Shown here: positions 1 to 64,000 of the stretch, in pieces | Layout: the number at the start of each line of letters is the position of its first letter | Position numbering within the stretch: the first letter of the stretch is position 1 | Origin: an uncultured Myxococcales bacterium | Lineage (GTDB): Bacteria > Myxococcota_A > UBA9042 > CAIXZC01 | Length of the DNA stretch: 64,000 nucleotides | Assembly (NCBI GenBank): GCA_964626565.1 | Contig: CAZVFX010000003.1 | Span: forward strand, 45,906 to 109,905 | Reading direction: 5' to 3' | Translations under genes and position numbers: made by a program | The notes under the pieces: generated by a model | The model's input: only the letters and a program-made list of their open reading frames with translations | Database searches by the model: none | What the model was told of the DNA's origin: nothing

Positions 1-255
1 CCTCGAACGAGGACCCGGGCATATACGAAAACCACCAGGCCGCGGCCAGGGGGATGCAGAGTAGCGCGAGCATCACAATCGCAAGGCGCAGGCCGGCCCG
101 CTTCCATCCTCGCCGGCCCTTTGGTAACAGAGCTATTCTCATGGATTCCCTCTCTGTGAGGAGACTATCCCATGTTGGAGCGTCAATCAACCAGGGACAA
201 CGGGCCCAATTGCAATCACGGTGGAAGTGGGTGCCTCCATTCGCGGCGAATACCG

Positions 256-302
256 TTGCAATGACACACCTCTTGCCATACAATCATGGCAGGAGGTGTG
301 TC
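256..302 (+). promoter_or_regulatory. sigma70-like promoter (TTGCAA-17nt-TACAAT) with a perfect 10-bp inverted repeat GACACACCTC(264-273)/GAGGTGTGTC(293-302) bracketing the -10 box and the GGAGG RBS; candidate toxin-antitoxin autoregulatory operator
   Basis: Read directly from sequence: -35 at 256-261, -10 at 279-284 with a 17-nt spacer, RBS GGAGGTG at 292-298 and ATG at 303. The inverted repeat is exact. Confidence 0.55.
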
Positions 303-575
303 ATGGCCGAACGTGCGCTCAGGAATTTCCACCTGCCGTTGCCGGAAGTCTTGTACGAGGAACTGAAGGCGGAGGCGACGAGGCAGAGGAAGCCTGCCAC
401 GGTGGTGGCTCGAACGGCACTCGAAGAGTGGTTCCGGCAGCGGAAGAAGGAACAATTGCACCGGCAAATTGCCGAGTACGCGGCGAAGAACGCGGCGAAG
501 TCGGTGGACTTGGACGAAGACCTCGAGGCTGCGTCCGTCGAGTCCCTCACCGATGAACCGGGGATGGACGAATGA
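303..575 (+). CDS. Ribbon-helix-helix (CopG-like) antitoxin; the true start is internal to the track ORF 54..575
   Basis: MAERALRNFHLPLPEVLYEELKAEATRQRKPATVVARTALEEWF is typical of RHH antitoxins. A strong RBS precedes ATG 303. The stop overlaps the start of the downstream toxin (ATGA). Confidence 0.6.
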   Translation: MAERALRNFHLPLPEVLYEELKAEATRQRKPATVVARTALEEWFRQRKKEQLHRQIAEYAAKNAAKSVDLDEDLEAASVESLTDEPGMDE

Positions 576-919
576 GGCGGGGAGAGGTGTACTGGGCTCT
601 GTTGAAACCCAGGTCGGGAGCCGAGCAGGCTGGCCGCCGCCCGGTGATCGTGGTCTCCCATGACGGCTTCAACGAGACCCCGGCCTGGCGATCGGTAGTC
701 GTGGTTCCGGTTTCGGCGTCCGCGGCGCAAGCGGCCCGAGGGCCGACCGCAGTGCCTCTGCCCGCCGGGGCCGGGGGCCTGAAGAAGGCGAGTGTGGCGG
801 TGTGCCACCAGATAACCACCCTGGACCGGGGCAAACTAGCTGCCCGGCTGGGGACCCTCGACGAAGGCCAGATGGCAGAGGTAGCCGGCGGCATCCTGGC
901 CGCGCTTGATCTCATTTGA
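572..919 (+). CDS. MazF/PemK-family type II toxin (endoribonuclease)
   Basis: GEVYWALLKP...GRRPVIVVSHDGFN...VVVVPVS...VAVCHQITTLDRGKL matches the PemK/MazF fold signature. It is translationally coupled to the upstream antitoxin. Confidence 0.75.
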   Translation: MRRGEVYWALLKPRSGAEQAGRRPVIVVSHDGFNETPAWRSVVVVPVSASAAQAARGPTAVPLPAGAGGLKKASVAVCHQITTLDRGKLAARLGTLDEGQMAEVAGGILAALDLI

Positions 920-981
920 CTCGGCGACTCTAGAATTACCTTAATAGGTCGGGTATACTTCTCGCACACCGATGGTGTGCC

Positions 982-2325
982 ATGGGGGAAATGACGATGC
1001 GCGCGAATCAACTGGTCATAGTGTTGCTGGCCGCTGCTTTCCTATGCTCCTGCGGAGGGGCTGGGCGAAGTTTGTGGGGCGAGGGAGATGCGAAGAACCC
1101 TCCCGCGGTGGACCTGGTGGGAGAGGAAGAGACGATAACCGCCGAAGACGGAGCCTGCCTCCCCTCTTGCGAGAACAAGGAGTGCGGAGACGACGGCTGT
1201 GGCGGGCAGTGTGGCGTTTGCGTCATCTGCGGAGAAGAAGAGCCGGACATGTGCGCCCCGGACGGCATCTGCCCGACTGCATTCTGCTGTCCCGACTGCA
1301 CTGACAAGCAGTGCGGGGACGACGGCTGCGGCGGCGCTTGCGGGGTTTGCGGGCCACCGGCCAGTTGCATCGAGAACCACTGCATCTGCGAGCCGGATTG
1401 TGCGGGGAAGCAGTGCGGGTCGGACAACTGCGGTGGCGAGTGTGGGCAATGCCTGCCCGAACAAGAGTGCACCTTCGACGGCTTCTGCGAGTGGGTCGGG
1501 ATCCCCTGCGATTTCGGCGCGTGCGGCGACTGGGGCGATTCGTACTGCGGCGAGTGCCCGTGCCCTGACTGCGACCCGGATCTGACCGAGTGCATCAACG
1601 GCTACTGCGAGCCGGGGGTCGGCCCGAATCAGATGGACTGTGGCGGGATTTTCGATTGCATGGGCGAGTGCTCCCAAAGCGACCCCGGGTGCCAGCAGCA
1701 GTGCATCTCCGAGGCGCCGCCGGGAGCGCAAACGCGTTACCTGGACGTAGTAGAATGCCTGGACAAGGTCGGCTACTACGACTGCTACTACCTCCCCGAG
1801 GACGAGCAGGACCAGTGCTATTGGGAGACCAGCGACCAATGCCAGGACCAGATTGTGCAGTGCTGGCACGGCGACCTTACATGCCTCGAAATGTACCTGT
1901 GCACCATCGAGTGTGAAGACTGGGACTACGGCTGCCAGAACGACTGCATGGGGGAAGGAAACGTGGACGCCCAGTACCTGTGGGACGACCTCATCGACTG
2001 CCTGGGTGAATCGGGATACTGGGAGTGTGCGGAGTGGGACCAGCAGTGTTACGAGGACACCTGGGAGCCGTGCCAGGCGACGTTCCAGGAGTGCACTCAC
2101 GGGGACAATACGTGCCTGGAGGTGCTGGATTGCATCGAGGGATGCGGCGACGACTACTGCTGGTACGAGTGCTATTTTAACGGCGACATATACGCGCAAG
2201 AGGCGTATTCGGAGTTTCTCACCTGCTACTACATGGTGTGCGGTGAGGGAGGCAACCCGGCCTGTTTTGAGAAGGCGATCGAGGGACTTTGTGCTGAAGA
2301 ATACATGATCTGCTCAGCGCCCTGA
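982..2325 (+). CDS. Secreted cysteine-rich lipoprotein with repeated C-x-(G/D)K-x-CG-DDGCGG-x-CG-x-C modules; the start may be ATG 997
   Basis: The N-terminus MRANQLVIVLLAAAFLCSCGG is signal/lipobox-like. At least four CxxKxCGxDGCGGxCGxC repeats are followed by an acidic Cys/Trp/Tyr-rich C-terminal half. Confidence 0.7.
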   Translation: MGEMTMRANQLVIVLLAAAFLCSCGGAGRSLWGEGDAKNPPAVDLVGEEETITAEDGACLPSCENKECGDDGCGGQCGVCVICGEEEPDMCAPDGICPTAFCCPDCTDKQCGDDGCGGACGVCGPPASCIENHCICEPDCAGKQCGSDNCGGECGQCLPEQECTFDGFCEWVGIPCDFGACGDWGDSYCGECPCPDCDPDLTECINGYCEPGVGPNQMDCGGIFDCMGECSQSDPGCQQQCISEAPPGAQTRYLDVVECLDKVGYYDCYYLPEDEQDQCYWETSDQCQDQIVQCWHGDLTCLEMYLCTIECEDWDYGCQNDCMGEGNVDAQYLWDDLIDCLGESGYWECAEWDQQCYEDTWEPCQATFQECTHGDNTCLEVLDCIEGCGDDYCWYECYFNGDIYAQEAYSEFLTCYYMVCGEGGNPACFEKAIEGLCAEEYMICSAP

Positions 2326-2482
2326 CCCCGGTCGTAGGCCCGAGTATTATCGAGCGCTGCTGAACCATGTGGGGGTCCTTCCATCTCCTCCAGTGAGACA
2401 TTGCCAACTGCGAAAGTGGGTGCGTCGGGGCTGTCAGGATGACAGTTCGGATGGGTGATGATCTGACTGTACAACCACCCCC

Positions 2483-2511
2483 TTGATCGCATAGAATCTT
2501 CTCCGTAGAAA
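2483..2511 (+). promoter_or_regulatory. Candidate sigma70 promoter TTGATC-17-TAGAAA upstream of the giant gene 2524
   Basis: Hexamers and spacing read from sequence; the RBS GGAGG lies 6 nt before ATG 2524. Confidence 0.3.
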
Positions 2512-2523
2512 TCGGAGGCACAC

Positions 2524-5500
2524 ATGCGACATGCGGGCACATATCTTCTCGTGATCACATTCCTCTTTTCCTGCTCCACCGGCGGCCAGGCGATCCTGAC
2601 CGATGCGGGGCAGGATGCCGGAATGCCGGACGTGGCGCCGGAACTGCCCGGCGCCGAGGTGCTGTTTGAGGTGACGCCGGAGCAAGTGGACACCGGCTTT
2701 GAAATCGAGCCGGTTGAAATCGTCGAGGTCGACATGGGCACGCCGCCCGGCGGCGCGGGGTGGCCATGCAGTTCGGCCGACGATTGCAACGAGGGTTTCT
2801 GCATCCAGACCTCAGACGGCATGCAGTGCACCATCTCTTGCATCGAGGAGTGTCCATTTGGTTGGGAGTGCCTGCTCTACACTCCCAGTCTCCCCGACCA
2901 GGTGTATCTCTGTATGCCCACTTTTGTAGATGCGTGTAAGCCGTGCACCAACAACAAGGAGTGCTGGACCGACGGCGTCGATGCGGGACAGGCTTGCGTG
3001 GAGTACGGAGCGGGCGGAAACTTCTGCGGGATCTACTGCGGCGACCCCGACGACCCGGACAACGTCGGGCCGGCGTGCCCGGAAGGGTACGTCTGCGAAT
3101 TGGTTATCGATGTCAGCGGTGCGGATCAACTCCAGTGCGTATTGGCGCAAGGCGAGTGCCAGTGCAAACAGTGGTACGTTGATGAGGGTGCCTGGACCGA
3201 GTGTTTCACCGAAAACGAAATGGGTAAATGCTTCGGTGAAAGGGAGTGCCTGGCTGAAGGACTTTCACTCTGCTCCGCCGCAGTACCATCAGCCGAGATA
3301 TGTAACGGAGAGGACGACGATTGCGACGGGGACGTGGACGAGGAGATTCCGGAGGAATCGTGCCTGGTCATATCCCCGTTTGGAGCGTGTGAAGGTGTAG
3401 AAAAATGCGTCAACGGCGAACTGCTGTGCCAGGGGGAAGAGGCCCACGCCGAGACGTGTGACGGCGAAGACAACGACTGCGACGGAGATGTAGATGAGGG
3501 CTTCGAGGACACGGATGAGGACGGCGTCGCTAACTGCATGACCGACGACAAAGACGGCGACGGCGTGGTGGACGGCATGGACAACTGCGATGCGGCCTTC
3601 AATCCGCTGCAGGAAGACTTCGACCTCGATACCGTAGGCGACGCGTGCGACCCGGATGACGACAACGACCTGTCTGCGGACGTTGACGACTGTTCGCCCA
3701 AAGACCCGGAGGCTTACCCCGGGGCCGACGAACTGTGCGATGGAAAGGACAACAACTGCGATTTCACTACCGACGAGGGTTTTTACGACAACGACTCCGA
3801 CGGGGCGAAGGACTGTGTGGACACCGATGATGACAACGACGGTGCCGCGGATGCCGACGACTGTGCTCCCAACGACCCCCTCTCCTTCCCCGGCGCTGAC
3901 GAATTGTGCGACGGCCAGGACAACGACTGCGACGAGGTGATCGACAACGGCTTCCCCGACCTGGACGACGACGGGATCGCTGACTGCATTGACGACGATA
4001 CTGATGGGGACGGAATTGCCGACAGCGCGGACAATTGTGTTGGTGTGAAAAACGAAGGCCAGGAGGATTTTGACCAGGACGGGATTGGGGACCTGTGTGA
4101 TCCCGACGCGGACGGGGATGCCATACCCGACAGCGCGGACAACTGTGTTGGGGTAAAAAACACGTTGCAGGGGGACGTGGATGGGGACGGCCTGGGCGAT
4201 GAGTGCGACGACGACCTGGACGGCGACGGTTTCGACAATGAAGCAGACAATTGCCCTCTGGTTGCCAACGCGGATCAGGCCGACTCGGACCAGGATGGCG
4301 TCGGCGACGCGTGTGAAGACGACACGGACGGCGACGGTACGCCCGATGGCGAGGACTGTGCGCCGTTGAACCCTGCGGTCCATCCCGGAGCCGAGGAGCT
4401 ATGCGACGGATCGGACAACGATTGTAACTTCCTCATTGATGAGGGATATCCGGACAAGGATGCGGACGGGTGGAAGAACTGCATCGATGAGGACGACGAC
4501 GATGACGGCACGCCTGATGGGTTGGACTGCGCTCCCCTGGATGATGAAATCCATCTGCTGGCGGCTGAAAAATGCAACCTGATCGACGACGATTGCGACG
4601 GCCTGGTGGACGAGGAGTTGGGGTCGACCGCGTGCGGCCTGGGCCTGTGCCAGCACACGATCCAGAACTGCCAGGACGGCGTTTGGACAATCTGCAATCC
4701 TTTCGATGGGGTGGAACCGGAGGAATGCGACGGTCTGGACAACGACTGCGACGGACAGCCCGACGAGGACCTCGGCGTCATTTCATGCGGGCTGGGCCAG
4801 TGCACCCATGCGGTGCCTGCGTGCCTGAACGGGCAGTTGAATGACTGTGACCCCATGGCAGGCGCGGCCGCGGAGAAATGCGACGCTATTGACAACGACT
4901 GCGATGGGCCGATTGACGAGGATTTGGGGAGCACGACCTGCGGTCTGGGCGTTTGCCTCCACAGCGTTCAGAACTGCGTGGGAGGGGCCCCGCAGGCTTG
5001 CGACGAAATGGAAGGTTTTGAGCTGGAGAAATGTGACGGTTTGGACAACGACTGTAACGGCGAAGTAGACGACGGCCTGCCCGACGTCACGTGCGGGCTG
5101 GGAGTGTGTGAGCACGCGGAACCCGGCTGCATCGATGGCGAACTGAATCCGTGTGACCCTTTCTTCGGCGCGTCGACGGAGCTTTGCGACCAGTTGGACA
5201 ACGACTGCGACGGGGATGTGGACGTCGCGTGCGGGCAAGCAGGCACAGGCACGTGCATCGGAGACGTGTGCTGCGACATGCCTTGCGCAGGCACGTGTGT
5301 GAGCTGCCTGCAGCCTGACCTGGAAGGGCTGTGCACCGAATATGCCGACGGAGGCGACCCGGACGACGATTGCGGCGGATACCTGTGCAACGGGGCCGCG
5401 GTGGAGGCGCCCGGCTTCAGCGCCTGTCATGTCGCCTGCACCGAGGAAGAAGCGGAAACGCAGTGCAAGGAGGGTTTCCACTGCGACGACGAGGCCTGCG

Positions 5501-6765
5501 TGCCGGATCTGGATTGGGGCGAAGAGTGCGACGAGAACAGTGATTGCGTCAGCGGCTTCTGCCGCCTGAGTTGGGATGGCGAAGCGATGCGCTGCTCCGA
5601 CAACGACGTTGATTGCGTGGCTGCAACGCTGGAAGACATGTTGAGCCCGCCGGGCTACGTGCAATGCGGGCTGAGCATCTTTGGGGAAGGGTACCGGGTG
5701 TGCACCGACGGGGAGTGGATTCCACTGCCCAGCGAGCCGCCGGTCGCGTGCGGGGCCATGGTATGCAACGAAGGGTGCGGCTACATCACCGAAGAAGACA
5801 ACGCCTGTGTTACCGGCGCGGAACTTGGGGTCAGTGCGGGCTGCGAGTTTGAAGATGGGGTGGGCGAGACCACCTGCGTCGACTGCGGGGAGGTCACCGC
5901 CGTGCTCGGCGGCTGTGCCGAAGGTGTGGACGCGTGCAGCGTGCTATGCGGAGCCGACTGCATCGCGGGAGAGACCAACGACTCCGAGGCAAACGTGTGC
6001 TGGGAGGATGAAAACGGCGACAGTTGGAACCGCATAGATTCGTGTGCCGAAGCGGCCCAGGATTGTTTCTGGGACGATGACGGGCATGAGAACGACACGG
6101 AGAACGCGTCGTGCGGCGACTTCGATTGCCACGATGCCGGCGAGTGTTGGGAGTCTTGCGCCGGCGACGATGCCAAGTGCAACGAAGGAGCGGTGTGCTT
6201 CAACGACGCCTGCATCAGCAATGAAGGCCTGTTCCCCTGGGAACTCTCGGGCAACCATGTGATGCTCACCAAAACCGACGACACTTACTTCAAGAATCCG
6301 GCGTGCAACGGCAACTGGTTCGGCGCGGACGACGCCACCGTACAGGGGATCCCCATGAAGGTGGGGCCACACACCGCGGGCGGGAACATGGCCGGGCTGG
6401 CGCCCAACCAGGTGCTCCCCGCGCCCAACGGCGCCTGGACCATCAACAACGTGCATATCATCTTCCCGGGCGGGCGCTGTAGCGGCCAGCCGTTGCGGGC
6501 GGACTTCACCTACACCGACGACTCCACCAGTCAGACGGGCACCGCATCCATACCCCACGACTGCAGCCACGGCGGCTCCTCGTCCGGCTCCAATTTCTCG
6601 GTCAGCTACCAGGGCGCATACGGCGGCCCGTGCTGCGATGCGTGGTGGTACGGGAAGTTCACCAATCCCGAGCCGGGGAAACAGGTGAAATCGCTGTCGG
6701 TGTACTACTCCGACGGTTGCGGGGGCAGCTACCTGGGGCAGATCTGGGCGGTGACCATCGACTGA
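2524..6765 (+). CDS. Giant (1413 aa) cysteine-rich secreted lipoprotein G1
   Basis: N-terminus MRHAGTYLLVITFLFSCSTG is signal/lipobox-like. The conserved domain (GWPCSSADDCNEGFCIQTSDGMQCTISCIEECPFGW...) is nearly identical to that of ORF 24867..28808. Calcium-binding TSP3 repeats appear about 3530-4400 (DKDGDGVVDGMDNCD...DxDxDGxGDxCDxDDDND). Roughly 50-aa CGLGxC...CDGxDNDCDGxxDE (MopE-like) repeats occur about 4600-5250. The C-terminal 160 aa are of unknown fold. Confidence 0.8.
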   Translation: MRHAGTYLLVITFLFSCSTGGQAILTDAGQDAGMPDVAPELPGAEVLFEVTPEQVDTGFEIEPVEIVEVDMGTPPGGAGWPCSSADDCNEGFCIQTSDGMQCTISCIEECPFGWECLLYTPSLPDQVYLCMPTFVDACKPCTNNKECWTDGVDAGQACVEYGAGGNFCGIYCGDPDDPDNVGPACPEGYVCELVIDVSGADQLQCVLAQGECQCKQWYVDEGAWTECFTENEMGKCFGERECLAEGLSLCSAAVPSAEICNGEDDDCDGDVDEEIPEESCLVISPFGACEGVEKCVNGELLCQGEEAHAETCDGEDNDCDGDVDEGFEDTDEDGVANCMTDDKDGDGVVDGMDNCDAAFNPLQEDFDLDTVGDACDPDDDNDLSADVDDCSPKDPEAYPGADELCDGKDNNCDFTTDEGFYDNDSDGAKDCVDTDDDNDGAADADDCAPNDPLSFPGADELCDGQDNDCDEVIDNGFPDLDDDGIADCIDDDTDGDGIADSADNCVGVKNEGQEDFDQDGIGDLCDPDADGDAIPDSADNCVGVKNTLQGDVDGDGLGDECDDDLDGDGFDNEADNCPLVANADQADSDQDGVGDACEDDTDGDGTPDGEDCAPLNPAVHPGAEELCDGSDNDCNFLIDEGYPDKDADGWKNCIDEDDDDDGTPDGLDCAPLDDEIHLLAAEKCNLIDDDCDGLVDEELGSTACGLGLCQHTIQNCQDGVWTICNPFDGVEPEECDGLDNDCDGQPDEDLGVISCGLGQCTHAVPACLNGQLNDCDPMAGAAAEKCDAIDNDCDGPIDEDLGSTTCGLGVCLHSVQNCVGGAPQACDEMEGFELEKCDGLDNDCNGEVDDGLPDVTCGLGVCEHAEPGCIDGELNPCDPFFGASTELCDQLDNDCDGDVDVACGQAGTGTCIGDVCCDMPCAGTCVSCLQPDLEGLCTEYADGGDPDDDCGGYLCNGAAVEAPGFSACHVACTEEEAETQCKEGFHCDDEACVPDLDWGEECDENSDCVSGFCRLSWDGEAMRCSDNDVDCVAATLEDMLSPPGYVQCGLSIFGEGYRVCTDGEWIPLPSEPPVACGAMVCNEGCGYITEEDNACVTGAELGVSAGCEFEDGVGETTCVDCGEVTAVLGGCAEGVDACSVLCGADCIAGETNDSEANVCWEDENGDSWNRIDSCAEAAQDCFWDDDGHENDTENASCGDFDCHDAGECWESCAGDDAKCNEGAVCFNDACISNEGLFPWELSGNHVMLTKTDDTYFKNPACNGNWFGADDATVQGIPMKVGPHTAGGNMAGLAPNQVLPAPNGAWTINNVHIIFPGGRCSGQPLRADFTYTDDSTSQTGTASIPHDCSHGGSSSGSNFSVSYQGAYGGPCCDAWWYGKFTNPEPGKQVKSLSVYYSDGCGGSYLGQIWAVTID

Positions 6766-6862
6766 CGTCGAAGCAGTGAGCGGTGAGCAACGGCAAACGG
6801 CTGCAATGAAACTTCAGGTGTTCGAGCTTTCAAGTCCTGGCCCACAGCTCACAGCCCAGAGC

Positions 6863-6888
6863 CATCCAGCCGAGCGCTCGGCTGGATG
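6863..6888. promoter_or_regulatory. Perfect 26-nt palindrome CATCCAGCCGAGCGCTCGGCTGGATG immediately upstream of a TTGACT -35-like hexamer (6890-6895); candidate operator/terminator between the giant gene and the HTH-PBP regulator
   Basis: Exact palindrome read from sequence. It lies in the 177-nt intergenic region upstream of ORF 6942. Confidence 0.4.
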
Positions 6889-6941
6889 CTTGACTAGTCT
6901 GTCCAGTCTGGCCATGATCAGTCCCGGGAGGACGAGACCGC

Positions 6942-7817
6942 ATGGCTGAGTACTTTACCACGAAGGAAATCGCGCGGTACCTTCGTATCAACGAGAAGAA
7001 GGTCTATGCGTTGGTGGCAGAGGGAAAGCTGCCCGCGGCGCGGATATCGGGAAAATGGCTGTTCCCAAAGCACGTAATCGATGAGTGGATCGAGAAGAAC
7101 ACCCGCATTCCCGGCCAGGGCCTCATGGGCGCCATTCTGGATGAAATGGTGGTCGTGCAGGGAAGTGACGACTGGCTCTTTTCCAAGGCCGCCCGGAACT
7201 TCCAGGAGCGCAGCGAAGTGCCGGTGGTTTCTTCCCGGGTCGGCAGCCTGGCGGGCATCGCGGCTATCGATCAAGGCAAGGCGCACCTGGCGGGCTGCCA
7301 TGTGAAGAATGAGGCGGTGAAGAAGTCGATCGTGGGCGGCCAGGGGTGTTACCTGGTGAACCTGTTCTCCCGGGAGCAGGCGCTGATCTTCGACCGTGAG
7401 AAACACCCCGACGTGCGCGGCCTGGCGAGCCTGGTGGATCAGGGAATCGCGTTCGCCGGCCGCCAGCCGCTGTCCGGCACCCAGCGGCTCACGGAGCACC
7501 TGCTGGGGGAGGAAGGCGTGGACCCGGCTCACTTGACCGTCGCGGGCGAGTACTCATCCCACCTCGAGTTGGCTCTGGCGATCCGTACCGGCAAGGCCGG
7601 TGCAGGGGTAGGAACGGTCCAGGCTGCACAAATGGCCGGCCTGGATTTTGTGCCTCTGGCCACGGAGGCGTACAAGCTGGCGATCCCGCTGGCTTTTGCA
7701 TCCCATCCACAGATGGTTCGGTTGCTGGACTTTCTACTCTCAGAGTTGAAGGCTGCCGCCGGCGAAAACCCGGCGGGCTATGATCTTGCGTCGTTGGGTA
7801 AGATGGAGACCGTCTAG
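6942..7817 (+). CDS. Transcriptional regulator with an excisionase-type HTH fused to a periplasmic-binding-protein-like domain (probable oxyanion Mo/W-responsive regulator)
   Basis: MAEYFTTKEIARYLRINEKKVYALVAEGKLPAARISGKWLFPKHVIDEW is a HTH_17-like N-terminus. The C-terminal ~200 aa are PBP_like. It sits next to a molybdoenzyme operon. Confidence 0.65.
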   Translation: MAEYFTTKEIARYLRINEKKVYALVAEGKLPAARISGKWLFPKHVIDEWIEKNTRIPGQGLMGAILDEMVVVQGSDDWLFSKAARNFQERSEVPVVSSRVGSLAGIAAIDQGKAHLAGCHVKNEAVKKSIVGGQGCYLVNLFSREQALIFDREKHPDVRGLASLVDQGIAFAGRQPLSGTQRLTEHLLGEEGVDPAHLTVAGEYSSHLELALAIRTGKAGAGVGTVQAAQMAGLDFVPLATEAYKLAIPLAFASHPQMVRLLDFLLSELKAAAGENPAGYDLASLGKMETV

Positions 7818-9001
7818 GAACAGCCCCCGCCCTTTTTGATTTTGCGTTTCACTTTGGGGCGGGGTGCGGAAGGAGCCACCTTGACCGCGGCGCCGGTGAA
7901 GTAGGAGTGGAGCGCCGAAACCAGCGCCTTATCCGTTTCAGCAAGGGCAGCCAGCAACTCACTGGCCGGAGCCTTGTCTACGATCAACGACGCCCAGGCG
8001 TCGTATCCGCCGGATAGCCTGGCCAGCTTGCCGGTGTACCGGTTGAGCCCCTGAGGGAGGGCGCCGGCATCGACTACGCCCTGGTCATAGACCAGCAGGG
8101 TCCTGTCGGAAGGCAGAAGCTCGAGTTCGCCCTCGATATCTGAGTAGCAGAGGGCAAAGGGAAGCCTGTCCTTGCCCTCGCTGCACGCCGGTTCTTCGCG
8201 CAGGTCGACCACGTACAGCGAGCGGGGTTCTTCCACCAGAATACGGGCCGCGTCCAGCACTTTCATCTCGGCTACCGGGACCGGCTCTTCGACGAGCTGT
8301 TCGGGAAGGACCGCGGTTACAACGATGGCTGCGGCGCCGGCGGCAGACAGCCCGGCCAGGAGGCCTGCCGTATTGCGACTCCATGTCGCTTCCTTCTCCT
8401 TCTTCATCATTCGGGAGAAGATGGCCTCGACTTTTTCAGCGCCGAAGAACATGAACGCAGCAGCCACAGCTACGACAGTGGCCAGCAGCGGCAGGCCGAT
8501 ACCCAGCCACTCATGCAGGGTAAATACGCCCAACGCGGACGAGGTGTGGAAATCTGCGATGAGGGGATACATTTCGCCGAAGATGACCGAACCGACGATG
8601 ACGCCGGCTACGGTCAGCAGGCCGTCCCACTTGCCCGACGCCATGGCCACGATGGAGGTGCCGGGGCAGTAGCCCGAGACAATAAACCCCGCACCCAGCA
8701 GCAGCCCGCCGGTGAGGTGGGGCCAGATAAACGTTTCGGGAATGAACAGGCCGCCCATGTTGAGCATCCCCGTCGCGGAGAAAAAGGCCAACCCCACAGC
8801 CGCGGTGACGATGCCGGAGAACATCACTTTGAACACGCGCATGTTGTGCAGATAGAACTGTGCGGCCAGAACGCGGGCGTTGCCGAAACCGTTGCGCTCC
8901 AGGGCAAAGCCGAACAGGAAGCCCACTATGATGGCGGGAACGAAGCTGGCTTCAAAGGGAACTGTCTCGCCGGAGAATATGGGGAACAAAGTCATTGCCA
9001 T
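7814..9001 (-). CDS. YeeE/YedE-family sulfur (thiosulfate/selenium) transporter with a C-terminal rhodanese-like domain; the real start is MAMTLFP (about 9001), and the track N-extension to 9289 is probably spurious
   Basis: Transmembrane YeeE/YedE motifs (GxxxG-rich helices, CPGTSIV) are followed by YVVDLREEPACSEGKDRLPFALCYSD (rhodanese-like). ATG 8999-9001 overlaps the stop of the upstream gene. Confidence 0.65.
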   Translation of the reverse strand: MAMTLFPIFSGETVPFEASFVPAIIVGFLFGFALERNGFGNARVLAAQFYLHNMRVFKVMFSGIVTAAVGLAFFSATGMLNMGGLFIPETFIWPHLTGGLLLGAGFIVSGYCPGTSIVAMASGKWDGLLTVAGVIVGSVIFGEMYPLIADFHTSSALGVFTLHEWLGIGLPLLATVVAVAAAFMFFGAEKVEAIFSRMMKKEKEATWSRNTAGLLAGLSAAGAAAIVVTAVLPEQLVEEPVPVAEMKVLDAARILVEEPRSLYVVDLREEPACSEGKDRLPFALCYSDIEGELELLPSDRTLLVYDQGVVDAGALPQGLNRYTGKLARLSGGYDAWASLIVDKAPASELLAALAETDKALVSALHSYFTGAAVKVAPSAPRPKVKRKIKKGGGCS

Positions 9002-9564
9002 TGCCTCCTTACTACCAGGGCCAGAGCATAGCCTCCGCCGAAAACGGCGAGCATGAAAACCCAGCTTCCCACCGACATCAGTGCGCCGCCCGAAAGCGCC
9101 TGCCCGGAGGTGCAGCCCCGGGCCAGTCGCGCGGCAAAGCCCATGAGCACGCCGCCGGCAAGCGCCATGGCGAGCCGGGTGGGTATGGAGATCCGAGGTC
9201 CTCTGGTCACCCCGGATTTTCGCCGTCCGGCAAGGGTGGACGACACGGCGCCGCCGATAAAGACACCGATGGCCGCGAACACGATCCAACTTTGGAGCGG
9301 GCCGCCGCTATCACCCAGGTAGGTGGCGAAATAGCTGTTGTCCTGCACGTGGCCGGGGGCAACGCGGTTGAGCGCGGAAATGCCGACTCTTGAAGCGGCC
9401 CCGGACGCGCCCAGGCCGTGCCCGAGGAAGAGGAAAGAGCCGAGGAGCACGAGGCCGAGTAGGAACCCGCCAAAGTACGGGTTCCAGAGGGGGCGAGGGC
9501 CGTTCTTGCCGGCGCGGGCTCCTCCATCGCTGTCGGGGTACTGATCTCTTTTCGAGTGCTGCAT
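8992..9564 (-). CDS. YeeE/YedE-family membrane protein (second half-transporter)
   Basis: Contains the FAARLARGCTSGQALSG motif typical of YeeE/YedE/TsuA half-domains and has four TM helices. Confidence 0.7.
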   Translation of the reverse strand: MQHSKRDQYPDSDGGARAGKNGPRPLWNPYFGGFLLGLVLLGSFLFLGHGLGASGAASRVGISALNRVAPGHVQDNSYFATYLGDSGGPLQSWIVFAAIGVFIGGAVSSTLAGRRKSGVTRGPRISIPTRLAMALAGGVLMGFAARLARGCTSGQALSGGALMSVGSWVFMLAVFGGGYALALVVRRQWQ

Positions 9565-9567
9565 GGT

Positions 9568-10569
9568 CTAACCTCCTGCAAGCATGCTGTAGTTGGATGC
9601 CTGGCCCGCGGAGACGATGATCGCGCGCAGGGCCAGCCCTCCGGCGAGGACCAGCAGCGGAGCGAGGATGCTGCGTCTTCCGGCGTGCTTCAGTTCAAAT
9701 ACCTCGAGTACGGTGGGGGCGAGAATCCCAACCAGAACCACGAGGCCGAAGAACGCACCTGCGTAGGGGCCGGCCAGCAACAGCTTTGCGGCCATTCGGT
9801 CGATGGCTGAACCGGTAGCTTTCTCCAGTAGAAACAGGCACAGGACCAACGCCTCGAGCGCCAGCGCGGCAAGGTCCCATTTCAGCAAATCGCGAAAGGT
9901 GCCGGAGTTCACTTTCCAGAGCATCATCAACGCCGCAGCGCCTGATATTCCGGAGAGTAGAAACAGGGGCGCCAGCAGCCCGGTGCTCCACAACGGCCTG
10001 GCGGTAAGAGTCTGGAGCAGTACTCCGGTGTAGGCGCCCAGGGCGATTCCCACTCCTGCAATTGCGAGCAGGACGGCCCTTTGGTGCTCGACGGACCATT
10101 TGCGCACTCCTCGGAGCAGCCGCAGCAGCGGGACCTTCTTCGTGAGGCGGTCGGTCTGCTCATCGGCCAACGACCCAAGAAACCAAAGGCCCAGAAGAGG
10201 GTACGCAAGCATTAGAATCCAGGAACCCCACGACATGGGCGACATGGGCTTGAACGCCAGGTAGAACCGCGGCACGTAAGCCTTGTGTGCGAGGTCCAGG
10301 AACAGAGCCAGCATACCCAGGGACAGCAGGCCGGCGGCGACTGCTGACCCCCACAATGACAGTCGGCGCTCCCACCGCCCGTTGCCGCGCAACTGCTGGA
10401 TCGCGCCGACCACCATGATGCCGGCCACCAGGCCGCCGAGGAACAGGTAGACGGGGATCTCCCAGTTCCAGATGGCCAGCGTCGGATCGATACCGGAGTT
10501 GGTGCGGACCGTGTGTAGCTCGGACGTAGGCCCGGCGCTGACGCTCAGGGTGCTGATGGTGCCAAGCAT
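9568..10569 (-). CDS. NrfD/PsrC-family membrane anchor subunit of a molybdopterin oxidoreductase
   Basis: DPTLAIWNWEIPVYLFLGGLVAG is the NrfD/PsrC signature; about eight TM helices. Confidence 0.8.
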   Translation of the reverse strand: MLGTISTLSVSAGPTSELHTVRTNSGIDPTLAIWNWEIPVYLFLGGLVAGIMVVGAIQQLRGNGRWERRLSLWGSAVAAGLLSLGMLALFLDLAHKAYVPRFYLAFKPMSPMSWGSWILMLAYPLLGLWFLGSLADEQTDRLTKKVPLLRLLRGVRKWSVEHQRAVLLAIAGVGIALGAYTGVLLQTLTARPLWSTGLLAPLFLLSGISGAAALMMLWKVNSGTFRDLLKWDLAALALEALVLCLFLLEKATGSAIDRMAAKLLLAGPYAGAFFGLVVLVGILAPTVLEVFELKHAGRRSILAPLLVLAGGLALRAIIVSAGQASNYSMLAGG

Positions 10570-10580
10570 GATAATCCCTC

Positions 10581-11126
10581 CTACACTAGAAAGAAGAGGT
10601 TGGGGTCCATGCCCGTTTCGGGATGGAGGGTTTTCACTCGTCGCGAGTGCGCCAGTTTGGACACCTCGCTGTCGGGGTCTGCCAGATCACCAAAGGTGAG
10701 GGCCCTGGTCGGACAAGTTTCCACGCAGGCGGGTAAGCCGCCCTTTTCTACCCGGTGGAGGCAGAAGGTGCACTTGTCCACGTACCCCTCGGGATGAACG
10801 AACCGTGAATCGTAGGGGCAGGCGGCCATGCACGCCTTACAGCCGCTGCACTTCCGGTGCGTTACCAGCACAGCCCCGCCGTCGGACTTGTGGCTGGCGC
10901 CGGTGGGGCAGGCCTGTACGCAACCGGGCTTGTCACAGTGATTGCAACGGGTAGAACGAATCTCCAGATTTATGTCCGGAAAATCCCCCTCTGCCTCCTC
11001 GACTATCCAATCCCTGTAGCACCCCAGAGGAACTGCATTTTCAGTCTTGCACGCGATGACGCAGGCGCTGCAACCGACGCAGCGTCTGGTGTCGACGGCC
11101 ATGGCGTATCGCTTTTGCTTTCCCAT
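10581..11126 (-). CDS. 4Fe-4S ferredoxin-type electron-transfer subunit (PsrB/PhsB/DmsB-like)
   Basis: Four CxxCxxCxxxCP clusters: RCVGCSACVIAC, CNHCDKPGCVQACP, CSGCKACMAACP and CTFCLHR...CVETCP. Confidence 0.85.
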   Translation of the reverse strand: MGKQKRYAMAVDTRRCVGCSACVIACKTENAVPLGCYRDWIVEEAEGDFPDINLEIRSTRCNHCDKPGCVQACPTGASHKSDGGAVLVTHRKCSGCKACMAACPYDSRFVHPEGYVDKCTFCLHRVEKGGLPACVETCPTRALTFGDLADPDSEVSKLAHSRRVKTLHPETGMDPNLFFLV

Positions 11127-11129
11127 GAT

Positions 11130-13340
11130 TTATGCCCTCTCCATGCGCACGAAGTTCACGTTCATGCCGGTCCCGCCCATAATCGGGTCCACCTTGAAGC
11201 GGGTAACGAGGTCGCTGTCGCTGGCGCCTTTCCCGTAGGCGTGTTTCAGTTGCTTCTGCTGCGTGCCCCAGCCGTGCACCATGTAGACGCAGTCCCGTCG
11301 GATGCGACGGGTGGCCCGCACTTTGATGGGCCCAGCCCTCGCATCATCCTGGTTCACAACCATTACCCGCTCGCCATTCTCGACGCCCGCCTCCTTGCAG
11401 ACGTCAACATTCACCCACAACTCGTTCTCCGGAAAAGCCTCGCACAACAACTTGTTGTTGACGGTGCGGCCGAACGAGTGAGTAGGCGCCCTTCCGAACA
11501 GCAGGCGGTACATGCCGGGAGGCGGTTCCTCGTGCGGCTCGAACTGAGGCATCGGGTCGAACCCTGCATCTTTCAGTTGTTGGGAAAACAACTCGATCTT
11601 GCCCGAAGGCGTATCAAACGTCAGCTCCAGCCCGTCCTCCTCGAACGCCGGCTCTTCTTTACCACGCAGTACACCGGTCTTTCGCAACTCTTCACAGTCG
11701 TAGCCCGCACTTTTGACTCGATGCATTGCGTACTCGACGCTATCCGCCCACGGGAAGTAGTCATCCAGACCGATACGATGCGCCACCTCCCTGGCGATCC
11801 ACCAGCCCGGACGGGAGTCGTACATGGGCTGGACCACCGGCTGCCGGATGGCCAGGTACGGGACCTTGTAGCTGGGAACGTGGATATCGTCACAGCGTTC
11901 AAGATATGTCGATTCGGGGAGCACCACATCGGACCAGCCGCAGATCTCGGCGGGAAGAACGTCCACCGTGACGATAAAATCCAGCTCCTGGATCGCTTTG
12001 TGCACCCGTGCTGCGTCGGGTAGTGATTTGACCAGGTTGGTGCCGTACACAAACCAGCCCTTGATGTCGTACTCGGCGGTGTCCGGAACACTGGCGTCAC
12101 ACAGACCCTGGGCCAACACTTCGTCGGCCAGGGGATAGCCGGAGCCCTTGGGCATGTCGGCTGGAGGGCTGGCCGGGGGAGAGTATTTTGTGTAGGGGTA
12201 CTTTGGTACATCGAGGCGTGAGGGGTAGTAGAAACCGCCTTTTCTACCCCACGCGCCCAGCAGCGCATTGAGCATCGCCTTGGCGCGTTCACGCTGCGCG
12301 TCGTCACCGTACCAGGTAGTGCGCCGTCCCGGATAGACCACCGATGCGGGCTTGAAACCCGCGATGAAGCGGGCAGTCTCCACGATAAGTTCCGGCCGGA
12401 TGGTGGTGTGGGTGTAGGCCCACTCCGGCGTCTTGTCCGACAGGTGTTTCTTTAGCTCGTCCAGACCCAATGCATGCTTCTCGAGGTAGTTGGCGTCGTA
12501 CAACCCCTCCTTCACGATAACGTGCATCCACGCCAACAGCAGCGCGATGTCGGTGCCGGGCTTAATGGGCAGCCAGTATTTCGCTTTGGAGGCTGCCACC
12601 GAGTGGCGGGGGTCCACCACCACCAGGCCCGCACCATTGCCCAGCGCCTCGGCGAATTCCTGCACCTGGGTGTTGTGCATGTTCTCGCCCAGGTGGGCGC
12701 CGATGAGAGTGATGCAGCGGCTGTTGGCCAGGTCCACACGCTCCGGAGAAGCCACTATGCCGCCGAAAGTAAGGTTGAAGCCCACCTCTCTAGGACCCCG
12801 GCACTGCGCATAAGAGGGCGCCGAGATGTTCGGCGACCCGTAGGACTTCATCAGGTGCTTGAACCAACTCCCGCCATAGCCGTGCAGGAAGAGGGCGAGG
12901 GCCTCGGGACCATGCTCGTCGCGGATCTTCAACATCTTGTCCGCCACCAGATCCAACGCCTCATCCCACTCTGCCTCCCTGAAGACCTGCTCGCCCCGCT
13001 TTGTCGAGGTGCGGATCAACGGCTTCTTCAGCCGGTCCGGATCGTAGAGAAGCCCGGTGCCGCCCGCACCGCGGGGGCACAGGCGCCCCCGTGATAGAGG
13101 ATGATCCGGATTGCCGGTGATTTTGGTCACCTTCCCCTCTTTCACGTGGGCCAGAACTCCGCACTTCCAAAAACAGAGCTCGCAGAAGGTCGGAACCACC
13201 CAGTCTCCTGCCGTTCCCGGGTCATGGATCGGGTCTCCGTCCAGCCCCCACCAACGCGTTACCAGTCCGCTGCCCGCAGCCGCAGCCACGGAGCCGGCCG
13301 TAGCGATCTTGATGAACTGCCGTCTGGTCAATCCGCTCAT
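11130..13340 (-). CDS. Molybdopterin (bis-MGD) oxidoreductase catalytic subunit with a Tat signal; PsrA/PhsA-like polysulfide/thiosulfate-type reductase
   Basis: Twin-arginine motif TRRQFIKIATAGS and an N-terminal CxxCxxxC FeS motif (CELCFWKCG). The 736-aa length suits Psr/Phs/Ttr/Arr-family enzymes; the substrate cannot be assigned from sequence. Confidence 0.8.
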   Translation of the reverse strand: MSGLTRRQFIKIATAGSVAAAAGSGLVTRWWGLDGDPIHDPGTAGDWVVPTFCELCFWKCGVLAHVKEGKVTKITGNPDHPLSRGRLCPRGAGGTGLLYDPDRLKKPLIRTSTKRGEQVFREAEWDEALDLVADKMLKIRDEHGPEALALFLHGYGGSWFKHLMKSYGSPNISAPSYAQCRGPREVGFNLTFGGIVASPERVDLANSRCITLIGAHLGENMHNTQVQEFAEALGNGAGLVVVDPRHSVAASKAKYWLPIKPGTDIALLLAWMHVIVKEGLYDANYLEKHALGLDELKKHLSDKTPEWAYTHTTIRPELIVETARFIAGFKPASVVYPGRRTTWYGDDAQRERAKAMLNALLGAWGRKGGFYYPSRLDVPKYPYTKYSPPASPPADMPKGSGYPLADEVLAQGLCDASVPDTAEYDIKGWFVYGTNLVKSLPDAARVHKAIQELDFIVTVDVLPAEICGWSDVVLPESTYLERCDDIHVPSYKVPYLAIRQPVVQPMYDSRPGWWIAREVAHRIGLDDYFPWADSVEYAMHRVKSAGYDCEELRKTGVLRGKEEPAFEEDGLELTFDTPSGKIELFSQQLKDAGFDPMPQFEPHEEPPPGMYRLLFGRAPTHSFGRTVNNKLLCEAFPENELWVNVDVCKEAGVENGERVMVVNQDDARAGPIKVRATRRIRRDCVYMVHGWGTQQKQLKHAYGKGASDSDLVTRFKVDPIMGGTGMNVNFVRMERA

Positions 13341-13344
13341 GGTT

Positions 13345-13650
13345 CTATCCCTCTTTTTTGCAATCCGTCACGCAAGCGATGAGGTTTCTAAGCCCCTGTT
13401 CCTTGATGGAATAAGTCGCGCGCCCGCCGGTACGGTCAACGTGGACCAGCCCCACCATCCTCAACACCGCAAGGTGCTGGGAAACAAGGCTCTGCCTGAC
13501 GTCGAGTCGCTGACAAAGCTGACTCACGGTCTGCGGGTCCTCGCAAAGTGCAGCGATACTTCTGAGCCGCAACGGGTGAGCGACCGCCTTCAACATCTCG
13601 GCCAACTGCTGAGCCCTTTCGAGGTCTTCAACTATGTTGCTCTTTGCCAT
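13345..13650 (-). CDS. ArsR/SmtB-family transcriptional regulator, first gene of the operon
   Basis: LAEMLKAVAHPLRLRSIAALCEDPQTVSQLCQRLDVRQSLVSQHLAVLRMVGLV is the ArsR HTH signature; a 4-nt gap separates it from psrA. Confidence 0.8.
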   Translation of the reverse strand: MAKSNIVEDLERAQQLAEMLKAVAHPLRLRSIAALCEDPQTVSQLCQRLDVRQSLVSQHLAVLRMVGLVHVDRTGGRATYSIKEQGLRNLIACVTDCKKEG

Positions 13651-13651
13651 A

Positions 13652-13725
13652 ACATCCCCTCATTGCGATATCGCCATATTGCGATGTCGCAAGTAATTTA
13701 TACGCAGGGCGGCAAAGACTGTCAA
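13652..13725 (-). promoter_or_regulatory. Near-consensus sigma70 promoter (TTGACA-17-TATAAA on the minus strand; + coordinates 13720-13725 and 13697-13702) followed by palindromic operator sites GCGATATCGC and TTGCGACATCGCAA before the arsR-family start
   Basis: Read from the reverse complement: cccTTGACAgtctttgccgccctgcgTATAAAttacTTGCGACATCGCAAtatgGCGATATCGCaatgaggggatgttATG. Confidence 0.55.
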
Positions 13726-13735
13726 GGGTTTTTTT

Positions 13736-14725
13736 CTAGGCCAGCATTTCGAACTGTTGAGAAAGCCCGGGAGTCAGGTGTTCCAACGCCGCGGTGCCGT
13801 CGACGGTGAAGGTGAAAGACGAGCCACCCTTGCGGCGGCGGGAGAGCTGGAAATTACCGTTGGATATCATGGAATTGAGGCACGATTTCACGCGGCCGTT
13901 GGGCTGAACGTACTTGAGGCCCGCCACATACTCGGGCTCAGCGTCGAACTCTCCGTTCAGCACCCACTCCCGATTCTGCATCGTGAATTGCCAGTGCCCG
14001 ACTGACACGTCAGCCTTGGCCCTGAGCCAGCATTGAGGCCCTGCAAAGGAAATCTCTTCGCCATCCAGCAGCACCTTGCCCAGGGTCAGGTGCCGGCTGC
14101 CGAGGGAAAGGCTCGCCCCCTCGAAAAAGAATTTTCGACCCGACCCCTCCCCTAGCATGCGAGCCTGTGCCCACGTGTAGGCGGTTGAGTGAAAATGTCC
14201 CCAGTTGTGCCCGACGCTCAGCGGATAATCCGCGAACTGAAACCGCTTTTTGCCAACGGTCAGTTCCCCGGTTGCCAGACCTTCCGGAACCGGGCTCGTC
14301 AGCTTGGTTGTGGGGAGGAGCGGGGTCTTTGAAAAGGAGGGACTGACGATCATGGAGTTCGAGAGGGCGGAGAAACCAAAATCCCACCTGGCCTCACCAC
14401 CGCCGAGAGTGCCGGAAGCGCGGTCCCGGGTCAGAGTGTTGTCCCCCATGAAGATCGCCGCGTCGGCTTCTCCGATGCGCCAGTCTTTATTGCTGAGGAC
14501 CTGTTTCCAAGCCGACACTTTGCGCCCGGTGACGGCATCCCGGTCAAAGAAGATGAACCAGCACTCCGGCAACGGCTCACCACCGCCCCTGCGGATGAGG
14601 AACGTGTACTTGATCCAGGCCGCCCACTTTCCGGAAGGGTCATTCAGTTTGAGGAAGTAAGATTCGACGAGCCCCAGCTTGTATGCCGGGTCGAGAACTG
14701 CCGGAGTCCAGTAGTCAATTGCCAA
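13736..14725 (-). CDS. Hypothetical cytoplasmic protein (329 aa) with a TTG start and no recognisable family
   Basis: Uninterrupted ORF with balanced composition. No signal peptide. I recognise no motifs. Confidence 0.45.
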   Translation of the reverse strand: MAIDYWTPAVLDPAYKLGLVESYFLKLNDPSGKWAAWIKYTFLIRRGGGEPLPECWFIFFDRDAVTGRKVSAWKQVLSNKDWRIGEADAAIFMGDNTLTRDRASGTLGGGEARWDFGFSALSNSMIVSPSFSKTPLLPTTKLTSPVPEGLATGELTVGKKRFQFADYPLSVGHNWGHFHSTAYTWAQARMLGEGSGRKFFFEGASLSLGSRHLTLGKVLLDGEEISFAGPQCWLRAKADVSVGHWQFTMQNREWVLNGEFDAEPEYVAGLKYVQPNGRVKSCLNSMISNGNFQLSRRRKGGSSFTFTVDGTAALEHLTPGLSQQFEMLA

Positions 14726-14793
14726 TTTTCAATTCCCAATTCTCAATGAAAAGTTTCTTACCCTGGACCCTGACCCTGGACCCTGGACCCCTG
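14716..14793. repeat. Two adjacent 7-nt tandem repeat arrays: (CAATTNN)x5 at 14716-14750, spanning the TTG start and 5' leader of ORF 13736..14725, and (CCCTGGA)x5 at 14759-14793
   Basis: Read directly: caattgc caatttt caattcc caattct caatgaa ... ccctgga ccctga ccctgga ccctgga cccctg. Confidence 0.5.
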
Positions 14794-14827
14794 CCGTCGG
14801 CCCCTCGCTCGCTCTCGGGGTAAGGGA

Positions 14828-15937
14828 TCATTTGCACTTGTAAGCCATGAACGTCATGTCGAACTGGCAAGTCTTGTTGAGCAGGTCGCAATCGTCCACG
14901 TAGAGGATGTTGTTACTGCAGAACCACAGTTCGTTCTCTATGCACTCGCCCTTGTCGGTGATCCAGCCACACTCGGCCAGTGCCACGGGATAGCAGGTGC
15001 CGGCTTCGCATTCCCAGCCCAGAGGGCAGGTGCCGCACTCGCCGTAACACCCGTCGTAGCCGCACTGCTTGGGAGTCCCATCATCCCAGGTACACTGGGG
15101 CACGCACCCTTCGGAGCATACGAATTTCTGCGAGGGGCCATCCCACTTACAGTAGTAATCTTCGCCAAAGGATTGGCAAGGCGTTTCGACCAGGATGCCA
15201 TCCAGGCACTCCTGGAGAACGTTGTTCTCGGTGCAGGCGCCGGCTTCCTTGTCGATAGCTCCGCAGGGGTCATCTTCGCACATGCCGGTCAACTCGTTGC
15301 ACAGGAACGCGATGCCGCAATAACCGCAGCTACCGCCGCAACCGTCCGGACCGCACTCCTTTCCCTCGCAGTTGGCGATGATATCGCAGTCCCAATAGCA
15401 CAACCCATCGTCGCCGCAGGTGAAGTTGTCCTCGCAGCCGGGTGGGCAGGTCCCGTAACAACCGTCATCCCCGCATTTCTTGCCTTCGCATTTCGGGACG
15501 CAGACTGATTCGCAGACGCCCAGGACACACTGGTGCTCGTAGTCGCAATAGCCGCAAATGCTGCCACAGCCGTCTTCGCCACACTCCTTGACCGTCCCCG
15601 CGGGGTAGTCCGGGTTTTCACCTTCCTTCAAGGTGCACTGGGCCACACAGCCGTCAGGGCCGAGGTCCTCCGGCCACACGAATTCGTCCTGTAGCTCCTG
15701 AACCTCCAGGTCGGGCAGCTCCGCACCGTCGGGCAGCGGGGCCACCGCGTCTTCTCCCAACTCCGGAGTCACATCCTCGATCAGCTCGAAGACGTGAGAA
15801 GGCACGTCAGGGGGCGCGGGCAGGTCGGGGCCGGTGTCAGGCTTTACCGGTTCGGGCCCGCTGTTGCCGCTGTCGTCGCCACAGGCAGCCAGGAAAAAGG
15901 CAATCATCGTCATTGCCAGAATGAGTGAACATCTCAT
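14828..15937 (-). CDS. Cysteine-rich secreted lipoprotein (369 aa) with CEGKxCGxDGCxGxCG modules
   Basis: Lipoprotein signal MRCSLILAMTMIAFFLAACGDDSG; a Pro/Asp-rich linker; CEGKKCGDDGCYGTC and CEGKECGPDGCGGSCGYCG motifs. The C-terminal about 90 aa are paralogous to the C-terminus of ORF 15962..17146. Confidence 0.75.
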   Translation of the reverse strand: MRCSLILAMTMIAFFLAACGDDSGNSGPEPVKPDTGPDLPAPPDVPSHVFELIEDVTPELGEDAVAPLPDGAELPDLEVQELQDEFVWPEDLGPDGCVAQCTLKEGENPDYPAGTVKECGEDGCGSICGYCDYEHQCVLGVCESVCVPKCEGKKCGDDGCYGTCPPGCEDNFTCGDDGLCYWDCDIIANCEGKECGPDGCGGSCGYCGIAFLCNELTGMCEDDPCGAIDKEAGACTENNVLQECLDGILVETPCQSFGEDYYCKWDGPSQKFVCSEGCVPQCTWDDGTPKQCGYDGCYGECGTCPLGWECEAGTCYPVALAECGWITDKGECIENELWFCSNNILYVDDCDLLNKTCQFDMTFMAYKCK

Positions 15938-15961
15938 GGGGAGAACCTCCGCACAGCTCGG

Positions 15962-17146
15962 CTAGAGTATGCAGTTATACCCTCCGGCTCCGAAATTGGC
16001 GCCGAAGTCCCAATCACACTTGGTGAAACCGTTCTGTACGCAATCATAGCCGTACAAAATCCCTTGCTCGCAGAACCACCTTACGTCTCCGACGCACAAC
16101 CCGACGACGCCGTCGATCCAGGCACACTCTCCACCTTCCGCCGGCTTGCAGATCCCGCTGGCGCATCCCCATCCGGTGGGGCATACACCGCAGCTCCCCC
16201 AGCAGCCGTCGTCGCCGCACTCTTTGGCCGAACCGTCGTTGAACGTGCATTGGGGGTCGCAGTCGGTTTCAGGTACGCATTCGTACTTGCCGGTATCCTG
16301 GTTCCAGCCGCACATGTGGTCTTTAATCGACTTGCAGTTGGTAACTGTCAACTCAAGTTCAATGCATTCGGCGAGGTTGTACTTGTCGTCGCACCTGCCC
16401 TTGTAGTCCACGGTGCCGCACGGGTGCGGCTCGCATAGTCCTTCCTCGCTGCAGATTTCCCCGAACTGGCAGTTTCCACAGGAGTGGCCACAACCGTCGT
16501 CCCCACACTCCTTGCCCCCGCAATCGCCGTCACACGCCTCGCCGTAGCACATGCCATTGGGCGAACACGAGGTCCCGTCCTCGAGGCAGAACCCGCAGTA
16601 CCCTCCACACGCGTCGGGACCACATTCCTTCCACACCACATCGTTATCGACGGTGGTGGTGCACTCTTTCGGGCACACGCTGGCCTCACAAACTCCGTCG
16701 GCGCAGACGTATCCATACGCGCAATACCCGCAGATACCATCACAGCCGTCGGAGCCACACTCCTTGCCGGAGCAGTTCTTCATGCACGGGCCGACATCTT
16801 TGTCGGGCTTGGTGTCGATTTCGGGCTTCACTTCGGGTGCGGACTTGTCTTCGGCAACGTCCGGAATGGAGAAGTCGGCGTCCCCCACATCGGGCACAAT
16901 CACGGTTCCGTCGTCGGTGGTTTCGACATCCGTCGGGGAACCGGGCTTCTCACCGGAGTGGACCTCCTCAGGGCCTATGATGACAGTAAGGGTGTCATCA
17001 TCCTTGACGTCCACCAGAGGCATCTCACCGTCCGAGAAACCGGAAGGCGTCGTGGTCGTATCTGCAGAGCAGGCGGCAAGCCCAGCGGTGACAAGCAGCG
17101 CCATCAGCAGGCAGAATCTGTGGGTCATATCGTCTCTCCTACGCAC
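15962..17146 (-). CDS. Cysteine-rich secreted lipoprotein (394 aa), paralogue of ORF 14828..15937
   Basis: Signal LLMALLVTAGLAACSAD; a Thr/Asp-rich linker; the modules CSGKECGSDGCDGICGYC and CGGKECGDDGCGHSCGNC; a C-terminal domain shared with the downstream paralogue. Confidence 0.75.
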   Translation of the reverse strand: MRRRDDMTHRFCLLMALLVTAGLAACSADTTTTPSGFSDGEMPLVDVKDDDTLTVIIGPEEVHSGEKPGSPTDVETTDDGTVIVPDVGDADFSIPDVAEDKSAPEVKPEIDTKPDKDVGPCMKNCSGKECGSDGCDGICGYCAYGYVCADGVCEASVCPKECTTTVDNDVVWKECGPDACGGYCGFCLEDGTSCSPNGMCYGEACDGDCGGKECGDDGCGHSCGNCQFGEICSEEGLCEPHPCGTVDYKGRCDDKYNLAECIELELTVTNCKSIKDHMCGWNQDTGKYECVPETDCDPQCTFNDGSAKECGDDGCWGSCGVCPTGWGCASGICKPAEGGECAWIDGVVGLCVGDVRWFCEQGILYGYDCVQNGFTKCDWDFGANFGAGGYNCIL

Positions 17147-17295
17147 CGACTTTCAGTAGTATACAGTAGTTGCCGTTGTTGCTCAACAACGCCTTTGGCC
17201 GTAGATATCCCAAGCCAATGAGCAGCTCCGGAGGAGCAAGAGCCAATAGGCCACATCGCTAGCTGTGGGAAACCAGTTGCATCGGCCGTTCCATT

Positions 17296-17370
17296 CCTCC
17301 CCGGGCTTCCGGCCGGGGCTAGTGGCTAGCGTGCCCTGCGGGGCCTGGTTCGGAGGTTGGAGATCGAGAG
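17296..17370 (-). promoter_or_regulatory. Copy 1 of a conserved ~75-nt GC-rich structured intergenic element, about 25 nt after the giant-gene stop and about 170 nt before the next gene start
   Basis: About 85% identical to 23279..23356. It contains a hairpin GCCC-GCA-GGGC (GCCCC-CGT-GGGGC in copy 2, a compensatory change) and a CCCCGG...CCGGGG stem. Confidence 0.5.
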
Positions 17371-17395
17371 GAATGCAGACGGAATTTGATGGCGG

Positions 17396-20300
17396 CTAGT
17401 CAGGTTGGCAGGAGCCGGGGTTGCCCGGTTCGCAGTGAGCGTCGGGATCGCATTGGGAATCGTAGGTACACATGTTGGCGCAAGCGGGGGGCAACTGGTC
17501 CACCTGGCCGTTGCAGTGAACCGCCTTGTAGAGGCCGCAGTCGTCGCTTTCCACCGATTGATCGCAGCCCGCATCGTCGCCGACGATCACAGTGCCGCAA
17601 ACCGACAGCTCGCACGTGGCGTCCTGGCGTTCCCCTTCACACAAGGGGGGAGAGATGCACTCCGACGGGCTGGCGTATTCGGCCGGACAATCCCCGGCGA
17701 CAAAACAGCAGTCCCCCGTCTCACAACAGAAGCCGTTTTGACAGTAGCCGGAAGTGCAATCGCCGTTTTCATCGCAAGTTTTTCCATCAGCGAGGTCAGC
17801 CAGGCAGTGGCCACCATCGCAGTGGGCTAAGGCGGTGCACTCCTCGTCTACCAGGCAGGCGACAGGGCAGGAAGGCGGTTGCTGGTCGCCGTCCCCGGAG
17901 CAGTAGACCGGATCGTAGAAGCCACAATCCAGGGCCGGGGACTGGCCGTCACACGCGGAGTCGTCGGCCACCTCCAGGCTGACGCAAACGTTGGCCTGGC
18001 AGGCCGCTTCGAGCCTGGAACCCTGGCAGGTTTGCGGATCCTGGCAGGTCGCCGATTCCGAGTACTCTCCGGGACAGTGGTTCGCCAACGCGCAGCAATC
18101 TCCCGAGGAGCAGCAGAATCCGTTCTGACAATGGAAGGACTGACAGTCGGAGTCCTCGTCGCAGGCGGCGCCATCACCCAAATCGGCAAGGCAGGCGCCA
18201 TCGCAATGAGCGCTCGCGTCGCACTCGTCGTCACCTAGGCAAACCGTGGGGCAAAGCGGTTGCTCCTGTTGCACACTGCCGTTGCACACCACCGAAAGAA
18301 ACGGCCCGCAGTCATGGGCTTCGGTCCACCAGCCACACCCGGAATCGTCTTCCGCTTCGAGGCTGCCGCATACGAAGTTGTCACAGGTTGCATCCACGCG
18401 GTGCCCCTGGCAGCCGGCCGCGTCGTCACACGCCGGGTACTTCTTGTATTGCCCGGGGCAGCCCGCGGCCGAAAGGCAGCAATCACCGCTATCGCAGCAG
18501 ATTGCGTGGTTACAGTGGCCGGAGTTGCAGTCGGAGTCCTCGTTGCACGACGCTCCGTCCGGAAGGTCGCCGAGGCACACCCCGTCACAATGGGCGCCCG
18601 GGTCACACTCGTCATCCGCCAGGCACTCCAGCGGGCACAACGGGGAGTCCTGGTCTTCTTCCCCCGTGCAGAAAAGGTCAAGGTACGCGCCGCATCCCGC
18701 CGCGTTCACTTGCTGCGTGCACGCGGAGTCATCTGCTACGATATCGGACCCACATACGAAGTCGGCGCACGTCGCGTCCACCCGCTGCCCCTGACAATCT
18801 GCGGGCCACAGGCAACCGGGAAGTGAGGAGTAGTCCGGCGGGCACTCAGCGGCATCGATACAGCAGTCGCCGCTCTGGCAGCAAATACCTGCCGAGCAGT
18901 GTCCGGACGTGCAGTCGGAGTCCTCGTCACACTCCAGGCCGTCGCCGACATCCGGAACGCAGATGTTCTGCCCGGGTCCCGGGTCGCAATGGGCGCCGGG
19001 ATCGCAATGACCGTCGGCCTGGCATTCTTCCGGACAGGCCGGACCGGGCTGCGAAACCTCACCGGTGCAGAGCACGGGCAGAAACAAACCGCAATCGTCT
19101 GCCGTCACATCTTCGGTACAGCCCGAGTCGTCGTCGACGGCCAGTTCCCCGCACTGGTGGTTCGTACAAACCGCATCGACCCGCTGCCCCTGGCACGCGG
19201 CAGGCTCTTCGCACTGAGGCGAGGCGGAGAACTCCGGTGGACAGTTCGAAGCCGTTGCGCAACAGGCGCCTTGCGCACAGCAATAGCCGTTACCGCAGTG
19301 GCCACCGGCGCAGTCGGAATCCTCGTTGCACTCCAGCCCGTCGTCAATGTCCGGCTCACAGACACCGTCGCAATGAGCCTGGTCGTCGCACTCGGAATCC
19401 CACTGGCAGGCCTCGGGGCAACCCGGGGCAGGTTGATACTTGGCGCCGGTGCAATAGACATCGGCAAACAACCCGCAATCCCCGGCCAGCACCAGAGGAC
19501 CGCACGCACTGTCGTCAAGCACCAGGTCAGACACGCAAATGAAGTTGCTGCATCCGCGGTCCTGCCGGGTGCCCTGGCAGCTCTCAGGGGTCACGCACAC
19601 CGGCGGGCTGTCGTACTCCGGCGGACAGTGGTAGTTGAACTGGCAGCAATCGCCAGAGGCACAGCAGAAACCGTTCTGGCAGTGTCCGGAGATGCAATCG
19701 CTCGCCTCGTCGCAGGAAAGACCATCGGTGAGGTCGGGCTTGCAAATGGAATCGCAGTGATAGTCGGGCGCGCACTGCGAGTCCTCACCGCACGTTTGCG
19801 AACATTCGGGCTCCGGTTGTGCCGGCTCGCCGGTGCAATGGAGGTCTGGAAACGGTCCGCAGTCGTTGGCCAGCAGGGCAATATCGCACCCGGAATCGTC
19901 GTCAACGTCGGCGCTGCCGCACCGGCTATCTTCACACACCGCGTCGACCCTGTGTCCCTGGCACGAAGCAACATCGTCGCACACCGCAGCGGCCCAGAAC
20001 TCATCAGGGCAGTCCACGGCCAGTGAGCAGCAGACATCCGAGGCGCAGCAGTAGCCGTTGGCGCAATAGCCGGATTCGCAGTCAGAGGCTTCGTCGCACT
20101 CGGCGCCGTCCTGAGCGTCCGGAAGGCACGTTTCCCCCCCCTCCAGGCCGGCAGGATCGCAATGTGCTCCGGGGTCGCATTCTTCGTCTCCGACGCAGTT
20201 GGTGGGGCACTCAGGCTTCTGCTGGTCCTGGAACGCAGCGCACATGACCGGGAGGAACAGACCACAATCGTCAACCACGTTGAGGATATTGCAAGCGCTG

Positions 20301-23227
20301 TCGTCGTCGAAGGTCACGCTCTCGCAGGTTGCCTGGGTGCACGCGGCGTCAATACGAAACCCCTGACAGGAGCCGGGGTCGGCACATTTGGGAGGTGTGG
20401 AGAAGGAGTCGGGACAGCTCGACGCCTGGTTGCAGCAGACGCCTTCGCTACAGCAGTATCCGTTGTCGCAATGGCCGGAAATGCAGTCGCTGGGCTCGTC
20501 GCACACGGTGCCGTCCACCTGGTCCGCAACACAGGTCTTGGCTCCGGGGCCCACGGGTGGATCGCAGTGAAATCCCGGGGAGCAGATATCGTCGTCGGAG
20601 CAGTTCAGTGGACAGGCCGGTGCGGGCTGATACTCTTGTCCGGAGCAGTAGCTGGGCAAGTAACTCCCGCACTCCAGCGCCAGCACGTCGGGGCCGCATC
20701 CCGTGTCATCCCCGAGGGTCGCGGTTGAGCCGCACTGGAAACCCTCGCAAAACGCGTCGATGCGGATCCCCTGGCAATCGTCCGGGATCACGCAAAGTGG
20801 AGCCGTTGCGTATTCCGCCGGGCAATCCGCGACCTCGACACAACAGTCTCCGGACCCGCAGCAAAAACCGTTCTGGCAATGTCCCGACATGCAGTCACCA
20901 TCCTCATCACAGGAATATCCGTCGGGAAGGTCCGGCTTGCAAACGTGCTGCTCAGCGTCCGCGGAAGGGTCGCAGTGGGCATCCGGGCTGCAGTCGTCGT
21001 CCACATCACACCCTGCAGAGCATGGAGCAGACAACTGAGCCGGCTGACCGGTGCAATATTGCGAAGGATAAGGAGCGCAGTCTTTCGCCAGCATTCCGGC
21101 ACTACATCCGGAGTCATCGTCGATGGGGCCGATAGAACCGCAGATGTACATTTCGCAGGTGGCATCCATGCGATGGCCCTGACAGGAAAAGGACTCCTGG
21201 CACGTGGGCGTAAGAGAGTATTTGTCCGGGCACTGGTCAGCCTTGAGGCAGCAATCGCCGAAAGCACAGCATACCCCTGCGCTGCAATGGTCGGAGAGGC
21301 AGTCGGTGGCCACGTCGCACGGGCCGCCATCATCCTGGCGCGGTTCGCACAGCCCCTCCTTGCAGGTAAACCCCGCTTCACAGTCGCTCTGATCAATGCA
21401 TGAGGCCGGGCACAGGGGCGGAGCCTGAGTCTCGTCACCGTTGCAGAATAGCTCACCATACGGCCCACAATCCACCGCCGGCTCTTCAGCGACACAGGCG
21501 CTGTCGTCGGGTATGCCGGGAAGAGCAGAGCAGCTATTCTCGACACACGCTGCGTCGGTGCGTGTACCCTGGCAGAGTCCGGGCTCGTCGCAGGCGGCTG
21601 GCGACGAGAAAAGCTCGGCGCAATCGTCGTCATCGTCGCAGCACAACCCGTCGAGGCAACAGAGACCTCCCTCACAGTGGGTCGAAAGACAATCGCTGTC
21701 TTCGTCGCAGGAGAAGCCATCTTCGAGGTCCGGCTTGCAAACGTAGTCGCAGTGAAAACCCGGGTCGCAGTCGAGGTCGTCAGCGCAGCCGTTGGAACAG
21801 GCCGGAAGAGCCTGCTTCTCCAGACCGTTGCAGTGAACCGGGGGATAGGCCCCGCACTCGTTGGCGAGGGTCTGTTCGTCGCACCCGGAGTCGTCGGGTT
21901 GGACCGGTCCGGTCTGGCACATGTTGTTGACGCACTGAGCATCCTGCCGGTGCCCCTGACACACTTCCGCATCGTCGCACACCGGCTGGAGCCAATGGTC
22001 ATCCGGGCACAGGGCCGCGTCAAAACAGCAGTCTCCCGCCTGGCAACAGACGTTGTGAGCACAGTGGCCGGAGTTGCATTGAGGGTCGGTGTCGCAAACC
22101 GCACCTTCGGGGAGGGCTGGCACACACTGACCATCCTGGTTACAAAACGAGCCACCTGCGCAGCCGCCGTCGTCTTCGCAATCGGTAAGGCAGGCGCCGA
22201 ACGCGCCGATCTTGTCACAAGCGAACAGCCCGCAAGAAGCGGTGCCGGCTTCGACGCACTGCCCATCAACACACGCCTCGCCGCCAACCATGTAGAACTC
22301 CACCCCCTCCTGAAGGCAGAAAGGAGGGGCACAATTGGAGGCTGCCTCATCCACGAGGCCATCGCAGTCATCGTCCACCCCGTTGCAAACTTCGAGGGAG
22401 GCGACGTTAAACGGCTCACAAGCCCCGATGCCGGTGGCCAGGCAGGGGCGAAACCCGGGGCACGTCCCGAACTCGTTGCTCGTTTCGCAAGGCAGTTCCT
22501 TGCCTTCCTCACCGGGCAGGCAAAGGCAGTTGCCGGAAGGCGGTGCGCACAGACCCTGGATTGCCCCTTCCTGGTGGCAGTCAAGGCCGTTGGCGCAGGC
22601 ACCCTCATCGTCGCACTGGTGCAAGAGCACGTGAGCCCCGTCCAGTTGAGCGCACAAGACATTGTCGAACGGGGGCGGCAGGGCCGGGTCGCAAGGCTCG
22701 CAGAAACCCACCAGAGAGGGCACGCACAAGTCCTCATCGTCGAGGGACCAGCACTGCCAATCCGGGGGACAGACCTCATCGCAGATGGTGGTGCACACCC
22801 CACCGAGGGGGGTAGCGAGGCATTGCCCCGGATCGCAATCTTCGTCGGATTCGCACAGTTCACCAAAGGGGAACTCGACTGCCACTTCCGTCTCGGCCTC
22901 GCCTTCCGCATCGGCTTCGGTTTCCGAAACGTCTCCGGCATCAGCGGAACCGGCTTCGGCGTCGGACAAGTCCGGAGCGATCAGATCGACCTCGCCGGAC
23001 ACATCGTACAACTCCGGCCCGACATCGACCGTCTCCGGGGCAACCGCGCCGTCCGGTTTCAGGTCCGTCGCCAACTCGGATTCGACATCGGCCAAGGCCA
23101 ACTCCCCGCCCGCATCGAGCAGGTCGATTCCGCCGCCGACCGAAGGTGTCGAACAATGGGTGAGAGAGGTGAGGCAGAGAACAAGGCTAATCAATCGCAG
23201 GCGCATGGGCGCTCCTTTCGCGCACAA
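17396..23227 (-). CDS. Giant (about 1940 aa) secreted cysteine-rich protein G2 with about 12 tandem ~105-aa Cys repeats; the probable start is the internal M (MRLRLISLVLCLTSLTHC)
   Basis: It has the conserved N-terminal Cys module (ELCESDEDCDPGQC...) plus a MopE-like motif CNGVDDDCDGLVDEA. About 12 repeats follow, each with DCxSGHCxNGxCC...CQGxRxDAxC...DDSxC...CPxxCxxDxxCDPGAHCD. Confidence 0.8.
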   Translation of the reverse strand: MCAKGAPMRLRLISLVLCLTSLTHCSTPSVGGGIDLLDAGGELALADVESELATDLKPDGAVAPETVDVGPELYDVSGEVDLIAPDLSDAEAGSADAGDVSETEADAEGEAETEVAVEFPFGELCESDEDCDPGQCLATPLGGVCTTICDEVCPPDWQCWSLDDEDLCVPSLVGFCEPCDPALPPPFDNVLCAQLDGAHVLLHQCDDEGACANGLDCHQEGAIQGLCAPPSGNCLCLPGEEGKELPCETSNEFGTCPGFRPCLATGIGACEPFNVASLEVCNGVDDDCDGLVDEAASNCAPPFCLQEGVEFYMVGGEACVDGQCVEAGTASCGLFACDKIGAFGACLTDCEDDGGCAGGSFCNQDGQCVPALPEGAVCDTDPQCNSGHCAHNVCCQAGDCCFDAALCPDDHWLQPVCDDAEVCQGHRQDAQCVNNMCQTGPVQPDDSGCDEQTLANECGAYPPVHCNGLEKQALPACSNGCADDLDCDPGFHCDYVCKPDLEDGFSCDEDSDCLSTHCEGGLCCLDGLCCDDDDDCAELFSSPAACDEPGLCQGTRTDAACVENSCSALPGIPDDSACVAEEPAVDCGPYGELFCNGDETQAPPLCPASCIDQSDCEAGFTCKEGLCEPRQDDGGPCDVATDCLSDHCSAGVCCAFGDCCLKADQCPDKYSLTPTCQESFSCQGHRMDATCEMYICGSIGPIDDDSGCSAGMLAKDCAPYPSQYCTGQPAQLSAPCSAGCDVDDDCSPDAHCDPSADAEQHVCKPDLPDGYSCDEDGDCMSGHCQNGFCCGSGDCCVEVADCPAEYATAPLCVIPDDCQGIRIDAFCEGFQCGSTATLGDDTGCGPDVLALECGSYLPSYCSGQEYQPAPACPLNCSDDDICSPGFHCDPPVGPGAKTCVADQVDGTVCDEPSDCISGHCDNGYCCSEGVCCNQASSCPDSFSTPPKCADPGSCQGFRIDAACTQATCESVTFDDDSACNILNVVDDCGLFLPVMCAAFQDQQKPECPTNCVGDEECDPGAHCDPAGLEGGETCLPDAQDGAECDEASDCESGYCANGYCCASDVCCSLAVDCPDEFWAAAVCDDVASCQGHRVDAVCEDSRCGSADVDDDSGCDIALLANDCGPFPDLHCTGEPAQPEPECSQTCGEDSQCAPDYHCDSICKPDLTDGLSCDEASDCISGHCQNGFCCASGDCCQFNYHCPPEYDSPPVCVTPESCQGTRQDRGCSNFICVSDLVLDDSACGPLVLAGDCGLFADVYCTGAKYQPAPGCPEACQWDSECDDQAHCDGVCEPDIDDGLECNEDSDCAGGHCGNGYCCAQGACCATASNCPPEFSASPQCEEPAACQGQRVDAVCTNHQCGELAVDDDSGCTEDVTADDCGLFLPVLCTGEVSQPGPACPEECQADGHCDPGAHCDPGPGQNICVPDVGDGLECDEDSDCTSGHCSAGICCQSGDCCIDAAECPPDYSSLPGCLWPADCQGQRVDATCADFVCGSDIVADDSACTQQVNAAGCGAYLDLFCTGEEDQDSPLCPLECLADDECDPGAHCDGVCLGDLPDGASCNEDSDCNSGHCNHAICCDSGDCCLSAAGCPGQYKKYPACDDAAGCQGHRVDATCDNFVCGSLEAEDDSGCGWWTEAHDCGPFLSVVCNGSVQQEQPLCPTVCLGDDECDASAHCDGACLADLGDGAACDEDSDCQSFHCQNGFCCSSGDCCALANHCPGEYSESATCQDPQTCQGSRLEAACQANVCVSLEVADDSACDGQSPALDCGFYDPVYCSGDGDQQPPSCPVACLVDEECTALAHCDGGHCLADLADGKTCDENGDCTSGYCQNGFCCETGDCCFVAGDCPAEYASPSECISPPLCEGERQDATCELSVCGTVIVGDDAGCDQSVESDDCGLYKAVHCNGQVDQLPPACANMCTYDSQCDPDAHCEPGNPGSCQPD

Positions 23228-23278
23228 ACCAAACCAGAGAGTATTATCCTATCGGAAGATGCGGAGAGCAAATTAGTC

Positions 23279-23356
23279 CCTCCCCGGGCTAACGGCCGGA
23301 GCTACTGGCTTGCGTGCCCCACGGGGGCCTGATTCGGATTTTGGAGTTCTAGAAGA
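23279..23356 (-). promoter_or_regulatory. Copy 2 of the conserved structured intergenic element, upstream of giant gene G2
   Basis: CCTCCCCGGGCTAACGGCCGGAGCTACTGGCTTGCGTGCCCCACGGGGGCCTGATTCGGATTTTGGAG aligns with copy 1. Confidence 0.5.
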
Positions 23357-24841
23357 TCAGCAGTCAGCCGGGCAGCTCGCCATGGTTTCCGTCGCGCCGC
23401 AGACGCCGTCGCCGCAGGGGCCGCAATCATCCGCACAGTTGGCCGGCGTCTCGGGGCCGTCGCAAATGGCATCGCCGCAGGAAGCTGTGCAGTCCTGGGC
23501 ACAGGATGCGAGGGTCTCGGAGAGAGCACATATCCCGTCCCCGCACGACGCACAATCCAGGGGGCAACTGTTGGCAGTCTCGCCCGGATTGCATGCACCA
23601 TCCCCGCACGGAGGCGTACAGTCAATCGGGCAGGTACCCACGGTTTCCCCTGCGTCACATGCGCCGTTAGCGCAGGTATCCTCACAATCCCAGGGGCATG
23701 CCACGGAGTCTTCCGTCAGGTTACACACGCCGTCGCCACAATCGCCACAATCGGCGGGGCAGGCTGCTGCGTTCTCATCGGCCTGGCAGATGGAATCACC
23801 GCAGAAAGGCATGCAGTCGAGGGGACAGGTGCCGGGTCCATCCTCGTGGACCCCGCATATGCCGTCGCCGCAAGGGCCGCAGTCGTGGGGACACAACGGC
23901 ACCGATTCGGTGAGCTCACATTTGCCGTTTCCGCAGACGCCGGCACAGCCGGGCACCTCCGCGCCGGGCACACAAACACCCACCTCGCAGTGGTCTCCGG
24001 CAGTACACTGATTGCCGTCGTCGCAGGGCACACCATTGAGGGGTTGGTGAACACAACCGCCGAAGGCATCACAAGTGTCGGAGGTGCACGCCTCACCATC
24101 ATCGCAGTCGATGGTGGTCCCGGCAACGCACTGCCCGTTGATACAACTATCGCCGGTAGTGCACGGGTCCCCGTCCTCACATTGGCCTTCCAGAACGGTG
24201 TGCATGCAACCTTCCACCGGGTCACAATAGTCATCTGTGCACCAGTTGTTGTCGTCACAGGTGTTGGCCTGGCCGCCAAGGCACTCCCCCGCTTCGCACT
24301 GCTCGCCCACGGTGCACGGGTCCCCATCCTCGCACAAGTTGGTGTTGGGAGGGTTGATGCACCCTTCATCGGGAGCACAAAGGTCGTCGGTGCAGGGGTT
24401 GTCGTCCGCGCAATCAAGAGGCTCGGTGCCCGGCTTGCAGGCCCCTTGTTCGCAGAAGTCGCCGTTGGTACAGGGGTTGCCGTCGTCGCACTCACCTTCC
24501 GACAGGCTGAACGCACACTCTCCGGAAGGGGTGCAATACCCTTCGGTGCACGGGTTATCATCGCCACAGCCGGTGTCCACGACACACGTGCCGCCACAAC
24601 CGTCGTGGTCGCCGCAGCTCTTATCTTCACAGTCGGGAACACACTCACCCTCGTCGGGTTTCACGTCGGCGCCGCCCGTGTCACTGCCCCCACCGGTGTC
24701 AACCGTAACATCATCACCGGCAACTTCCGTCGCAACTTCCGGTGTGAAGCCGGCGTCGTCATCGCCGCCACCGTCACCTCCGCCGCAGGCAGAAAGGGAA
24801 AGAACGAGTGCTGCGCTCCACCAGATGACTGCTCCTCGCAT
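23357..24841 (-). CDS. Cysteine-rich secreted lipoprotein (494 aa) with CxDGNPCTxDxC repeats followed by CGDGxC...E...CPxDC repeats
   Basis: Signal AALVLSLSACGGGDG; about 8 CDDGNPCT-type repeats and about 8 CGDGICG...CP(L/A)DC repeats. Same architecture as ORF 32835..34469. Confidence 0.75.
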   Translation of the reverse strand: MRGAVIWWSAALVLSLSACGGGDGGGDDDAGFTPEVATEVAGDDVTVDTGGGSDTGGADVKPDEGECVPDCEDKSCGDHDGCGGTCVVDTGCGDDNPCTEGYCTPSGECAFSLSEGECDDGNPCTNGDFCEQGACKPGTEPLDCADDNPCTDDLCAPDEGCINPPNTNLCEDGDPCTVGEQCEAGECLGGQANTCDDNNWCTDDYCDPVEGCMHTVLEGQCEDGDPCTTGDSCINGQCVAGTTIDCDDGEACTSDTCDAFGGCVHQPLNGVPCDDGNQCTAGDHCEVGVCVPGAEVPGCAGVCGNGKCELTESVPLCPHDCGPCGDGICGVHEDGPGTCPLDCMPFCGDSICQADENAAACPADCGDCGDGVCNLTEDSVACPWDCEDTCANGACDAGETVGTCPIDCTPPCGDGACNPGETANSCPLDCASCGDGICALSETLASCAQDCTASCGDAICDGPETPANCADDCGPCGDGVCGATETMASCPADC

Positions 24842-24866
24842 GGCAATCCTCCCGTTTGATCTTTGC

Positions 24867-27800
24867 CTATCTTACAAAAATTTCGAGGTCGTTGAACAGA
24901 ACATATTCAGGGCTCGATTGATCTTCGACGCCCCACCGTAGGATATTGGACTCCGCCACCGGGGTGTTGAAGGTGTAATACTTGGACGTGCCGCCGGAAT
25001 TCCAGTCCCCGCCCCACTGCCCCCCGGTCTTGAGCACCGTTCCGGGAGTGCCGAACATAACATACCCGTTGGAGCCGTTGCCCGTCTTTCCCCAGGAGCC
25101 GGCGTTCCAGTTGTCGTCGTGATGGATGCCGCTTCCGCCGTAACCGCGCCAGCTCCCCCTCACTTCCGAAAAGGTGAACATAGTGTCGATTTCGAAGTAC
25201 ACCAGCTTGTCCCCGCCGCCGTTGTTGCTGCCGATGGCGAAAGAAGGGTTGTCCCCGTCGGTGACCACCGTATAGCCCGGTCCCACGATCACCTTGGCCT
25301 CATGTGGGAAATGCTGATAGCTGTTCACTCCGCCCACGTCCCCGGTGCTGGAAATCAGGGTCCACCCTCCCCCGTTGGTATCCATGTCGCAATAAACCTC
25401 GAAGGGATCGACACCGCCGATGCCGTCCGGATCCAGGGTGTACAACCCGCTCTCAGCGTTGGGGCTCTCGTCCAGGAAGTCTTTGCAGGACGAGATGGTG
25501 CAGCCGTTGTCCGCGATACCGCTGCAATCGTCGTCCAGGCCGTTGTCGCAGATCTCCTCGGCCTCATGGTTAATGTCAGGGTCGGTTGGAGCACAGTCGG
25601 TGATGTCGGGATCGTTGTCGTTGTCGTCATCCGGATCCACGCAGTCGGCCAGTCCGTCGGCGTCGCTGTCCGGGAAACCGTCGTCGATGCCGCCGTTGCA
25701 GTTGTTGTCCAGACCGTCGCATTCCTCAGGCTGCGAACCTTCCATCGGATCACATTCCACCTCCTGCCCTTCTGCACAAAGAGGCGTGGAGTGGAGGCAT
25801 TCTCCAAGGCCGCAGGAGAGCATCCCCAGCCCCTCATCAAGGAGGCCGTCACAGTCGTTGTCAACCCCGTCACATTCCTCTGCCACCGCCCCTTCCTTTG
25901 GATCACACACCTGGGGGACCCCGTCCGCACAGTTCTGGACGATGTGGGTGCATACTCCCTGGCCGCACGAAGTCGACCCGAGTCCGTCATCCTCCAGACC
26001 GTTGCAGTCGTTGTCCAGGCCGTCGCAAATCTCCGGGGCAACGCCCAGGAAGGGGTCGCACACCGCGATCTTTCCATCAACGCAATAATCCTGCTCGTGA
26101 AAACACTCGCCTTTGCCGCACTGCACCGAACCGAGGTCTTCGTCCACCGCGTCATCGCAATCGTTGTCCTGGCCGTCACAGACCTCGGCCGCCGCCCCTT
26201 CCATGGGATTGCACACCTGCGGCACACCGCCCACGCACACCGGCACCGTGTTCTCGCACGCGCCCAGACCGCAGGTAATCTGGCCCAGATTCTCATCCAC
26301 CTGTCCGTCGCAATCGTTGTCGATTCCGTCGCATATTTCTACACCAACACCCTCCTCCGCGTTGCAGTCTTGTGGGATGCCACCGACGCAATTCTGAACG
26401 GTGTGAAGGCAAACGCCGAGCCCGCAGGTGGTGGTGCCCAGGTCTTCATCGACCAGGCCGTCGCAGTCGTTGTCGTTTCCATCACATTTTTCGAGCTCAA
26501 CACCCTCCATCGCCTCGCAGACTTGAGGGATACCACCGACGCAATTGTCAACGGTATGATTGCACACACCCAGGCCGCAGGTGGTGGTGCCCAAATCCTC
26601 ATCCACACTATCATCGCAGTCGTTGTCAAGGCCGTCGCACACTTCCATGGCCGCGGGGTTGATGGTCGCATCGAGGGGAGCGCAGTCCGCGTCGTCGGAA
26701 TGACCGTCGTTGTCGTCATCAAGATCGGTACAGTCTTTGAGCCCATCCAGGTCGCTATCGTTAAAACCCTCGTCGATGAGGCCGTTGCAGTTGTTGTCTA
26801 CGCCGTCGCAAACCTCCTGGGCGCCGGGATTCACGTTGGGGTCGAGCGGAGCGCAGTCTTCTGCGTCGGGGGTGCCGTCGCCGTCCTTGTCCCCCTCACA
26901 CGCATCCCCCACGCCGTCATTGTCGCTATCCTCCTGCCCCGGGTTCTCTACACCAACACAATTGTCCGCGCTGTCTTCCACGCCGTCTCCGTCCAGGTCG
27001 TCGTCGCACGCGTCGCCCAGACCATCCCCGTCGATGTCCGACTGTTGCGTGTTTTTTACGCCAACACAGTTGTCCGCGCTATCGGGTATTGCATCTCCGT
27101 CAGCGTCGGGGTCGCAAGCATCGCCCAGGCCATCCTCATCCAGGTCCTCCTGGCCCGGATTCTCCACGCCAACACAATTATCCGCACTGTCGGCGACGCC
27201 GTCGTCGTCGGCGTCGTCGTCCACGCAGTCAGCCACACCATCTCCATCGATATCCGGGAATCCGTCGTCCACATCCCCGTCACAATCGTTGTCCAGGCCG
27301 TCGCAGATTTCGGCCGCACCAGGGAACACCGACGCATCAGTCGGCGCACAGTCGGCGCCATCAACGACGCCATCGTTGTCGTCATCTTCGTCCACGCAGT
27401 CCTTCCACCCGTCCGCGTCGGTGTCGGTGGACCCTTCATCCACTATGAAGTTGCAGTTGTTGTCCTTGCCGTCGCACAACTCCTCGGCGCCGGGATGGAT
27501 GTCCTGGTCGAAAGGAGCACAGTCCTCCGCATCCGAGGTCTGGTCGTTGTCGTCGTCCAGGTCGCAGACGTCGCCAAAATTGTCCAGGTCATTGTCCTCC
27601 TGCCCCGGGTTGTTCACGCCAACACAGTTATCCGCGCTGTCGACGATGCCATCTCCATCTTTGTCGGTCTCCATGCAGTCAGCGATCCCATCGTCGTCGG
27701 TATCTTCGAAACCCTCGTCGGTGGCGCCGTCGCAATCGTTGTCCTCGCCGTCGCAGCTTTCCGCGTGCGCCTCTTCTCCTTCGCACACCAGTTTGCCCTG

Positions 27801-28682
27801 GTCGCACGCATACTCTCCGGCACAGGTGCCGAACTCGTTGGCCACCAGGCAGGCGTCGCCCCCGGTGTCCTCGTCAATTTCGCCGTCGCAGTCGTCGTCC
27901 TGACCGTTACACTCGTCCACTTCCGGCTCAGGTGCCGAACAAGGGGTCAGGCCATCCGCCATGCACTGGCGGTCGCCGAAACATCTACCCCACTCGTTTT
28001 CCGCGAAACAATCAGTGGCCGCACCTTCATCAATGTACCACTGGTTGCACTCACATTCTCCCTGGGACCGCGTGCACTGAGTCACCGCTCCGCCGGCCAC
28101 ATCTTTGCCATCGCCACAGTAGTAGCCTGCCGGGCAATCTTCGTCATCGTCACAATTGGCGCCACAGAAGTTTCCACCTTCCCCGTAATCTACGCAGGAC
28201 TGCCCGGCGTCGACGCCGTTGGTCCAACATTCGTCGTTCTGCGTACACGGCCGGCACAGGTCAACCATGGTAGGTACGCAAATGAACACCTGGTCCGGCA
28301 TGCTCGGAGGGTGCAGGAAACAACTCCAGTCGAAGGGGCACTCTTCCACGCAGGAGATGGTACACTGCATCCCGTCCGCGGTCTGGATACAGAATCCCGA
28401 GTCGCAGTCAGCCGCTCCCTCGCACGGATACCCCGCCGCGCCTGGCTCAGGCCCGCACGCATCCCCGCACACGTCCGCCAACGCTTCTCCGAAGTCCCAA
28501 CCGTCGGTTTTCGCGTCTTCGTCCAGCGACTCAGGCTCCACCCCGGCGTCGTCGGCCACCTCAGCCGGTGCAAAGCCGTCCCCGGCATCGACACCACCAA
28601 GGTCCTCAGACACCGTAACCGCACCGTCGCCACAAGCCATCGACAAGACAACCGCTGCAAAAAGAACAATCCCTATTCTCAT
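24867..28682 (-). CDS. Giant (about 1270 aa) secreted lipoprotein G3 with TSP3 repeats, MopE-like repeats and a C-terminal fibrinogen-like domain; the start is the internal M (MRIGIVLFAAVVLSMACGDG)
   Basis: The N-terminal module is nearly identical to G1 (GYPCEGAADCDSGFCIQTADGMQCTISCVEECPFDW...). It carries TSP3 DxDxDGxxDxxDNC repeats and six CGLGxC...CDGxDNDCDGxxDE repeats. The C-terminus CKDFLDESPNAESGLYTLDPDGIGGVDPFEVYCDMDTNGGGWTLI matches the fibrinogen C-terminal domain signature. Confidence 0.8.
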   Translation of the reverse strand: MRIGIVLFAAVVLSMACGDGAVTVSEDLGGVDAGDGFAPAEVADDAGVEPESLDEDAKTDGWDFGEALADVCGDACGPEPGAAGYPCEGAADCDSGFCIQTADGMQCTISCVEECPFDWSCFLHPPSMPDQVFICVPTMVDLCRPCTQNDECWTNGVDAGQSCVDYGEGGNFCGANCDDDEDCPAGYYCGDGKDVAGGAVTQCTRSQGECECNQWYIDEGAATDCFAENEWGRCFGDRQCMADGLTPCSAPEPEVDECNGQDDDCDGEIDEDTGGDACLVANEFGTCAGEYACDQGKLVCEGEEAHAESCDGEDNDCDGATDEGFEDTDDDGIADCMETDKDGDGIVDSADNCVGVNNPGQEDNDLDNFGDVCDLDDDNDQTSDAEDCAPFDQDIHPGAEELCDGKDNNCNFIVDEGSTDTDADGWKDCVDEDDDNDGVVDGADCAPTDASVFPGAAEICDGLDNDCDGDVDDGFPDIDGDGVADCVDDDADDDGVADSADNCVGVENPGQEDLDEDGLGDACDPDADGDAIPDSADNCVGVKNTQQSDIDGDGLGDACDDDLDGDGVEDSADNCVGVENPGQEDSDNDGVGDACEGDKDGDGTPDAEDCAPLDPNVNPGAQEVCDGVDNNCNGLIDEGFNDSDLDGLKDCTDLDDDNDGHSDDADCAPLDATINPAAMEVCDGLDNDCDDSVDEDLGTTTCGLGVCNHTVDNCVGGIPQVCEAMEGVELEKCDGNDNDCDGLVDEDLGTTTCGLGVCLHTVQNCVGGIPQDCNAEEGVGVEICDGIDNDCDGQVDENLGQITCGLGACENTVPVCVGGVPQVCNPMEGAAAEVCDGQDNDCDDAVDEDLGSVQCGKGECFHEQDYCVDGKIAVCDPFLGVAPEICDGLDNDCNGLEDDGLGSTSCGQGVCTHIVQNCADGVPQVCDPKEGAVAEECDGVDNDCDGLLDEGLGMLSCGLGECLHSTPLCAEGQEVECDPMEGSQPEECDGLDNNCNGGIDDGFPDSDADGLADCVDPDDDNDNDPDITDCAPTDPDINHEAEEICDNGLDDDCSGIADNGCTISSCKDFLDESPNAESGLYTLDPDGIGGVDPFEVYCDMDTNGGGWTLISSTGDVGGVNSYQHFPHEAKVIVGPGYTVVTDGDNPSFAIGSNNGGGDKLVYFEIDTMFTFSEVRGSWRGYGGSGIHHDDNWNAGSWGKTGNGSNGYVMFGTPGTVLKTGGQWGGDWNSGGTSKYYTFNTPVAESNILRWGVEDQSSPEYVLFNDLEIFVR

Positions 28683-28897
28683 CCTCTCCCCCTGCTTCAC
28701 CCTCGAACGCCAGCATGCGCCACATGTTCGCGCACGCAGCATGCGTTGCCAAATTTTCTGTTGGGCCCGGGGCTCACTGTTTCCGTTGCAATCCGCGTGC
28801 AAGGCCACCTATTCTGGTAGCGTCGCATTTCAGGAAGAGGTTGAGGGAAGACCGAGAAGGAACAGTTGTAGGGCCGCCGGACAAGCAAGGAGTCTCA

Positions 28898-29727
28898 TGA
28901 CCACATCCGACAACCACGAATCTCAGTACATGCACGGAGCAAACGCTGCCGAGCAGGAACGCCTCGAGCAGATGGGGACAATCCTGCCGGGGATCGAGTT
29001 CCTGCCTGAACTGAAACCGGGAATGCGCATTCTCGAAGTTGGCTGCGGAACGGGGAGCCTGGCGCGCCAGGTGGCCCGCAAAGTCACTCCCGGGGGAACG
29101 GTTGTCGGTGTTGACCGGCAGCAGGCGCAACTACACAGGGCCAGGCAACTGGCGGACGGAGAAGGGGTCGAGAACCTGTCCCTTCACCTGCAGGAGGCAA
29201 CAAAGCTGGACTTCCCCGATGGGCAGTTCGACGGTGCGTACTGCCGGTTCGTCGTCGAGCACGTGCCCGATCCTGTGGTCCTGGTCCAAGAAATGATGCG
29301 GGTGGTCAAACCCGGGGGGTGGGTGTGCTGCTTTGAATGGGAGAACGGCTGTTCGGTCATGTATCCGGACTGTCCCGCAGTGCAAACCGTGTGGCAGGCC
29401 GTGTACGATTTTCAACTCGGCCTCGGAGGCGACCCCCATATTGCCCGCAAACTGTACGGCATCCTGAACCGGGCGGGACTGACCGACGTTCAGGCCAGCG
29501 GACGCGCATGGAGCATCACGTCGAAAGACAGGGACAAGCTGCAAGTCTACGTTGGCAGCGCCCGGGAGATCATTCGCCAGACATGCGGCGGACTTCCGTC
29601 GGAGAAACAGGTTTCGCAAGAGTTGCTGCAACAGGCTGACGCCGAATATGAGCAACTGTTGACTCATCCGGAAGCCTTCGCGATGGAAGGCTACGTGTAC
29701 GCCACCGGCACCATCGCGCTCGGCTAA
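28898..29727 (+). CDS. Class I SAM-dependent methyltransferase; the start is internal to the track ORF 28219..29727
   Basis: ILEVGCGTGSLARQVA (motif I) ... DGQFDGAYCRFVVEHVPDP ... VVKPGGWV. Confidence 0.75.
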
Positions 29728-29859
29728 CCATCCGACCCCTGAGCGTCAGCCATGGGCCGCCCCCAACACTCCAGCCAAAGAAATCCGCATAGTATCAATT
29801 CTTATTATGCATTGGGCTTATAGGCCAGAAAGGCCCATTATTCAGGTAGGAGGTGAACG

Positions 29860-30915
29860 ATGAATACCAGAAAGGATGTGCGACTGACCAAACACTCTCA
29901 CTGTGCGGGGTGAGCGGCCAAGTTCGGTCCTACGGACCTCGCTCAGGTTCTGAGCGGCTTGCCTGCAATCACCGACCCCAACGTCCTGGTAGGGACCGCC
30001 ACGGCTGACGACGCGGCGGTGTACCGCGTGTCGGATGATGTGGCGGTGATCGAGACGTTGGATTTCTTCACACCTATCGTCGACGACCCCTACATGTTCG
30101 GCGCCATTGCCGCGGCAAACTCCCTGAGCGATGTGTACGCCATGGGCGGGAAGCCTGTTCTGGCGCTCAACATAGTCGCGTTTCCCAGGGACAGCGCTCA
30201 GACTCCCATATGGGTGCTCAACGAGATACTCAAGGGCGGCTCCGACAAGGCTGCCGAGGCGGGGATAAGTATCGTTGGCGGTCACACCATCGACGATCCC
30301 GGACCAAAGTACGGTTTGTCTGTGACCGGCCTTGTGCATCCCGACCGGATCTGGCGGAACACCGGGGCCAAGCCCGGCGACCGGCTGATTCTCACCAAGC
30401 CTCTTGGCATCGGCATCATCACCACGGCGTTGGGGGCCGGCGCGGCCAGCGAGAAGTGGACGCAGGGCGCAATCGACTACATGGCCGAGCTCAACGGCCC
30501 GGCCGCGGCGGTGGCGGCCGAGGTAGGAGTGCGGGCTTGCACCGATATTACCGGCTTCGGGTTCCTGGGTCATTTGCACGAGATGCTTGGAAGCGAGGGG
30601 CTGGGTGCGAGAGTCTCCGCATCCTCGGTTCCGGTGTTGGAAGGCGCGCACGAGCTGGCACTGGCCGGGCACGTGCCGGGAGGCTCCCGGCGCAACCGGG
30701 AATCGCTCTCGGACCGTGTGTTGTTCCATGGTGCGGTGGCAGAAGAAGACCACCTCGTTCTGAGCGACGCCCAGACTTCGGGCGGACTGCTATTCGCAGT
30801 TGATGAATCAAAGGCCGGCGAGTTGGTTTCAGGGCTTGAGTTGGCCGGGGCCCTCGCAGCCGACGTCGGCGAGTTCTACAAGTCAAAGGCGGCGCTGATT
30901 GAGGTTGTTCCGTAG
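29860..30915 (+). CDS. selD: Selenide, water dikinase (selenophosphate synthetase) with an in-frame TGA (29911-29913) encoding selenocysteine
   Basis: Manual translation gives RBS AGGAGG, then ATG 29860 [45 protein letters not shown], in frame with track ORF 29959..30915. The rest aligns with E. coli SelD (AVY..DFFTPIVDDPY.FG.IAA.NSLSD..AMGGKP, GGHTIDDPGP, TDITGFG). The Sec replaces the catalytic Cys17. Confidence 0.8.
29914..29945 (+). promoter_or_regulatory. Candidate bacterial SECIS-like hairpin (GGUCC-UAC-GGACC) 13 nt downstream of the selD UGA
   Basis: Stem-loop read from sequence. It is short relative to canonical SECIS elements. Confidence 0.35.
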
Positions 30916-30938
30916 TTCTTTCTTCTTTGGGGGAGTAG

Positions 30939-31721
30939 ATGGGCGAGTACGCGCTGGTACTGTTGCTTGGATTTGCCATCAGTCTGGTTTCCGGGCTGCT
31001 GGGAATCGGTGGCGGCATTGTCATGGCGCCGGCCTTGCTCTATCTTCCGCCCTTTCTTGGCGTTGCCGGATACGACATGAAGCAGGTGGCTGGACTCACC
31101 ATCACTCAGGGCCTCGCCGCGTGCGTGTCCGCGGCGCTGCGGCATGACAAACATCGCCAGGTGAATTGGCGGCTCGTAAGGTGGATGGGACCTGCGATAC
31201 TGGTGACCGCGCTGACAGGCTCGGTGGTTTCCAAGTGGACCGCCAGCGCGACCCTACTCCTGGTGTTCGCCGGCCTTGCCGCCGTAGCTGCAGTCCTGAT
31301 GTTCTTTGCAAGTCGCGAGGAGTCCAGGCCGGCGGGCGCTGACCCTAACGCCTTCAGTGTGCCGGTGGCTGTTGCAATTGCGGCGACAGTGGGCGCGCTT
31401 GGAGGCATGGTGGGCCAGGGCGGTTCATTCATCCTGATACCGCTCATACTCGTCTTTCTACGTCTGCCTACCAGAATGGTCATCGGCACTAATCTGGCCC
31501 TTGTGGCCTTCGCCTCCCTCGCCGGATTTGTCGGCAAAATGGCCACCAACCAGATTCTTCTCCTCCCCGCCCTCTTCCTGGTGGCGGGCGCAATCCCCGG
31601 GGCACAACTCGGCAGCGTGCTCAGCCAACAGACCCAGGCCGTTTGGCTGAGGCGGGCGCTCACCCTCGTGATATTCGCGTTGGCGGTTGGAATCGGCGCT
31701 CACGCCATCGGCCAATCGTGA
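30939..31721 (+). CDS. TauE/SafE (DUF81) family anion permease; a putative sulfite/selenium-compound exporter
   Basis: 8-TM protein with the paired GxxxG-rich repeats typical of DUF81 (LLGIGGGIVMAP ... GALGGMVGQGGSFILIP). Confidence 0.7.
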   Translation: MGEYALVLLLGFAISLVSGLLGIGGGIVMAPALLYLPPFLGVAGYDMKQVAGLTITQGLAACVSAALRHDKHRQVNWRLVRWMGPAILVTALTGSVVSKWTASATLLLVFAGLAAVAAVLMFFASREESRPAGADPNAFSVPVAVAIAATVGALGGMVGQGGSFILIPLILVFLRLPTRMVIGTNLALVAFASLAGFVGKMATNQILLLPALFLVAGAIPGAQLGSVLSQQTQAVWLRRALTLVIFALAVGIGAHAIGQS

Positions 31722-31736
31722 ACCGGCTCATCTCCC

Positions 31737-32624
31737 CTACCCGTTCAGCGTCGCCTCCATCAAGCCGATGAACGAACGCATCACCGGTGACAGGTGCTTG
31801 TCAAGGTGTTGCACAAGGTAGATTGGGCGCTTGAGGTTCAGACCCCCCACCCGGATCCTGCCCAACCGCCCACTGGCAATTTCGCCTTCCGCCGCGTGGA
31901 TTGACATCAGGGAAACGCCAACACCCGCCGCGACCAGCGCCTTAATCGCCTCGGAGGAACTCAACTCGATTACGTGGCCAAAATTGCATCCCGCTTCAGC
32001 GAACCAGGCTTCGGCCAGTCTTCGGGTGGCGGAGCCCCGCTCCCGGACAACACATATTTCGTCGGACAGCTCCTCCGGAGCCACCAGCTTGCGCCGGACC
32101 AGCGGATGAGAGGGTTCGGAGATGCAGACTATCTCGTCCATGACCACGGGCCGTGACGCCAGGACGGGACTCTGGGGCACCTCACCAATCAACCCCATGT
32201 CCAACTCGTTGCTGACAATCCCCTGTTCGATCACCCGGGAGTTCGCCACCGTGTAGCTCAACTCGCTATCCGGGTGCTGCCGATGAAAATCCCCTACCAC
32301 TGACGGCAGCAGGCAGCATCCGGGGGTCGCGCTGGCGCCGATCCTCAGACGTCCCTTGCCGGCCTCGGCATATCCGCGCACCATCTCGGCAGCCCTTTCC
32401 ATGGCGCCCAGCAGGCGCTCGGCCTCAGCCGCCAGCGTCTCCCCGGCGCCGGTGAGATGCAGCGCCTTGCCCAGTTGCTCGAAAAGCCGCACTCCCAGCT
32501 CTCGTTCCAACTCACGGATCCGACGGGATGCCGCCGGTTGCGAGATATACAACTCCTCGGCGGCACGGGTGTAGTTACGGTGCTTGCGCACAGCCAGAAA
32601 GGTCTGCAGGTGTACTGGATTCAT
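31737..32624 (-). CDS. LysR-family transcriptional regulator
   Basis: The N-terminal HTH LQTFLAVRKHRNYTRAAEELYISQPAASRRIRELERELGVRLFEQ plus a LysR substrate-binding domain. Confidence 0.85.
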   Translation of the reverse strand: MNPVHLQTFLAVRKHRNYTRAAEELYISQPAASRRIRELERELGVRLFEQLGKALHLTGAGETLAAEAERLLGAMERAAEMVRGYAEAGKGRLRIGASATPGCCLLPSVVGDFHRQHPDSELSYTVANSRVIEQGIVSNELDMGLIGEVPQSPVLASRPVVMDEIVCISEPSHPLVRRKLVAPEELSDEICVVRERGSATRRLAEAWFAEAGCNFGHVIELSSSEAIKALVAAGVGVSLMSIHAAEGEIASGRLGRIRVGGLNLKRPIYLVQHLDKHLSPVMRSFIGLMEATLNG

Positions 32625-32834
32625 TTTTTGCCCTCACCCCAACGACAGCGCATAGTGCCTGCCGGATTCATTCGTTTCCTTTATAGTCACCCTACTCCCT
32701 CATCGTCAAGTCGGAGCGCACCCGGCGAGGAGCCGACGTGGCTGACAGGGGAAACATATTTTCCGACTTGGAAAACAAACCCCGGACGAATAGGATGGAT
32801 GCATGTTGGATGGAGCACCTCAGGAGGGTGAGCT

Positions 32835-34469
32835 TTGAAAGTCCTTGCGACCGCGGCTGCCGTAGCCTGTTTGCTGGCCGGATGCGTATCCAAGCCGGAC
32901 CCCTGGACTCCGTTCAGGGATACCGGAGAGCCTGACCTGACTCGGACGGAAGAGATTGCCGGAGCGGACGTTGGGGCCGAACTGCTCGACGCCGAGACGG
33001 AAGCCACCGCACCCGATCTGTTCGTTCCGGACGAGCAGAAGTTCGAGATCTGTGCGCCTGAGTGCATTTCCGAAAATCCCTGCACCGATGCCTACTGTGA
33101 AGCCGGGGAGTGCGTGCACCAGCCGGTTGATGGCTCATGCGACGACGGCGACCCATGCACCGAAGGAGACACGTGCGAGGCCGGTGAATGCAAACCAGGC
33201 TCCGACCAGTTCGAATGCGACGATTTTAACTCGTGTACGGACAATCTGTGCATCGCCGGAGTTGGGTGCCAGTACGATCCCAACGCCGCGGATTGCGACG
33301 ACGAGGATCCGTGCACCGTCGGTGACAAGTGCGAAGGCGGGGAGTGCAAGGCTGGACCCGACCCGCTGGCCTGCGACGACGGCAACGACTGCACTTTTAA
33401 CTCCTGCGCAGCCGGCGAAGGGTGCAAGTACGAGCCGAAAGATCAGGCCGCGTGCGACGACGGCTTCACCTGCACCAACAAGGACACCTGCCAGGGCAAG
33501 GTGTGCGTCGGCGAGCAGGTATCCTGCAACGACAACAACCCGTGTACGGTAGACACCTGCGACCCCACCGTGGGCTGCGTTTTCGAACCGGCCACCGGGG
33601 CTGAATGCGATGACGGCAACGAGTGCACCAAGCAGGACGCGTGTATCGGCCCTATGTGCATCGGCCCTCAGTTTGCTGATTGGATCCTTGAGTGCAAGGA
33701 GGATGCGTGCGGCAACGGCATCTGCCAGGGCGATAACAGCGCGACCAACTGCCCCACTGACTGTGGCCCTTGCGGCGACGGGGTGTGTGGACACCACGAG
33801 GTGGTGGAAGGAGTTGCCGGCGGCCTTTGTCCCATGGACTGCCTTCCCCCCTGCGGCGACGGAGAATGCGAGGCCGGCGAATTGGAAGGATGCCCCGTTG
33901 ACTGTGGCGGCTGCCCGGACGGCTATTGCGGTCTCTACGAAACGCCGGAATCGTGCCCGGACGACTGCCCCACTGCGTGTGGAGACGGTGTGTGCACCCC
34001 CGGGGAGAGCTTGCTGCTGTGTCCCACCGACTGCAAAACCCCCTGCGGAGACAAGCTTTGCGCCCAGGGCGAGAGCCCCTACAACTGCCCGGTGGACTGC
34101 GGTCTCTGCCCCGACGGCTACTGTGCCGCGGACGAAGACGTAGAATCGTGCCCATGGGATTGCGACAAACCGTGCGGCAACGGGGTCTGCGACGGCGGCG
34201 AAGATTTTGACAGTTGTAAGATTGACTGCGGCTATTGCGGAGACGGAGTGTGCGGCAAGACCGAGAACCACTCCCAGTGCCCGGGCGACTGCCCGGATGG
34301 GTGCGGGGATGGCCTCTGCGTCGAACCTGAGACGCTCGAGAACTGCGTAATCGACTGTGGCGAGATACCCGACTGCGTCGACAAAGACTGCGGCGGCGAC
34401 GGCTTCGGCGGACAGTGCGGCCAGTGTCCGGCGGGCACAGAGTGCAACGCCGAAGGGCAGTGTGTCTAG
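32835..34469 (+). CDS. Cysteine-rich secreted lipoprotein (544 aa), TTG start, with CxDGDPCTxGDxC repeats followed by CPxDCGxCGDGxC repeats
   Basis: Signal MKVLATAAAVACLLAGCVSKPD. Same two-part architecture as ORF 23357..24841. RBS AGGAGGG upstream. Confidence 0.75.
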   Translation: MKVLATAAAVACLLAGCVSKPDPWTPFRDTGEPDLTRTEEIAGADVGAELLDAETEATAPDLFVPDEQKFEICAPECISENPCTDAYCEAGECVHQPVDGSCDDGDPCTEGDTCEAGECKPGSDQFECDDFNSCTDNLCIAGVGCQYDPNAADCDDEDPCTVGDKCEGGECKAGPDPLACDDGNDCTFNSCAAGEGCKYEPKDQAACDDGFTCTNKDTCQGKVCVGEQVSCNDNNPCTVDTCDPTVGCVFEPATGAECDDGNECTKQDACIGPMCIGPQFADWILECKEDACGNGICQGDNSATNCPTDCGPCGDGVCGHHEVVEGVAGGLCPMDCLPPCGDGECEAGELEGCPVDCGGCPDGYCGLYETPESCPDDCPTACGDGVCTPGESLLLCPTDCKTPCGDKLCAQGESPYNCPVDCGLCPDGYCAADEDVESCPWDCDKPCGNGVCDGGEDFDSCKIDCGYCGDGVCGKTENHSQCPGDCPDGCGDGLCVEPETLENCVIDCGEIPDCVDKDCGGDGFGGQCGQCPAGTECNAEGQCV

Positions 34470-34531
34470 CTTCTGCCGGGCCGGGCGAACTCCGTTCCCC
34501 GGTGAACTCAACGGAATCCATAGGGTGTAAC

Positions 34532-37500
34532 ATGCGCGTTCCTCTTCTTCTTCTACCCCTGCTCCTCTTGTGCGGATGTCCTTCCGGCTCTCCCACCGTA
34601 GAACCGGGCGATGACTCCATCGACGCGATTGAGATTCTCGACGCTTCGCGCGCTGACGCCAATCTGCTCGACCGGGCTGTCCCCGAAGACCGGGGCGGGG
34701 GCGACCGCGGGCAGACCGAAGTTGCCGCGTGTGAACCCGGCAACGCCCAGGCCGGCTGTTCCTGCGCCGGCGACGAAGACTGCGCCACCGGCAGTTGCAC
34801 CCTTCACTTCGGTTCAAAGGTATGTGCAGCACCTTGTGCCGCGGGCTGCCCCGAAGGGTGGGAATGCGGAGATGACGACGGAGCCTCAGGCCTCTGCTCC
34901 TCCCTCTTCCCGACGCTGTGCCTGCCGTGCTTTGCCAGCGACCAGTGCGGAGAAAATGACGCACTCTGCGCGCTTCACCCCGACGCCACCGGCGCGTTTT
35001 GCGGGGCAGCCTGCGATGAATTCTCCCCCTGCCCGGCCGGTTGGTCGTGCAAACCAGTGGACACCATCGAGGGCGAAAAAAGCCACCAGTGCATCGTAAA
35101 AGCAGGCACTTGCCTGTGCTCCGATTACGCGGTGGACCAAGGGCTGGAGGCCTACTGCGAAACCAGCAACGAATTGGGCGCGTGCGCGGGCCTTCGTCAG
35201 TGCGTCGACGGAGGTCTGTCCCCTTGCGACGCGCCCGAACCGCAGGACGAGAGTTGCGACGGACTGGACAACGACTGCGACGGCGAGGTGGACGAGGAAA
35301 CCACCTGCGACGACGGGGACGCTTGCACCGAAGACGACTACTGCGACCAGGGAGAGTGCACAGGGCAAGCGGTGGAATGTGACGACGGCGACCTTTGCAC
35401 CACTGACAGTTGCCTCCCCGAATCGGGCTGTTCGTTCGAGCCCAATGAATTGGCTTGCGAGGAAGATGGCGACCCGTGCACCGAAGACGTCTGCGTCGAT
35501 GGAGCATGCTCGCACCCGCCGGGCAACGACGGAATGCCCTGCGACGACCTGGACGACTGCACCACCGGTGATCACTGTTTCGAAGGTGCATGCATTTACG
35601 ACGACTACCTGGACATGTGCAAGCTGGTGTGCTCGGACGGTCTGTGTATCTTCCCCGAGAACCCGGATGATTGCCCTGAAGATTGCGGCCCGTGCGGGGA
35701 CGGGGTGTGCGGTTTCCACGAAAACGGACCCGACGGGGGAACCTGCCCCATGGACTGCCTGACCCCCTGCGGCGACGGGCTGTGTGAGTACGGCGAAAGC
35801 CCCGAATATTGTGTAGTGGACTGCGGCGGCTGCGGCGACGGACTGTGCGGCCTTCATGAGGACGGGGTGGTCTGCCCCAACGACTGTCCGCCCGCCTGCG
35901 GCAACGCAGTTTGCGAGCAGGATGAAACCATTGAGATTTGTACGGTTGACTGCATTCCGCCGTGCGGGGACGGCCTCTGTGTAGATTTTGAAAATCCGTA
36001 CAACTGTCCCACCGACTGCTCACTTTGCGACGACGGCGTCTGCGGCATTTCGGAGGACCAGGAATCGTGTCCGCAGGACTGCATGGTCATTTGCGGAAAC
36101 GGACTGTGCGAAGGTGGGGAAAACCCGGAAGAATGTGCGGTGGATTGCGGCTGGTGCGGAGACGGGGTGTGCGGGTTCGCTGAAACAGGATCCAACTGCC
36201 CCGCAGACTGTTTCGTAGGCTGCGGCGACAACCTGTGCGGCCCCGACGAAGACGGCCTGAGCTGCCCCTTGGACTGCACGGTAGATGCAGACGGGGACGG
36301 CTTCGAGGACCTGGTGGACAACTGTCCCTGGCTGTTCAACCCGGAACAGATAAACAGTGACAACGACGCGTCGGGGGATATGTGCGACCTGGACGACGAC
36401 AACGACGGCGACCTGGACGCGAGTGACTGCGCCCCCCTGGACCCGGAAGTTTCGTACCTGGCTGACGAACAATGCGACGGCGTGGACAACGACTGTGATG
36501 ACGAAGTCGACAACGAGGCCGAATGCGCACCCGGCCTCGAATGCCTGGGCGGCGACTGCATCTGCCCGCCCGACTGCGAGGGCAAAGAGTGCGGACCCGA
36601 CGGATGCGACGGGGAATGCGGCCAGTGCCCGGAAGAGCAGTTCTGCCTGGCCGACGGAAGCTGCCTGTGCGTGCCCGACTGCGTGGGCAAAGGGTGCGGC
36701 GACGACGGCTGCGAAGGTAGCTGCGGAGAGTGCACCGGATTCCAGGAAATATGCTTGGATTTCAGTTGCGTCTGCTCCCCCGACTGCGAAGGGAAGGAGT
36801 GCGGAAGCGACGGTTGCGGCGGTCAATGCGGTCAATGTGATGCAGGCGTGGCATGCGACGAGGGTTTGTGCGTCGCTTGCGTCGATGACGGCTCCGGCGG
36901 CTGCGACGACGGCGAGATCGTTGAATTCCCGGTGAGCGATGAGAGCGGAGCAGACCAGAGAGACCCGGCCGTAGCCACCCTCAGCGGCGGTGGTTTTGTT
37001 GTCTCGTGGACCGATTCGAAAGAGGATGGTCCGGTCGCCGAAGAGATTTACGCCCGTGTTTACGGCCCCTCCGGGCAGCCGTTGGCCCAGTCCTTTCTCG
37101 TGAACAGCGGACAGCAAGGTGGCGGCCAGTTCAACTCCACCGTCACGAGGATCCAGGATGGCACCTTCGCCATTGGCTGGGACGACCTGGGCGCCGGGGC
37201 CCCCGCGGGCATGAGGGCCCGCGGGTTCGAGGCGGATGGCACCCCGGTGGCAGCTTCTTTCGCCGGGACAAATCTACCCGCAGTGCCGCCCGTCTACCCC
37301 GCAGCAGGGGAAGCGTGGGAGAATACGTTTGTGATGGTGTGGCAAAATGAACATCCGGACACACCTCAGCGGTACGTTTACATCCTGCAGTTCGACACCA
37401 TGGGCATACTTTACGACAGCGATGCCCAGGTTTCGCAGACGCCGGTGGGAGCGGACGCCAAGGTCGCACTGTCGTCAAACGGAATTGGCGACGGGGCGAT

Positions 37501-40138
37501 TGTGGCATGGGGCGGTGACAACACACCTGTGCAAAGCGTGACGGTAAACTGGGCTGGTACCTTCGGTGGCGAAATTGAAGTGAGCGCCGAGCCCGGAATT
37601 CCGTCCCTCGCACCCCTCCCCGGCGGCGGCCATATTATCGCGTGGGCGGATGAAGGCGGGACCGTCGCGGTCCGACGCTACAGCATCGCCAATACCCCCC
37701 TCGGGCCAGCGGTCGGGCTGAGCTCGCAGGGGACCGGGGCATCGGTTGCTACGGTTGCGGACGGCACTGTGCTTGTGGCCTGGGCCGAGGAAGGAGATGG
37801 CGGCAGCCAGATCCTTTACAGTATTTTGCCCGCTGACGGAGGGCCGGCGACTGTGCCGGTCGCTCTGAGCAGCGCCGACTCCCTGGACAATTCGGCCACA
37901 GCAACCGCCGCGTTCCAAGACGGCAACCGGTTCGTAGTCGTCTGGGAGAGCAATTTCGGCGGTGACCAGGGTTGGGACATCAGCGCCATGTGCGTGAGCA
38001 AGCTGGGCCACAAAATGCATCTTTGCGACCCATGTGGCGACGGTGTATGCGGCGGGGGAGAAACATGCGAGAGTTGCGAGCAGGACTGCGGTCCCTGTTC
38101 GCCAGGTTGCGGCGACAACACCTGCGGCGCCATCGAATCGCCGTGCAGTTGCCCCGCAGATTGCGGTCTACCCTGTGAGAACGAAGTGTGTGGGGACGAC
38201 GGATGCGGCGGTAGCTGCGGCTTGTGCCCCGGGTGGCAGGATGCCTGCACCGGCGGCCAGTGCATCTGCCAGATCAATTGCGAGGGTAAGGAGTGCGGAG
38301 CTGACGGTTGCGGGGGAGAATGCGGGGACTGCCCGGGGGAACAGATGCACTGCGTCGAGGGCGGCGTGTGCCAGTGTTTCGGGAGCTGCGGCGGCAATGA
38401 GTGCGGAGACGATGGCTGCGGCGAGAGCTGCGGCGAGTGCCCTGATGACAAGGTGTGTCATCCCGACGGTTACTGCGACTGCCCGCCCGACACATCGCAG
38501 TGCGACGACTTGTGCTGCCCGGCAGACGAAATCTGCATCGGGATCAACGAATGCTGCAAGCCCAACTGCACCGACAAGGAGTGCGGCGACGACGGCTGCG
38601 GATCGCTGTGCGGCGAATGCCAGGCCAATCTGGAGTGCGACCAGTTCGGCAAGTGCCGGTGCAACGACTTCAACGTCTTCGACTGGGACGGCTGCAAAGA
38701 TCAACTTCCCGCCGAAGTGCAGGTGAACGACATCACGTCAGGCTGCCAGCGGGAGCCTGCCATCTGCGCCGTGAGCGACGACGATCTGTACGTTGCAGTG
38801 TGGTCGGGCGCCGGCACCCACGACCCCGGGGGAATCTACGGCCGAAGATTCACTGCGGACGGCCTTCCCACAGGGGGACAATTCCACATCGGTGGTGCAA
38901 CTTCGGGAAAGGAGGAGAGATTCCCGGACGTGTCATGCTACCAGGCATCGCAGTTCGTGACAGCCTACCAGCGCGGCTCGCCGGACGACTACGACATCTA
39001 TTTGCAGCGCATGGATATCACCGGAAACGCGGTGGACCAGGAGCAGCAGGTCAACGTCTTTGCCGGGGGCACCCAGGAACTGGCTTCAGTAGCAGTGAGC
39101 GAGTCCGGAGGGTGGGTAGTAGCCTGGCAAAGTTCAGATCCCCAGGGCTCCAACTCTTCGGACGGTTCCGACAACGGCATCTACGCGCGCTTCTACAACG
39201 AAGGCGAGCAGCCCTTTGGCCCGGAGAAGCCGGTGAACGCTTTCACCAACGGTGCACAGGAGGCACCCTCAGCTGCAGCCCTTGCCGACGGGACCTACGT
39301 GATCGCCTGGTCGAGCCAGGGACAGATGGGTGGAGGGCTTCCTTCGGTCATACTTCGGCACTACGACCACGACGGCAGCCCTTCCGGCGGGGAGATTTCC
39401 ATCAACGCCGCGGCCGACTATCTGCAACTGGAACCTGCGGTATCCGCTACCGGCGGCAGCGGATACGTGGTCACCTATGCCGGGCTGATGAACCTGGACC
39501 GCCACCTGTTTGCCCAACGATACAACTTATTCAGTGAGCCGCAGGGATTGGAGTTGCAGTTGAGCCAATACACGGGCGGAGAGCAGGGATACCCGGCTGC
39601 CGCCGGTTTTGATAACGGCGCTTTTGTGGTCGCCTGGCACGGCGAGTGGATGGAAGACACAGAAGGGTTTGACGTTGCGGTGAGAGGCGTAGACCAGAAC
39701 GGCCAGTTCCCCGGCAACCAGATTCACGTCAACACGAAATTGAAAGCCGACCAGCATTTCCCGGACGTCGCGGTCATGGGCGGAGAGGGCTTTGCAACCG
39801 TCTGGGAGAGTGACGGTCAGGACGGCGACGCCTGCGGCGTCTTTCTGCAGACGTTCGGCCCGGAGGGAAATCGACTGTACGGCGGCAATTGCGAGAGCAA
39901 CTGCAACTGGCAGGAGTGCGGCAACGACGGCTGCTGGGGTAGTTGCGGGACGTGCCAGGGCGTACAGGAAATCTGCCTCGATGGAGAATGCGCGTGCCAG
40001 CCCGCCTGCGAAGGCAAGCTGTGCGGCCCCGACGGTTGCGGCGGCGAGTGCGGACAGTGCCTCCCCGACGGATTCGATTGCACCGACGACGTCTGTAACG
40101 CGCAAGGGCAGTGCGAGTACAATCTGCAGGCCCTGTAG
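34532..40138 (+). CDS. Giant (about 1870 aa) secreted lipoprotein G4 with six domain types; the start is the internal M (MRVPLLLLPLLLLCGCPSG)
   Basis: Domain order: the conserved N-terminal Cys module; a MopE-like motif CDGLDNDCDGEVDEE; CGDG/CPxDC repeats; TSP3-like D-rich repeats; C(E/V)GKxCGxDGCxGxCGxC modules; and two blocks of ~50-aa repeats resembling those in ORF 51722..54007. Confidence 0.8.
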   Translation: MRVPLLLLPLLLLCGCPSGSPTVEPGDDSIDAIEILDASRADANLLDRAVPEDRGGGDRGQTEVAACEPGNAQAGCSCAGDEDCATGSCTLHFGSKVCAAPCAAGCPEGWECGDDDGASGLCSSLFPTLCLPCFASDQCGENDALCALHPDATGAFCGAACDEFSPCPAGWSCKPVDTIEGEKSHQCIVKAGTCLCSDYAVDQGLEAYCETSNELGACAGLRQCVDGGLSPCDAPEPQDESCDGLDNDCDGEVDEETTCDDGDACTEDDYCDQGECTGQAVECDDGDLCTTDSCLPESGCSFEPNELACEEDGDPCTEDVCVDGACSHPPGNDGMPCDDLDDCTTGDHCFEGACIYDDYLDMCKLVCSDGLCIFPENPDDCPEDCGPCGDGVCGFHENGPDGGTCPMDCLTPCGDGLCEYGESPEYCVVDCGGCGDGLCGLHEDGVVCPNDCPPACGNAVCEQDETIEICTVDCIPPCGDGLCVDFENPYNCPTDCSLCDDGVCGISEDQESCPQDCMVICGNGLCEGGENPEECAVDCGWCGDGVCGFAETGSNCPADCFVGCGDNLCGPDEDGLSCPLDCTVDADGDGFEDLVDNCPWLFNPEQINSDNDASGDMCDLDDDNDGDLDASDCAPLDPEVSYLADEQCDGVDNDCDDEVDNEAECAPGLECLGGDCICPPDCEGKECGPDGCDGECGQCPEEQFCLADGSCLCVPDCVGKGCGDDGCEGSCGECTGFQEICLDFSCVCSPDCEGKECGSDGCGGQCGQCDAGVACDEGLCVACVDDGSGGCDDGEIVEFPVSDESGADQRDPAVATLSGGGFVVSWTDSKEDGPVAEEIYARVYGPSGQPLAQSFLVNSGQQGGGQFNSTVTRIQDGTFAIGWDDLGAGAPAGMRARGFEADGTPVAASFAGTNLPAVPPVYPAAGEAWENTFVMVWQNEHPDTPQRYVYILQFDTMGILYDSDAQVSQTPVGADAKVALSSNGIGDGAIVAWGGDNTPVQSVTVNWAGTFGGEIEVSAEPGIPSLAPLPGGGHIIAWADEGGTVAVRRYSIANTPLGPAVGLSSQGTGASVATVADGTVLVAWAEEGDGGSQILYSILPADGGPATVPVALSSADSLDNSATATAAFQDGNRFVVVWESNFGGDQGWDISAMCVSKLGHKMHLCDPCGDGVCGGGETCESCEQDCGPCSPGCGDNTCGAIESPCSCPADCGLPCENEVCGDDGCGGSCGLCPGWQDACTGGQCICQINCEGKECGADGCGGECGDCPGEQMHCVEGGVCQCFGSCGGNECGDDGCGESCGECPDDKVCHPDGYCDCPPDTSQCDDLCCPADEICIGINECCKPNCTDKECGDDGCGSLCGECQANLECDQFGKCRCNDFNVFDWDGCKDQLPAEVQVNDITSGCQREPAICAVSDDDLYVAVWSGAGTHDPGGIYGRRFTADGLPTGGQFHIGGATSGKEERFPDVSCYQASQFVTAYQRGSPDDYDIYLQRMDITGNAVDQEQQVNVFAGGTQELASVAVSESGGWVVAWQSSDPQGSNSSDGSDNGIYARFYNEGEQPFGPEKPVNAFTNGAQEAPSAAALADGTYVIAWSSQGQMGGGLPSVILRHYDHDGSPSGGEISINAAADYLQLEPAVSATGGSGYVVTYAGLMNLDRHLFAQRYNLFSEPQGLELQLSQYTGGEQGYPAAAGFDNGAFVVAWHGEWMEDTEGFDVAVRGVDQNGQFPGNQIHVNTKLKADQHFPDVAVMGGEGFATVWESDGQDGDACGVFLQTFGPEGNRLYGGNCESNCNWQECGNDGCWGSCGTCQGVQEICLDGECACQPACEGKLCGPDGCGGECGQCLPDGFDCTDDVCNAQGQCEYNLQAL

Positions 40139-40141
40139 TGC

Positions 40142-40684
40142 ATGATTCCGGAAAAGGGATGCATCGGCCACGGGAAAACCTCGGCCGACAACGGTTGCCA
40201 CACCTGCGACTCCATCAACGACCCCAACGGCTGGTCCAACAAACCCGATGGCACCAGTTGCAGCGATTTCAACCCGTGCACCAACAACGACAAGTGCGAA
40301 GAAGGGGGCACCTGCACAGGCGCCGCCATCCCCGGCGCGGACTTCATCGACATGCTGAACGGGCTCACCTACGACTGCGAGAAACAACTCGAATGGCAAA
40401 AGACCCCTGGCCCGCAGCAGTACAACTGGCAGGGCGCTGAAGACTACTGCGGCACGCTTGAATTCCACGGCACGGGGTGGGGACTGCCAACTGAGAAGGA
40501 GCTCACAGGAACGTGCGGCGCCGACGCCTACTTCAACGACCTTTCCGGGCTCTACCACACCAAAACCCTGGCGGTGAATCCTCCCAACATGGTGGTTGTG
40601 AACTTCCCCAACTGCTCAGTCGATGAACAGAGTCCAGCAGCGTCGGCTAAGGTGCGATGCAAGAGACCGGCTGGGAGTCAGTAG
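40142..40684 (+). CDS. DUF1566 (Lcl C-terminal domain)-containing protein, in frame with G4 and separated from it only by TAG + TGC; it has no signal peptide of its own
   Basis: LEWQKTPGPQQYNWQGAEDYCGTLEFHGTGWGLPTEKEL is the DUF1566 signature. An N-terminal CxDxNPCTxNDKC repeat continues the G4 repeat type. Both ORFs are in the same reading frame. Confidence 0.6.
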   Translation: MIPEKGCIGHGKTSADNGCHTCDSINDPNGWSNKPDGTSCSDFNPCTNNDKCEEGGTCTGAAIPGADFIDMLNGLTYDCEKQLEWQKTPGPQQYNWQGAEDYCGTLEFHGTGWGLPTEKELTGTCGADAYFNDLSGLYHTKTLAVNPPNMVVVNFPNCSVDEQSPAASAKVRCKRPAGSQ

Positions 40685-40693
40685 GGGGGGGGG
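40684..40693. repeat. G10 homopolymeric tract in the 13-nt gap between convergent genes
   Basis: gtaGGGGGGGGGGatta read from sequence. Confidence 0.6.
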
Positions 40694-40697
40694 ATTA

Positions 40698-41753
40698 CTA
40701 CAGGCTGCAAGTCATGTACATCGCCCAGTTCTTGCCAGGGAAACCTTCGCCCTGGGGCCATGCGGTTTCGCTCTGATAGACGGGTACACACGCATTCTCC
40801 ACCTGGGCCATGGTAACCTGAGCCACGGTAATCTGGGCGTTGTTCGACGGCACAAAGATGACGCCGACATAGTCGCCGCAACCGGGTACGAAGCCCTCTC
40901 CATTGGCCTGGGCGTCAGCGATGATCTCGTTGGCCCTGGCCTGGCTCCAGCTTCCCAGCCCGGACGTGAGCACCACATCGTCGATGAGGGTCCAGATGGC
41001 CCGCTGTACGTCGCCGTAGGTGTACACACCACCAGATGCGGATGGCTGTCCCGGGTACGACTGATTAAGAATGTAGTTCAGCAGGTCGAGATTCTCCGGA
41101 TGCTCAACCAGGCCCTCGGGGAGAGGCTCATAGCTGGAGAACACTTGTGCGCTGTACCACGTGCCGGGATAGATCACCCGGTCGGTGTCGATGCAATAGT
41201 CGTCGTAGATTCCGTCCAGAACCGAGCCGCCGGCGACGGTCAGGTCGAAGTAGCTGGGCTCACCATACGCGGTGCCGGCGTGGGCAACCTTCATGGATAC
41301 CGAGTCGGGCAGACCGGCTGCAAAGCCCTCAAGGTTGGAGTCGTAACCGACGATGGTGGAAACAACGCCATGTGCCGCGAGGAGCAACTCTTCGCCGTTG
41401 TAGTCTTCCAGCGGAATCGCAAGATTGATTTCCGAGGCGTACTCCTCCACGCTTTCGTGGTGTTCGAACTGGCCGGGAATGGGATTCCCCTTCTTCTGAG
41501 GAATGTCCGCAAGTTCATATCCGTATTCGAAGCGCGCTGCGGAGATACACCAGTCGCCGTCAATCACGTAGTCCACGTACATGTACTCCCCATCGCTGAA
41601 CGCGTAAATCTCTCCAACGTCAATCGCCGATTCGGCGTTACCTCCTCCGGCAATGAGGTCCGCGCTGCATACCTCCTGAGCGGTGGCCGGGTTCGCGGCG
41701 AAAAGTGACAAGACGATAACGAACATTGCGGAAGTTTGTGTCAGTTTCTTCAT
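40698..41753 (-). CDS. Secreted hypothetical protein (about 350 aa); the start is the internal M (MKKLTQTSAMFVIVLSLFAANPATAQE)
   Basis: Sec signal peptide with AxA cleavage site. The mature protein is acidic and Tyr/Gly-rich; I recognise no family. Confidence 0.55.
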   Translation of the reverse strand: MKKLTQTSAMFVIVLSLFAANPATAQEVCSADLIAGGGNAESAIDVGEIYAFSDGEYMYVDYVIDGDWCISAARFEYGYELADIPQKKGNPIPGQFEHHESVEEYASEINLAIPLEDYNGEELLLAAHGVVSTIVGYDSNLEGFAAGLPDSVSMKVAHAGTAYGEPSYFDLTVAGGSVLDGIYDDYCIDTDRVIYPGTWYSAQVFSSYEPLPEGLVEHPENLDLLNYILNQSYPGQPSASGGVYTYGDVQRAIWTLIDDVVLTSGLGSWSQARANEIIADAQANGEGFVPGCGDYVGVIFVPSNNAQITVAQVTMAQVENACVPVYQSETAWPQGEGFPGKNWAMYMTCSL

Positions 41754-41893
41754 GGCAATTCTCCATTGGTAGTTGCTGCGTTCTATCTGTTTGGCAGCGT
41801 TGTCGATTTTCAAGAAACTCGGCCATTTGTCGGTGGTTCCGGCGGTTCCTTACAGTCTTTTCTTGTGTGCTGAAATTCGCGTGGCCGAGGTCG

Positions 41894-42817
41894 TCAGCCT
41901 TCCATTTCCTCGACGATCCGACCCAGGCTGTTGGCGAATGTGATGCGGACCTTCTTGTAGTCTTCGAGGATGTAGTCGAACAGCGGTCTTCGGTGGGGAG
42001 AAACCTTGTAGTCCCGGTCGGGGAAGACCGGGCCGAAATGCTCCTGGCCCGCGAATTTTTTGAAGCCGAAAGGCTTGAGGCGCAGTGCGGAGATTATGCC
42101 GTAAACTCTAATCAGGTGCTTGAACGCGTGGGTAATCTCCACCTGACTTTCATACGCAGCAAACGCGGCCTCTTTGAGTTGCAGTTCCTCCGGGGTCAGA
42201 AAGAAGCGGTGGGCCTCTCCCTTATGCCACGGCGCAAAGCGAAGCGGCACCAGAAAGAATATCTCGTACGCGGGCAGTTCGTAGAAGGGGATCTTTACCC
42301 CCCCTGCAATGGAGAGCTGCCTCACTACACGAGCAGTTATGTAGTGAGACAGGTCGTGCTCCACGTGCCCGCCCTGCCAGGCCAGGGCCCACACCACGTC
42401 GGCCTTCTCGATCCTGGGCCTGATCGCTTCCTCAACGGACCCGACCAGGTGTCGGATCCGATTGCGCAAAGGAAGCGTCAACGCCCGGTCGGCAGGAACG
42501 CGCGCCAGGTCGATGAGTAGCTGGTAGATGTCGAGTTCCGAGTGCCCCATGAAGGTGAGCTGAGGGAGCTGGTAGCCTAGAATCGACATCGCGGCCACGC
42601 ACTCGTGATACCTCAGACGGGCGTACTCCTGCGGATCCATGCCCGCGTGGGGCGCGAGGCCGTCACCGTTGGTCATCCACGCCACCTCGGCGCGCTCGTG
42701 GAGCCGGGCCAGCATGCCCGCGTACGGCAAGTCGTCGTCCTGGTGGGCGAAGATAAAGGCGTGCCGGTTGCCCGCGGCAAACAACTCTTCGGGATAAGGC
42801 ACAAATCCAGGACTCAT
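41894..42817 (-). CDS. PIG-L/LmbE-family N-acetylglucosaminyl deacetylase; the start is the internal M (MSPGFVPYPEE)
   Basis: FIFAHQDDDL matches the PIG-L AHxDDE zinc-binding motif. The ATG overlaps the stop of the upstream DegT gene (ATGA). Confidence 0.65.
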   Translation of the reverse strand: MSPGFVPYPEELFAAGNRHAFIFAHQDDDLPYAGMLARLHERAEVAWMTNGDGLAPHAGMDPQEYARLRYHECVAAMSILGYQLPQLTFMGHSELDIYQLLIDLARVPADRALTLPLRNRIRHLVGSVEEAIRPRIEKADVVWALAWQGGHVEHDLSHYITARVVRQLSIAGGVKIPFYELPAYEIFFLVPLRFAPWHKGEAHRFFLTPEELQLKEAAFAAYESQVEITHAFKHLIRVYGIISALRLKPFGFKKFAGQEHFGPVFPDRDYKVSPHRRPLFDYILEDYKKVRITFANSLGRIVEEMEG

Positions 42818-44070
42818 GCAAGCTCCCCAATATGTTCCTTCACTTTGGCCACCGCTTCGAGGATGTCGTCGGTGTCTCCCGCCTCGCCCAGCAGATAGGG
42901 GTAGTGCAGCCAGCACCCTTCATCCAGGGCAAATTTTTCGCCCACCGGGAAGCTGAACTGAGCCAGAGTGTCGGCTGCTCTAATCCCGTCTCCGTACCGC
43001 TCCCGCAGCATGGGGAATTCATCAGTCGTCGCATTCATCAACGGATTGTGCGGCAGGGGCGGATAGAAAATGCCGTCCATTTCGATCCCTTCCGCGGTGA
43101 GCGCTTCCAGGAACCCGTCGCGGTGGACGCCCTCGAACTGAGCGGCATCATAGTTGAGGATAAACTGGTAGACGCCCCGCCTGGTCTCCCTGGGGTCTAC
43201 CGGGACCGGGGTCAAACCACCGATTGCGGCCAGCCCTTCGGTCAGCCGTGTCGCATTACGATTCTTGATTTGCAGCAACTCGTCGGCCCGGGCCAGTTGG
43301 GCCAGCATCACGCCGCACTGCATTTCCGTCATTCTAGCGTTGTAGCCCAGGAGCCAGCCGTCGAACGAATCGTAGCCTTCTTCCTTCCTTCCGCAGTTGA
43401 CCAGGGAGTGGACTTTTTCCGCGTACAAGTCGTCGTTGGTGGTAATGAGCCCGCCCTCTCCCGAAGTAAGAATCTTGGAGGTCTGAAAGCTGAAGGAACC
43501 GAAATGACCCCAGCTCCCTACCCCCTTGTCCCGCCACTGGCTGCCGTGGGCGTGGGCACAGTCCTCGAGGAGTATCAGGTCGTACTTCTCGGCAATCTGA
43601 GTCAACCTGTCAAGGTCTGCTATACTGGACCCGAGGTGCACCGGGACTATGGCCCTGGTACGATCGGTTACAGCCGCTTCCACCAGGTCGGGGTCGATAC
43701 AGTAGTTATCGGGAGAAACGTCCACAAAAACCGGCACCGCATTGATGTATACCGCACACGCCGCAGTAGCGATCCAGGTGGTACAGGGAACGATCACTTC
43801 ATCGCCGGCCTTCACGCCTGCGGCGCGCAAGGCTATCTCCAACGAAATTGAGCCGTTGGTGCAGCAGATTCCGTAACGTGCGTCCTGGTACGCGGCGAAG
43901 CTACGGCCCAACTCGGCGGCCCGCGGCTGGGGTTCCGGAAAGCCGCCCCAGTCGCTGTTTTCCACCGCATCGATAACAGCGTTTCGTTCGTCGTCGCTTC
44001 GCACCGGCCAGCGGGGCCAGCTTTTGCCTCCTCGCACCGGGACGCCGCCATTGATCGCCAGTTTCGACAT
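42814..44070 (-). CDS. DegT/DnrJ/EryC1/StrS-family PLP-dependent (amino)sugar aminotransferase
   Basis: AVENSDWGGFPEP...GICCTNGSISLEIAL...DEVIVPCTTWIATA...FSFQTSKILTSGEGG places the PLP lysine in the SFQTSK context typical of DegT. Confidence 0.8.
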   Translation of the reverse strand: MSKLAINGGVPVRGGKSWPRWPVRSDDERNAVIDAVENSDWGGFPEPQPRAAELGRSFAAYQDARYGICCTNGSISLEIALRAAGVKAGDEVIVPCTTWIATAACAVYINAVPVFVDVSPDNYCIDPDLVEAAVTDRTRAIVPVHLGSSIADLDRLTQIAEKYDLILLEDCAHAHGSQWRDKGVGSWGHFGSFSFQTSKILTSGEGGLITTNDDLYAEKVHSLVNCGRKEEGYDSFDGWLLGYNARMTEMQCGVMLAQLARADELLQIKNRNATRLTEGLAAIGGLTPVPVDPRETRRGVYQFILNYDAAQFEGVHRDGFLEALTAEGIEMDGIFYPPLPHNPLMNATTDEFPMLRERYGDGIRAADTLAQFSFPVGEKFALDEGCWLHYPYLLGEAGDTDDILEAVAKVKEHIGELA

Positions 44071-44080
44071 GAGCTTCCTC

Positions 44081-45337
44081 CTAGATGAGATCTCGTTTGA
44101 TCAACGCCTCCAGCACCCCGGCCGCCTTGCCGACCGAGGGTACGAGAGGATTCGCCTGAAGTGCCAGAAATGCCTTGTCGCGATCCCGGTTCACCGCGGC
44201 CTTGATAGCCAGCCGCTCGTACGCCTTTACCTGGGAGATGAGCCCCATGATGGAGGCTTCCACTTCGCCGATATGCAGCGGTTCGACGCCCGCGCTGGAG
44301 AGCATGGACGGAATCTCGACACAGGCATCCCCGGGCAGCCCTTCGATCGCGCTGTGGTTCAGCGTGTTGACTATGAGTTTGGCAGGTTTGGGACGGCTGA
44401 GCGCCTCCATCACCTCCACGGCAACCCGGGAATACCAGGCGCCGCCCCGTTCGGTGAGCAGCGCCGGTTTGAGCGAGTTCGCGGGGTCTGCGTAGTACTC
44501 AAGCAGATTCTCCTCAATCTCCATCACTTCCTCGGCCCGGGTCCGCTCCTTCTCAAGGAGTTTCTCCATCATCTGGTCCGGCGCATAGAAGTAACGCACA
44601 TAGGACGATGGAATCATGCCGAGTGCCGCGAGGAATCCAGCGGGGTACTCGAGCTCCGGGATGTTCTTGGGGCCGTAGGCCGATTCCAGACTCTCGATGA
44701 GATAGGGCAGCACGTCCTTCTCGTCGATGATAATCTTCCTTGCCCACCCCAGGTGGTTCAGCCCCACCCAGTCCATATCCACCAGGTCCGGTTCGGTACG
44801 CATGTGCCTGGCGACGTCCATCTGGAACTCCTTGGGGACGTTGCACAAACCAACGCAGCGGGTGGTGGCGAATCGGCATATAGCCTCGGTAACTATGCCT
44901 GCGGGGTTGGTGAAATTTATAAGCCACGCCTTGGGGTTTACGTCCCGGACCTTACGGGCCATGTCGAGAATTACGGGGATGGTCCGAAGCGCCTTGGCAA
45001 AGCCGCCCACCCCGGTGGTCTCCTGCCCGATGAGCCCCCGGTCGAGCCCCATCAGAATATCCTCGTGCCTCGCCTCCTGGCCGCCGACGCGGATCTGAAA
45101 CACGACAAACTGGGCGCCATCCACGGCCGCCTCGAAGCTGTCGGCAGCCTCCACAATCAGGTCGGAATTGAGCCCACGGGACATGCGCCCGGAAAAACCG
45201 GCCACAGTTTCCAGCCGCTCCCGGTCGATGTCGAAAAGGGAAGCGGTGCTGACACCGCCGTTGACCTGCCACAGGGCAAGCCCCTCAATAAGTTCCGGGG
45301 TGTAGCTGCTGCCACCACCGATAATCGCCACTTTCAT
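44081..45337 (-). CDS. Glycoside hydrolase family 4 (NAD+/Mn2+-dependent 6-phospho-glycosidase-like) enzyme
   Basis: MKVAIIGGGSSYTPELIEGL, INFTNPAG and GLCNVP align closely with CelF/GH4. Confidence 0.8.
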   Translation of the reverse strand: MKVAIIGGGSSYTPELIEGLALWQVNGGVSTASLFDIDRERLETVAGFSGRMSRGLNSDLIVEAADSFEAAVDGAQFVVFQIRVGGQEARHEDILMGLDRGLIGQETTGVGGFAKALRTIPVILDMARKVRDVNPKAWLINFTNPAGIVTEAICRFATTRCVGLCNVPKEFQMDVARHMRTEPDLVDMDWVGLNHLGWARKIIIDEKDVLPYLIESLESAYGPKNIPELEYPAGFLAALGMIPSSYVRYFYAPDQMMEKLLEKERTRAEEVMEIEENLLEYYADPANSLKPALLTERGGAWYSRVAVEVMEALSRPKPAKLIVNTLNHSAIEGLPGDACVEIPSMLSSAGVEPLHIGEVEASIMGLISQVKAYERLAIKAAVNRDRDKAFLALQANPLVPSVGKAAGVLEALIKRDLI

Positions 45338-46353
45338 AACGCGAACTCCTCTCGTACCACCAGATGCATTCCCGAATAATCGGCTTCGACCCCCATTTCA
45401 CACGCCAGATCCATGGCGTAAAGAACTCCTCCGGCGACAGGCCTTAGGGCCAGCGCCACCGGGAACACCCGGGGAAACTCGTTCTTCACGTCGGAAAGCA
45501 GCGAGTCGGTCACATGTCCGGTGGCGCCCTTCTGCAGAACGCTGCCGCCCATCACCAGCGGAAACGACTCATCAGCCGAGAAGAGCTGCCTCGCTACCGC
45601 CCCCACCGACAGCCCCAGTTCAGTTCCCGCCCACTCAAGGATGGAGATGGATACCTCATCGCCGCCCGCCGCGGCTTCGAACACCAGCGGCGCCAGCATC
45701 CCGGGGTTGAAGCTGTCGATGTACTTGCCGTGCCCTTTCGCCCGATTGTCAGCCAGAAAATAGTCGACAATGTCGTCCAGCCGTTCCAACTTCAGACGGG
45801 TCATGAGCAGATCAACCAGGGCAGTCTCCGGACCACGCCCATCTTGAGAGCGGAAGGTGCGTCGCAAGGCCTGGACTCCGATGTCGGAAGCGCTGCCCAA
45901 ATCGCCGAATTCCGGACCGTGGCCGCCGACGCGGAACCGCTCGCCGCGGCTGTTGGCGCCCATGGCATTACACCCCGTACCCGAAACCACACCTACGCCC
46001 ACACCGTCGTCGGTGCCGGCCCGCAAGGCCAGGTAGGCGTCGTTGACCAGGTCCAGCGGTACGCCGGGCATCAACTCCTCGAACGCACCCCGAATAACAA
46101 CGTCGTCCTTGGGCCGGTCGAGGCCTGCGATCCCCAGGCCGGCAGCGGCCACATCTTCCCGGGGAGCCCCCAGTCCGTCGAGCGCGGCCTCGATAAGCCG
46201 GCCCCACTCGTCCCGGGCCCGCTTGATACCACACCCCTGGTAGTTGGTGCCGCCCCCGGTGACTGAGCAGCAACGCCCGTCCGCAAGGGACACTGCGGCA
46301 CACTCAGTCTTAGTGCCGCCCCCATCCACCCCGATGACTATGCTTTGGCCCAT
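45334..46353 (-). CDS. BadF/BadG/BcrA/BcrD-type ATPase (N-acetylglucosamine kinase-like sugar kinase)
   Basis: VIGVDGGGTKTECAAV is an ASKHA phosphate-1 motif. The 339-aa length and architecture fit NagK/MurK-like kinases. Confidence 0.7.
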   Translation of the reverse strand: MGQSIVIGVDGGGTKTECAAVSLADGRCCSVTGGGTNYQGCGIKRARDEWGRLIEAALDGLGAPREDVAAAGLGIAGLDRPKDDVVIRGAFEELMPGVPLDLVNDAYLALRAGTDDGVGVGVVSGTGCNAMGANSRGERFRVGGHGPEFGDLGSASDIGVQALRRTFRSQDGRGPETALVDLLMTRLKLERLDDIVDYFLADNRAKGHGKYIDSFNPGMLAPLVFEAAAGGDEVSISILEWAGTELGLSVGAVARQLFSADESFPLVMGGSVLQKGATGHVTDSLLSDVKNEFPRVFPVALALRPVAGGVLYAMDLACEMGVEADYSGMHLVVREEFAL

Positions 46354-46359
46354 GAGCGC

Positions 46360-47100
46360 CTATTCCAACTCCTTGAGCTTCTTCTTTGCGTATTGCCTGG
46401 CATCTTCAGTCTCCCAATCCATGTCTTTGGGAGATTTGGAATCGTTGATGCACTTCATATAGGTTGCCTTTGCCTTCTCCTTCTTCCCAACCGCGGCGTA
46501 CCCCTGGGCCAACTCGAGAAGCATGTCGGGATCGTGGGGGTTGAGCTTGCCGCCCTTCTCCAGCAGTTCGAGGCCCTTGGCGCTATCCCCCCAGGAAATG
46601 AGACCGGGGAGATCCCGGTACAGTGCGCCGAGCATCATGTACGCTTCGAACCGCTTCGGCTCGTCGGAAATCATCTCTTCCAGGAATTTCTTGATGTTCT
46701 TCGATTCCTTGAGCGCGGATTGCCACCCTTCTCCCGCCTTTGACTTGAACAGAGTCATGGCCCACATGAGGCGGCCGTCGTAGTCTTTGGGATTCTTGTC
46801 CAGCACCCGCTGCGCACACTCGACGCCACGCTCCGCCGCCTTCTGCTGCTTTTTCCCTTCCAGCCGATGGGCGTAGAAATAGGCGGTGCGGCCGCAGAAA
46901 ATCTGGATCTTCTTTTCGTCCGGATATTTGGCAGCCAGCTCAGCCGAGATTCGCGCGGCTTCGCCGTGCTGCGCGAGGTTAGCCCTCAACTTGTAAATCC
47001 GGTAGAGCCCGTCCCACTCCTCTTTGGTGACCTTCTTCTCGGCGAAGGCGAGGGCGGGCAGGAGAAGACATGAGATAACAACCGCCAGTGACCTGACCAT
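46360..47100 (-). CDS. Secreted helical-repeat (TPR-like) protein of unknown family; the start is the internal M (MVRSLAVVISCLLLPALAFA)
   Basis: Signal peptide; strong RBS AGGAGG. Conserved block FEAYMMLGALYRDLPGLISWGD...WETEDARQYAKKKLKEL shared with the next gene. Confidence 0.6.
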   Translation of the reverse strand: MVRSLAVVISCLLLPALAFAEKKVTKEEWDGLYRIYKLRANLAQHGEAARISAELAAKYPDEKKIQIFCGRTAYFYAHRLEGKKQQKAAERGVECAQRVLDKNPKDYDGRLMWAMTLFKSKAGEGWQSALKESKNIKKFLEEMISDEPKRFEAYMMLGALYRDLPGLISWGDSAKGLELLEKGGKLNPHDPDMLLELAQGYAAVGKKEKAKATYMKCINDSKSPKDMDWETEDARQYAKKKLKELE

Positions 47101-47154
47101 CAACAAACCTCCTTTCGCTGCCGGACGTAATGTAGCCAAGACAGGGTGCTTAAG

Positions 47155-47838
47155 TCAAAGCTTCTTGAGCATCTTCAGTGCGTATGCACGCGCATCTTCA
47201 GTTTCCCACTCACGGTTGGGAGGAGGGGTGCTTTCGTCGATCACCTTCCGGTACGCGACCCGCGCATCGGCCTTCCTGCGCACCTTGGCGTAAGCCGCGG
47301 CCAGTTCCAGGAGGACTTCCGGATCCCGGGGTGCGAGGCTGGCGGCTTTCTCCAGCATCTTCACCCCTTTCTTCTTGTCGCCCCAGGAGATCAGGGGCGG
47401 CAATTCACGGTAGAGCACCCCTTTCATCATGTACGCCTCAAAACGGTCCGGCTCATCCGCTATCAAATCGTCGATGTACCCTCTGATCTTCCTAGCTTCC
47501 CGCAGCGCCGCAGGGATCCCTTCGGCCATGCGCGCCTGAAACTGGTTGAGCACCCACCAGTACCGGGCATCGTAGTCGTGGGGGTCCATGCGCATGATCC
47601 GGCCGGCTGCGGCCACCCCCTGAGATGCTACCTCTCGCTTCCGGCCGTGGTCCTTGAGACGATGGGCGCAGTAGTATTGCGTAATCGCGCAGAACAACTG
47701 AACCTCCCGGTCTTCCGGGTAGGTGGCCGCCAGGCCCGCAGCACCTGCGGCAGCCGCCCGGTGCATCTCCAGATTGTCGCGTTTGGCGTAGATCTCCATC
47801 AACTCCTGCCACTCATGCTCCGACACCTTGCGGGTCAT
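47155..47838 (-). CDS. Cytoplasmic paralogue of ORF 46360..47100; the start is the internal ATG (MTRKVSEHEW) with RBS AGGAGGAG
   Basis: About 45% identity to the neighbour across FEAYMMKGVLYRELPPLISWGD...WETEDARAYALKMLKKL. No signal peptide. Confidence 0.55.
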   Translation of the reverse strand: MTRKVSEHEWQELMEIYAKRDNLEMHRAAAAGAAGLAATYPEDREVQLFCAITQYYCAHRLKDHGRKREVASQGVAAAGRIMRMDPHDYDARYWWVLNQFQARMAEGIPAALREARKIRGYIDDLIADEPDRFEAYMMKGVLYRELPPLISWGDKKKGVKMLEKAASLAPRDPEVLLELAAAYAKVRRKADARVAYRKVIDESTPPPNREWETEDARAYALKMLKKL

Positions 47839-47886
47839 GGGCTCCTCCTGGTTTGCCGCACCGAGATTAGCGCACCAGGTGTGCTG

Positions 47887-47913
47887 TTGCAAGATGGTGG
47901 TTTCTGGTATAGT
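47887..47913 (+). promoter_or_regulatory. Candidate sigma70 promoter TTGCAA-15-TATAGT upstream of giant gene G5
   Basis: Hexamers read from sequence; the spacer is slightly short. Confidence 0.3.
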
Positions 47914-47949
47914 GGTCAAAGCACTCAAGCAACGCGGAGGTGCGCGGTT

Positions 47950-50900
47950 ATGCGCCAGTTGATCGCAGTCATTTTTACGCTTCTCGCCGGGGCCGCATGT
48001 GCCGGATCGGGTGGGGTAGCGCTCCTCAACGACCAGGGCGGCGGTGACCTCGACGCGGCAGTCATGCCGGATGCCGGACTACCCGACCGGGGAGGGCCGG
48101 CGGACGTTCCGTTCGATCCGGGCGGCCCCGAGGACAGCAAGCAGGAATTCGTCTCCTGCATGGCAGGCACCGGGTGTTTCGGTGAACCGTGCGACGACGG
48201 CGGGGACTGCCTGTCCGGATTTTGCGTAGATCACATGGGCAACCAGGTGTGCTCTGAAGCGTGCGTGGAGGAGTGCCCCGCAGGCTGGTCGTGCCAGCAG
48301 GTTTCGGGGCTGGGCCCTGACCTGACTTTCGTTTGCGTTTCCGATTTCCGGGTGCTCTGCCGACCTTGCACCGACAACGACGACTGCGCCAGCACCTCGG
48401 GGCAGGAGGACCTGTGCGTCACATACGGCGCTTCCGGACGTTTCTGCGGCGCAGCCTGCGGTGAAGAGAAACAGTGCCCGGAAGGGTACAACTGTGAGGA
48501 CGTAGGGGCCGCAGGAGAATCGCTGTTCCAATGTGTCGCCGACGCGGAAGAGTGCGAGTGTTCAGACCTGGCGGTGGAACTGGCGGAGCACACGGTTTGC
48601 GAGGTGTCCAACGACTTCGGAACCTGCGAAGGTATCAGGAAGTGCACCTCCGGCGGCCTCACCGCGTGCGACGCGGACGAACCTGCGGCTGAGCAGTGCA
48701 ACGGTTCAGACGACAATTGCGATGGCGAAACCGACGAGGCAACGTGCGACGACGACAACGATTGCACCGAGGACCTGTGCGAAGGCGTCGATGGGTGTGC
48801 TTTCGAACCGCTGGAAGGAACCACCTGCGACGACCTCAACCCCTGCACCGTCACCGACCACTGCGTGAGCGGCGATTGCGTGGGGACAGCAGTGCAGTGC
48901 GACGACGGCAACCCCTGCACCGATGACCTGTGCGACGGTCAGTCGGGATGTATTTTTGAGGCCAACAGCGATATCTGTGATGACGGGGACCCCTGCACCA
49001 TTGGAGACCTGTGCGTGGAAGGAGAATGCCAGGGCACCGCGGTGGAGTGCGACTGCGTGGCCGATACCGATTGTGCAGCCTTTGAAGATGGCGACCTCTG
49101 CAACGGGACACTCTATTGCGACAAGTCGGGAGTGCAATTCAAGTGCGCCGTCGCCCCGGACACGATTGTCGTCTGCCCGCCGCCCGCAGGACCCGACGCA
49201 GCCTGTCTGCAAGCATCGTGCGCGCCGGTCACCGGCGCCTGTTCACTGACCCCGGCCAACGAAGGGCAAGTGTGCAGCGACGGCGACCAGTGCACCTATG
49301 GTGAAAGCTGCTTCCAGGGGACCTGCAGTGGGGGCGCCGAGCTGAACTGCAATGACGCGAACCAGTGCACCGCGGACTCCTGCAACCCCGACTCGGGCTG
49401 CCAGCACTCGCCGGTGAACGGAGGGTGCAACGACGGCGATTCGTGCACCGGCCCGGACGCCTGTTTTGACGGGCAGTGCGCGGCCGGTCCGCCCCTTAAT
49501 TGCGATGACAACAACCAGTGCACCGCGGACAATTGCGACTCCGCGCTCGGGTGCACCCATCTATACCTGGATCAGGGGTGCGACGACGGCAACCAGTGCA
49601 CCATGGGCGACCATTGCGAAGGAGGCCTGTGCCTGCCTTCCTCCATGCTCGGATGCGACGACGGCAACCCGTGCACGGATGATTCGTGCAACTCCCAAAC
49701 CGGCTGCCTTCACACCCACAACAACGCAGCCTGCAGCGACGGCAACCAGTGCTCCTCCAACGACTACTGCCAGGACGGAACGTGCCAGCCCGGCGAAGAG
49801 TTGGATTGTGAAGACAACAACCAGTGCACAGAGGACGTATGCAACCCACTCCTCGGATGCCTGCACACCAACAACGCCGGCGTTTGCGACGACGTGGACC
49901 CGTGCACGCTCCAGGACAAATGCTCCGGCGGGGTGTGCGTCGGCACGACGCCGAAGGACTGCAACGACGACAACCCGTGTACGGATGACAAATGCATCCC
50001 CATGGCCGGCTGCTCCTACGACAACAACGACAACCCGTGTGATGACGGAAACTCCTGCACGACGGGAGACAAATGTGCGGCGGGAAGCTGCCAGCCCGGG
50101 GAACCTTCCTCCTGTGAAGACGGCAACGTCTGCACCGACGATGCTTGCGTCCAGGGGCAGGGCTGTGTTCACGAACCCAACGACGCCGGGTGCGACGACC
50201 TCAACGAGTGCACCACCGGAGATACTTGCAAGCAAGGTCAGTGCAGCGGCACCGGGTCGCTGGAATGCGACGACGGCAAGCCGTGCACCAAGGACATTTG
50301 CCTCCCCGGCGGCGGCTGCCTTCATGAGGACGCTGAAGCCCCGTGCTCGGACGGAGACCCGTGCACCGTGGGCGACGTGTGCGAGGCGGGAGAATGCGTG
50401 TCCGGTCCCGCACCCGACTGCGACGACGGCAACCCCTGCACCGACGACTCGTGCGGAGCCGACGGGGCCTGCGACCACGCCCCCAACCAGGCTGCTTGCG
50501 ACGATGGAAATCCTTGCACAATTGGTGACCACTGCGACGACGGCTGGTGCGCACCGGAAGGGCCGCTGGATTGCAACGACGACAACCTGTGCACCACCGA
50601 TAACTGCGACCCGTTGCAGGGATGCATCTACACGTTGAACTCCAACCCCTGTAATGACAACGACGCTTGCACCATAAACGACCTGTGCGGAGCGGGAAGC
50701 TGCGGCGGGGGCGGTTCATTGAACTGTGAGGACGCCAATCCGTGCACCGTAGACAGTTGCGACCCCGCGGCCGGCTGCATCCACTTGTGGGCCGACGCTC
50801 CGTGCGACGATTTCAACCCCTGCACCGAAGGGGATCATTGCGACGAGGGAGTGTGCAAGCCGGGTTCGACGGTAGGATGCGATGACCAGGATGTCTGCAC

Positions 50901-51708
50901 AGACGATTCGTGCGACGTGCAGGCCGGGTGCGTGCACACCCACAACCAGGCGCCGTGCAACGACCTCAATGAATGCACCACCGGCGACGTTTGCGCCGCC
51001 GGTGTGTGCGCCGGACCCGATGGCCTCAACTGTGACGACGGCAAAATCTGCACCGACGATTCGTGCGTTCCCGATAGCGGCTGCGTGCACCTGAACAACT
51101 CCGCTCCGTGTAGCGACAACAACAGTTGCACTGAAGACGATAGCTGCTCGGGGGGAAGCTGCCAGCCGGGAAGCCTGATCAACTGCAACGACGGAGACGA
51201 GTGCACAACCGACAGTTGCGACCCGGTCCAGGGCTGCATTCACTCCAACAACAACAACTGCTGCTCTCCCAGCGGCAATCGTGTTGCTTTCAACTCCATT
51301 TCGCAAGACTCCGCAGGCGGCTGCTGGAACGGCAACCCCTGTGGCACCGACTCCTACTCGTGGAACGGCAACGGCCAGGCGTTTTCGGGCTTTGGCCAGT
51401 CCATTACGTGCAGCGGCGCGAGCGGCTGCGTTGCACAGGTAGGAATCACCACATACTCCGGCGGCAATTCGGTATGCCAGGGCAAATGGGACGTGTACTG
51501 CAACAACGAAAAGCAGTGCACCATCACGACTCTCGGCACAAGCTGCGCGGGGAGCGCCATGGGCAACGGTTGCAAGTGTAATTTCCCCAAAGCCAAGAGC
51601 TGCTCGTCCATCAAGCTGGTATCGGTCCAGGATGGCGACGGAACGGGGAGTTGCTGCGGAGGCTCACCTCAACCCGATTCGATGATCACTGCAGTAAGCG
51701 CCTGGTAG
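47950..51708 (+). CDS. Giant (about 1250 aa) secreted lipoprotein G5 with more than 25 tandem CDDGNPCTxDxC repeats; the start is the internal M (MRQLIAVIFTLLAGAACAGSG)
   Basis: Conserved N-terminal Cys module (GEPCDDGGDCLSGFCVDHMGNQVCSEACVEECPAGW...) plus a MopE-like CNGSDDNCDGETDEA. A long array of ~38-aa repeats follows (CxDGNxCTxDxCxxxxGCxHxxNxAxCxDGxxCTxGDxCxxGxCxxG). The Cys/Gly/Ser-rich C-terminal ~150 aa are unknown. Confidence 0.8.
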   Translation: MRQLIAVIFTLLAGAACAGSGGVALLNDQGGGDLDAAVMPDAGLPDRGGPADVPFDPGGPEDSKQEFVSCMAGTGCFGEPCDDGGDCLSGFCVDHMGNQVCSEACVEECPAGWSCQQVSGLGPDLTFVCVSDFRVLCRPCTDNDDCASTSGQEDLCVTYGASGRFCGAACGEEKQCPEGYNCEDVGAAGESLFQCVADAEECECSDLAVELAEHTVCEVSNDFGTCEGIRKCTSGGLTACDADEPAAEQCNGSDDNCDGETDEATCDDDNDCTEDLCEGVDGCAFEPLEGTTCDDLNPCTVTDHCVSGDCVGTAVQCDDGNPCTDDLCDGQSGCIFEANSDICDDGDPCTIGDLCVEGECQGTAVECDCVADTDCAAFEDGDLCNGTLYCDKSGVQFKCAVAPDTIVVCPPPAGPDAACLQASCAPVTGACSLTPANEGQVCSDGDQCTYGESCFQGTCSGGAELNCNDANQCTADSCNPDSGCQHSPVNGGCNDGDSCTGPDACFDGQCAAGPPLNCDDNNQCTADNCDSALGCTHLYLDQGCDDGNQCTMGDHCEGGLCLPSSMLGCDDGNPCTDDSCNSQTGCLHTHNNAACSDGNQCSSNDYCQDGTCQPGEELDCEDNNQCTEDVCNPLLGCLHTNNAGVCDDVDPCTLQDKCSGGVCVGTTPKDCNDDNPCTDDKCIPMAGCSYDNNDNPCDDGNSCTTGDKCAAGSCQPGEPSSCEDGNVCTDDACVQGQGCVHEPNDAGCDDLNECTTGDTCKQGQCSGTGSLECDDGKPCTKDICLPGGGCLHEDAEAPCSDGDPCTVGDVCEAGECVSGPAPDCDDGNPCTDDSCGADGACDHAPNQAACDDGNPCTIGDHCDDGWCAPEGPLDCNDDNLCTTDNCDPLQGCIYTLNSNPCNDNDACTINDLCGAGSCGGGGSLNCEDANPCTVDSCDPAAGCIHLWADAPCDDFNPCTEGDHCDEGVCKPGSTVGCDDQDVCTDDSCDVQAGCVHTHNQAPCNDLNECTTGDVCAAGVCAGPDGLNCDDGKICTDDSCVPDSGCVHLNNSAPCSDNNSCTEDDSCSGGSCQPGSLINCNDGDECTTDSCDPVQGCIHSNNNNCCSPSGNRVAFNSISQDSAGGCWNGNPCGTDSYSWNGNGQAFSGFGQSITCSGASGCVAQVGITTYSGGNSVCQGKWDVYCNNEKQCTITTLGTSCAGSAMGNGCKCNFPKAKSCSSIKLVSVQDGDGTGSCCGGSPQPDSMITAVSAW

Positions 51709-51721
51709 GGAGGCGAAACCG

Positions 51722-54007
51722 ATGATGACTCGAGCTTGTCTGGCCGTTTTTCTACTGCTTCCGCTGTCAGCCTGCACCGGCAGCGGCACCGACGACTGCG
51801 TCGAGATTTGCGATGGCAAATGCGGCGCGTATGAAGGGTGCGACTGCGAAGGCTGCGGGGATGGCTTTGCATGCGAAGACAACGTGTGCATGGAGGCGTG
51901 CATCCCGGTTTGCGACGGCTTCGAATGTGGGGACGACGGTTGCGGCGGAAGCTGCGGCTCCTGCCCGCTCGCAGCGCCCGCGTGCAACGCGGGCTCGTGC
52001 TGCACGCCTGACTGCGCGGACGCGGAGTGCGGAGACGACGGTTGCGGCGGCGTGTGTGGAGTGTGTTCCGAGGATTTGCCGGAGTGCGTTGAAGGCCTTT
52101 GCTCCGCGGTCTGCGTCCCAGATTGCGAAGACAAAGAGTGCGGGGATGACGGTTGCGGCAACAGTTGCGGCGACTGCCCCACCGCCGCACCGGTATGTAA
52201 CGAAGGCCTTTGCGAACCTGATTGTGTCGGTAATTGCGAGGGCCTCGAATGTGGGGACGACGGCTGCGGTAAAAGCTGCGGCGGCTGTCCGGACAATCAC
52301 GTGTGCCTGGCCGAAGGGGTCTGCCTGTGCCAGCCCGATTGTGCCGGAAAATGCGGCGAAGACGGGTGCGGGGGCGAGTGCGGCGAATGCCCCGGGCTGC
52401 AGGAAGATTGTGTCGACGGCTTGTGCGTCTGCCAGCCCGCTTGCGACAGCAAGAACTGTGGACCTGACGGTTGCGGCGAAAGCTGCGGTGAGTGCCCCGA
52501 AAATCACGACTGCCTGGCCGACGGCACCTGCCTGTGCGTCCCCGACTGCTCCGGTTCCGATTGCGGCAGCGACGGCTGCGGCGGCTCTTGCGGCAGTTGC
52601 GGCTGTGGAGAGTACTGCATCGACGGCTTATGCGTCTTCACCGCGTGCGACGGCAAGGAATGCGGGCCGGATACGTGCGGGGGAAACTGCGGCGTCTGTC
52701 CGCCCGGCGCCGCGTGCGTCCAGGGCCTCTGCCCGCCGGAAGGAACCGGGTGCGAGGATTTCAATGAGACGCCCTGGGACGGCTGTACGGACGGGCAGGT
52801 CACGGAGTTCCAGGCCAACGAGTATACCCAAGGGGATCAGAAAGCGCCTGACATCGCCATGCTGGCCGACGGTCGGTTCCTGGTCGTCTGGCAAAGCGCG
52901 CTGCAGGACGGCAACAGCGAGGGTGTATTTGCCCGCTTCTTCTTCCCGGGCCTCGAGCCCGACGCCGGCGACTTCCAGGTGAACAGCGAAAGCTACGGAA
53001 CCCAGAAAGACCCCCGGGCTGCCGCAGTGGGAGAAGACCGATTCGTAGTGGTGTGGGTCAGCTCGGGCCAGGACGGATTCATGGATGGGGTCTTCGGCCA
53101 GTTGTTCGACCTGGACGGGTTCCCCGATGGCGACGAGTTCCAGGTGAACACTTATACAACCGCCAGTCAGATTGCCCCCGCGGTGGCCGGATTTCCCGGC
53201 GGCTTTGTGGTTGTCTGGGAGAGCCCCGGGCAGGACGGGTCCGATACCGGAATCATGGGCCAGCGCTTCGCACCCGATGGCGAGAAGTGGGGCACCGAAT
53301 TTCAGGTGAATACCTACTTCCTGGTCGCGCAGAAGGCGCCCGCAATAGACACCTTTGACGACGGCAGGTTTGTGGTGGCATGGAGCAGTTGGTCCCAGGA
53401 CGGCTCCGATTGGGGGGTCTTCGGCCAGCGCTTCATGGCGAACGGCGACATGGAAGGGCAGGAGTTTCAGGTGAATACCCACACCGGGGAGCACCAGTAC
53501 GCGGCCAGCGTTGCCGTGACTGGAGACTCCACTTTCGCCATGTCGTGGCAGAGCCTGGACCAGGACGGCTCCGACTACGGGATCTACGGACAGCGCTTCA
53601 ACCTGTCCGTGGGCAAGTCAGGCTCGGAATTCAAGCTCAATGAGCATATCGACCAGGTGCAGGAGGCCCCGTCCCTGGCCGCGGCTCCCACCGGGGACTT
53701 TGCCGCCGCGTGGCAAAGCTGCGCCACCCCCGGCGCGGTGGACCCGCCTCAGGACGGCGACGGCTGCGGAATCGTCGCCCGCCGGTACCAGGCGAACGGC
53801 TCTGCTGTGGGCCAGGAGTTCGTGGTCAACGTCTCCCCCACCGGGGAACAGACGGGTGCAGCCACCGCGATGTCTGCGGCCGGCGATTTTGCCGTTACCT
53901 GGGCAAGCTGCCCGCCCCCGACCCAGCCCAACTCGGCCCAGGATGGAAGCGGATGCGGCATTTTCGTGCAGCGTATCAATCCCGATGGAGAGCGTCTCTA
54001 TCGCTAG
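51722..54007 (+). CDS. Secreted lipoprotein (761 aa): nine CxGxxCGxDGCGGxCGxC modules followed by eight ~50-aa beta-propeller-like repeats (EFQVNTYT..Q..P.VA...GGFVVVW.S..QDGS..GVFGQRF)
   Basis: Signal MMTRACLAVFLLLPLSACTG. RBS GGAGG 8 nt upstream, 13 nt after the G5 stop (operon). Repeats read directly from the translation. Confidence 0.8.
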   Translation: MMTRACLAVFLLLPLSACTGSGTDDCVEICDGKCGAYEGCDCEGCGDGFACEDNVCMEACIPVCDGFECGDDGCGGSCGSCPLAAPACNAGSCCTPDCADAECGDDGCGGVCGVCSEDLPECVEGLCSAVCVPDCEDKECGDDGCGNSCGDCPTAAPVCNEGLCEPDCVGNCEGLECGDDGCGKSCGGCPDNHVCLAEGVCLCQPDCAGKCGEDGCGGECGECPGLQEDCVDGLCVCQPACDSKNCGPDGCGESCGECPENHDCLADGTCLCVPDCSGSDCGSDGCGGSCGSCGCGEYCIDGLCVFTACDGKECGPDTCGGNCGVCPPGAACVQGLCPPEGTGCEDFNETPWDGCTDGQVTEFQANEYTQGDQKAPDIAMLADGRFLVVWQSALQDGNSEGVFARFFFPGLEPDAGDFQVNSESYGTQKDPRAAAVGEDRFVVVWVSSGQDGFMDGVFGQLFDLDGFPDGDEFQVNTYTTASQIAPAVAGFPGGFVVVWESPGQDGSDTGIMGQRFAPDGEKWGTEFQVNTYFLVAQKAPAIDTFDDGRFVVAWSSWSQDGSDWGVFGQRFMANGDMEGQEFQVNTHTGEHQYAASVAVTGDSTFAMSWQSLDQDGSDYGIYGQRFNLSVGKSGSEFKLNEHIDQVQEAPSLAAAPTGDFAAAWQSCATPGAVDPPQDGDGCGIVARRYQANGSAVGQEFVVNVSPTGEQTGAATAMSAAGDFAVTWASCPPPTQPNSAQDGSGCGIFVQRINPDGERLYR

Positions 54008-54094
54008 CAAAACAGGGGCGCGAACGCCCGCCCGCATTAAAAAAAGACAGCAGTTCTCAACACGAAGGAATCACTGATTATACGGGCTTTTCGC

Positions 54095-54123
54095 TTGACT
54101 CCCCAAGGCCCCTGAGGTATATC
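54095..54123 (+). promoter_or_regulatory. Candidate sigma70 promoter TTGACT-17-TATATC upstream of the Memo-like gene
   Basis: Hexamers and 17-nt spacer read from sequence. Confidence 0.4.
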
Positions 54124-54159
54124 CCGCTCGACTGAATGAAGGTTACTACGGGGGTCTAA

Positions 54160-55017
54160 ATGGACCTTGTCAAAAGCACATTTGCCGGCTCATGGTATCC
54201 GGGAACGAAAAAAAAGATCGAAAACAAGATAGGTGAATTCAAGGAGAACGTCGGCCGCCCACAGAAGTTGAAGAAACCTCCGGTGGCGGGCATCGTTCCC
54301 CATGCCGGCTGGATGTATTCCGGCCGGATTGCCTACGAAGTTCTGGACAACCTCGCGCCTCGCAATCCCGACCTGGTCGTGCTGTTCGGCGGCCACGTTC
54401 ACCAGTATCAGCGTTCACTCATCTTCGCCGGAGACGGCTTCGAGACTCCGCTAGGGCCCGTCATGTGCCACAAGGAGATGGTTCAGGGGCTGTCCGGAGC
54501 GTTCAGGTTCCGACCGGTGGAGACTTCGGCCTGGGAACCGGACAACACCGTTGAAGTTCAGTTGCCCCTGGTAAAGCACCTGTTCCCCGAAGCCAAGGTA
54601 GTTATTCTGCATCTGCCCCCCCGGGACATCATTCTGGACATCGTGGACCTGATCATGGAGTTCGTCAGACGTTACGACACCAAGCCGGTCTTTGTGGGCT
54701 CCACAGACCTGACGCACTACGGGCCCCGGTACGGCATGACCTCCTACGGAGTGGGTGAGAAATCCCACCGCTGGGCCAAGGGTGATAACGACGCCGCGTT
54801 TATCAGCAAGCTGGTCAGCCTCGACCCTCAAGGCTGCCTGGAGGAAGGGCTGAGCAACTACAATGCGTGCTGCCCCGGCGCGGCGGCCGCGGCGGTAACA
54901 GCGGCCCGGCTCATGGGTTCCGAATACGGCGAACTGCTGACCCATGCGACGAGTTATGAGATTGTACCCGTGGGCGAACCGGTGGATTTCGTCGGCTACT
55001 GCTCAGTTGTATTCTAA
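54160..55017 (+). CDS. Memo-like protein (AmmeMemoRadiSam system protein B family)
   Basis: The AGSWYP ... AGIVPHAGWMYSG ... VVLFGGHVH motifs match Memo1/MEMO family conserved His/Cys sites. Confidence 0.7.
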   Translation: MDLVKSTFAGSWYPGTKKKIENKIGEFKENVGRPQKLKKPPVAGIVPHAGWMYSGRIAYEVLDNLAPRNPDLVVLFGGHVHQYQRSLIFAGDGFETPLGPVMCHKEMVQGLSGAFRFRPVETSAWEPDNTVEVQLPLVKHLFPEAKVVILHLPPRDIILDIVDLIMEFVRRYDTKPVFVGSTDLTHYGPRYGMTSYGVGEKSHRWAKGDNDAAFISKLVSLDPQGCLEEGLSNYNACCPGAAAAAVTAARLMGSEYGELLTHATSYEIVPVGEPVDFVGYCSVVF

Positions 55018-55040
55018 ATCAAGCTTACTGTCGGGTAAAA

Positions 55041-56057
55041 ATGGCAGGTGATGGTTGCATAGCCATGGTGCTGGCGGCCGGCTTCGGCAGCCGGTTGGAA
55101 CCTTTCAGCAGTAAATACCCCAAACCGCTGCTCCCTTTCTTCGACGTTCCTCTCATCGACTACACGCTGTTCAAGTTGGCCCGCTCAGGCATCAAGACCA
55201 TAGTCGTCAATCTTCACCATCGGGCCGAGGTCCTCCAGCCACACTTGGACGCCGCGGCCCAGCGGCTGAACACCGAGTTCGGCGTCACCCTGCACCTCTC
55301 CTTCGAGGAGGAAATCCTGGGCACCGGTGGAGGGCTGGCCCGGGCGAAAAAGTTCTACGACGGCAGCTCGCTGTTGGTGGTGAACTCCGATATCTTCTTT
55401 GATTTCCACCTTCCCGACCTGCTCTCCTATCATCGTCAAACCGGCGCCTCGGCAACCGCCTTGCTCCACGACGGCAGCGGACTGGAGCACCTGCGCAGCA
55501 CTTTGACCGATGACCGGGGCCGCATCATCTCCATCGGGAAGGCCGACCCGCAAAACGCGTCCAAGGGCGTCTTTGCCGGGGTATATCTGCTGGAGCCGGA
55601 GGTATATCGCCTGCTGCCGAATCGAAAGTGCTCGGTCATCGACGCAGGTTTCCGGCCGGCCATGCGGTCAGGACTGCCGGTTCAAGGATGCCGTCGCTTT
55701 TTCAACTGGCAGGATCTGGGCACGTGGCGCGGCCTGTCTTCGGCTGTGTTTGCGGTGCTGAACACGGGCAGCCTGTCGGCTTTGGCTGAGGGCCCGTATC
55801 GAGAGGTGCTGCAACTGTCTCCCGGGCGGTTCATCTTCGAGAGCGGCGAAGCCGGGATCACACCCCCGGCGTACATCGGCCCCGGAGTCCAAATCCCGGA
55901 GCAGTCGGCCGCCGGCCCCACGGTCGCGGTTTGCTCCGGAAGCCGCGTCCAGCCGGGCGCCACACTGTCTGGTTCCCTGTTGCTTCCGGGAAGCGTCGCT
56001 GAAGGGCGAATTGCGGACTCCATCCTGTGGGAAGGGTGGTCCACTCTTCTTACTTAA
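55041..56057 (+). CDS. Sugar-phosphate nucleotidyltransferase (NTP_transferase N-domain plus C-terminal left-handed beta-helix)
   Basis: MVLAAGFGSRLEPFSSKYPKPLLP is the nucleotidyltransferase G-loop/PKP motif. The 338-aa length is like GlmU/GMPP/MurU-type enzymes. Confidence 0.7.
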   Translation: MAGDGCIAMVLAAGFGSRLEPFSSKYPKPLLPFFDVPLIDYTLFKLARSGIKTIVVNLHHRAEVLQPHLDAAAQRLNTEFGVTLHLSFEEEILGTGGGLARAKKFYDGSSLLVVNSDIFFDFHLPDLLSYHRQTGASATALLHDGSGLEHLRSTLTDDRGRIISIGKADPQNASKGVFAGVYLLEPEVYRLLPNRKCSVIDAGFRPAMRSGLPVQGCRRFFNWQDLGTWRGLSSAVFAVLNTGSLSALAEGPYREVLQLSPGRFIFESGEAGITPPAYIGPGVQIPEQSAAGPTVAVCSGSRVQPGATLSGSLLLPGSVAEGRIADSILWEGWSTLLT

Positions 56058-56157
56058 AGTCTACATTGGTTTGTTGTTGAACGTCATCTCGAAACACGCT
56101 ACATTAGCCGATAAGTAACCTTGATAAGTTTGGGGACGTTTCTCAAAAGGAACCGCA

Positions 56158-59100
56158 ATGAGTAGAAAAAAACAACTGTTCGACAAGCTCAAAGATGCAC
56201 CCACCGATCGCTCCGCGTTGGACAACCTGGTGGGGTTCTTTGCCCGTCGTGGTGAGTTCCAGGAGTTGTACGAAGGGCTACAGGAGATGGTCGAAGGATT
56301 CAGCGACCATGCGACTGTGGAGGCTTTTCGCAAGTTGCTTGTGGACATCACCCGGCGGCACCTGGACTCCACCACCGATACGGTGCTGGCGGCAAACTTG
56401 AAGCTGAGACTCGCCAGCCTGCTTTTCGAGCAGATGGGAGAAACCCGTGATGCGTTGATCCTGGTCACGGAGGCGTTCGAGCAGATACCGTCTGATGAAG
56501 TGGCCCAGCGGGCGCTGGACATGCTCAAGAAGATGAAGATGCCGCTGTTTGAGGTCCAGCTTCTTCGCCAGAAGGCGTTGAGCGAAGACGGCACCGACAA
56601 GAAGGCGGACACGTTACTCCAGTTGGGCCATTCGGCCCTCAATTGCGACAAGGTACACGAAGCCCGCAAGGCCTTCGAGGAGCTGTCTCTTTACTCCGAG
56701 GCATGGGCCGAAAAAGGGCAGGAAGGCCTCAAGCTCGTAGATAACGCAGAAAAGGAACTGGCCGAAGGAATCGCAGAGCTGGAGAAGGCCATCCCGGAGG
56801 CCACCGATGTGGAGCGGCCGCTCCTGAAACAAAAATTGGGCCGGCTGTACGTCTCCCGGGGAGAATTTGACGAGGGGATCGCACTGCTGGAAGAGGTTGT
56901 GGACCACGAGTCTTCGGACGAAGGAATCATCGAGTTGGTCTCTGCCTACAAGGAAAGCGAGCACTGGCAACGGCTCATCAACCTTTGCGACCAGTTTGCC
57001 GACCAGGTCAAGTCTAAGGAGGTCCGCAAAGAGCTCTACAAGGAGCGGGTACGGGTGTTCGTACAGCGATTCGAGGATCGCGACAGCGGATTCGCCGCGA
57101 TGGAAGAGCTCTATTCGCGGTTCCCGGGCGTCTCAGACGTAGTGGAGTTCTGCGCTCAGACATACTCGACCTACGAAGACTACGAAGGGCTCGCCGAATT
57201 GCTGGGACGCGCCCGCCGCGACACCAAGAACCGCGACCAGGAACGGCGCTACCTGGAATGGGAAGCGTCGATTCGGTGGCACAAGCTGGATCAGCTTGAC
57301 GACGCCGAGAAGTTGTACCGGCGCATCAAGTCCATCGACCCGCGCAACGAAGCTGCACTCCTGTTCTACGAGAAGTTCTGCCTTGATAAGGGCGATTTCC
57401 GGAAGCTCTATTCAACCCTGTCTACACGGCAGAGCCTGGTGCCGGACCGCCAGAAGGTTGCCATACTCAAGAACATGGCGGAGATAGCTCGGGACCATCT
57501 CAGTTCCCCGGACCGGGCCATCGACTCGCTGAAGAAGGTCCTCGTCCTGCTGCCCGAGGACGAAGCCGCATTCACCGACCTGGCGACCCTGCTTGAAGAG
57601 ACCAAGCGTTGGCACGCAGTTATCGAACTGTACACCTCCCGAGCCGAACGGCTGCCGGAGGAAGAGGCCGACGAAAAACTGGAGTTGCTGCGCAAGACTC
57701 TGGACATCTATTCGTCCAAAGACAAGCTGCCTGTTCCGGAGATGGTGGTCACCGTCTACCGCAAGATCCTGCAAATCGACCCCCAGAACCGAGAGGCTCT
57801 GGACGCCCTGGGCGACTACTATCAGAGCAATCGCCGCTGGAGCGAGCTTACCGACGTGCTGGAGAAGAAAGCCGCACTGGAAGACGACAGCACCCGCAAG
57901 ATGGAGTTGCACCGGGAGATTGCCGAAATCCTCATTGAATACCAGCACCAGGAAGGCGCAGCCATACCGCACCTGGAACAGGTCGTAGAACTGGCGCCCA
58001 AAGACAGCCAGGCTATGGGCCTGCTGGCTCGAGCCTACCGCAGTCGGGGTGAATTCGAAAAGTTCTTCGAAATCGGCCAGCAGCAGTTGACCATGGTGAA
58101 GGGGAAGGAACGCACGGAACTCCTCGAGGAACTATCCACCATTGCCTTGGAGAGGCTCCAGGCCGACGAGGACGCTGCCAACCTGCTGGAGCAGTTGGTC
58201 GCATCGGCCCCAAAACATCCGTGGGCATTCAGAAGACTTAGCCAGCTATATACCAAGCTGGAGCGATTCGACGAGCTCGCTGAGCTTCTCGGCCGCGGCG
58301 TCGAGAAGGCGAGCACTGCAAACCAGAAGCGGGAGATGCGGGAGAAGCTGGGGCAACTGCTGGCCGAAAGGCTCGGCAGGTTCGACGAAGCCCGCAGCAT
58401 CTTCCTGGAACTGTTGGACGAGAACCCGACCAACCGGCAGGCAAAGCAGTCCCTTCACCGATTGCTGGCCCAAGCGGGCGAGTTTGCCGAACTGGAAGAC
58501 ATGTTCACCCAGGACAACAACCTTCCCGGCCTGGTCCGCTTCCTCGACGAATATCGTCACAAGGAAACCGACCTGGAGCGAGTGAAGTCCGCGGGTCTCG
58601 AGATGGTGCGTATTTCGGACCATTTGCTCAACGACAAACCTCGGGCCAGGCAGCTCCTCGAAACGCTTCTGGAGCAGTTGCCGGATGATGCCGAGGTTGC
58701 TCGGACCCTGTTGGGCTACTATCCGAAAAAACGGGCGGACATGGACGTCGCCCGGGCCCTGGGCGTCATCGCAGACAACACCGACGGCTCGGAAGCAAGA
58801 GAGGCGGCATTCAAGTTGTCCGACGTACTGGAGCGCATCGGCGAATTCGAGGCGAGCTACACCAGAACTCTCGGCCTCTTTCTCGAGGACGTTCGGGGCG
58901 GGGATCTGGATCTCCTCGAATCTCTTATCGACCGTGCGGAAAAGGCCGACACTCTGGAAGATTTCTCGTCGGTGGTCGTTGAACTGCTGGACGAAGATCT
59001 GGAGAGTGCGATTCGAGTTGAACTGGCTATCCAGGTTGCCGACGTGCACAAGTCCCGGCTGAAGGATCAGGGCCGGGCCCGGGAACTGTTGCAATCGCAG

Positions 59101-62100
59101 TTGGAGCGCGAGCCCAGCTCTGTGGAGTTGCTGAAGCAGTTGGAGAAGATCTACACCGGGGCGGGCAACTGGGACGAGCTGGAAGGTGCGGTCAGAGCGC
59201 TGGCCGACCTCGCCATGGACGTAGACGACAAGAAGGAGGAGTTGTACAAACTCGCACGCCTCTACGAAGAGATCACCACCGACCAGGAAAAGGCGGTCGC
59301 AGTGTACGAGGAAATCCGGGAGACCGACCCCGGCGACTCCGAGGCCTATGCCGGACTCAAGCGGATGCTGGAGGAGTTGGAGCAGTGGGAAGAGATGGCC
59401 GGAGTGCTGGAAGATGAGTTGCAATTCGCGGACGACGAGCAGGCGCGGGAGAACCTCCTGCAACTGGCGAGCCTGTACGATGACCAGCTTGCAAACGCGG
59501 ACACCGCGGCCTCGTTCTGGCAGCAGGTAGTCGAACGGTGGCCTGATGACGGCGACGCCTGGGGCGAACTCGAACGTTACTTCAAGGAAGACGAAGCTCT
59601 GGAGCTGGTGGTGCCGCTGCTGGAGGCCCGATACGAAGGGGCCGAGGCGTGGGCCGAACTGGTGGATGTGCTGTCCAAGAAATCCCAGGTCTCCGATGAC
59701 GAAATGGAGAGGTTCGACACCCTGGGCCGGTGCGCCGAGATTCTGGGGGAGAAGTTGTCCAATCCCGGAGAGGCCTTCGGGTTCCTCACCCATATGGTCA
59801 CCATCAATCCTTCCGAGCCCGACCTGCTCGGACGTCTTGAAGCCACTGGCCGTGAAGGCGAAAAGCTCAACGAGCTGTTCGACATCTACAAGGGGTTGTT
59901 GGCAATCGGAGAGAGCGAGTTTTCGGCTTCGGAGCCCTTTGATGAAGGGCTGGAGATGGATGCCGCGCTGTCCCTGGCCGGACTGGCCCGTGAGTTGGAT
60001 GACAACGAAGTTGCAGTCGACGCACTCATGCGTGCCCGCGCTCACGCGCCGTCCGACCTGGCAATCTTCCAGCAACTGGAGGAACTGCTGGAGCAGCAAG
60101 AACGCCACGAAGAGCTGTTCGAGTTGCTGGTCGAGAAGAAAGATGCCGTCTGGGAGGAAGACGACAAGAAGGAACTGTACGTCCGGGTGGCAGATCTCCT
60201 CACCGCAAAACTGGACCGCGAAGAGGAATCTATCGAGTGGATAGAATTGCTGCAGGCCGCGGACGAAGCTGACCTCGAGGTCGCCGAGCGCCTCGAAGGC
60301 CTGTACCTCAAGTATGAGAAGTGGGACGAAGTCGCGTCCCTGTTGCGCTCCAAGCTGGCCCGCCTTGATGGGGACGAACGCCGCGGGGTCGCGTATCAAC
60401 TCGCAATCGTGTACCGGGACAACCTGGCTGACCTGGAGTCCGCGTACGAGATCCTGTCGGAAATCGTTGCTCAGGACGACTCCGACGAGATGTGCATCGA
60501 GGCGCTGTCGTTCATGCTGAAGATGAGCGAGGCCGAGGGCTACGACAGCGTGGCCCTGAAGGTAGTATCGGTGCTCGAGCCTATCGCCACCCAAGGGGAA
60601 AACTGGCAACTCCTGGCAGATGTGCTCGAAGTGAGGGCCGCCATGGCTCCCGAGCCCATCGACGCGGCAATGGCCTGGCATAATCTGGGGAGTCTGTACC
60701 GGGACCGGCTGGATGACGCGGGCCGGGCTTTCGACGCGATGGCCCGGGGAGTGGAGCAAGCGCCGGGTATCGACGAACTGCTGGCCGACCTGCTGTCCGA
60801 GGCCGAGGCCCAGGACCGGACCGGAGAAGCCATCGATGCCATCGAGAAGGGCATGGGCGGTATAGACGCGGCTGACGATGTCGCGCCACTGGCTGCGCTG
60901 GCTGCAACAGTGCGGAAGCACACCGACGACCTGGACAAGGCTGCGTTAGCCTACGAACGGCTCATCGAGCTGGCCCCCGAGAACCTCGACAACTACTGGG
61001 CTCTGGACGAAATCTACGAGCAATCGGAAAACACCGAGGGGCGGATCCGCGTGCTGGGTGACGTCGCAGACCGCCTGGAGGGCAAAGAGCAGGCGGACGC
61101 GTGCGTGACGCTGGCCGAGTTGCAGGTGGGCCGACAGGAGCGGGAGGACGCGGTGTTCTCCCTCAACCGGGCACTCACCAACCCCGACCTTCTCGACGAG
61201 AATCGCCGGGCCCTGGCGTTCCACCTCCTGGTAGACGCACTGGAGACCGAAGAGAACTGGTTCGACCTTTCGCAGGCGCTCATGGCGCAACTTCAGTTCG
61301 TGGATGACGCCGACGAGAAAAAGGCACTTCTCTTCCGCGCCGCCGGGCTGGAGGAAGAACAGCTCGGCAACCCGGAACGCGCGATCGAGCACTACTACTC
61401 CATAGTTGATGCCGACCCCACCGAGAACATGGCTACCGAGGCGCTGTATCGGCTCCTTGAGGCCACTTCCAGATTCGAGCAGTTGGAGCAACTCCTGGCC
61501 GGACAGGCGGAACTCACCGACAGTTTCGAAGGCAAGAAGGAGCTGCTGCTCCGGTTGGCCCGGGTGCGCTTGTTCGAATTGAGCAACCCTGACAGCGCGG
61601 TGGACGCCCTCGGTCGAATGGCGGATGAAGACGGTATCGGAGAGCCCGAGGTGGAACTGCTGGAGCAGGTGCTGGAGAGCTTCCCGGACAGCGGATTCCG
61701 CGCCTCCCAGTTGCTGGAGCAGGCTTACGAACGGAATACTGAGCACGAAAAACTGGCGGAGATCTACCGGGTACAAATCGACCGGTATGCCGAAGAGGTG
61801 GACCGGGTAGAACGATACCGGGATCTGGCCAGCCTTTACGAGGCGCACTTCTCCGATGTGGACACTGCGTTCCTGTACATCAGCCAGGCGTTCAAGCTTG
61901 AGCCCACGTCTGAGGCGATTCACGAACAGTTGGTGCAATACGCCCGGGAGCGAGGCAGCTTCGACGAGCTGTTTGATATCTACCTCGACGTACTGGTGCA
62001 GTTGGAAGAGGCCGAAAGCCGTAACAACCTGCGCTCCAAGATGGTGGGCATCTACCACGACGAGCTGAAGGACCTGGAGCACGCCGAGGTGATCTACCGG

Positions 62101-64000
62101 GACATGTTGGATGATGACCCGGGCCACGCCTATGCCATCGAGAAGTTGCAGGAGTTGTACCGTGAAACTGAAGCATGGGATAAGTTGGTGGACGTGCTGC
62201 GCACCAGCGCGGAGTCAACCCGTTCCGATAAGGCTCGGGTCGCAACGCTCTACGAAATCGCCGCAATCTACCGTGAAAGCACCGGAGACCTGGCTGAGGC
62301 GATGGACACCTACGAGCAGATCCTCGCCGCCGACCGTGGCCAGTGGGACGCCTATCGCGGCATTGAAAGCATCTATTTTGAAAAAGGGGACGTGCAAGGT
62401 GTGATCTCCTGCCTCAGGCGGGAAATCGACGCCCGGGAGGAACCGGAAGAACGACGCGAGGTTCAGCTTCGCCTGGCCGCAATTCAGTTCACGGAACTGC
62501 AGGAGTACGACCCGGCGGTGGAAGAGATTGCCAACATCCTGGTCGAGGAACCCGAAGACGAAGGGGCCCTGGAGCTGTTGCGTGAAATCGTTGACCAGTG
62601 GGAAGAGCCGTCGGAGCCGGCCATCGACTTGCTGGTCTCCGCTCACACCGGCAAGGAAGAGTGGGACGCCCTGGTCGGGCTTTACCAGGCCCTCGCAGGC
62701 AGAGCCCAGGGGCAAGAGGAAAAACGGGAGTGGTTGTCCCGCATCTACGACGTTCGTACGACGTACCAGTCGGACGCCACTGGGGCTTACGCCGCGTGCA
62801 AGATCATGGTCGCACTGGACCCCGCCGACGGCGAACGGCTCAATCTCCTGGTGCAACACGCAGTGGAAATCGACGATATCAAGGACCTGGTCTCGTTCCT
62901 GGGTTCGACGCTGGAGGACGACCGGGTTGCGGGAACCGATCTGGAACCCGATCTTCGCTTCCTTCTCGGCAGCGTGCTGCAAGGCCATGCCGACGACAAC
63001 CAGGGAGCTGCTGATCAGTTCGAGAAGGTGGCCGAAAGCGAACACCCGACCCTGGCTCCCGATGCACGGCGTCTGCTGAGGACCCTGTATCCGGAGTTGG
63101 AATCCTGGGACCAGTATGTCGCATTGTTGGAGACACTTAGCACCGAAGCCCCCGACCCCATGGAGCGCAAGCAACTCCTGCTGGAAGCGGGCGGAGTGGC
63201 GGCCGACACCCTCAAAGATGATGACAAGGCGTTGGAACTGTTCGCCACCCTTGCTGACGAGTTCCCCGACGATACCGAATGTCTCGACCCCTATGAGCAG
63301 ATTCTCACTCGCCTCAAGCAGGTGGAAGACTTGGAGGCCCTGCTACGTCAGCGGGTGGACATGACCGCCGATGAAGGAGAGCGGGCCGCAGTGCGGTTGC
63401 GCCTGGGTAGCCTGGTGCTCGCACAGGACGACCGCACCTCGGAAGGGGTGGACGAATTGCTCATGGCGCTGCAGGAGACTCGAGAACTGCCGGTGCTGTG
63501 GACCATTCTCGAGAGCCTCATGGGCTCAGACGACAGCCCGGAGGAAGACCGCACTCGTATCGCCCGGGCACTTCTGGACGCCTACCCGGATGACACCGAG
63601 GCAGCCAAGGTGTCGGCCGCACTGGAGACCCAGTTGAGCCTCGAGGAAGACGAAGATGAGTCCAACCGCCTCCACTTGCAACTGGCCGAACTCCACGAAG
63701 GGGGAGAGGATGCGGAAAAGGCGTTCTTCCACTACTCCCAATCGCTAAAGCTGTATCCCGGCGCCGGCAAGGTCGAAAAGAAGCTTCGGAAACTGGCCAA
63801 GGGTGCCTCCCTGCACGCTGAACACCGGGATCTCCTGGTGGACCTGGTAGGCCTTGTGGACGACGAAACGCTGCAAGCTCGATACCTGTTGGAAGCTGCC
63901 GGGCTCGAGCGAGGCGAACTGGCCTCCGCAGATAGCGCTGCGGCTCTCTACGAAAAGGTGCTCGAACTCGACCCCGCGAACAAGGAGTCTCTCGGCGAAC
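56158..64000 (+). CDS. Giant (>2610 aa, 3' partial; runs off the window) acidic helical-repeat (TPR-like) protein; absent from the ORF track, presumably because no stop lies within the window
   Basis: Manual translation from ATG 56158 (RBS AAAGGA) in frame 1 is open to the window end. The product is Leu/Glu/Asp/Ala-rich with recurring ~34-40-aa units (…A..LY….G.W.E….). No + strand ORFs are listed in this frame across 56158-64000, and the listed minus-strand ORFs here are low-complexity antisense artefacts. Confidence 0.7.
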   Translation, partial: MSRKKQLFDKLKDAPTDRSALDNLVGFFARRGEFQELYEGLQEMVEGFSDHATVEAFRKLLVDITRRHLDSTTDTVLAANLKLRLASLLFEQMGETRDALILVTEAFEQIPSDEVAQRALDMLKKMKMPLFEVQLLRQKALSEDGTDKKADTLLQLGHSALNCDKVHEARKAFEELSLYSEAWAEKGQEGLKLVDNAEKELAEGIAELEKAIPEATDVERPLLKQKLGRLYVSRGEFDEGIALLEEVVDHESSDEGIIELVSAYKESEHWQRLINLCDQFADQVKSKEVRKELYKERVRVFVQRFEDRDSGFAAMEELYSRFPGVSDVVEFCAQTYSTYEDYEGLAELLGRARRDTKNRDQERRYLEWEASIRWHKLDQLDDAEKLYRRIKSIDPRNEAALLFYEKFCLDKGDFRKLYSTLSTRQSLVPDRQKVAILKNMAEIARDHLSSPDRAIDSLKKVLVLLPEDEAAFTDLATLLEETKRWHAVIELYTSRAERLPEEEADEKLELLRKTLDIYSSKDKLPVPEMVVTVYRKILQIDPQNREALDALGDYYQSNRRWSELTDVLEKKAALEDDSTRKMELHREIAEILIEYQHQEGAAIPHLEQVVELAPKDSQAMGLLARAYRSRGEFEKFFEIGQQQLTMVKGKERTELLEELSTIALERLQADEDAANLLEQLVASAPKHPWAFRRLSQLYTKLERFDELAELLGRGVEKASTANQKREMREKLGQLLAERLGRFDEARSIFLELLDENPTNRQAKQSLHRLLAQAGEFAELEDMFTQDNNLPGLVRFLDEYRHKETDLERVKSAGLEMVRISDHLLNDKPRARQLLETLLEQLPDDAEVARTLLGYYPKKRADMDVARALGVIADNTDGSEAREAAFKLSDVLERIGEFEASYTRTLGLFLEDVRGGDLDLLESLIDRAEKADTLEDFSSVVVELLDEDLESAIRVELAIQVADVHKSRLKDQGRARELLQSQLEREPSSVELLKQLEKIYTGAGNWDELEGAVRALADLAMDVDDKKEELYKLARLYEEITTDQEKAVAVYEEIRETDPGDSEAYAGLKRMLEELEQWEEMAGVLEDELQFADDEQARENLLQLASLYDDQLANADTAASFWQQVVERWPDDGDAWGELERYFKEDEALELVVPLLEARYEGAEAWAELVDVLSKKSQVSDDEMERFDTLGRCAEILGEKLSNPGEAFGFLTHMVTINPSEPDLLGRLEATGREGEKLNELFDIYKGLLAIGESEFSASEPFDEGLEMDAALSLAGLARELDDNEVAVDALMRARAHAPSDLAIFQQLEELLEQQERHEELFELLVEKKDAVWEEDDKKELYVRVADLLTAKLDREEESIEWIELLQAADEADLEVAERLEGLYLKYEKWDEVASLLRSKLARLDGDERRGVAYQLAIVYRDNLADLESAYEILSEIVAQDDSDEMCIEALSFMLKMSEAEGYDSVALKVVSVLEPIATQGENWQLLADVLEVRAAMAPEPIDAAMAWHNLGSLYRDRLDDAGRAFDAMARGVEQAPGIDELLADLLSEAEAQDRTGEAIDAIEKGMGGIDAADDVAPLAALAATVRKHTDDLDKAALAYERLIELAPENLDNYWALDEIYEQSENTEGRIRVLGDVADRLEGKEQADACVTLAELQVGRQEREDAVFSLNRALTNPDLLDENRRALAFHLLVDALETEENWFDLSQALMAQLQFVDDADEKKALLFRAAGLEEEQLGNPERAIEHYYSIVDADPTENMATEALYRLLEATSRFEQLEQLLAGQAELTDSFEGKKELLLRLARVRLFELSNPDSAVDALGRMADEDGIGEPEVELLEQVLESFPDSGFRASQLLEQAYERNTEHEKLAEIYRVQIDRYAEEVDRVERYRDLASLYEAHFSDVDTAFLYISQAFKLEPTSEAIHEQLVQYARERGSFDELFDIYLDVLVQLEEAESRNNLRSKMVGIYHDELKDLEHAEVIYRDMLDDDPGHAYAIEKLQELYRETEAWDKLVDVLRTSAESTRSDKARVATLYEIAAIYRESTGDLAEAMDTYEQILAADRGQWDAYRGIESIYFEKGDVQGVISCLRREIDAREEPEERREVQLRLAAIQFTELQEYDPAVEEIANILVEEPEDEGALELLREIVDQWEEPSEPAIDLLVSAHTGKEEWDALVGLYQALAGRAQGQEEKREWLSRIYDVRTTYQSDATGAYAACKIMVALDPADGERLNLLVQHAVEIDDIKDLVSFLGSTLEDDRVAGTDLEPDLRFLLGSVLQGHADDNQGAADQFEKVAESEHPTLAPDARRLLRTLYPELESWDQYVALLETLSTEAPDPMERKQLLLEAGGVAADTLKDDDKALELFATLADEFPDDTECLDPYEQILTRLKQVEDLEALLRQRVDMTADEGERAAVRLRLGSLVLAQDDRTSEGVDELLMALQETRELPVLWTILESLMGSDDSPEEDRTRIARALLDAYPDDTEAAKVSAALETQLSLEEDEDESNRLHLQLAELHEGGEDAEKAFFHYSQSLKLYPGAGKVEKKLRKLAKGASLHAEHRDLLVDLVGLVDDETLQARYLLEAAGLERGELASADSAAALYEKVLELDPANKESLGE

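Follow-up and report, generated by a model that had tools for sequence, protein, structure and literature searches.

A putative bacterial lipoprotein from an uncultured Myxococcales lineage ends in a fibrinogen-like module joined to a class-specific, predicted all-β tail

Fibrinogen-related domains (FReDs) are known mainly from animal lectins, and an initial annotation of a 64,000-nucleotide stretch of DNA from an uncultured Myxococcales bacterium (the window) had placed one, of the ficolin or angiopoietin type, in the last ~250 aa of a giant lipoprotein. Does this protein end in such a lectin? We find that a FReD core does lie at the C-terminus, but that it covers only aa 1108-1157, the first quarter of a 210-residue head whose remainder is predicted to be all-β and unlike ficolin.

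The enclosing open reading frame, 24867..28808 (-), encodes 1313 aa when read from a GTG, and residue numbers below refer to it. An identical 1271-aa protein (P0001), with its start at M43, is called on the 94-kb JGI metagenome contig Ga0118727_1000549. The features of the gene are as follows.

24867..28682, minus strand: lipoprotein gene, 1271 aa, from the ATG at M43 to the stop codon at 24867-24869 (ORF list)
28632..28682, minus strand: putative signal peptide and lipobox, MRIGIVLFAAVVLSMA followed by C, aa 43-59 (by eye from the sequence)
27774..28472, minus strand: N-terminal Cys-rich domain, aa ~113-345 (tblastn; common to four other giant ORFs of the window)
25500..27773, minus strand: stalk of 12 MopE-like Cys-rich repeats and six thrombospondin type-3 (TSP3) Ca-binding repeats (Pfam)
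25344..25499, minus strand: constant 52-aa "GGGWT" module, aa 1104-1155 (NF040941, PF00147, hhalign and AF2)
24909..25343, minus strand: class-specific tail, aa 1156-1300, predicted all-β (alignment A1 and AF2)
24870..24908, minus strand: terminal β-strand EYVLFNDLEIFVR, aa 1301-1313 (AF2 strand 198-209)

By eye, MRIGIVLFAAVVLSMA followed by CGDG matches the lipobox pattern, agreeing with what we take to be the general lipoprotein signal, and gene callers also start the protein at M43. When aa 43-400 were compared with the window by tblastn, the Cys-rich base recurred with 52% identity at 2524-3588, 45% at 48172-48744, 37% at 34727-35395 and 31% at 22346-23206. The window contains five giant Cys-rich lipoproteins that have this base domain in common and differ in their bodies. 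The fusion to TSP3 and MopE-like repeats that the initial annotation had described was confirmed by Pfam, with 64.3 bits and six stretches for PF02412 (TSP3) and 114.9 bits and 12 stretches for PF11617 (MopE-like repeats); a motif map places six tandem 51-aa repeats at aa ~741-1046 of the stalk. A MopE-like repeat directly precedes the head, and there are no Gly-X-Y repeats. Although the annotated range, 24867-25650, contains the head (24870-25499, ~210 aa, aa 1104-1313), its upper ~150 nt (25500-25650) are the last MopE-like repeat. The next gene, 25 nt downstream, encodes a 494-aa Cys-rich lipoprotein, and a promoter and terminator scan of 23200-29200 revealed nothing exceeding expectation.

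The string that the annotation had quoted, CKDFLDESPNAESGLYTLDPDGIGGVDPFEVYCDMDTNGGGWTLISSTGDV, was found exactly, at aa 1108-1160 of ORF 24867-28808(-). The constant module consists of a helix, a β-hairpin, the C1108-C1140 pair, a DPDG...D loop and a GGGWTLI strand; GGGW occupies 1146-1149, and both cysteines are invariant in alignment A1. The match to Pfam Fibrinogen_C (PF00147) is significant (30.2 bits, E 4.9e-7) and above the gathering cut-off of 22, as had been predicted, but is restricted to profile positions 5-51 of 221. NCBIfam NF040941 ("GGGWT_bact", cut-off 30) scored 74.2 bits (E 5.9e-21) with the whole protein as query and 76.7 bits with the C-terminal 260 aa, across model positions 1-46 of 46. 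Fibrillar-collagen C-propeptide (COLFI, PF01410) reached 23.1 bits, below its cut-off of 26.2, at profile positions 31-70 of 233. Among PDB sequences, phmmer matched intelectin-1 (E 3.4e-7, confined to head residues 4-52), tachylectin-5A (TL5A; 1.8e-6) and fibrinogen beta (1e-5), all within the first ~50-60 aa of the head. The Pfam and NCBIfam E-values rule out a chance motif. A motif search likewise ruled out a second copy within the window, where the GGGW of the head is the sole in-frame one. NCBI already curates a bacterial domain of this kind (fibrinogen-like, YCDxxxxGGGW), so the novelty is lower than the annotation implied, and would name this protein by that family, NF040941. A literature search on GGGWT, bacterial FReDs and the C-propeptide fold returned nothing useful.

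How far into the head does this similarity extend? A 16-sequence family profile detected similarity to ficolin-2 and TL5A up to approximately residue 105-115 (E ~1e-8 to 2e-10), while the last ~95 head residues had no sequence match to anything. A tail-only profile found no match among solved proteins (best E 0.69) and no FReD, and the tail matched nothing in Pfam at E up to 1, hence no Pfam CBM family. Only two cysteines occur in the head, both belonging to the A-subdomain pair (C1108, C1140); the second disulfide, that of the P-subdomain, is absent from it. Since the head has two cysteines only, no alignment can be made to the FReD P-subdomain and its Ca and acetyl sites, and the conservation of those sites, on which the annotation proposed to judge a glycan- or acetyl-binding role, has no alignable region in which to be read. 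Since a bacterial Fibrinogen_C match often certifies the first ~50 residues only, it is no basis for assigning ficolin-like binding sites. The tail has conserved positions of its own. In alignment A1, D1232, W1239, G1248, G1253, T1254, K1260, G1262, G1266 and R1291 are invariant and D1231, W1265 and W1292 near-invariant, in class members that are only 25-35% identical. Strict invariance of Asp, Trp, Lys and Arg positions at this level of identity argues for a functional site.

AlphaFold (AF2) modeled the head with a pLDDT of 91.8 and a pTM of 0.90, as a single compact domain that takes in both module and tail. In head numbering, a single helix (5-11) is followed by strands, those of the module at 18-22, 33-38 and 46-50 (pLDDT 85-96 in the module), and the model is all-β past residue 64. 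Foldseek comparison with the PDB returned CBM16, CBM61, COLFI, CBM4, Eph-LBD and MAM domains; the best of these, CBM-type β-sandwiches and COLFI, are all weak matches (TM <0.45). Since the CBM-type matches (CBM16, CBM61 and CBM4) reach a TM of just 0.33-0.45, this likeness amounts to generic jelly-roll or sandwich similarity. COLFI entries 5K31, 4AEJ and 4AE2 ranked 3-8 (E ~6e-4) with 239-262 aligned columns, a weak fold match at TMq 0.35-0.44 and rmsd 8-11 Å. Against BFVD, the first match was protein A0A0E3HEH7 of Synechococcus phage ACG-2014i (TMq 0.63), followed by phage tail-fibre and CBM-like domains. No FReD or intelectin was among the top 50 PDB matches, and the predicted fold, which the annotation had proposed to superpose on a ficolin FReD, does not superpose on solved FReDs. 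In a control, a sister head class (A2) taken through the same pipeline gave XEEL, intelectin and ficolin as best matches; its AF2 model is of low confidence (pLDDT 56) and served as a qualitative control only. With the family profile stopping at ~105-115, the tail predicted all-β and the control finding FReDs, a full-length ficolin- or angiopoietin-type FReD is not upheld. Kinship with the fibrinogen C-domain stands for the core, but not for the all-β fold.

The tail is one of many. Our family set comprised the best 120 homologues (~1270 aa) of the full-length protein, 109 of which have the stalk and the 52-aa module in common. The tails of these 109 fall into at least 26 unalignable classes, between which hhalign detected no relation, with the exception of one class at 72%. 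Body identity is 52-68% irrespective of head class. Between A1 and A2, hhalign aligned exactly residues 2-52 at 99.4% probability, and the alignment ends at 52. A single contig encodes five paralogues with five different heads; the head studied here is carried by P0001-P0008. Some paralogue arrays have defence or toxin-antitoxin genes (PIN, HEPN/NTase and AbiEii) in their neighborhood. A genome scan with the single protein detected only one full-length relative, which comes from a MAG of an uncultured Myxococcales bacterium, and an exhaustive search (E up to 1e-3) gave ~4700 cluster representatives holding the shared N-terminal frame. For P0244, a relative of the same class, the top PDB match was a procollagen C-propeptide (E 1.6e-5), through the motif GxYW(I/V)DPNxGxxxDAxxVxCxMxT. 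In distant members of the head class, COLFI beats or supplants Fibrinogen_C, and these pass the COLFI cut-off at 48-56 bits. Elsewhere the same head is paired with adhesion-type extracellular domains (VWA, LamG, TIG, TSP3 and MopE), and other proteins contain 10-15 heads in tandem as internal units. A partial NCBIfam match to the cohesion protein MtsC arises via the TSP3 repeats.

The terminal strand recurs across these classes. The C-terminal residue is R or K in 97 of the 109 family tails and position -3 is W, Y or F in 78, with mainly V, I or L at -2 and -4, such that an aliphatic-aromatic-aliphatic-R/K ending closes otherwise unrelated tails. An RLxYR motif ends every ~200-aa unit of the multi-head proteins P0123 and P0124. 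Since the same terminal motif closes internal units, a C-terminal sorting signal is ruled out as the reason for the R/K-ending strand.

We judge the chances slightly better than even that the protein is a stalk, anchored by lipid and stiffened by Ca, that bears a lectin-like head. Our data establish the architecture, how far homology reaches, the predicted fold class and the variable-head structure of the family; exposure at the cell surface is assumed, and Ca and glycan binding are inferred. On this model, the gene product, from an uncultured Myxococcales-like bacterium, would be an envelope protein of ~1271 aa with a lipid anchor, in which a Cys-rich base and a long stalk of disulfide-rich MopE-like and Ca-binding TSP3 repeats carry the compact 210-aa head. 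Ca and disulfides would stiffen the stalk, and the head would be kept away from the membrane. The head is most likely a variant of the known superfamily that includes animal FReDs, intelectins and the fibrillar-collagen C-propeptide. It appears to keep the superfamily frame (the disulfide-bonded helix-hairpin, the GGGWT strand, the central sheet up to about its midpoint and an Arg-terminated last strand), and a class-specific β-rich region would stand in for the ligand-binding P-subdomain. Because of this replacement, the head would be nearer to a CBM or COLFI-type sandwich than to ficolin. Its external ligand, most probably a polysaccharide or glycoconjugate, may be bound at a putative site formed by the invariant Asp/Trp/Lys/Arg cluster (HHDDNW...W, GGxWGGDWN and RW). 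A ligand-binding or adhesin role is our best guess; the head could equally make protein-protein or homotypic contacts, and its CBM likeness is generic. By retaining many paralogues with constant stalk and module and unrelated tails, the lineage may maintain a repertoire of binding specificities.

Other readings of the head are conceivable. We consider it very improbable that it is a canonical FReD lectin with a ficolin- or tachylectin-type Ca site and acetyl-group pocket. The Pfam score above the gathering threshold and the PDB sequence matches (TL5A, ficolins and fibrinogen) speak for it, as does a motif order that may be loosely colinear with that of FReDs (HHDDN with FSTxDxDND, GGxWGG with GGWW, and an R-ending terminal strand). 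These points are outweighed by the truncated Pfam and profile matches, the missing P-subdomain disulfide and an all-β model that retrieves no FReD although the sister class does. A COLFI-like assembly or self-recognition head is the more serious contender, yet still unlikely. It would oligomerise (for example, as a trimer, in the manner of the collagen C-propeptide, ficolins and intelectins), with the tail setting which chains or cells associate, and would thereby act as a homotypic cohesion or kin-recognition receptor with a logic like that of Myxococcus TraA. No solved structure matches the full head better than COLFI, which also leads the sequence matches of distant class members; the protein has the partial match to MtsC through its TSP3 repeats; and the abrupt change from a constant body to a variable head, with its many classes, recalls the variable domain and Cys-rich repeats of TraA (PMC6372800). 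Set against this, the COLFI fold match is weak, the protein lacks the COLFI interchain cysteines, coiled-coil stalk and collagen helix, and several paralogous head classes occur per genome or contig. Since paralogues accumulate in this way, a repertoire fits better than an allelic greenbeard locus.

We give hardly any credence to a polymorphic-toxin-like arrangement, in which the GGGWT module would mark the junction to interchangeable C-terminal effector domains. The sharp conserved-to-variable junction, the many unrelated tails and the PIN, HEPN/NTase and AbiEii neighbors of some arrays would suit it, but module and tail form one compact predicted domain (pTM 0.90) whose terminal strand recurs across classes, heads occur as internal tandem units, and no toxin family was matched in Pfam or NCBIfam. 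Moreover, the adjacent gene is the 494-aa Cys-rich lipoprotein rather than a small immunity-like gene. It is also improbable that the head has no specific ligand and acts only structurally, as a cap or as a matrix constituent (for instance, of a Cys-rich protein layer in the envelope or outside the cell). The common base and different bodies of the five giant lipoproteins of the window suggest an envelope scaffold; however, the strictly invariant Asp, Trp, Lys and Arg tail positions argue for a functional site, and it is hard to see why passive caps would diversify while the stalk stays constant.

The closest named family is NF040941, whose entire 46-aa model is covered by the first 46 residues of the head. 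The model is silent on the ~160 residues that follow, which are predicted all-β here and unrelated elsewhere. With animal FReDs (ficolins, tachylectin-5A, angiopoietins, tenascins and fibrinogen beta and gamma), the head shares the A-subdomain helix, hairpin and first disulfide, the GGGWT strand, the profile match to ~105-115, a basic residue at the end of the last strand and a unit size of ~200-220 aa. The P-subdomain of ficolins and TL5A, with its Ca site, second disulfide and ligand pocket, has no alignable equivalent in the head, nor does the head have an identifiable Ca or acetyl site; its tail is predicted all-β, whereas FReDs are alpha/beta plus loops.

COLFI (PF01410; 4AE2 and 5K31) is the best solved match over the whole head (~240-260 columns), and the module resembles the COLFI segment that begins GEYW(I/V). 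D1126, D1128 and D1134 fall at what we take to be the Ca ligands D59, N61 and D67 of the CPIII COLFI domain. Unlike COLFI, the protein lacks a collagen helix, coiled-coil stalk and interchain Cys pattern, and has GGGW where COLFI has GETC. Intelectins, or X-type lectins (hIntL-1, XEEL and lamprey serum lectin), gave the best single-sequence PDB match. They likewise have a short fibrinogen-like segment before a divergent body and a C-terminus with an aromatic residue and then Arg; in hIntL-1 the recognisable fibrinogen-like part is only ~45 aa (FBD residues 37-82), followed by a divergent lectin body (PMC9682848). Within the same lipoprotein family, one sister head class resembles intelectins, but neither the sequence nor the fold of the tail studied here matches the intelectin body. 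CBM16, CBM61, CBM4 and phage tail-fibre distal domains, the top Foldseek matches of the tail, are of similar size and all-β; CBMs differ in having no sequence relationship to it and no fibrinogen-type module.

A possible functional analogue comes from a host lineage of the same kind (Myxococcales). The TraA/TraB system of Myxococcus joins a lectin-like variable domain to Cys-rich repeats, has TSP-3 repeats in the partner TraB and is anchored by a lipid or sorting tag (PMC6372800). The orientation is reversed here, with an N-terminal lipobox anchor and a C-terminal head; the TraA head is a PA14 domain, unlike this one, and there is no MYXO-CTERM. As seen in the present family, head variation is between paralogues, not alleles.

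FReDs, intelectins and the collagen C-propeptide are usually regarded as animal inventions. Our data place the N-terminal frame common to all three in bacteria, joined in one uncultured myxobacterial lineage to many unrelated tails on a common stalk. Since COLFI-like and intelectin-like heads occur in one bacterial paralogue family, such a family could be the source pool of the three animal families, or an ancient recipient of them. It is possible, if on balance doubtful, that uncultured Myxococcota hold a large repertoire in which ligand-binding inserts unrelated to one another are presented on a stiffened stalk by a constant frame, the 52-aa module and closing strand. Metagenomes contain thousands of homologues; the 109 closest alone fall into at least 26 head classes, and as many as five different heads share a contig. 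If the heads are lectins, they would form a prokaryotic recognition repertoire relevant to Myxococcota predation and social behaviour, be a source of new glycan-binding scaffolds and bear on the origin of FReDs, COLFI and X-type lectins. Such a repertoire, if real, would parallel in bacteria the FREP, ficolin and intelectin pattern-recognition repertoires of animals, serving prey, matrix or kin recognition.

The head-bearing lipoprotein gene (24867-28808, minus strand) encodes 1313 amino acids from a GTG start, with CKDFLDESPNAESGLYTLDPDGIGGVDPFEVYCDMDTNGGGWTLISSTGDV at residues 1108-1160. The same protein from M43 on (1271 aa) is encoded on a 94-kb JGI metagenome contig (P0001), and its N-terminus, MRIGIVLFAAVVLSMA followed by CGDG, fits the pattern of a lipobox-type signal. 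Pfam found 12 stretches of MopE-like repeats (115 bits) and 6 of TSP type-3 repeats (64 bits) in the whole protein, confirming the fusion proposed in the initial annotation. The fibrinogen-related domain (FReD) that it placed at 24867-25650 had to be trimmed, as only part of this range is head:

24870-25499, minus strand: head proper, 210 aa, C-terminal
Upper 150 nt of 24867-25650, minus strand: last MopE repeat, outside the head

The GGGW motif of the string quoted in that annotation has no second in-frame copy within the window. A scan around the gene revealed no promoter or terminator signal exceeding expectation. Downstream by 25 nt lies a 494-aa lipoprotein with Dicty_CTDC repeats, followed by a 1943-aa Cys-rich repeat protein.

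We determined how far the fibrinogen-type similarity extends. Pfam Fibrinogen_C matched the lipoprotein above its cut-off (30.2 versus 22 bits, E 4.9e-7), so the signature is real; however, the match is confined to positions 5-51 of the 221-position profile (aa 1108-1157), and the FReD originally read at the C-terminus stands to that extent. The NCBIfam model NF040941 (GGGWT_bact, fibrinogen-like YCDxxxxGGGW domain-containing protein) was matched in its entirety at 74 bits (cut-off 30). By these scores, the fibrinogen-like signature is far above chance and makes up about one quarter of the head; its bacterial form is already curated as NF040941. With phmmer, the head retrieved intelectin-1 (3.4e-7), tachylectin-5A (TL5A), fibrinogen beta, angiopoietins and ficolins from PDB sequences, all alignments being restricted to head residues ~4-60. 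When 1.84 billion cluster representatives were searched exhaustively, 4713 proteins were retrieved with E no higher than 1e-3. Most matched the first ~50 residues only, often in several copies within one protein, and only ten among the best 150 listed matched all 210 residues. A word-indexed protein search with the head or the tail alignment returned no match despite 60-100% identical heads in the collection, and its empty short-query results are not to be taken as absence.

A profile of 16 full-length heads of the window's class (A1; 28-88% identical to the window head) reached further, aligning head residues 4-115 with 9-114 of ficolin-2 and 4-104 with 48-145 of TL5A (E 1e-8 to 2e-10). This suggests that homology to FReDs plausibly extends from the A-subdomain through the first half of the B sheet. 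The profile of the tail alone, the class-specific sequence after the constant 52-aa GGGWT module, had no match among solved proteins, a GH45 coming closest at E 0.69. C1108 and C1140, both invariant, are the only cysteines of the head; the second FReD disulfide, beside the ligand pocket, is therefore absent. The window head has no alignable counterpart of the FReD part bearing the Ca and acetyl sites. Thus, examination of these sites was negative because the subdomain that holds them is not recognisably present, rather than because site residues are mutated.

The predicted fold also differed from a FReD. AlphaFold2 modeled A1 with mean pLDDT 91.8 and pTM 0.90, all five models scoring 88-92. 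In the module part, a helix (5-11) precedes three strands (18-22, 33-38 and 46-50); beyond the module there are only strands, among them long hairpins (98-121 and 172-193) and a final strand at 198-209. Best-ranked by Foldseek in the PDB were CBM16 (2ZEX) and CBM61 (2XOM), then procollagen C-propeptide trimers (5K31, 4AEJ and 4AE2; TMq 0.35-0.44 over 239-262 aligned columns); CBM4, a MAM domain and Eph ligand-binding domains were also matched. Among the top 50, no TM exceeded 0.45, and ficolins, fibrinogens, angiopoietins, tenascins and intelectins were all missing. Among predicted viral structures, an uncharacterised protein of Synechococcus phage ACG-2014i ranked first (TMq 0.63, E 2e-7); behind it came tail-fibre, tailspike and CBM-like domains. 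A sister head class of this lipoprotein family (A2, modeled from 17 sequences) served as a control. Although its model was poor (pLDDT 56), its top matches were XEEL, intelectin-1 and the lamprey lectin (TMq 0.46-0.52, E 4e-6 to 3e-5), and ficolins, tenascins, MFAP4 and fibrinogen ranked below them, consistent with the A2 sequence profile. Thus, the pipeline finds FReD-type folds when present, and the window head differs.

We also detected a connection to COLFI. The C-terminal 260 aa scored 23.1 bits with Pfam COLFI (cut-off 26.2; profile positions 31-70). Two distant members of the window's head class scored 56 bits: P0133, which scored 47 bits with Fibrinogen_C, and P0244, which lacked a FReD match. 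The best PDB match of P0244 was the collagen III C-propeptide, through the segment TCQTLIGDHPDTEDGTYWIDPNGGSTADAFQVTCDMTT. In this alignment, D1126, D1128 and D1134 of the window protein correspond to COLFI D59, N61 and D67, which we take as the Ca-binding residues of CPIII. The module may thus hold a Ca site; the third candidate position, D1134, is not conserved across A1.

The full-length protein retrieved 3780 homologues at E up to 1e-10 among 8000 candidates scored, the bulk of ~1220-1350 aa and from metagenomes or "Deltaproteobacteria bacterium" MAGs. Among GTDB species genomes there was a single full-length head relative, a 1166-aa ORF with 64% identity from a MAG of an uncultured Myxococcales bacterium. 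The module was present in 109 of the 120 best homologues, followed by 123-204 aa that fell into at least 26 BLAST classes. In profile-profile comparisons, the window's class was unrelated to 12 of 13 other classes with at least four members (the remaining one, 72% probability). Identity to the window protein was 52-68% over the N-terminal domain and stalk irrespective of head class, while tail identity was 62-65% within the class and otherwise undetectable. Alignment of A1 to A2 with hhalign covered exactly residues 2-52 (99.4%) and nothing beyond, and in ten other classes Pfam matches were confined to the initial ~50 positions of Fibrinogen_C or COLFI.

The tail ends in R or K in 97 of the 109 module carriers, with W/Y/F at position -3 in 78 and mostly V/I/L at -2 and -4. 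In the multi-head proteins P0123 and P0124, a unit recurs every ~200 aa, each closed by RLxYR(P/E) directly before the next module. From this shared terminal strand and these closed units, we infer that the constant frame is module plus closing strand and that the middle is class-specific. FReDs end in "...MKIRP" and intelectins in "...LLFYR", which fits such a frame. P0121 (4522 aa), P0123 (3103 aa) and P0124 (2390 aa) contain 10-15 tandem GGGWT-type heads, every ~195-265 aa.

Five paralogues of ~1136-1308 aa, each with a GGGWT module, lie in a row on another contig (ENA ERZ24794647 NODE_10024, 2124-22149), and their tails do not match one another by BLAST. A further contig carries two adjacent lipoprotein-family genes, and three proteins with one MAG locus-tag prefix fall into three head classes. 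These arrangements argue that the head classes are paralogues, not just alleles. The five-gene array also contains a PIN-domain gene. Elsewhere, A1-type heads follow VWA, LamG, TIG, TSP3 and MopE modules, each a context of the extracellular adhesion type.

Two PHROGs of unknown function and hypothetical proteins of cyanomyophages contain the module alone. In Cyanophage S-RIM14 (KX349303.1, 2198-3274), it lies mid-protein in a 358-aa hypothetical protein and lacks the first Cys, as in S-ShM2 and S-SSM2, all three being T4-like cyanophages. In a Patescibacteria MAG (WFWP01000011.1, 448-564), the match was to the module only, with residues 4-50 at 51% identity. The module is spread well beyond Myxococcota.

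The lipoprotein is one of five giant Cys-rich ORFs (1313-1943 aa) that occupy about one third of the window. They have a common N-terminal base domain (~270-350 aa, 31-52% identity) and differ in repeat bodies and C-termini:

2524-6765, plus strand: base domain; lipoprotein-like signal at or near the N-terminus
17396-23227, minus strand: 1943 aa; base domain; lipoprotein-like signal at or near the N-terminus
24867-28808, minus strand: 1313 aa, head-bearing lipoprotein; base domain; lipoprotein-like signal
34415-40138, plus strand: base domain; lipoprotein-like signal at or near the N-terminus
47146-51708, plus strand: 1520 aa; base domain; no signal at the listed GTG start

The 1943-aa protein, which has no Pfam match, consists of tandem Cys-rich repeats with the recurring motif CxxDxDCxSGHCxxGxCC...CxGxRxDAxC. 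Dictyostelium-type CTDC repeats (PF00526) occur in the 494-aa lipoprotein (23357-24841, minus strand; 68 bits, E 4e-19), together with a run of CGDGxC...CPxDC repeats, and in the 1520-aa ORF (180 bits, 10 stretches). JGI calls on the source contig (13824-17006) include a 551-aa gene (21677-23332, plus strand) antisense to the 1943-aa ORF and a 337-aa gene (23846-24859, plus strand) antisense to the 494-aa ORF; both are probably mis-called ORFs in GC-rich repeat DNA. The C-termini of 34415-40138 and 51722-54007 (both plus strand) carry FxVNT...QxxPxVA...FVVxWxSxxQDGSxxG(I/V)FGQRF repeats, which have no Pfam match and may be undescribed.

We modestly favor a model in which a lipid anchor and a base domain at the N-terminus would lead into a stalk that owes its stiffness to disulfides and Ca-binding TSP3 repeats. 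The stalk would present a compact head belonging to the fibrinogen/COLFI/intelectin superfamily, with the binding site in the head's class-specific beta region. Tail positions D1232, W1239, K1260 and R1291 are invariant in A1, and D1231, W1265 and W1292 nearly so; sugar-binding sites are typically of such Asp/Trp/Lys/Arg make-up. Since these residues are sugar-site-like and the fold neighbours include CBMs and phage receptor-binding domains, the ligand would most likely be a glycan. The structural part of this model is firmer than the ligand part. The same conserved positions argue against a reading of the head as a passive structural cap, which we regard as improbable.

A COLFI-like head for oligomerisation or homotypic recognition, for which TraA offers a comparison (PMC6372800), would suit the COLFI scores of distant class members, but the window protein is below the COLFI threshold and the fold similarity is weak; we consider it doubtful. 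A canonical ficolin-type FReD is quite improbable, as the window protein reaches the PF00147 score but departs from that family in coverage, P-subdomain features and fold. Exchangeable C-termini would suit a polymorphic-toxin-like cassette, but no small immunity-like gene follows the head, and we judge this reading very improbable.

The window protein belongs to NF040941. Its head most closely parallels intelectin, in which residues 37-82 alone are fibrinogen-like (PMC9682848), in having only a short fibrinogen-like segment; the intelectin body is absent. Since phage and bacterial proteins with FReDs were already noted (PMC9682848), the head is not the first bacterial FReD. New here is the design of frame plus variable tail as a paralogue repertoire in uncultured Myxococcota, to which the window locus contributes a head class without a solved relative. 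By analogy, and tentatively, this could be a bacterial recognition repertoire like the animal FREPs and a possible origin pool for FReD, COLFI and X-type lectins.

Follow-up and report, generated by a model that had tools for sequence, protein, structure and literature searches.

The presence of a TGA codon inside the reading frame of a selD gene raises the question of how the gene is decoded, and of which RNA element would direct the decoding. The gene lies in a window of 64,000 nucleotides, by which we mean the whole stretch of DNA that was analysed, from an uncultured bacterium that is probably related to Myxococcota. As read from the sequence, its frame runs from ATG 29860-29862 through 17 codons to an in-frame TGA at codon 18 (29911-29913), and from there stays open to TAG 30913-30915.

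29849..29853, forward strand: Shine-Dalgarno sequence GGAGG, 6 nt before the ATG at 29860, read from the sequence
29860..30915, forward strand: coding sequence of selD (selenide, water dikinase), 351 codons including the Sec codon, supported by TIGR00476, NF002098 and structure matches
29911..29913, forward strand: UGA codon 18, read as Sec, opposite Cys17 of E. coli SelD

Family profile searches with the full product, the TGA being read as a residue, gave 391.9 bits for TIGR00476 (cut-off 125) and 358.5 bits for NF002098 (cut-off 299), and the Pfam domains AIRS and AIRS_C were found on the truncated gene call. Structure matches were obtained with SelD of E. coli (3u0o; E = 1.4e-77, residues 5-340 alignable) and of Aquifex (E = 1e-63). 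Judged by its sequence, selD is a complete gene of the selenophosphate synthetase family, and its product is predicted to make selenophosphate out of selenide in an ATP-dependent reaction. The list of open reading frames nevertheless opens the gene at TTG 29959, which leaves 318 amino acids, because the TGA interrupts the frame. The initial annotation had proposed that the gene is complete only if the TGA is decoded and that the TTG start is an artefact of this codon, and both proposals are supported. Public gene callers make the identical truncated call (P0001), and nearly all of the 120 best database matches to SelD show the same truncation, with lengths of 306-333 amino acids and a coverage of the query of 87-92%. 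The nearest database sequence is 87% identical.

Alignment to 3u0o, the Cys17 form of the enzyme, places the TGA opposite Cys17 and the lysine three residues further on opposite Lys20 (U18 and K21 of the window protein), in agreement with the earlier assignment of the TGA to the catalytic Cys/Sec17 site. The counterpart of the Sec loop in 3u0o reads YSHGAG-C-GCK, a glycine-rich N-terminal loop with the catalytic Cys/Sec and Lys. SelD of Aquifex aeolicus, which naturally carries Sec, was crystallised as a Cys variant (2yye/2zod); it belongs to the same family and has the same N-terminal loop, ...G-U/C-A-A-K-x-G-P-x-D-L.... The flanking cysteines differ: the window protein has a Cys three residues before Sec (C-A-G-U), whereas E. 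coli SelD has one two residues after Cys17 (C17-G-C19). Among 87 distinct SelD homologues compared at SelD residues 15-20 (window 29902-29919), the first form, with Cys at -3 of Sec/Cys, was seen in 22 sequences and the second, U-x-C, with Cys at +2, in 21; none had both and 44 had neither.

The codon is widely shared. Of 161 related loci listed from genomes and metagenomes, 136 have TGA at the homologous codon and 25 have TGC or TGT; the relatives among the matches listed in these scans are at most 57% identical, and closer ones came from exact-protein look-ups. The same 66 nt follow the TGA in all six metagenome loci fetched (L001-L006, from five distinct sample accessions), and this recurrence, together with the TGA common to most of the related loci, shows that the codon is not an assembly error. 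Each of the eight closest fetched relatives (L167-L174, 63-87% protein identity) has an in-frame TGA at the homologous codon; for seven of these, a start codon belonging to the relative itself and the conserved N-terminal peptide were seen directly. In relatives of 66-87% identity, all of which have an ATG of their own, both the 17 codons before the TGA and those after it are conserved at the protein level, and the same GGTAGGAGG block precedes the ATG in L167 and L168. In the window itself, an in-frame TGA stop (29854-29856) lies between GGAGG and the selD ATG. The marks by which bacterial selenoproteins are recognised, an in-frame UGA opposite Cys in homologues and a UGA in orthologues, are thus both found here. 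A selD gene with an in-frame TGA for selenocysteine is a known and widespread arrangement; SelD is the second most widespread prokaryotic selenoprotein family according to a 2026 review, and ranked fourth among selenoprotein families by abundance in a survey of the Sargasso Sea (PMC1088965).

A pattern scan of the window for an in-frame TGA, a consensus hairpin and a coding signal on both sides found selD as the sole such combination in a real gene context. Two further matches of TGA and hairpin were rejected, as they sit in antisense frames of large genes. The methyltransferase gene upstream was likewise considered and dismissed as a selenoprotein gene, because its matches to families of selenoprotein methyltransferases cover the generic methyltransferase domain only and the gene ends in TAA.

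Two hairpins follow the UGA within the coding region, and the initial annotation had named the first of them as a candidate SECIS element.

29926..29938, forward strand: hairpin H1, GGUCC-UAC-GGACC, probably an accessory or spacer element; -7.2 kcal/mol, z = -2.4
29939..29957, forward strand: hairpin H2, UCGCUCAG-GUU-CUGAGCGG, the best candidate for the SECIS core and presumed SelB-binding stem-loop; -10.8 kcal/mol, z = -3.1

The bacterial SECIS (bSECIS) consensus, which follows the model of Zhang and Gladyshev (as given in PMC13188914), describes a loop of 3-9 nt, a stem of 4-16 bp, a minimum free energy of -7.5 kcal/mol or lower, a G as the first or second base of the loop, most often with a G or U after it, and 16-37 nt between UGA and loop. 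H2, which is encoded by L-A-Q-V-L-S-G, agrees with this description throughout, with a GUU loop, an 8-bp stem and sufficient stability, and with a spacing of 33 nt that is close to the upper limit. H1 has arms at 29926-29930 (GGTCC) and 29934-29938 (GGACC) around the loop TAC, with 12 nt between the TGA and its first base. Its 5-bp stem and its spacing of 17 nt are inside the consensus range, but its loop has no G and its energy narrowly misses the limit.

Conservation separates the two hairpins further. A gap-free alignment of the UGA and the following 63 nt from 113 distinct Sec-type selD sequences (alignment A2) was compared with shuffled alignments and with controls slid out of register, in which phylogenetic relatedness and coding constraints are not fully removed. 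For H2, 78.5% of cells were paired against 65.8% after shuffling, double changes numbered 135 against 64, and the covariation score was 0.408 against 0.216, a value reached by none of 500 shuffles and approached by no slid control (at most 0.15). The corresponding figures for H1 were 71.9% against 69.7%, 17 against 7.5, and 0.117 against 0.083, the last being reached by one of 500 shuffles; moreover, the control slid by -1 scored 0.157, above H1 in register. On these alignments covariation supports H1 weakly. The inner 6 bp of H2 are present in 65 of the 113 Sec-type sequences, 64 of which have a GUN loop. Neither H2 nor H1 was found in any of the 25 Cys-type selD homologues.

The most distinct signal in H2 joins the third base of the Ala codon to the opening base of another codon, four positions downstream, which is a Ser codon in the window. 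Counts for this pair were GC 32, CG 14, UA 12, AU 5 and UG 5, with 4 unpaired, and they resolve into the sets GCG/CGC (Arg; CGN), GCC/GGY (Gly; GGN), GCU/AGY (Ser, as in the window) and GCA/UGY (Cys). The residue at Ser32, four after the Ala, tracks the RNA pairing (columns 31-33 and 43-45 of alignment A2; window 29941-29943 and 29953-29955). Under synonymous resampling, the full H2 arises with P = 0.010 and uses the rare codon GCT (14%).

As a further control, 63 sequences from other lineages, among them neither the window nor its close relatives, were used to build a covariance model. This model matched 29923-29960 with 43.4 bits (E ~7e-10), its sole strong match in the 64 kb. A second match, to a CGCAGGUGCUGCG hairpin at 47737-47749 on the reverse strand (11.7 bits, E 0.32), was judged to be due to chance, and the scan for TGA and SECIS flagged nothing there. 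Rfam returned no SECIS match, either for the whole window at gathering thresholds or for 29800-30100 at E <= 10; its only match at E <= 10 in the latter interval was a miRNA, again judged to be chance. Single-sequence folds suggest a three-way junction, with H1 and H2 enclosed by an outer stem (GCGG/CAAGU with GCUUG/CUGC). This outer stem was rejected because only 47.2% of its cells are paired across the 113 sequences, against 45.5% after shuffling.

H2 was found in loci of Chloroflexota, Bacilli, Nitrospirota, Methylomirabilota, Gemmatimonadota, Actinomycetota, Verrucomicrobiota and Myxococcota, the labels of the individual loci being Dehalococcoidia, SAR202, Bacillus, Thermodesulfovibrionales, Methylomirabilota, Myxococcaceae, Longimicrobiales, Actinomycetota and Roseibacillus. 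Mariotti et al. (2015; PMC4561486, Supplement S6) derived models of the selD bSECIS for several lineages but were unable to arrive at a general one. The Clostridiales element described there is a tandem of stem1 followed by stem2, of which stem2 alone fits the consensus, and this is the same layout as in the window. Our data extend H2 beyond the Clostridiales, the sole lineage of the published tandem description.

The experimentally characterised SECIS of E. coli fdhF, whose sequence was confirmed in 5,419 E. coli genomes, is also a hairpin in the coding region after the UGA. Its apex, CAGGUCUG (GCAGGUCUGC), is similar to the H2 apex CAGGUUCUG. The geometry is different: fdhF has a single long hairpin directly after the UGA with its loop at 18 nt, whereas the loop of H2 lies at 33 nt and the separate small H1 occupies the gap. 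E. coli SelD itself has Cys in place of Sec, and its gene therefore has no SECIS.

This difference in geometry gives rise to the alternative that H1 is the SelB-binding SECIS and that H2 is accessory, for instance as a stabiliser or a pause site. H1 could be the SelB site because it is H1, not H2, that occupies the position of the SelB hairpin in fdhF, its loop starting at a distance of 17 nt from the UGA (18 nt in fdhF). It also relies on rare codons, requiring GGT (15%) and arising with P = 0.035 under synonymous resampling with the window's codon usage; some of its changes are compensatory (columns 18/26: U-A in 56 sequences, G-C in 7, A-U in 1); and of the 32 sequences whose H1 has all 5 bp, 29 carry a G in the first two loop positions. 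Against this, the loops of the window and of its closest relative, L167, are UAC and UUC and contain no G, the sequence of the loop is unstable among close relatives (UAC, UUC, GGC, GGA, CGA), and L169 and L171 form a hairpin at the H1 site in another register. When the missed energy limit and a covariation scarcely above that of shuffles are added, we regard a SelB-binding H1 as unlikely. From the sequence comparisons, the SECIS core is most likely H2 rather than H1. The earlier SECIS proposal therefore holds in part: the hairpin GGUCC-UAC-GGACC exists and starts at the 13th nt after the TGA, and a SECIS-like element is recognised here by the covariance model from other lineages, though not by Rfam, but the element that follows the consensus, covaries strongly and is missing from Cys-type genes is the neighbouring H2.

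Decoding by selenocysteine requires a dedicated machinery, and this was sought in the available sequence. The window contains no tRNA gene; profile searches found no SelA or SelB among the roughly 40 open reading frames of the window that were scanned; and selA, selB and tRNA-Sec were not found in the 9.4 kb to the left of the window (L175). This left extension, in which no tRNA gene was found, carries genes for a thiolase, an epimerase, GltX and a peptidase. The named relatives of its GltX are from Myxococcota, Myxococcales or 'Deltaproteobacteria' metagenome-assembled genomes (~56-58% identity), and one cluster of relatives at the same ~56-58% identity is labelled Clostridia in NCBI. Mariotti et al. 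(2015; PMC4561486) characterise the group of the GltX relatives as one in which Sec-type SelD and selenoproteins abound. The genes selA, selB and selC, which the initial annotation placed elsewhere in the genome, are expected and assumed to be present in the host as a logical requirement of the reading proposed here.

That none of this machinery was found in the window or in the 9.4 kb to its left speaks against the Sec reading, and is the one point in favour of a different decoding, in which the UGA would be read through or recoded as Cys, Trp or Gly in a host that has no Sec machinery. Against the latter, TGA terminates 11 of 37 open reading frames selected for the GC content of their third codon positions, and this usage indicates that TGA is an ordinary stop codon in the host; a few of these frames, near the right end of the window, are probably shadows. 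A hairpin of the SelB-type consensus follows the selD UGA, and a tRNA-Sec gene adjoins the Sec-type selD in four relatives (L041, L051, L093, L134), so that recoding without selenocysteine appears highly improbable. Hardly credible at all is a true stop, with a product from TTG 29959 or a pseudogene, which the gene callers' 318-aa frame would suggest, as that product would have no Sec/Cys and Lys loop of the catalytic N-terminus seen in solved SelD structures, while the 17 upstream codons, the ATG and the Shine-Dalgarno sequence are kept in relatives, most of which share the TGA, and a conserved, covarying hairpin lies downstream of it.

We therefore consider it very probable that selD is decoded with Sec at UGA 29911-29913, with H2 as the likeliest SECIS core and H1 as a probable accessory. 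The data show directly which gene this is, how its Sec codon aligns with Cys, and that H2 is conserved and covaries; the binding of SelB to H2 and the role of H1 we infer. Translation would begin at ATG 29860. The SECIS within the coding sequence would then recruit SelB and Sec-tRNA(Sec) at the UGA, and selenocysteine would be placed at the catalytic position that corresponds to Cys17 of E. coli SelD. In this process H2 would be bound by SelB, and H1, when folded, would probably shorten the effective distance between UGA and H2. Selenium-dependent self-control of the synthesis of Sec-type SelD is an old published idea, and synthesis of the present enzyme may plausibly depend on the supply of selenium as well, as the initial annotation proposed.

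The genes and motifs next to selD may bear on this supply.

29787..29810, strand not assigned: dyad-like motif GCATAGTATCAATTCTTATTATGC, conserved in relatives and located some 50 nt ahead of selD
30939..31721, forward strand: TauE/SafE (TSUP) membrane protein, PF01925 with 145 bits, 23 nt after selD
31737..32624, reverse strand: LysR-family regulator, convergent with tauE, best NCBIfam match NF040786

The tauE gene is probably co-transcribed with selD, as we infer from their arrangement. It also follows selD, with a LysR gene nearby, in L167, L168, L173 and L092 and partly in L171. In L018 a TauE gene is located ahead of selD instead, and no homologue of the LysR gene was detected. Against NF040786, the family of selenium metabolism-associated LysR regulators, the LysR protein scored 216.4 bits, under the cut-off of 250. 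A LysR homologue is found near selD in at least 26 loci, in agreement with the published association of LysR_Se with selD (Lin et al., 2015; PMC5322559; NF040786), where the LysR gene stands beside selD as it does in the window. A TauE partner, which the window has, is not mentioned in that paper, and a literature search yielded none that connects TauE with the supply of selenium. The dyad block GCATrGTA...CTTAyTATGC, followed by ATT, recurs upstream of selD in L167, L168, L171 and L173 with diverging flanks, and the dyad at 29787-29810 is, by its sequence and position, a candidate operator through which the neighbouring LysR may exert control.

Several very large repeat proteins are encoded in the window (2524-6765, 17396-23227, 23357-24841, 24867-28808, 32835-40138 and 47146-51708), three of them to either side of the selD cluster. 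They contain TSP type 3, MopE-like, Dicty_CTDC and fibrinogen-like GGGWT domains and an MtsC-like match, and are presumably located at the cell surface. A respiratory cluster of sulfur or selenium type lies at 6942-13650, 16-22 kb upstream of selD, and a probable toxin-antitoxin pair near the left end of the window.

303-575, forward strand: 90-aa gene upstream of the MazF/PemK-like gene, with a 4-nt overlap
572-919, forward strand: MazF/PemK-like toxin gene, overlapping the stop of the 90-aa gene by 4 nt
6942-7817, forward strand: HTH plus PBP-like protein of the respiratory cluster
7814-8995 and 8992-9564, reverse strand: two YeeE/YedE-type Sulf_transp genes of the respiratory cluster
9568-10569, reverse strand: NrfD subunit of the respiratory cluster
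10581-11126, reverse strand: 4Fe-4S subunit of the respiratory cluster
11130-13340, reverse strand: PhsA/PsrA-like molybdopterin oxidoreductase, 468 bits on thiosulfate reductase PhsA, below the cut-off
13345-13650, reverse strand: ArsR regulator of the respiratory cluster

At the right end, the reverse-strand open reading frames at 58246-63741 have an odd composition (GC1 0.73-0.80, GC2 0.32-0.39) and no family matches, and a forward-strand frame open from 63301 (~63301-64000) runs past the end of the window. The reverse-strand frames are probably shadows of a very large forward-strand gene.

A wider reading, which we offer tentatively and hold to be possible rather than probable, links the two parts of the locus. 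The tandem of H1 and H2 would be an ancient SelD SECIS shared by many phyla, in which H1 sets the distance between the UGA and the SelB hairpin, H2 with its GUN triloop is formed from the codons of L-A-Q-V-L-X, and the pairing dictates the residue X. In this lineage, selD and the TauE/TSUP permease would form a module for the uptake and activation of selenium, under the control of the LysR_Se-type regulator acting through the upstream dyad. If this module is real, TauE becomes a candidate selenium transporter.

None of these results alters current understanding. Their meaning lies first in annotation: the public gene calls of this SelD and of most of its relatives are missing the N-terminus and with it the catalytic loop, and a functional enzyme is recovered once the TGA is read as Sec. 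The gene also marks the uncultured host as a likely user of selenocysteine. At the RNA level, H2 is the element that is conserved and covaries in many phyla; it restricts one residue of the protein to Ser, Arg, Gly or Cys, and this result could sharpen models of the selD SECIS. Finally, the supply of selenium to SelD is incompletely understood according to a recent review, and the selD-tauE-lysR cluster provides a testable candidate for this supply.

Follow-up and report, generated by a model that had tools for sequence, protein, structure and literature searches.

Of the large parts of the bacterial focal-adhesion motor, GltI (AgmK) is the one least understood. In Myxococcus xanthus it is a cytosolic protein of 3,822 residues that is essential for gliding, is found at focal adhesions and is needed to recruit AglZ and MglA; it has six predicted GltG-FHA sites and has been reported to carry a substantial C-terminal domain. 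The sole structural proposal for GltI is that several motors are clustered via the repeated GltG-FHA sites. The Glt-like paralogous systems Nfs, G4 and G5 have FHA-bearing GltG paralogs and no GltI of their own, and a search of the literature turned up no second giant TPR protein in myxobacteria. Here we describe a giant gene at the end of a 64,000-nucleotide stretch of DNA from an uncultured myxobacterium (the window) whose product probably belongs to a previously undistinguished sister group of GltI/AgmK. Two groups are defined in this analysis: type A, whose repeats continue to the very end of the protein, and type B, which has a non-repeat C-terminal domain of ∼330 (315-360) residues.

The sequence-only reading had held that frame 1 is open from the ATG at 56158 to the window end, and translation bears this out, with zero stops in 2,614 codons where ∼88 would be expected by chance at the actual base composition (probability of no stop, ∼2e-39). 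The frame was missing from the ORF track, as that reading had also said, because the listing skips ORFs that run off the window. The stop was sought in adjacent sequence, which is provided by the JGI contig Ga0105013_1000068 (locus L015), 100 % identical to the window over positions 45041-64000. On this contig the frame, read to codon 3300, is still open, and the public gene call of 3,803 residues places the predicted stop ∼3.57 kb past the window end. An exact 48-mer from the end of L015 gave no match among the metagenome contigs searched for further sequence. Homologues of 3,732-3,836 residues align over 100 % of the window protein at 36-62 % identity (E = 0), and the choice of start codon is backed by homologues whose alignment begins at residue 1. 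A Shine-Dalgarno-like motif ahead of it, in a 100-nt, A+T-richer intergenic gap, supports the same start; no consensus sigma-70 promoter was found on the plus strand ahead of the gene, and terminator-like sites near it were not above shuffled expectation. GC3 is 0.76, similar to that of the neighbor genes. The giant ORF is a genuine protein-coding gene truncated by the window end.

Features of the giant gene, its antisense strand and its upstream neighbors (window positions; residue numbers refer to the window protein)
Feature	Position	Strand	Basis
5' 2,614 codons (69 %) of a 3,803-codon giant 72-residue-repeat TPR gene, putative type A	56158..64000	+	open frame, Pfam TPR, homologues, source contig
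Shine-Dalgarno-like AAGGA, 6 nt 5' of ATG 56158	56147..56151	+	sequence read directly
Helical N-terminal cap, residues 1-67, ahead of first regular unit	56158..56358	+	repeat HMM, AF2
34 tandem ∼72-residue four-helix units	56359..64000	+	autocorrelation, repeat HMM, unit consensus, AF2
Starts of units 1-17	residues 68, 139, 210, 280, 352, 423, 497, 571, 642, 714, 799, 870, 943, 1015, 1086, 1175, 1256		
Starts of units 18-34	residues 1327, 1398, 1493, 1564, 1635, 1711, 1783, 1873, 1945, 2017, 2089, 2179, 2253, 2327, 2399, 2492, 2563		
Most conserved type-A stretch, residues 361-576 (units 5-7 and first residues of unit 8)	57238..57885	+	
Long unit 10 (85 residues), position common to types A and B	58297..58551	+	unit-length series
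Long units 15 (89 residues) and 16 (81 residues); long unit at position 15 common to types A and B	59413..59922	+	
Long unit 19 (95 residues), position common to types A and B	60349..60633	+	
Long unit 24 (90 residues), position common to types A and B	61504..61773	+	
Long unit 28 (90 residues); type-B counterpart is unit 27	62422..62691	+	
Long unit 32 (93 residues), type-A-specific	63352..63630	+	
Antisense shadow ORF (891 residues), not a gene	58246..60921	-	complementary amino-acid bias; sense homologues E = 0
Antisense shadow ORF, not a gene	60946..62127	-	
Antisense shadow ORF, not a gene	62215..63174	-	
Antisense shadow ORF, not a gene	57412..57972	-	
Antisense shadow ORF, not a gene	56061..56669	-	
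Memo/AmmeMemoRadiSam-B protein	54160..55017	+	Pfam, NCBIfam
Sugar-1-phosphate nucleotidyltransferase	55041..56057	+	Pfam, NCBIfam

All five minus-strand ORFs that had been read as antisense shadows of this gene are present where they were reported, and that interpretation is upheld. Four of the five lie in codon-for-codon antisense phase, and their richness in Leu, Val, Gln, Gly and Phe is the complement of the Glu, Asp, Leu and Ala codons of the sense strand.

The window protein is acidic and Leu/Glu/Ala-rich, as noted from the sequence (Leu 14.5 %, Glu 13.4 %, Ala 11.1 %, Asp 9.0 %), with a net charge of -280 and a pI of 4.45. It is predicted to contain no transmembrane segment and, in agreement with the same reading, no signal peptide, because the highest 19-residue Kyte-Doolittle window reaches only 1.18. 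The proposed TPR-like helical repeats are matched by Pfam families far over their cut-offs of 23-26 bits (TPR_6, 89 bits; TPR_14, 88; TPR_19, 70; TPR_8, 58), and ARM_TT21_5th also matches. The protein shares with canonical 34-residue TPR proteins (such as TPR_1/2/8/14/19) the helix-turn-helix hairpin and matches to several Pfam TPR models above their gathering thresholds, but it is not a plain 34-residue array. Its autocorrelation peaks at lag 72 (z = 10.1), a period dominant over 34 (z = 10 versus ∼4), and alternate hairpins are unlike each other; the same lag gave z = 10-21 in all five proteins tested. An iterated repeat HMM, the unit consensus and AF2 modeling define the repeat unit as ∼72 residues with four helices (∼17/14/13/14 residues in AF2) that form two TPR-like hairpins. 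The AF2 model of residues 1-1150 has a mean pLDDT of 87.4, with 63 helices and no strands; the cap helices span residues 3-13, 18-31, 34-47 and 51-71, and the first regular unit begins at residue 68 both here and in about half of the type-A members checked. At this spacing the whole 3,803-residue protein would comprise about 50 tandem units.

The regularity extends beyond the single unit. Long units (85-98 residues in type A) carry one extra helix at fixed unit positions, once in each 4-5 units, a further difference from canonical TPR arrays, and therefore define a super-repeat of about 4-5 units, seen as unit-level periodicity at lags 4-5, 8-9 and 13. We also considered a super-repeat of ∼340 residues as the primary period; it is absent from the residue-level autocorrelation and is visible at the unit level only. 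The contig extension adds long units 37 and 40 (89 residues each), again in the type-A pattern, and the complete series 10, 15, 19, 24, 28, 32, 37, 40 is identical in the window protein (extended with L015) and in proteins P0028, P0105 and P0039. Conservation is highest over units 5-7, where identity to distant type-A members is 30-36 % versus a mean of 22 %, and where the invariant residues of alignment A1 are densest. This stretch is a candidate partner-binding surface, on the strength of its conservation.

The suggested search for homologues among giant TPR proteins of Myxococcota was productive, and the claim that a protein of this size is unusual does not survive it. Proteins of ∼3.7-3.9 k residues form a large superfamily in the phylum. 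At 50 % identity and E ≤ 1e-30 it counts 1,253 clusters, and almost every one of the top 150 has a length of 3.2-4.2 k residues; one subgroup alone comprises 1,960 clusters at 90 % identity. Giant size is thus not unusual in Myxococcota. Seven of eight family members have their best BLASTP HSP on the main diagonal. The C-domain is present in 42 and absent from 77 of the 120 top matches, and present in 49 and absent from 81 among further representatives. Type A is tight in length, with an interquartile range of 3,727-3,823 residues versus 3,585-4,041 in type B. The two types also separate on their first 3,000 residues alone, where all 42 type-B proteins fall into one cluster and every protein has its nearest neighbor within its own type; the proteins closest to P0001 beyond its clade are type A (D 0.85-0.88), and the best type B stands at D 0.92. 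Long-unit positions agree between the two types up to unit ∼24-28 and diverge beyond. In a UPGMA clustering of BLAST scores, type B is joined first by the large Polyangia type-A group and only later by the window clade, so that type A need not be monophyletic and the window clade may have branched off early. The two types seem to be paralogs that arose when a ∼50-unit ancestor was duplicated over its full length. Both occur in MAGs labeled Polyangiaceae and Sandaracinaceae; no genome with both was found via GenBank accession and locus-tag neighborhoods, all pairs coming from different MAGs. The 7,720-residue P0509, which we considered as an A+B fusion, is instead a distinct 106-unit variant without the C-domain. 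The type-B C-domain gives a confident AF2 model and has no Pfam family, and its matches in the PDB come solely from its TPR part.

We assign type B to GltI/AgmK because it lies downstream of gltD-E-F-G. The same arrangement holds for the GltI homologues published for S. cellulosum, where sce2915-2918 and then sce2920+2921 (3,855 residues) are listed in a published table as MXAN_4863 homologues. In all three type-B loci (L006, L011 and L012), gltD-E-F-G and a small TPR protein stand upstream of the giant gene, and the neighbors match NCBIfam models for GltG (E 6e-137), CglF/GltF (above cut-off), GltE and the AgmX/PglI tail, with cross-confirmation by tblastn. The basis of the assignment is thus synteny, the NCBIfam matches of the neighbors and the published homologue table, not direct alignment with GltI, and the C-terminal domain reported for GltI agrees with it. 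M. xanthus GltI was not among the matches; the C-domain of P0040 as query returned metagenomic fragments only and a Polyangiaceae type-A query MAG proteins only.

The window protein resembles GltI and type B in being a giant cytosolic TPR solenoid without a signal peptide (3,803 versus 3,822 residues, within the ∼3.4-4.2 k taken for type B), in being colinear with the G1-linked P0040, P0082 and P0049 (E ∼1e-190, ∼23 % identity; for P0040, E 8e-192 with a best HSP of 372 bits on the main diagonal), and in sharing the 72-residue unit and long units 10, 15, 19 and 24. Its group differs in lacking the ∼330-residue C-terminal domain, in having long units 28, 32, 37 and 40 as type-specific positions, in its tighter length and separate similarity clusters, and in not lying downstream of gltD-E-F-G in any locus examined. 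The proteins of the window clade (P0001-P0023) are all type A, with repeats that end 0-6 residues from the C terminus. In the window protein itself, residues 2615-3300 follow the type-A pattern, and the type-B C-domain has no match in residues 1-3300 of the 3,803. For the last 503 residues we infer a type-A C terminus from the total length and the unit pattern, which leave room for repeats only, and from 61 % identity to the 3,800-residue P0001; the length fits the type-A range of ∼3.72-3.87 k residues, and the units through residue 3300 fit the type-A array. Synteny with L007 and the lack of glt genes over the 56 kb upstream point the same way. We accordingly classify the window gene as putative type A. 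Outside the bacterial family, the best Foldseek matches of the AF2 model (E 1e-17 to 1e-11) are Ski3 of the SKI complex, IFT139/TTC21B of IFT-A and Ctr9 of Paf1C, which are likewise continuous TPR solenoids and multi-partner platforms, but are 3-4 times shorter, show 11-14 % identity and TM-scores of 0.10-0.15, and lack a regular 72-residue unit. This resemblance is a structural analogy within the TPR superfamily, not a shared family.

Taken together, we consider it probable that the gene encodes a 3,803-residue, cytoplasmic, strongly acidic, all-alpha solenoid, a type-A sister of GltI/AgmK that acts as a multivalent scaffold. In this protein, helices of ∼14-18 residues would pair into TPR-like hairpins, two hairpins would make a 72-residue unit, and ∼50 units would follow in series. 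The ancestor duplicated at full length would already have had this number of units; type B would have kept or gained the ∼330-residue globular C-terminal domain and its place downstream of gltD-E-F-G, and type A neither. By analogy with GltI, type A may be a very long multivalent scaffold in the cytoplasm, probably lying beneath the inner membrane, on whose periodic surfaces one or a few kinds of partner domain dock in many copies; its partners and machine would be other than those encoded by G1. The earlier statement that the function is unknown therefore stands only in part, in that the kinship with GltI means it is not a complete blank, while the protein's own role is still reached by inference because its group lacks the GltI C-terminal domain and the glt context; a GltI-like multivalent scaffold in the cytoplasm would be the most likely one. 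A bolder version, which we think unlikely, is that Myxococcota possess in type A another giant scaffold or "ruler" of the cytoplasm, independent of GltI, whose strictly conserved ∼50-unit length sets the spacing or stoichiometry of a non-G1 envelope machine, candidates being Nfs, G4, G5 or a cell-wall- or cytoskeleton-linked assembly. If true, this would be a new cell-biological element of the phylum, perhaps missed by work in M. xanthus.

That the window gene is instead the GltI/AgmK ortholog of its lineage, having shed its C-terminal domain and left the glt G1 cluster, strikes us as decidedly improbable. Its near-identical overall length, its colinearity with P0040 and the four shared long units would fit such an origin, as would the fact that no type-B gene is seen in this organism, of which only 64 kb is available; moreover, gltI is not always beside gltJ even in type B, so that gene order is flexible. 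However, glt genes are present at all three type-B loci and absent from all 10 type-A loci whose upstream sequence could be read, and no GltD-G homologue was detected in any type-A locus or in the window, including the 56 kb upstream of the giant gene. In addition, the window clade falls outside the one similarity cluster that type B forms, MAGs under the same two family labels carry both types, and the unit pattern past unit 28 is type-A-specific.

The immediate neighborhood offers a different hint. The Memo and nucleotidyltransferase genes that precede the giant gene, themselves preceded by genes for a Dicty_CTDC protein and an unknown protein, also precede it in L001 and in L007, with which the window gene is syntenic; this pair is conserved only in the clade of the window and is absent from more distant type-A loci. 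On the 3' side, the close relatives L001, L002 and L007 share an OM-barrel-like protein, a secreted protein of 627-638 residues and an RluA-type pseudouridine synthase; a GltJ-like gene, sought there, was not found. Gene neighbors alone raise the possibility of a giant TPR scaffold for cell-envelope precursor or peptidoglycan metabolism, with no motility-like machine, a reading we regard as very unlikely. The nucleotidyltransferase is MurU-like or mannose-1-phosphate-guanylyltransferase-like, genes for a NagK-like kinase, GH4, DegT and PIG-L lie upstream on the other strand, NamZ is nearby in L007, YkuD and 3D-domain genes follow the giant gene in L008, and L009 and L010 have an Aminotran_4 gene beside it. 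Yet among the loci examined, conservation of any type-A neighbor stops at a single sub-clade, the remaining type-A loci carry genes for ABC transporters, HEAT proteins, an RND pump or molybdoenzymes in their place, and the intergenic gap and 11.4-kb length suit a gene with its own expression signals.

Finally, a non-functional frame, whether an open frame from biased composition or a decaying pseudogene, might be read from the repeat-rich, low-complexity sequence and the long ORFs on the opposite strand, but it is already effectively refuted by the improbability of an uninterrupted frame, by full-length homologues at 22-62 % identity whose lengths are constant to a few per cent, by long-unit positions kept even at 22 % identity and by the confident AF2 model.

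For annotation, these data mean that giant genes of this kind should not be written off as low-complexity ORFs, nor should antisense shadows, here up to 891 residues, be called genes. For the family, they show GltI to be part of a far larger superfamily whose members share a fixed array of 72-residue units, with length and insertion positions kept down to ∼22 % identity, and with an equally large sister branch that lacks the C-terminal domain and lies outside glt clusters. The comparison of a common N-terminal two-thirds with a divergent C-terminal third may separate generic scaffold features from gliding-specific ones, and it nominates for study an uncharacterized, widespread family of 11-kb genes.

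The frame that opens at ATG 56158 on the forward strand runs to the end of the window at 64000 as 2,614 codons with zero stops, where local base composition predicts ∼88 by chance (probability of no stop, ∼2e-39). The sequence-only reading, which had described this giant ORF and its absence from the ORF track, was correct overall; the ORF is a real finding, and it is missing from the track solely because ORFs running off the source are not listed. The source contig was located by an exact match of the neighboring NTP-transferase protein (JGI metagenome 3300007510, Ga0105013_1000068, 156,005 bp), and the locus retrieved from it (L015, 1-18960) is 100% identical to window positions 45041-64000 over 18,960 nt. 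Beyond the window the frame, read to codon 3,300, is still open, and the public gene call, which adds a further 503 codons, gives 3,803 residues; the stop is therefore expected ∼3.57 kb downstream of position 64000. A 48-mer taken where L015 ends had no exact match in the metagenome collection. The L015 gene set also occurs on Ga0118727_1000549 (metagenome 3300009128). The 3,803-aa protein of Ga0105013_1000068 is absent from the homolog-search matches (best 62%), although the gene-position collection includes its contig. The start is backed by homologs whose alignments begin at residue 1 and by an AAGGA motif 6 nt before the ATG, within a 100-nt gap. A consensus scan found no σ70-like promoter on the strand of the gene, and terminator-like sites showed no excess over shuffled expectation. 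Codon-position GC is 0.70/0.35/0.76, with GC3 at the level of the neighboring genes.

The 2,614-aa product is Leu/Glu/Ala-rich and acidic, as proposed (Leu 14.5%, Glu 13.4%, Ala 11.1%, Asp 9.0%; pI 4.45, net charge −280). Its peak 19-residue Kyte-Doolittle window reaches only 1.18, and it therefore contains neither a signal peptide, whose absence had been predicted, nor a membrane segment. All five minus-strand ORFs named as antisense shadows are present, and four lie in codon-for-codon antisense phase and are rich in Leu/Val/Gln/Gly/Phe, the exact complement of Glu/Asp/Leu/Ala codons; phase and composition together identify them as shadows.

Pfam agrees with the proposed TPR-like helical repeats (TPR_6, TPR_14, TPR_19, and TPR_8 at 58-89 bits), with a further match to ARM_TT21_5th, and NCBIfam gave generic TPR matches only, all sub-threshold. 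The protein is no ordinary 34-residue TPR array. Its strongest BLOSUM62 autocorrelation falls at a 72-residue lag (z = 10.1; 13-21.5 in four relatives), with harmonics at 144 and 216 and a sub-period of 17 residues, the lag of 34 reaching only z ∼4-5. With an iterated HMM the window part resolves into 34 units and full-length relatives into ∼50, spaced mostly at 69-76 residues (consensus.a....d.dek.eLl..LA.l..e.l.D.e.A..lye..le.dP.d.eal..L..lyee.e.weeL..lL..). An AlphaFold2 model of residues 1-1150, built on an alignment of 25 homologs, has 63 helices and zero strands at a mean pLDDT of 87.4; its pTM is low (0.41), as expected of a long flexible solenoid. Helix lengths recur within each unit as ∼17/14/13/14, and the unit therefore consists of two TPR-like hairpins. 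In a Foldseek search of the PDB the model resembled the long eukaryotic TPR platforms Ski3, IFT139/TTC21B, Ctr9, TFIIIC, and Naa15 (E 1e-17 to 1e-9, TM 0.10-0.15). Long units of 81-98 aa carry one extra helix, and their main positions are identical in P0028, P0105, and P0039, relatives of only 22-26% identity that share the type-A form, in which repeats run to the C terminus; residues 361-576 are the best-conserved stretch across this type. Units resemble one another most when 4-5, 8-9, or 13 units apart, which explains why off-diagonal BLAST matches are offset by ∼300-390, ∼680, and ∼1,000-1,140 residues and indicates a super-repeat of roughly 4.5 units.

A word-indexed search with the window protein found 572 homologs. 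The 23 closest (36-62% identity, 100% query coverage) have 3,732-3,836 aa, and more distant ones (21-30%), from MAGs labeled Myxococcales, Polyangia, Polyangiaceae, and Sandaracinaceae, mostly ∼3.4-4.2 k aa. In an exhaustive phmmer search with residues 1-1150 against 1.84 billion representatives, 1,253 clusters (50% identity) reached E ≤ 1e-30, the top 150 nearly all of 3.2-4.2 k aa. In seven of eight relatives tested the best BLASTP HSP lay on the main diagonal, scoring 1.4-10 times the best off-diagonal HSP, and the homology is therefore colinear and more than a matter of common repeats. The anticipated giant TPR relatives in Myxococcota thus exist, and the size that had been called unusual is that of a large family of like-sized proteins, in which the window gene is neither oddity nor orphan. 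It belongs to a large family, as yet without a name, that is sister to GltI/AgmK, the giant scaffold of the Myxococcus xanthus gliding motor; literature searches turned up no account of another giant TPR family among myxobacteria. One relative of 7,720 aa (P0509), twice the otherwise tightly kept size, has 106 units of ∼70 aa with a different insertion pattern, in which a block of unit lengths is duplicated within the protein.

Published work describes M. xanthus AgmK/GltI (MXAN_4863) as a cytosolic TPR protein of 3,822 residues whose gene belongs to the G1 cluster gltD-E-F-G-H-I-J; it is essential for gliding, shows MglA-dependent localization to focal adhesions, and is required for AglZ and MglA recruitment. 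It has been modeled as a ∼1,100-Å solenoid that has a sizable C-terminal domain and six sites predicted to bind GltG-FHA. The homolog P0040 (23% identity to the window protein, E 8e-192) has, directly upstream, neighbors matching NCBIfam GltE, CglF/GltF (above cut-off), GltG (E 6e-137, full length), and the AgmX/PglI tail domain, a layout repeated at P0082 and P0049 and published for Sorangium cellulosum (sce2915-2918, then sce2920 + sce2921 of 1,774 + 2,081 aa, tabulated as MXAN_4863 homologs). These neighbor matches and this published layout, rather than an alignment of the M. xanthus sequence itself, link P0040-type proteins to GltI. The C terminus of P0040 is a non-repeat domain of about 320-330 aa, the mark of type B. 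AlphaFold2 confidently models this domain (L006 20800-21787; pLDDT 92.5, pTM 0.83) as compact and α-helical, with one sheet of three strands; it matches neither a Pfam family nor, beyond its TPR part, any PDB analog. It also occurs as short proteins of 437-566 aa on contigs of 200-400 kb (P0180, P0208, and P0223; range P0174-P0262), which may represent a separate gene or a gene called in two parts, like sce2920/sce2921 in S. cellulosum. In the sampled non-Myxococcia G1 clusters a gene for a TPR lipoprotein-like protein of 279-313 aa lies between gltG and the giant gene (L006 8818-9657, L011 8665-9606, L012 8950-9816), in the place of M. xanthus gltH. In these three clusters no gltJ follows the giant gene; just downstream lies an FHA-σ54 activator in L011 and an FHA-GAF-guanylate cyclase in L012.

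Scoring proteins as type A where repeats reach to within 0-6 residues of the C terminus and as type B where the C-terminal domain is present, we assigned the 120 best matches to type B (42; 3,351-4,202 aa) and type A (77; mostly 3,718-3,868 aa), with one unclear. Another 130 full-length representatives comprised 49 of type B (median 3,810 aa, interquartile range 3,585-4,041) and 81 of type A (3,753 aa, 3,727-3,823). On the first 3,000 residues only, which leave out the C-terminal domain, all 42 type-B proteins formed a single cluster, no protein had a nearest neighbor of the opposite type, and the nearest outside relatives of the window clade were type A; that type A is monophyletic does not follow from the UPGMA topology. 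Both types have long units at 10, 15, 19, and 24, followed by one at 27 in B versus 28 in A; past unit 27, type-B units are a uniform 72 residues, and the type-B unit at position 5 is irregular (124-184 aa). The simplest reading of these patterns would be that an ancestor already about 50 units long was duplicated over its full length; the two types occur under one family label, with all pairs checked falling in different MAGs.

All three sampled type-B genes are linked to G1, as against none of ten type-A loci with visible upstream sequence (the window, L001, L004, L005, L007-L010, L013, and L014; about six independent lineages); tblastn with GltD, E, F, and G matched only L011 and L012. No neighbor is conserved across lineages in the ten type-A loci, the upstream Memo and nucleotidyltransferase pair being restricted to the clade of the window. 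An Aminotran_4 (class IV aminotransferase) gene adjoins the giant gene in two unrelated type-A lineages (L009 9120-9845, L010 21332-22210), once on its upstream and once on its downstream side, which may be coincidence. We file the window gene as type A, a GltI paralog rather than GltI itself, because its clade (P0001-P0023) is type A throughout, it is syntenic with L007, the window contains no GltD-H homologs, its scanned ORFs include no motility genes, the type-A-specific pattern goes on through residues 2615-3300 of the source contig with no match to the type-B domain, and the last 503 residues correspond in number to the units closing P0001.

Several other genes of the window were noted (see table). 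The public call for the Cys-rich ORF begins later (1,252 aa), and that for the ORF following it is a minus-strand 246-aa gene plus a 382-aa gene, where L007 has a single 698-aa gene. The two MopE-motif proteins are presumably secreted. The Psr/Phs-like set, in which a small ORF sits between the oxidoreductase and NrfD-type genes, hints that this uncultured myxobacterium may respire polysulfide or thiosulfate.

Repeat units, P0040 neighbors, and other window genes
Feature	Position	Strand	Description
Main long units, window protein and contig extension	units 10, 15, 19, 24, 28, 32, 37, 40		
Additional long unit	unit 16		81 aa
Genes upstream of P0040 gene	L006		TPR 1,259 aa, TPR 463 aa, 100 aa, FHA 741 aa, TPR 279 aa
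Giant protein	2524-6765	+	1,413 aa; MopE metal-binding motifs, thrombospondin type-3 repeats
ModE-like HTH-PBP regulator	6942-7817	+	beside Psr/Phs-like set
Psr/Phs-like gene set	7814-13340	-	molybdopterin oxidoreductase (736 aa), NrfD-type membrane subunit, Sulf_transp protein
Giant ORF	17396-23227	-	1,943 aa; coding-like GC3, no Pfam family
Giant protein	24867-28808	-	1,313 aa; MopE metal-binding motifs, thrombospondin type-3 repeats, fibrinogen-C-like segment
Giant ORF	34415-40138	+	1,907 aa; coding-like GC3, no Pfam family
Cys-rich ORF	47146-51708	+	1,520 aa; at least 10 Dictyostelium-type Cys-rich (Dicty_CTDC) repeats
ORF following Cys-rich ORF	51722-54007		761 aa; no Pfam match

The window protein is a very long, acidic, cytoplasmic all-α solenoid of fixed unit number and pattern, under a strong length constraint. 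A tie to cell-wall precursors, to which neighbor genes of that flavor in some clades would point, carries little weight because such neighbors are not conserved. By analogy with GltI, the solenoid would present a periodic array of binding surfaces, perhaps with about one site per 4-5-unit super-repeat, that clusters multiple copies of partner domains. Because the window protein has neither the C-terminal domain of GltI nor a glt gene context, it probably binds partners different from those of GltI; candidates are FHA-bearing GltG paralogs of Glt-like systems that have no GltI of their own (GltI, J, and K are missing from the published nfs cluster) or some other, unrelated assembly.
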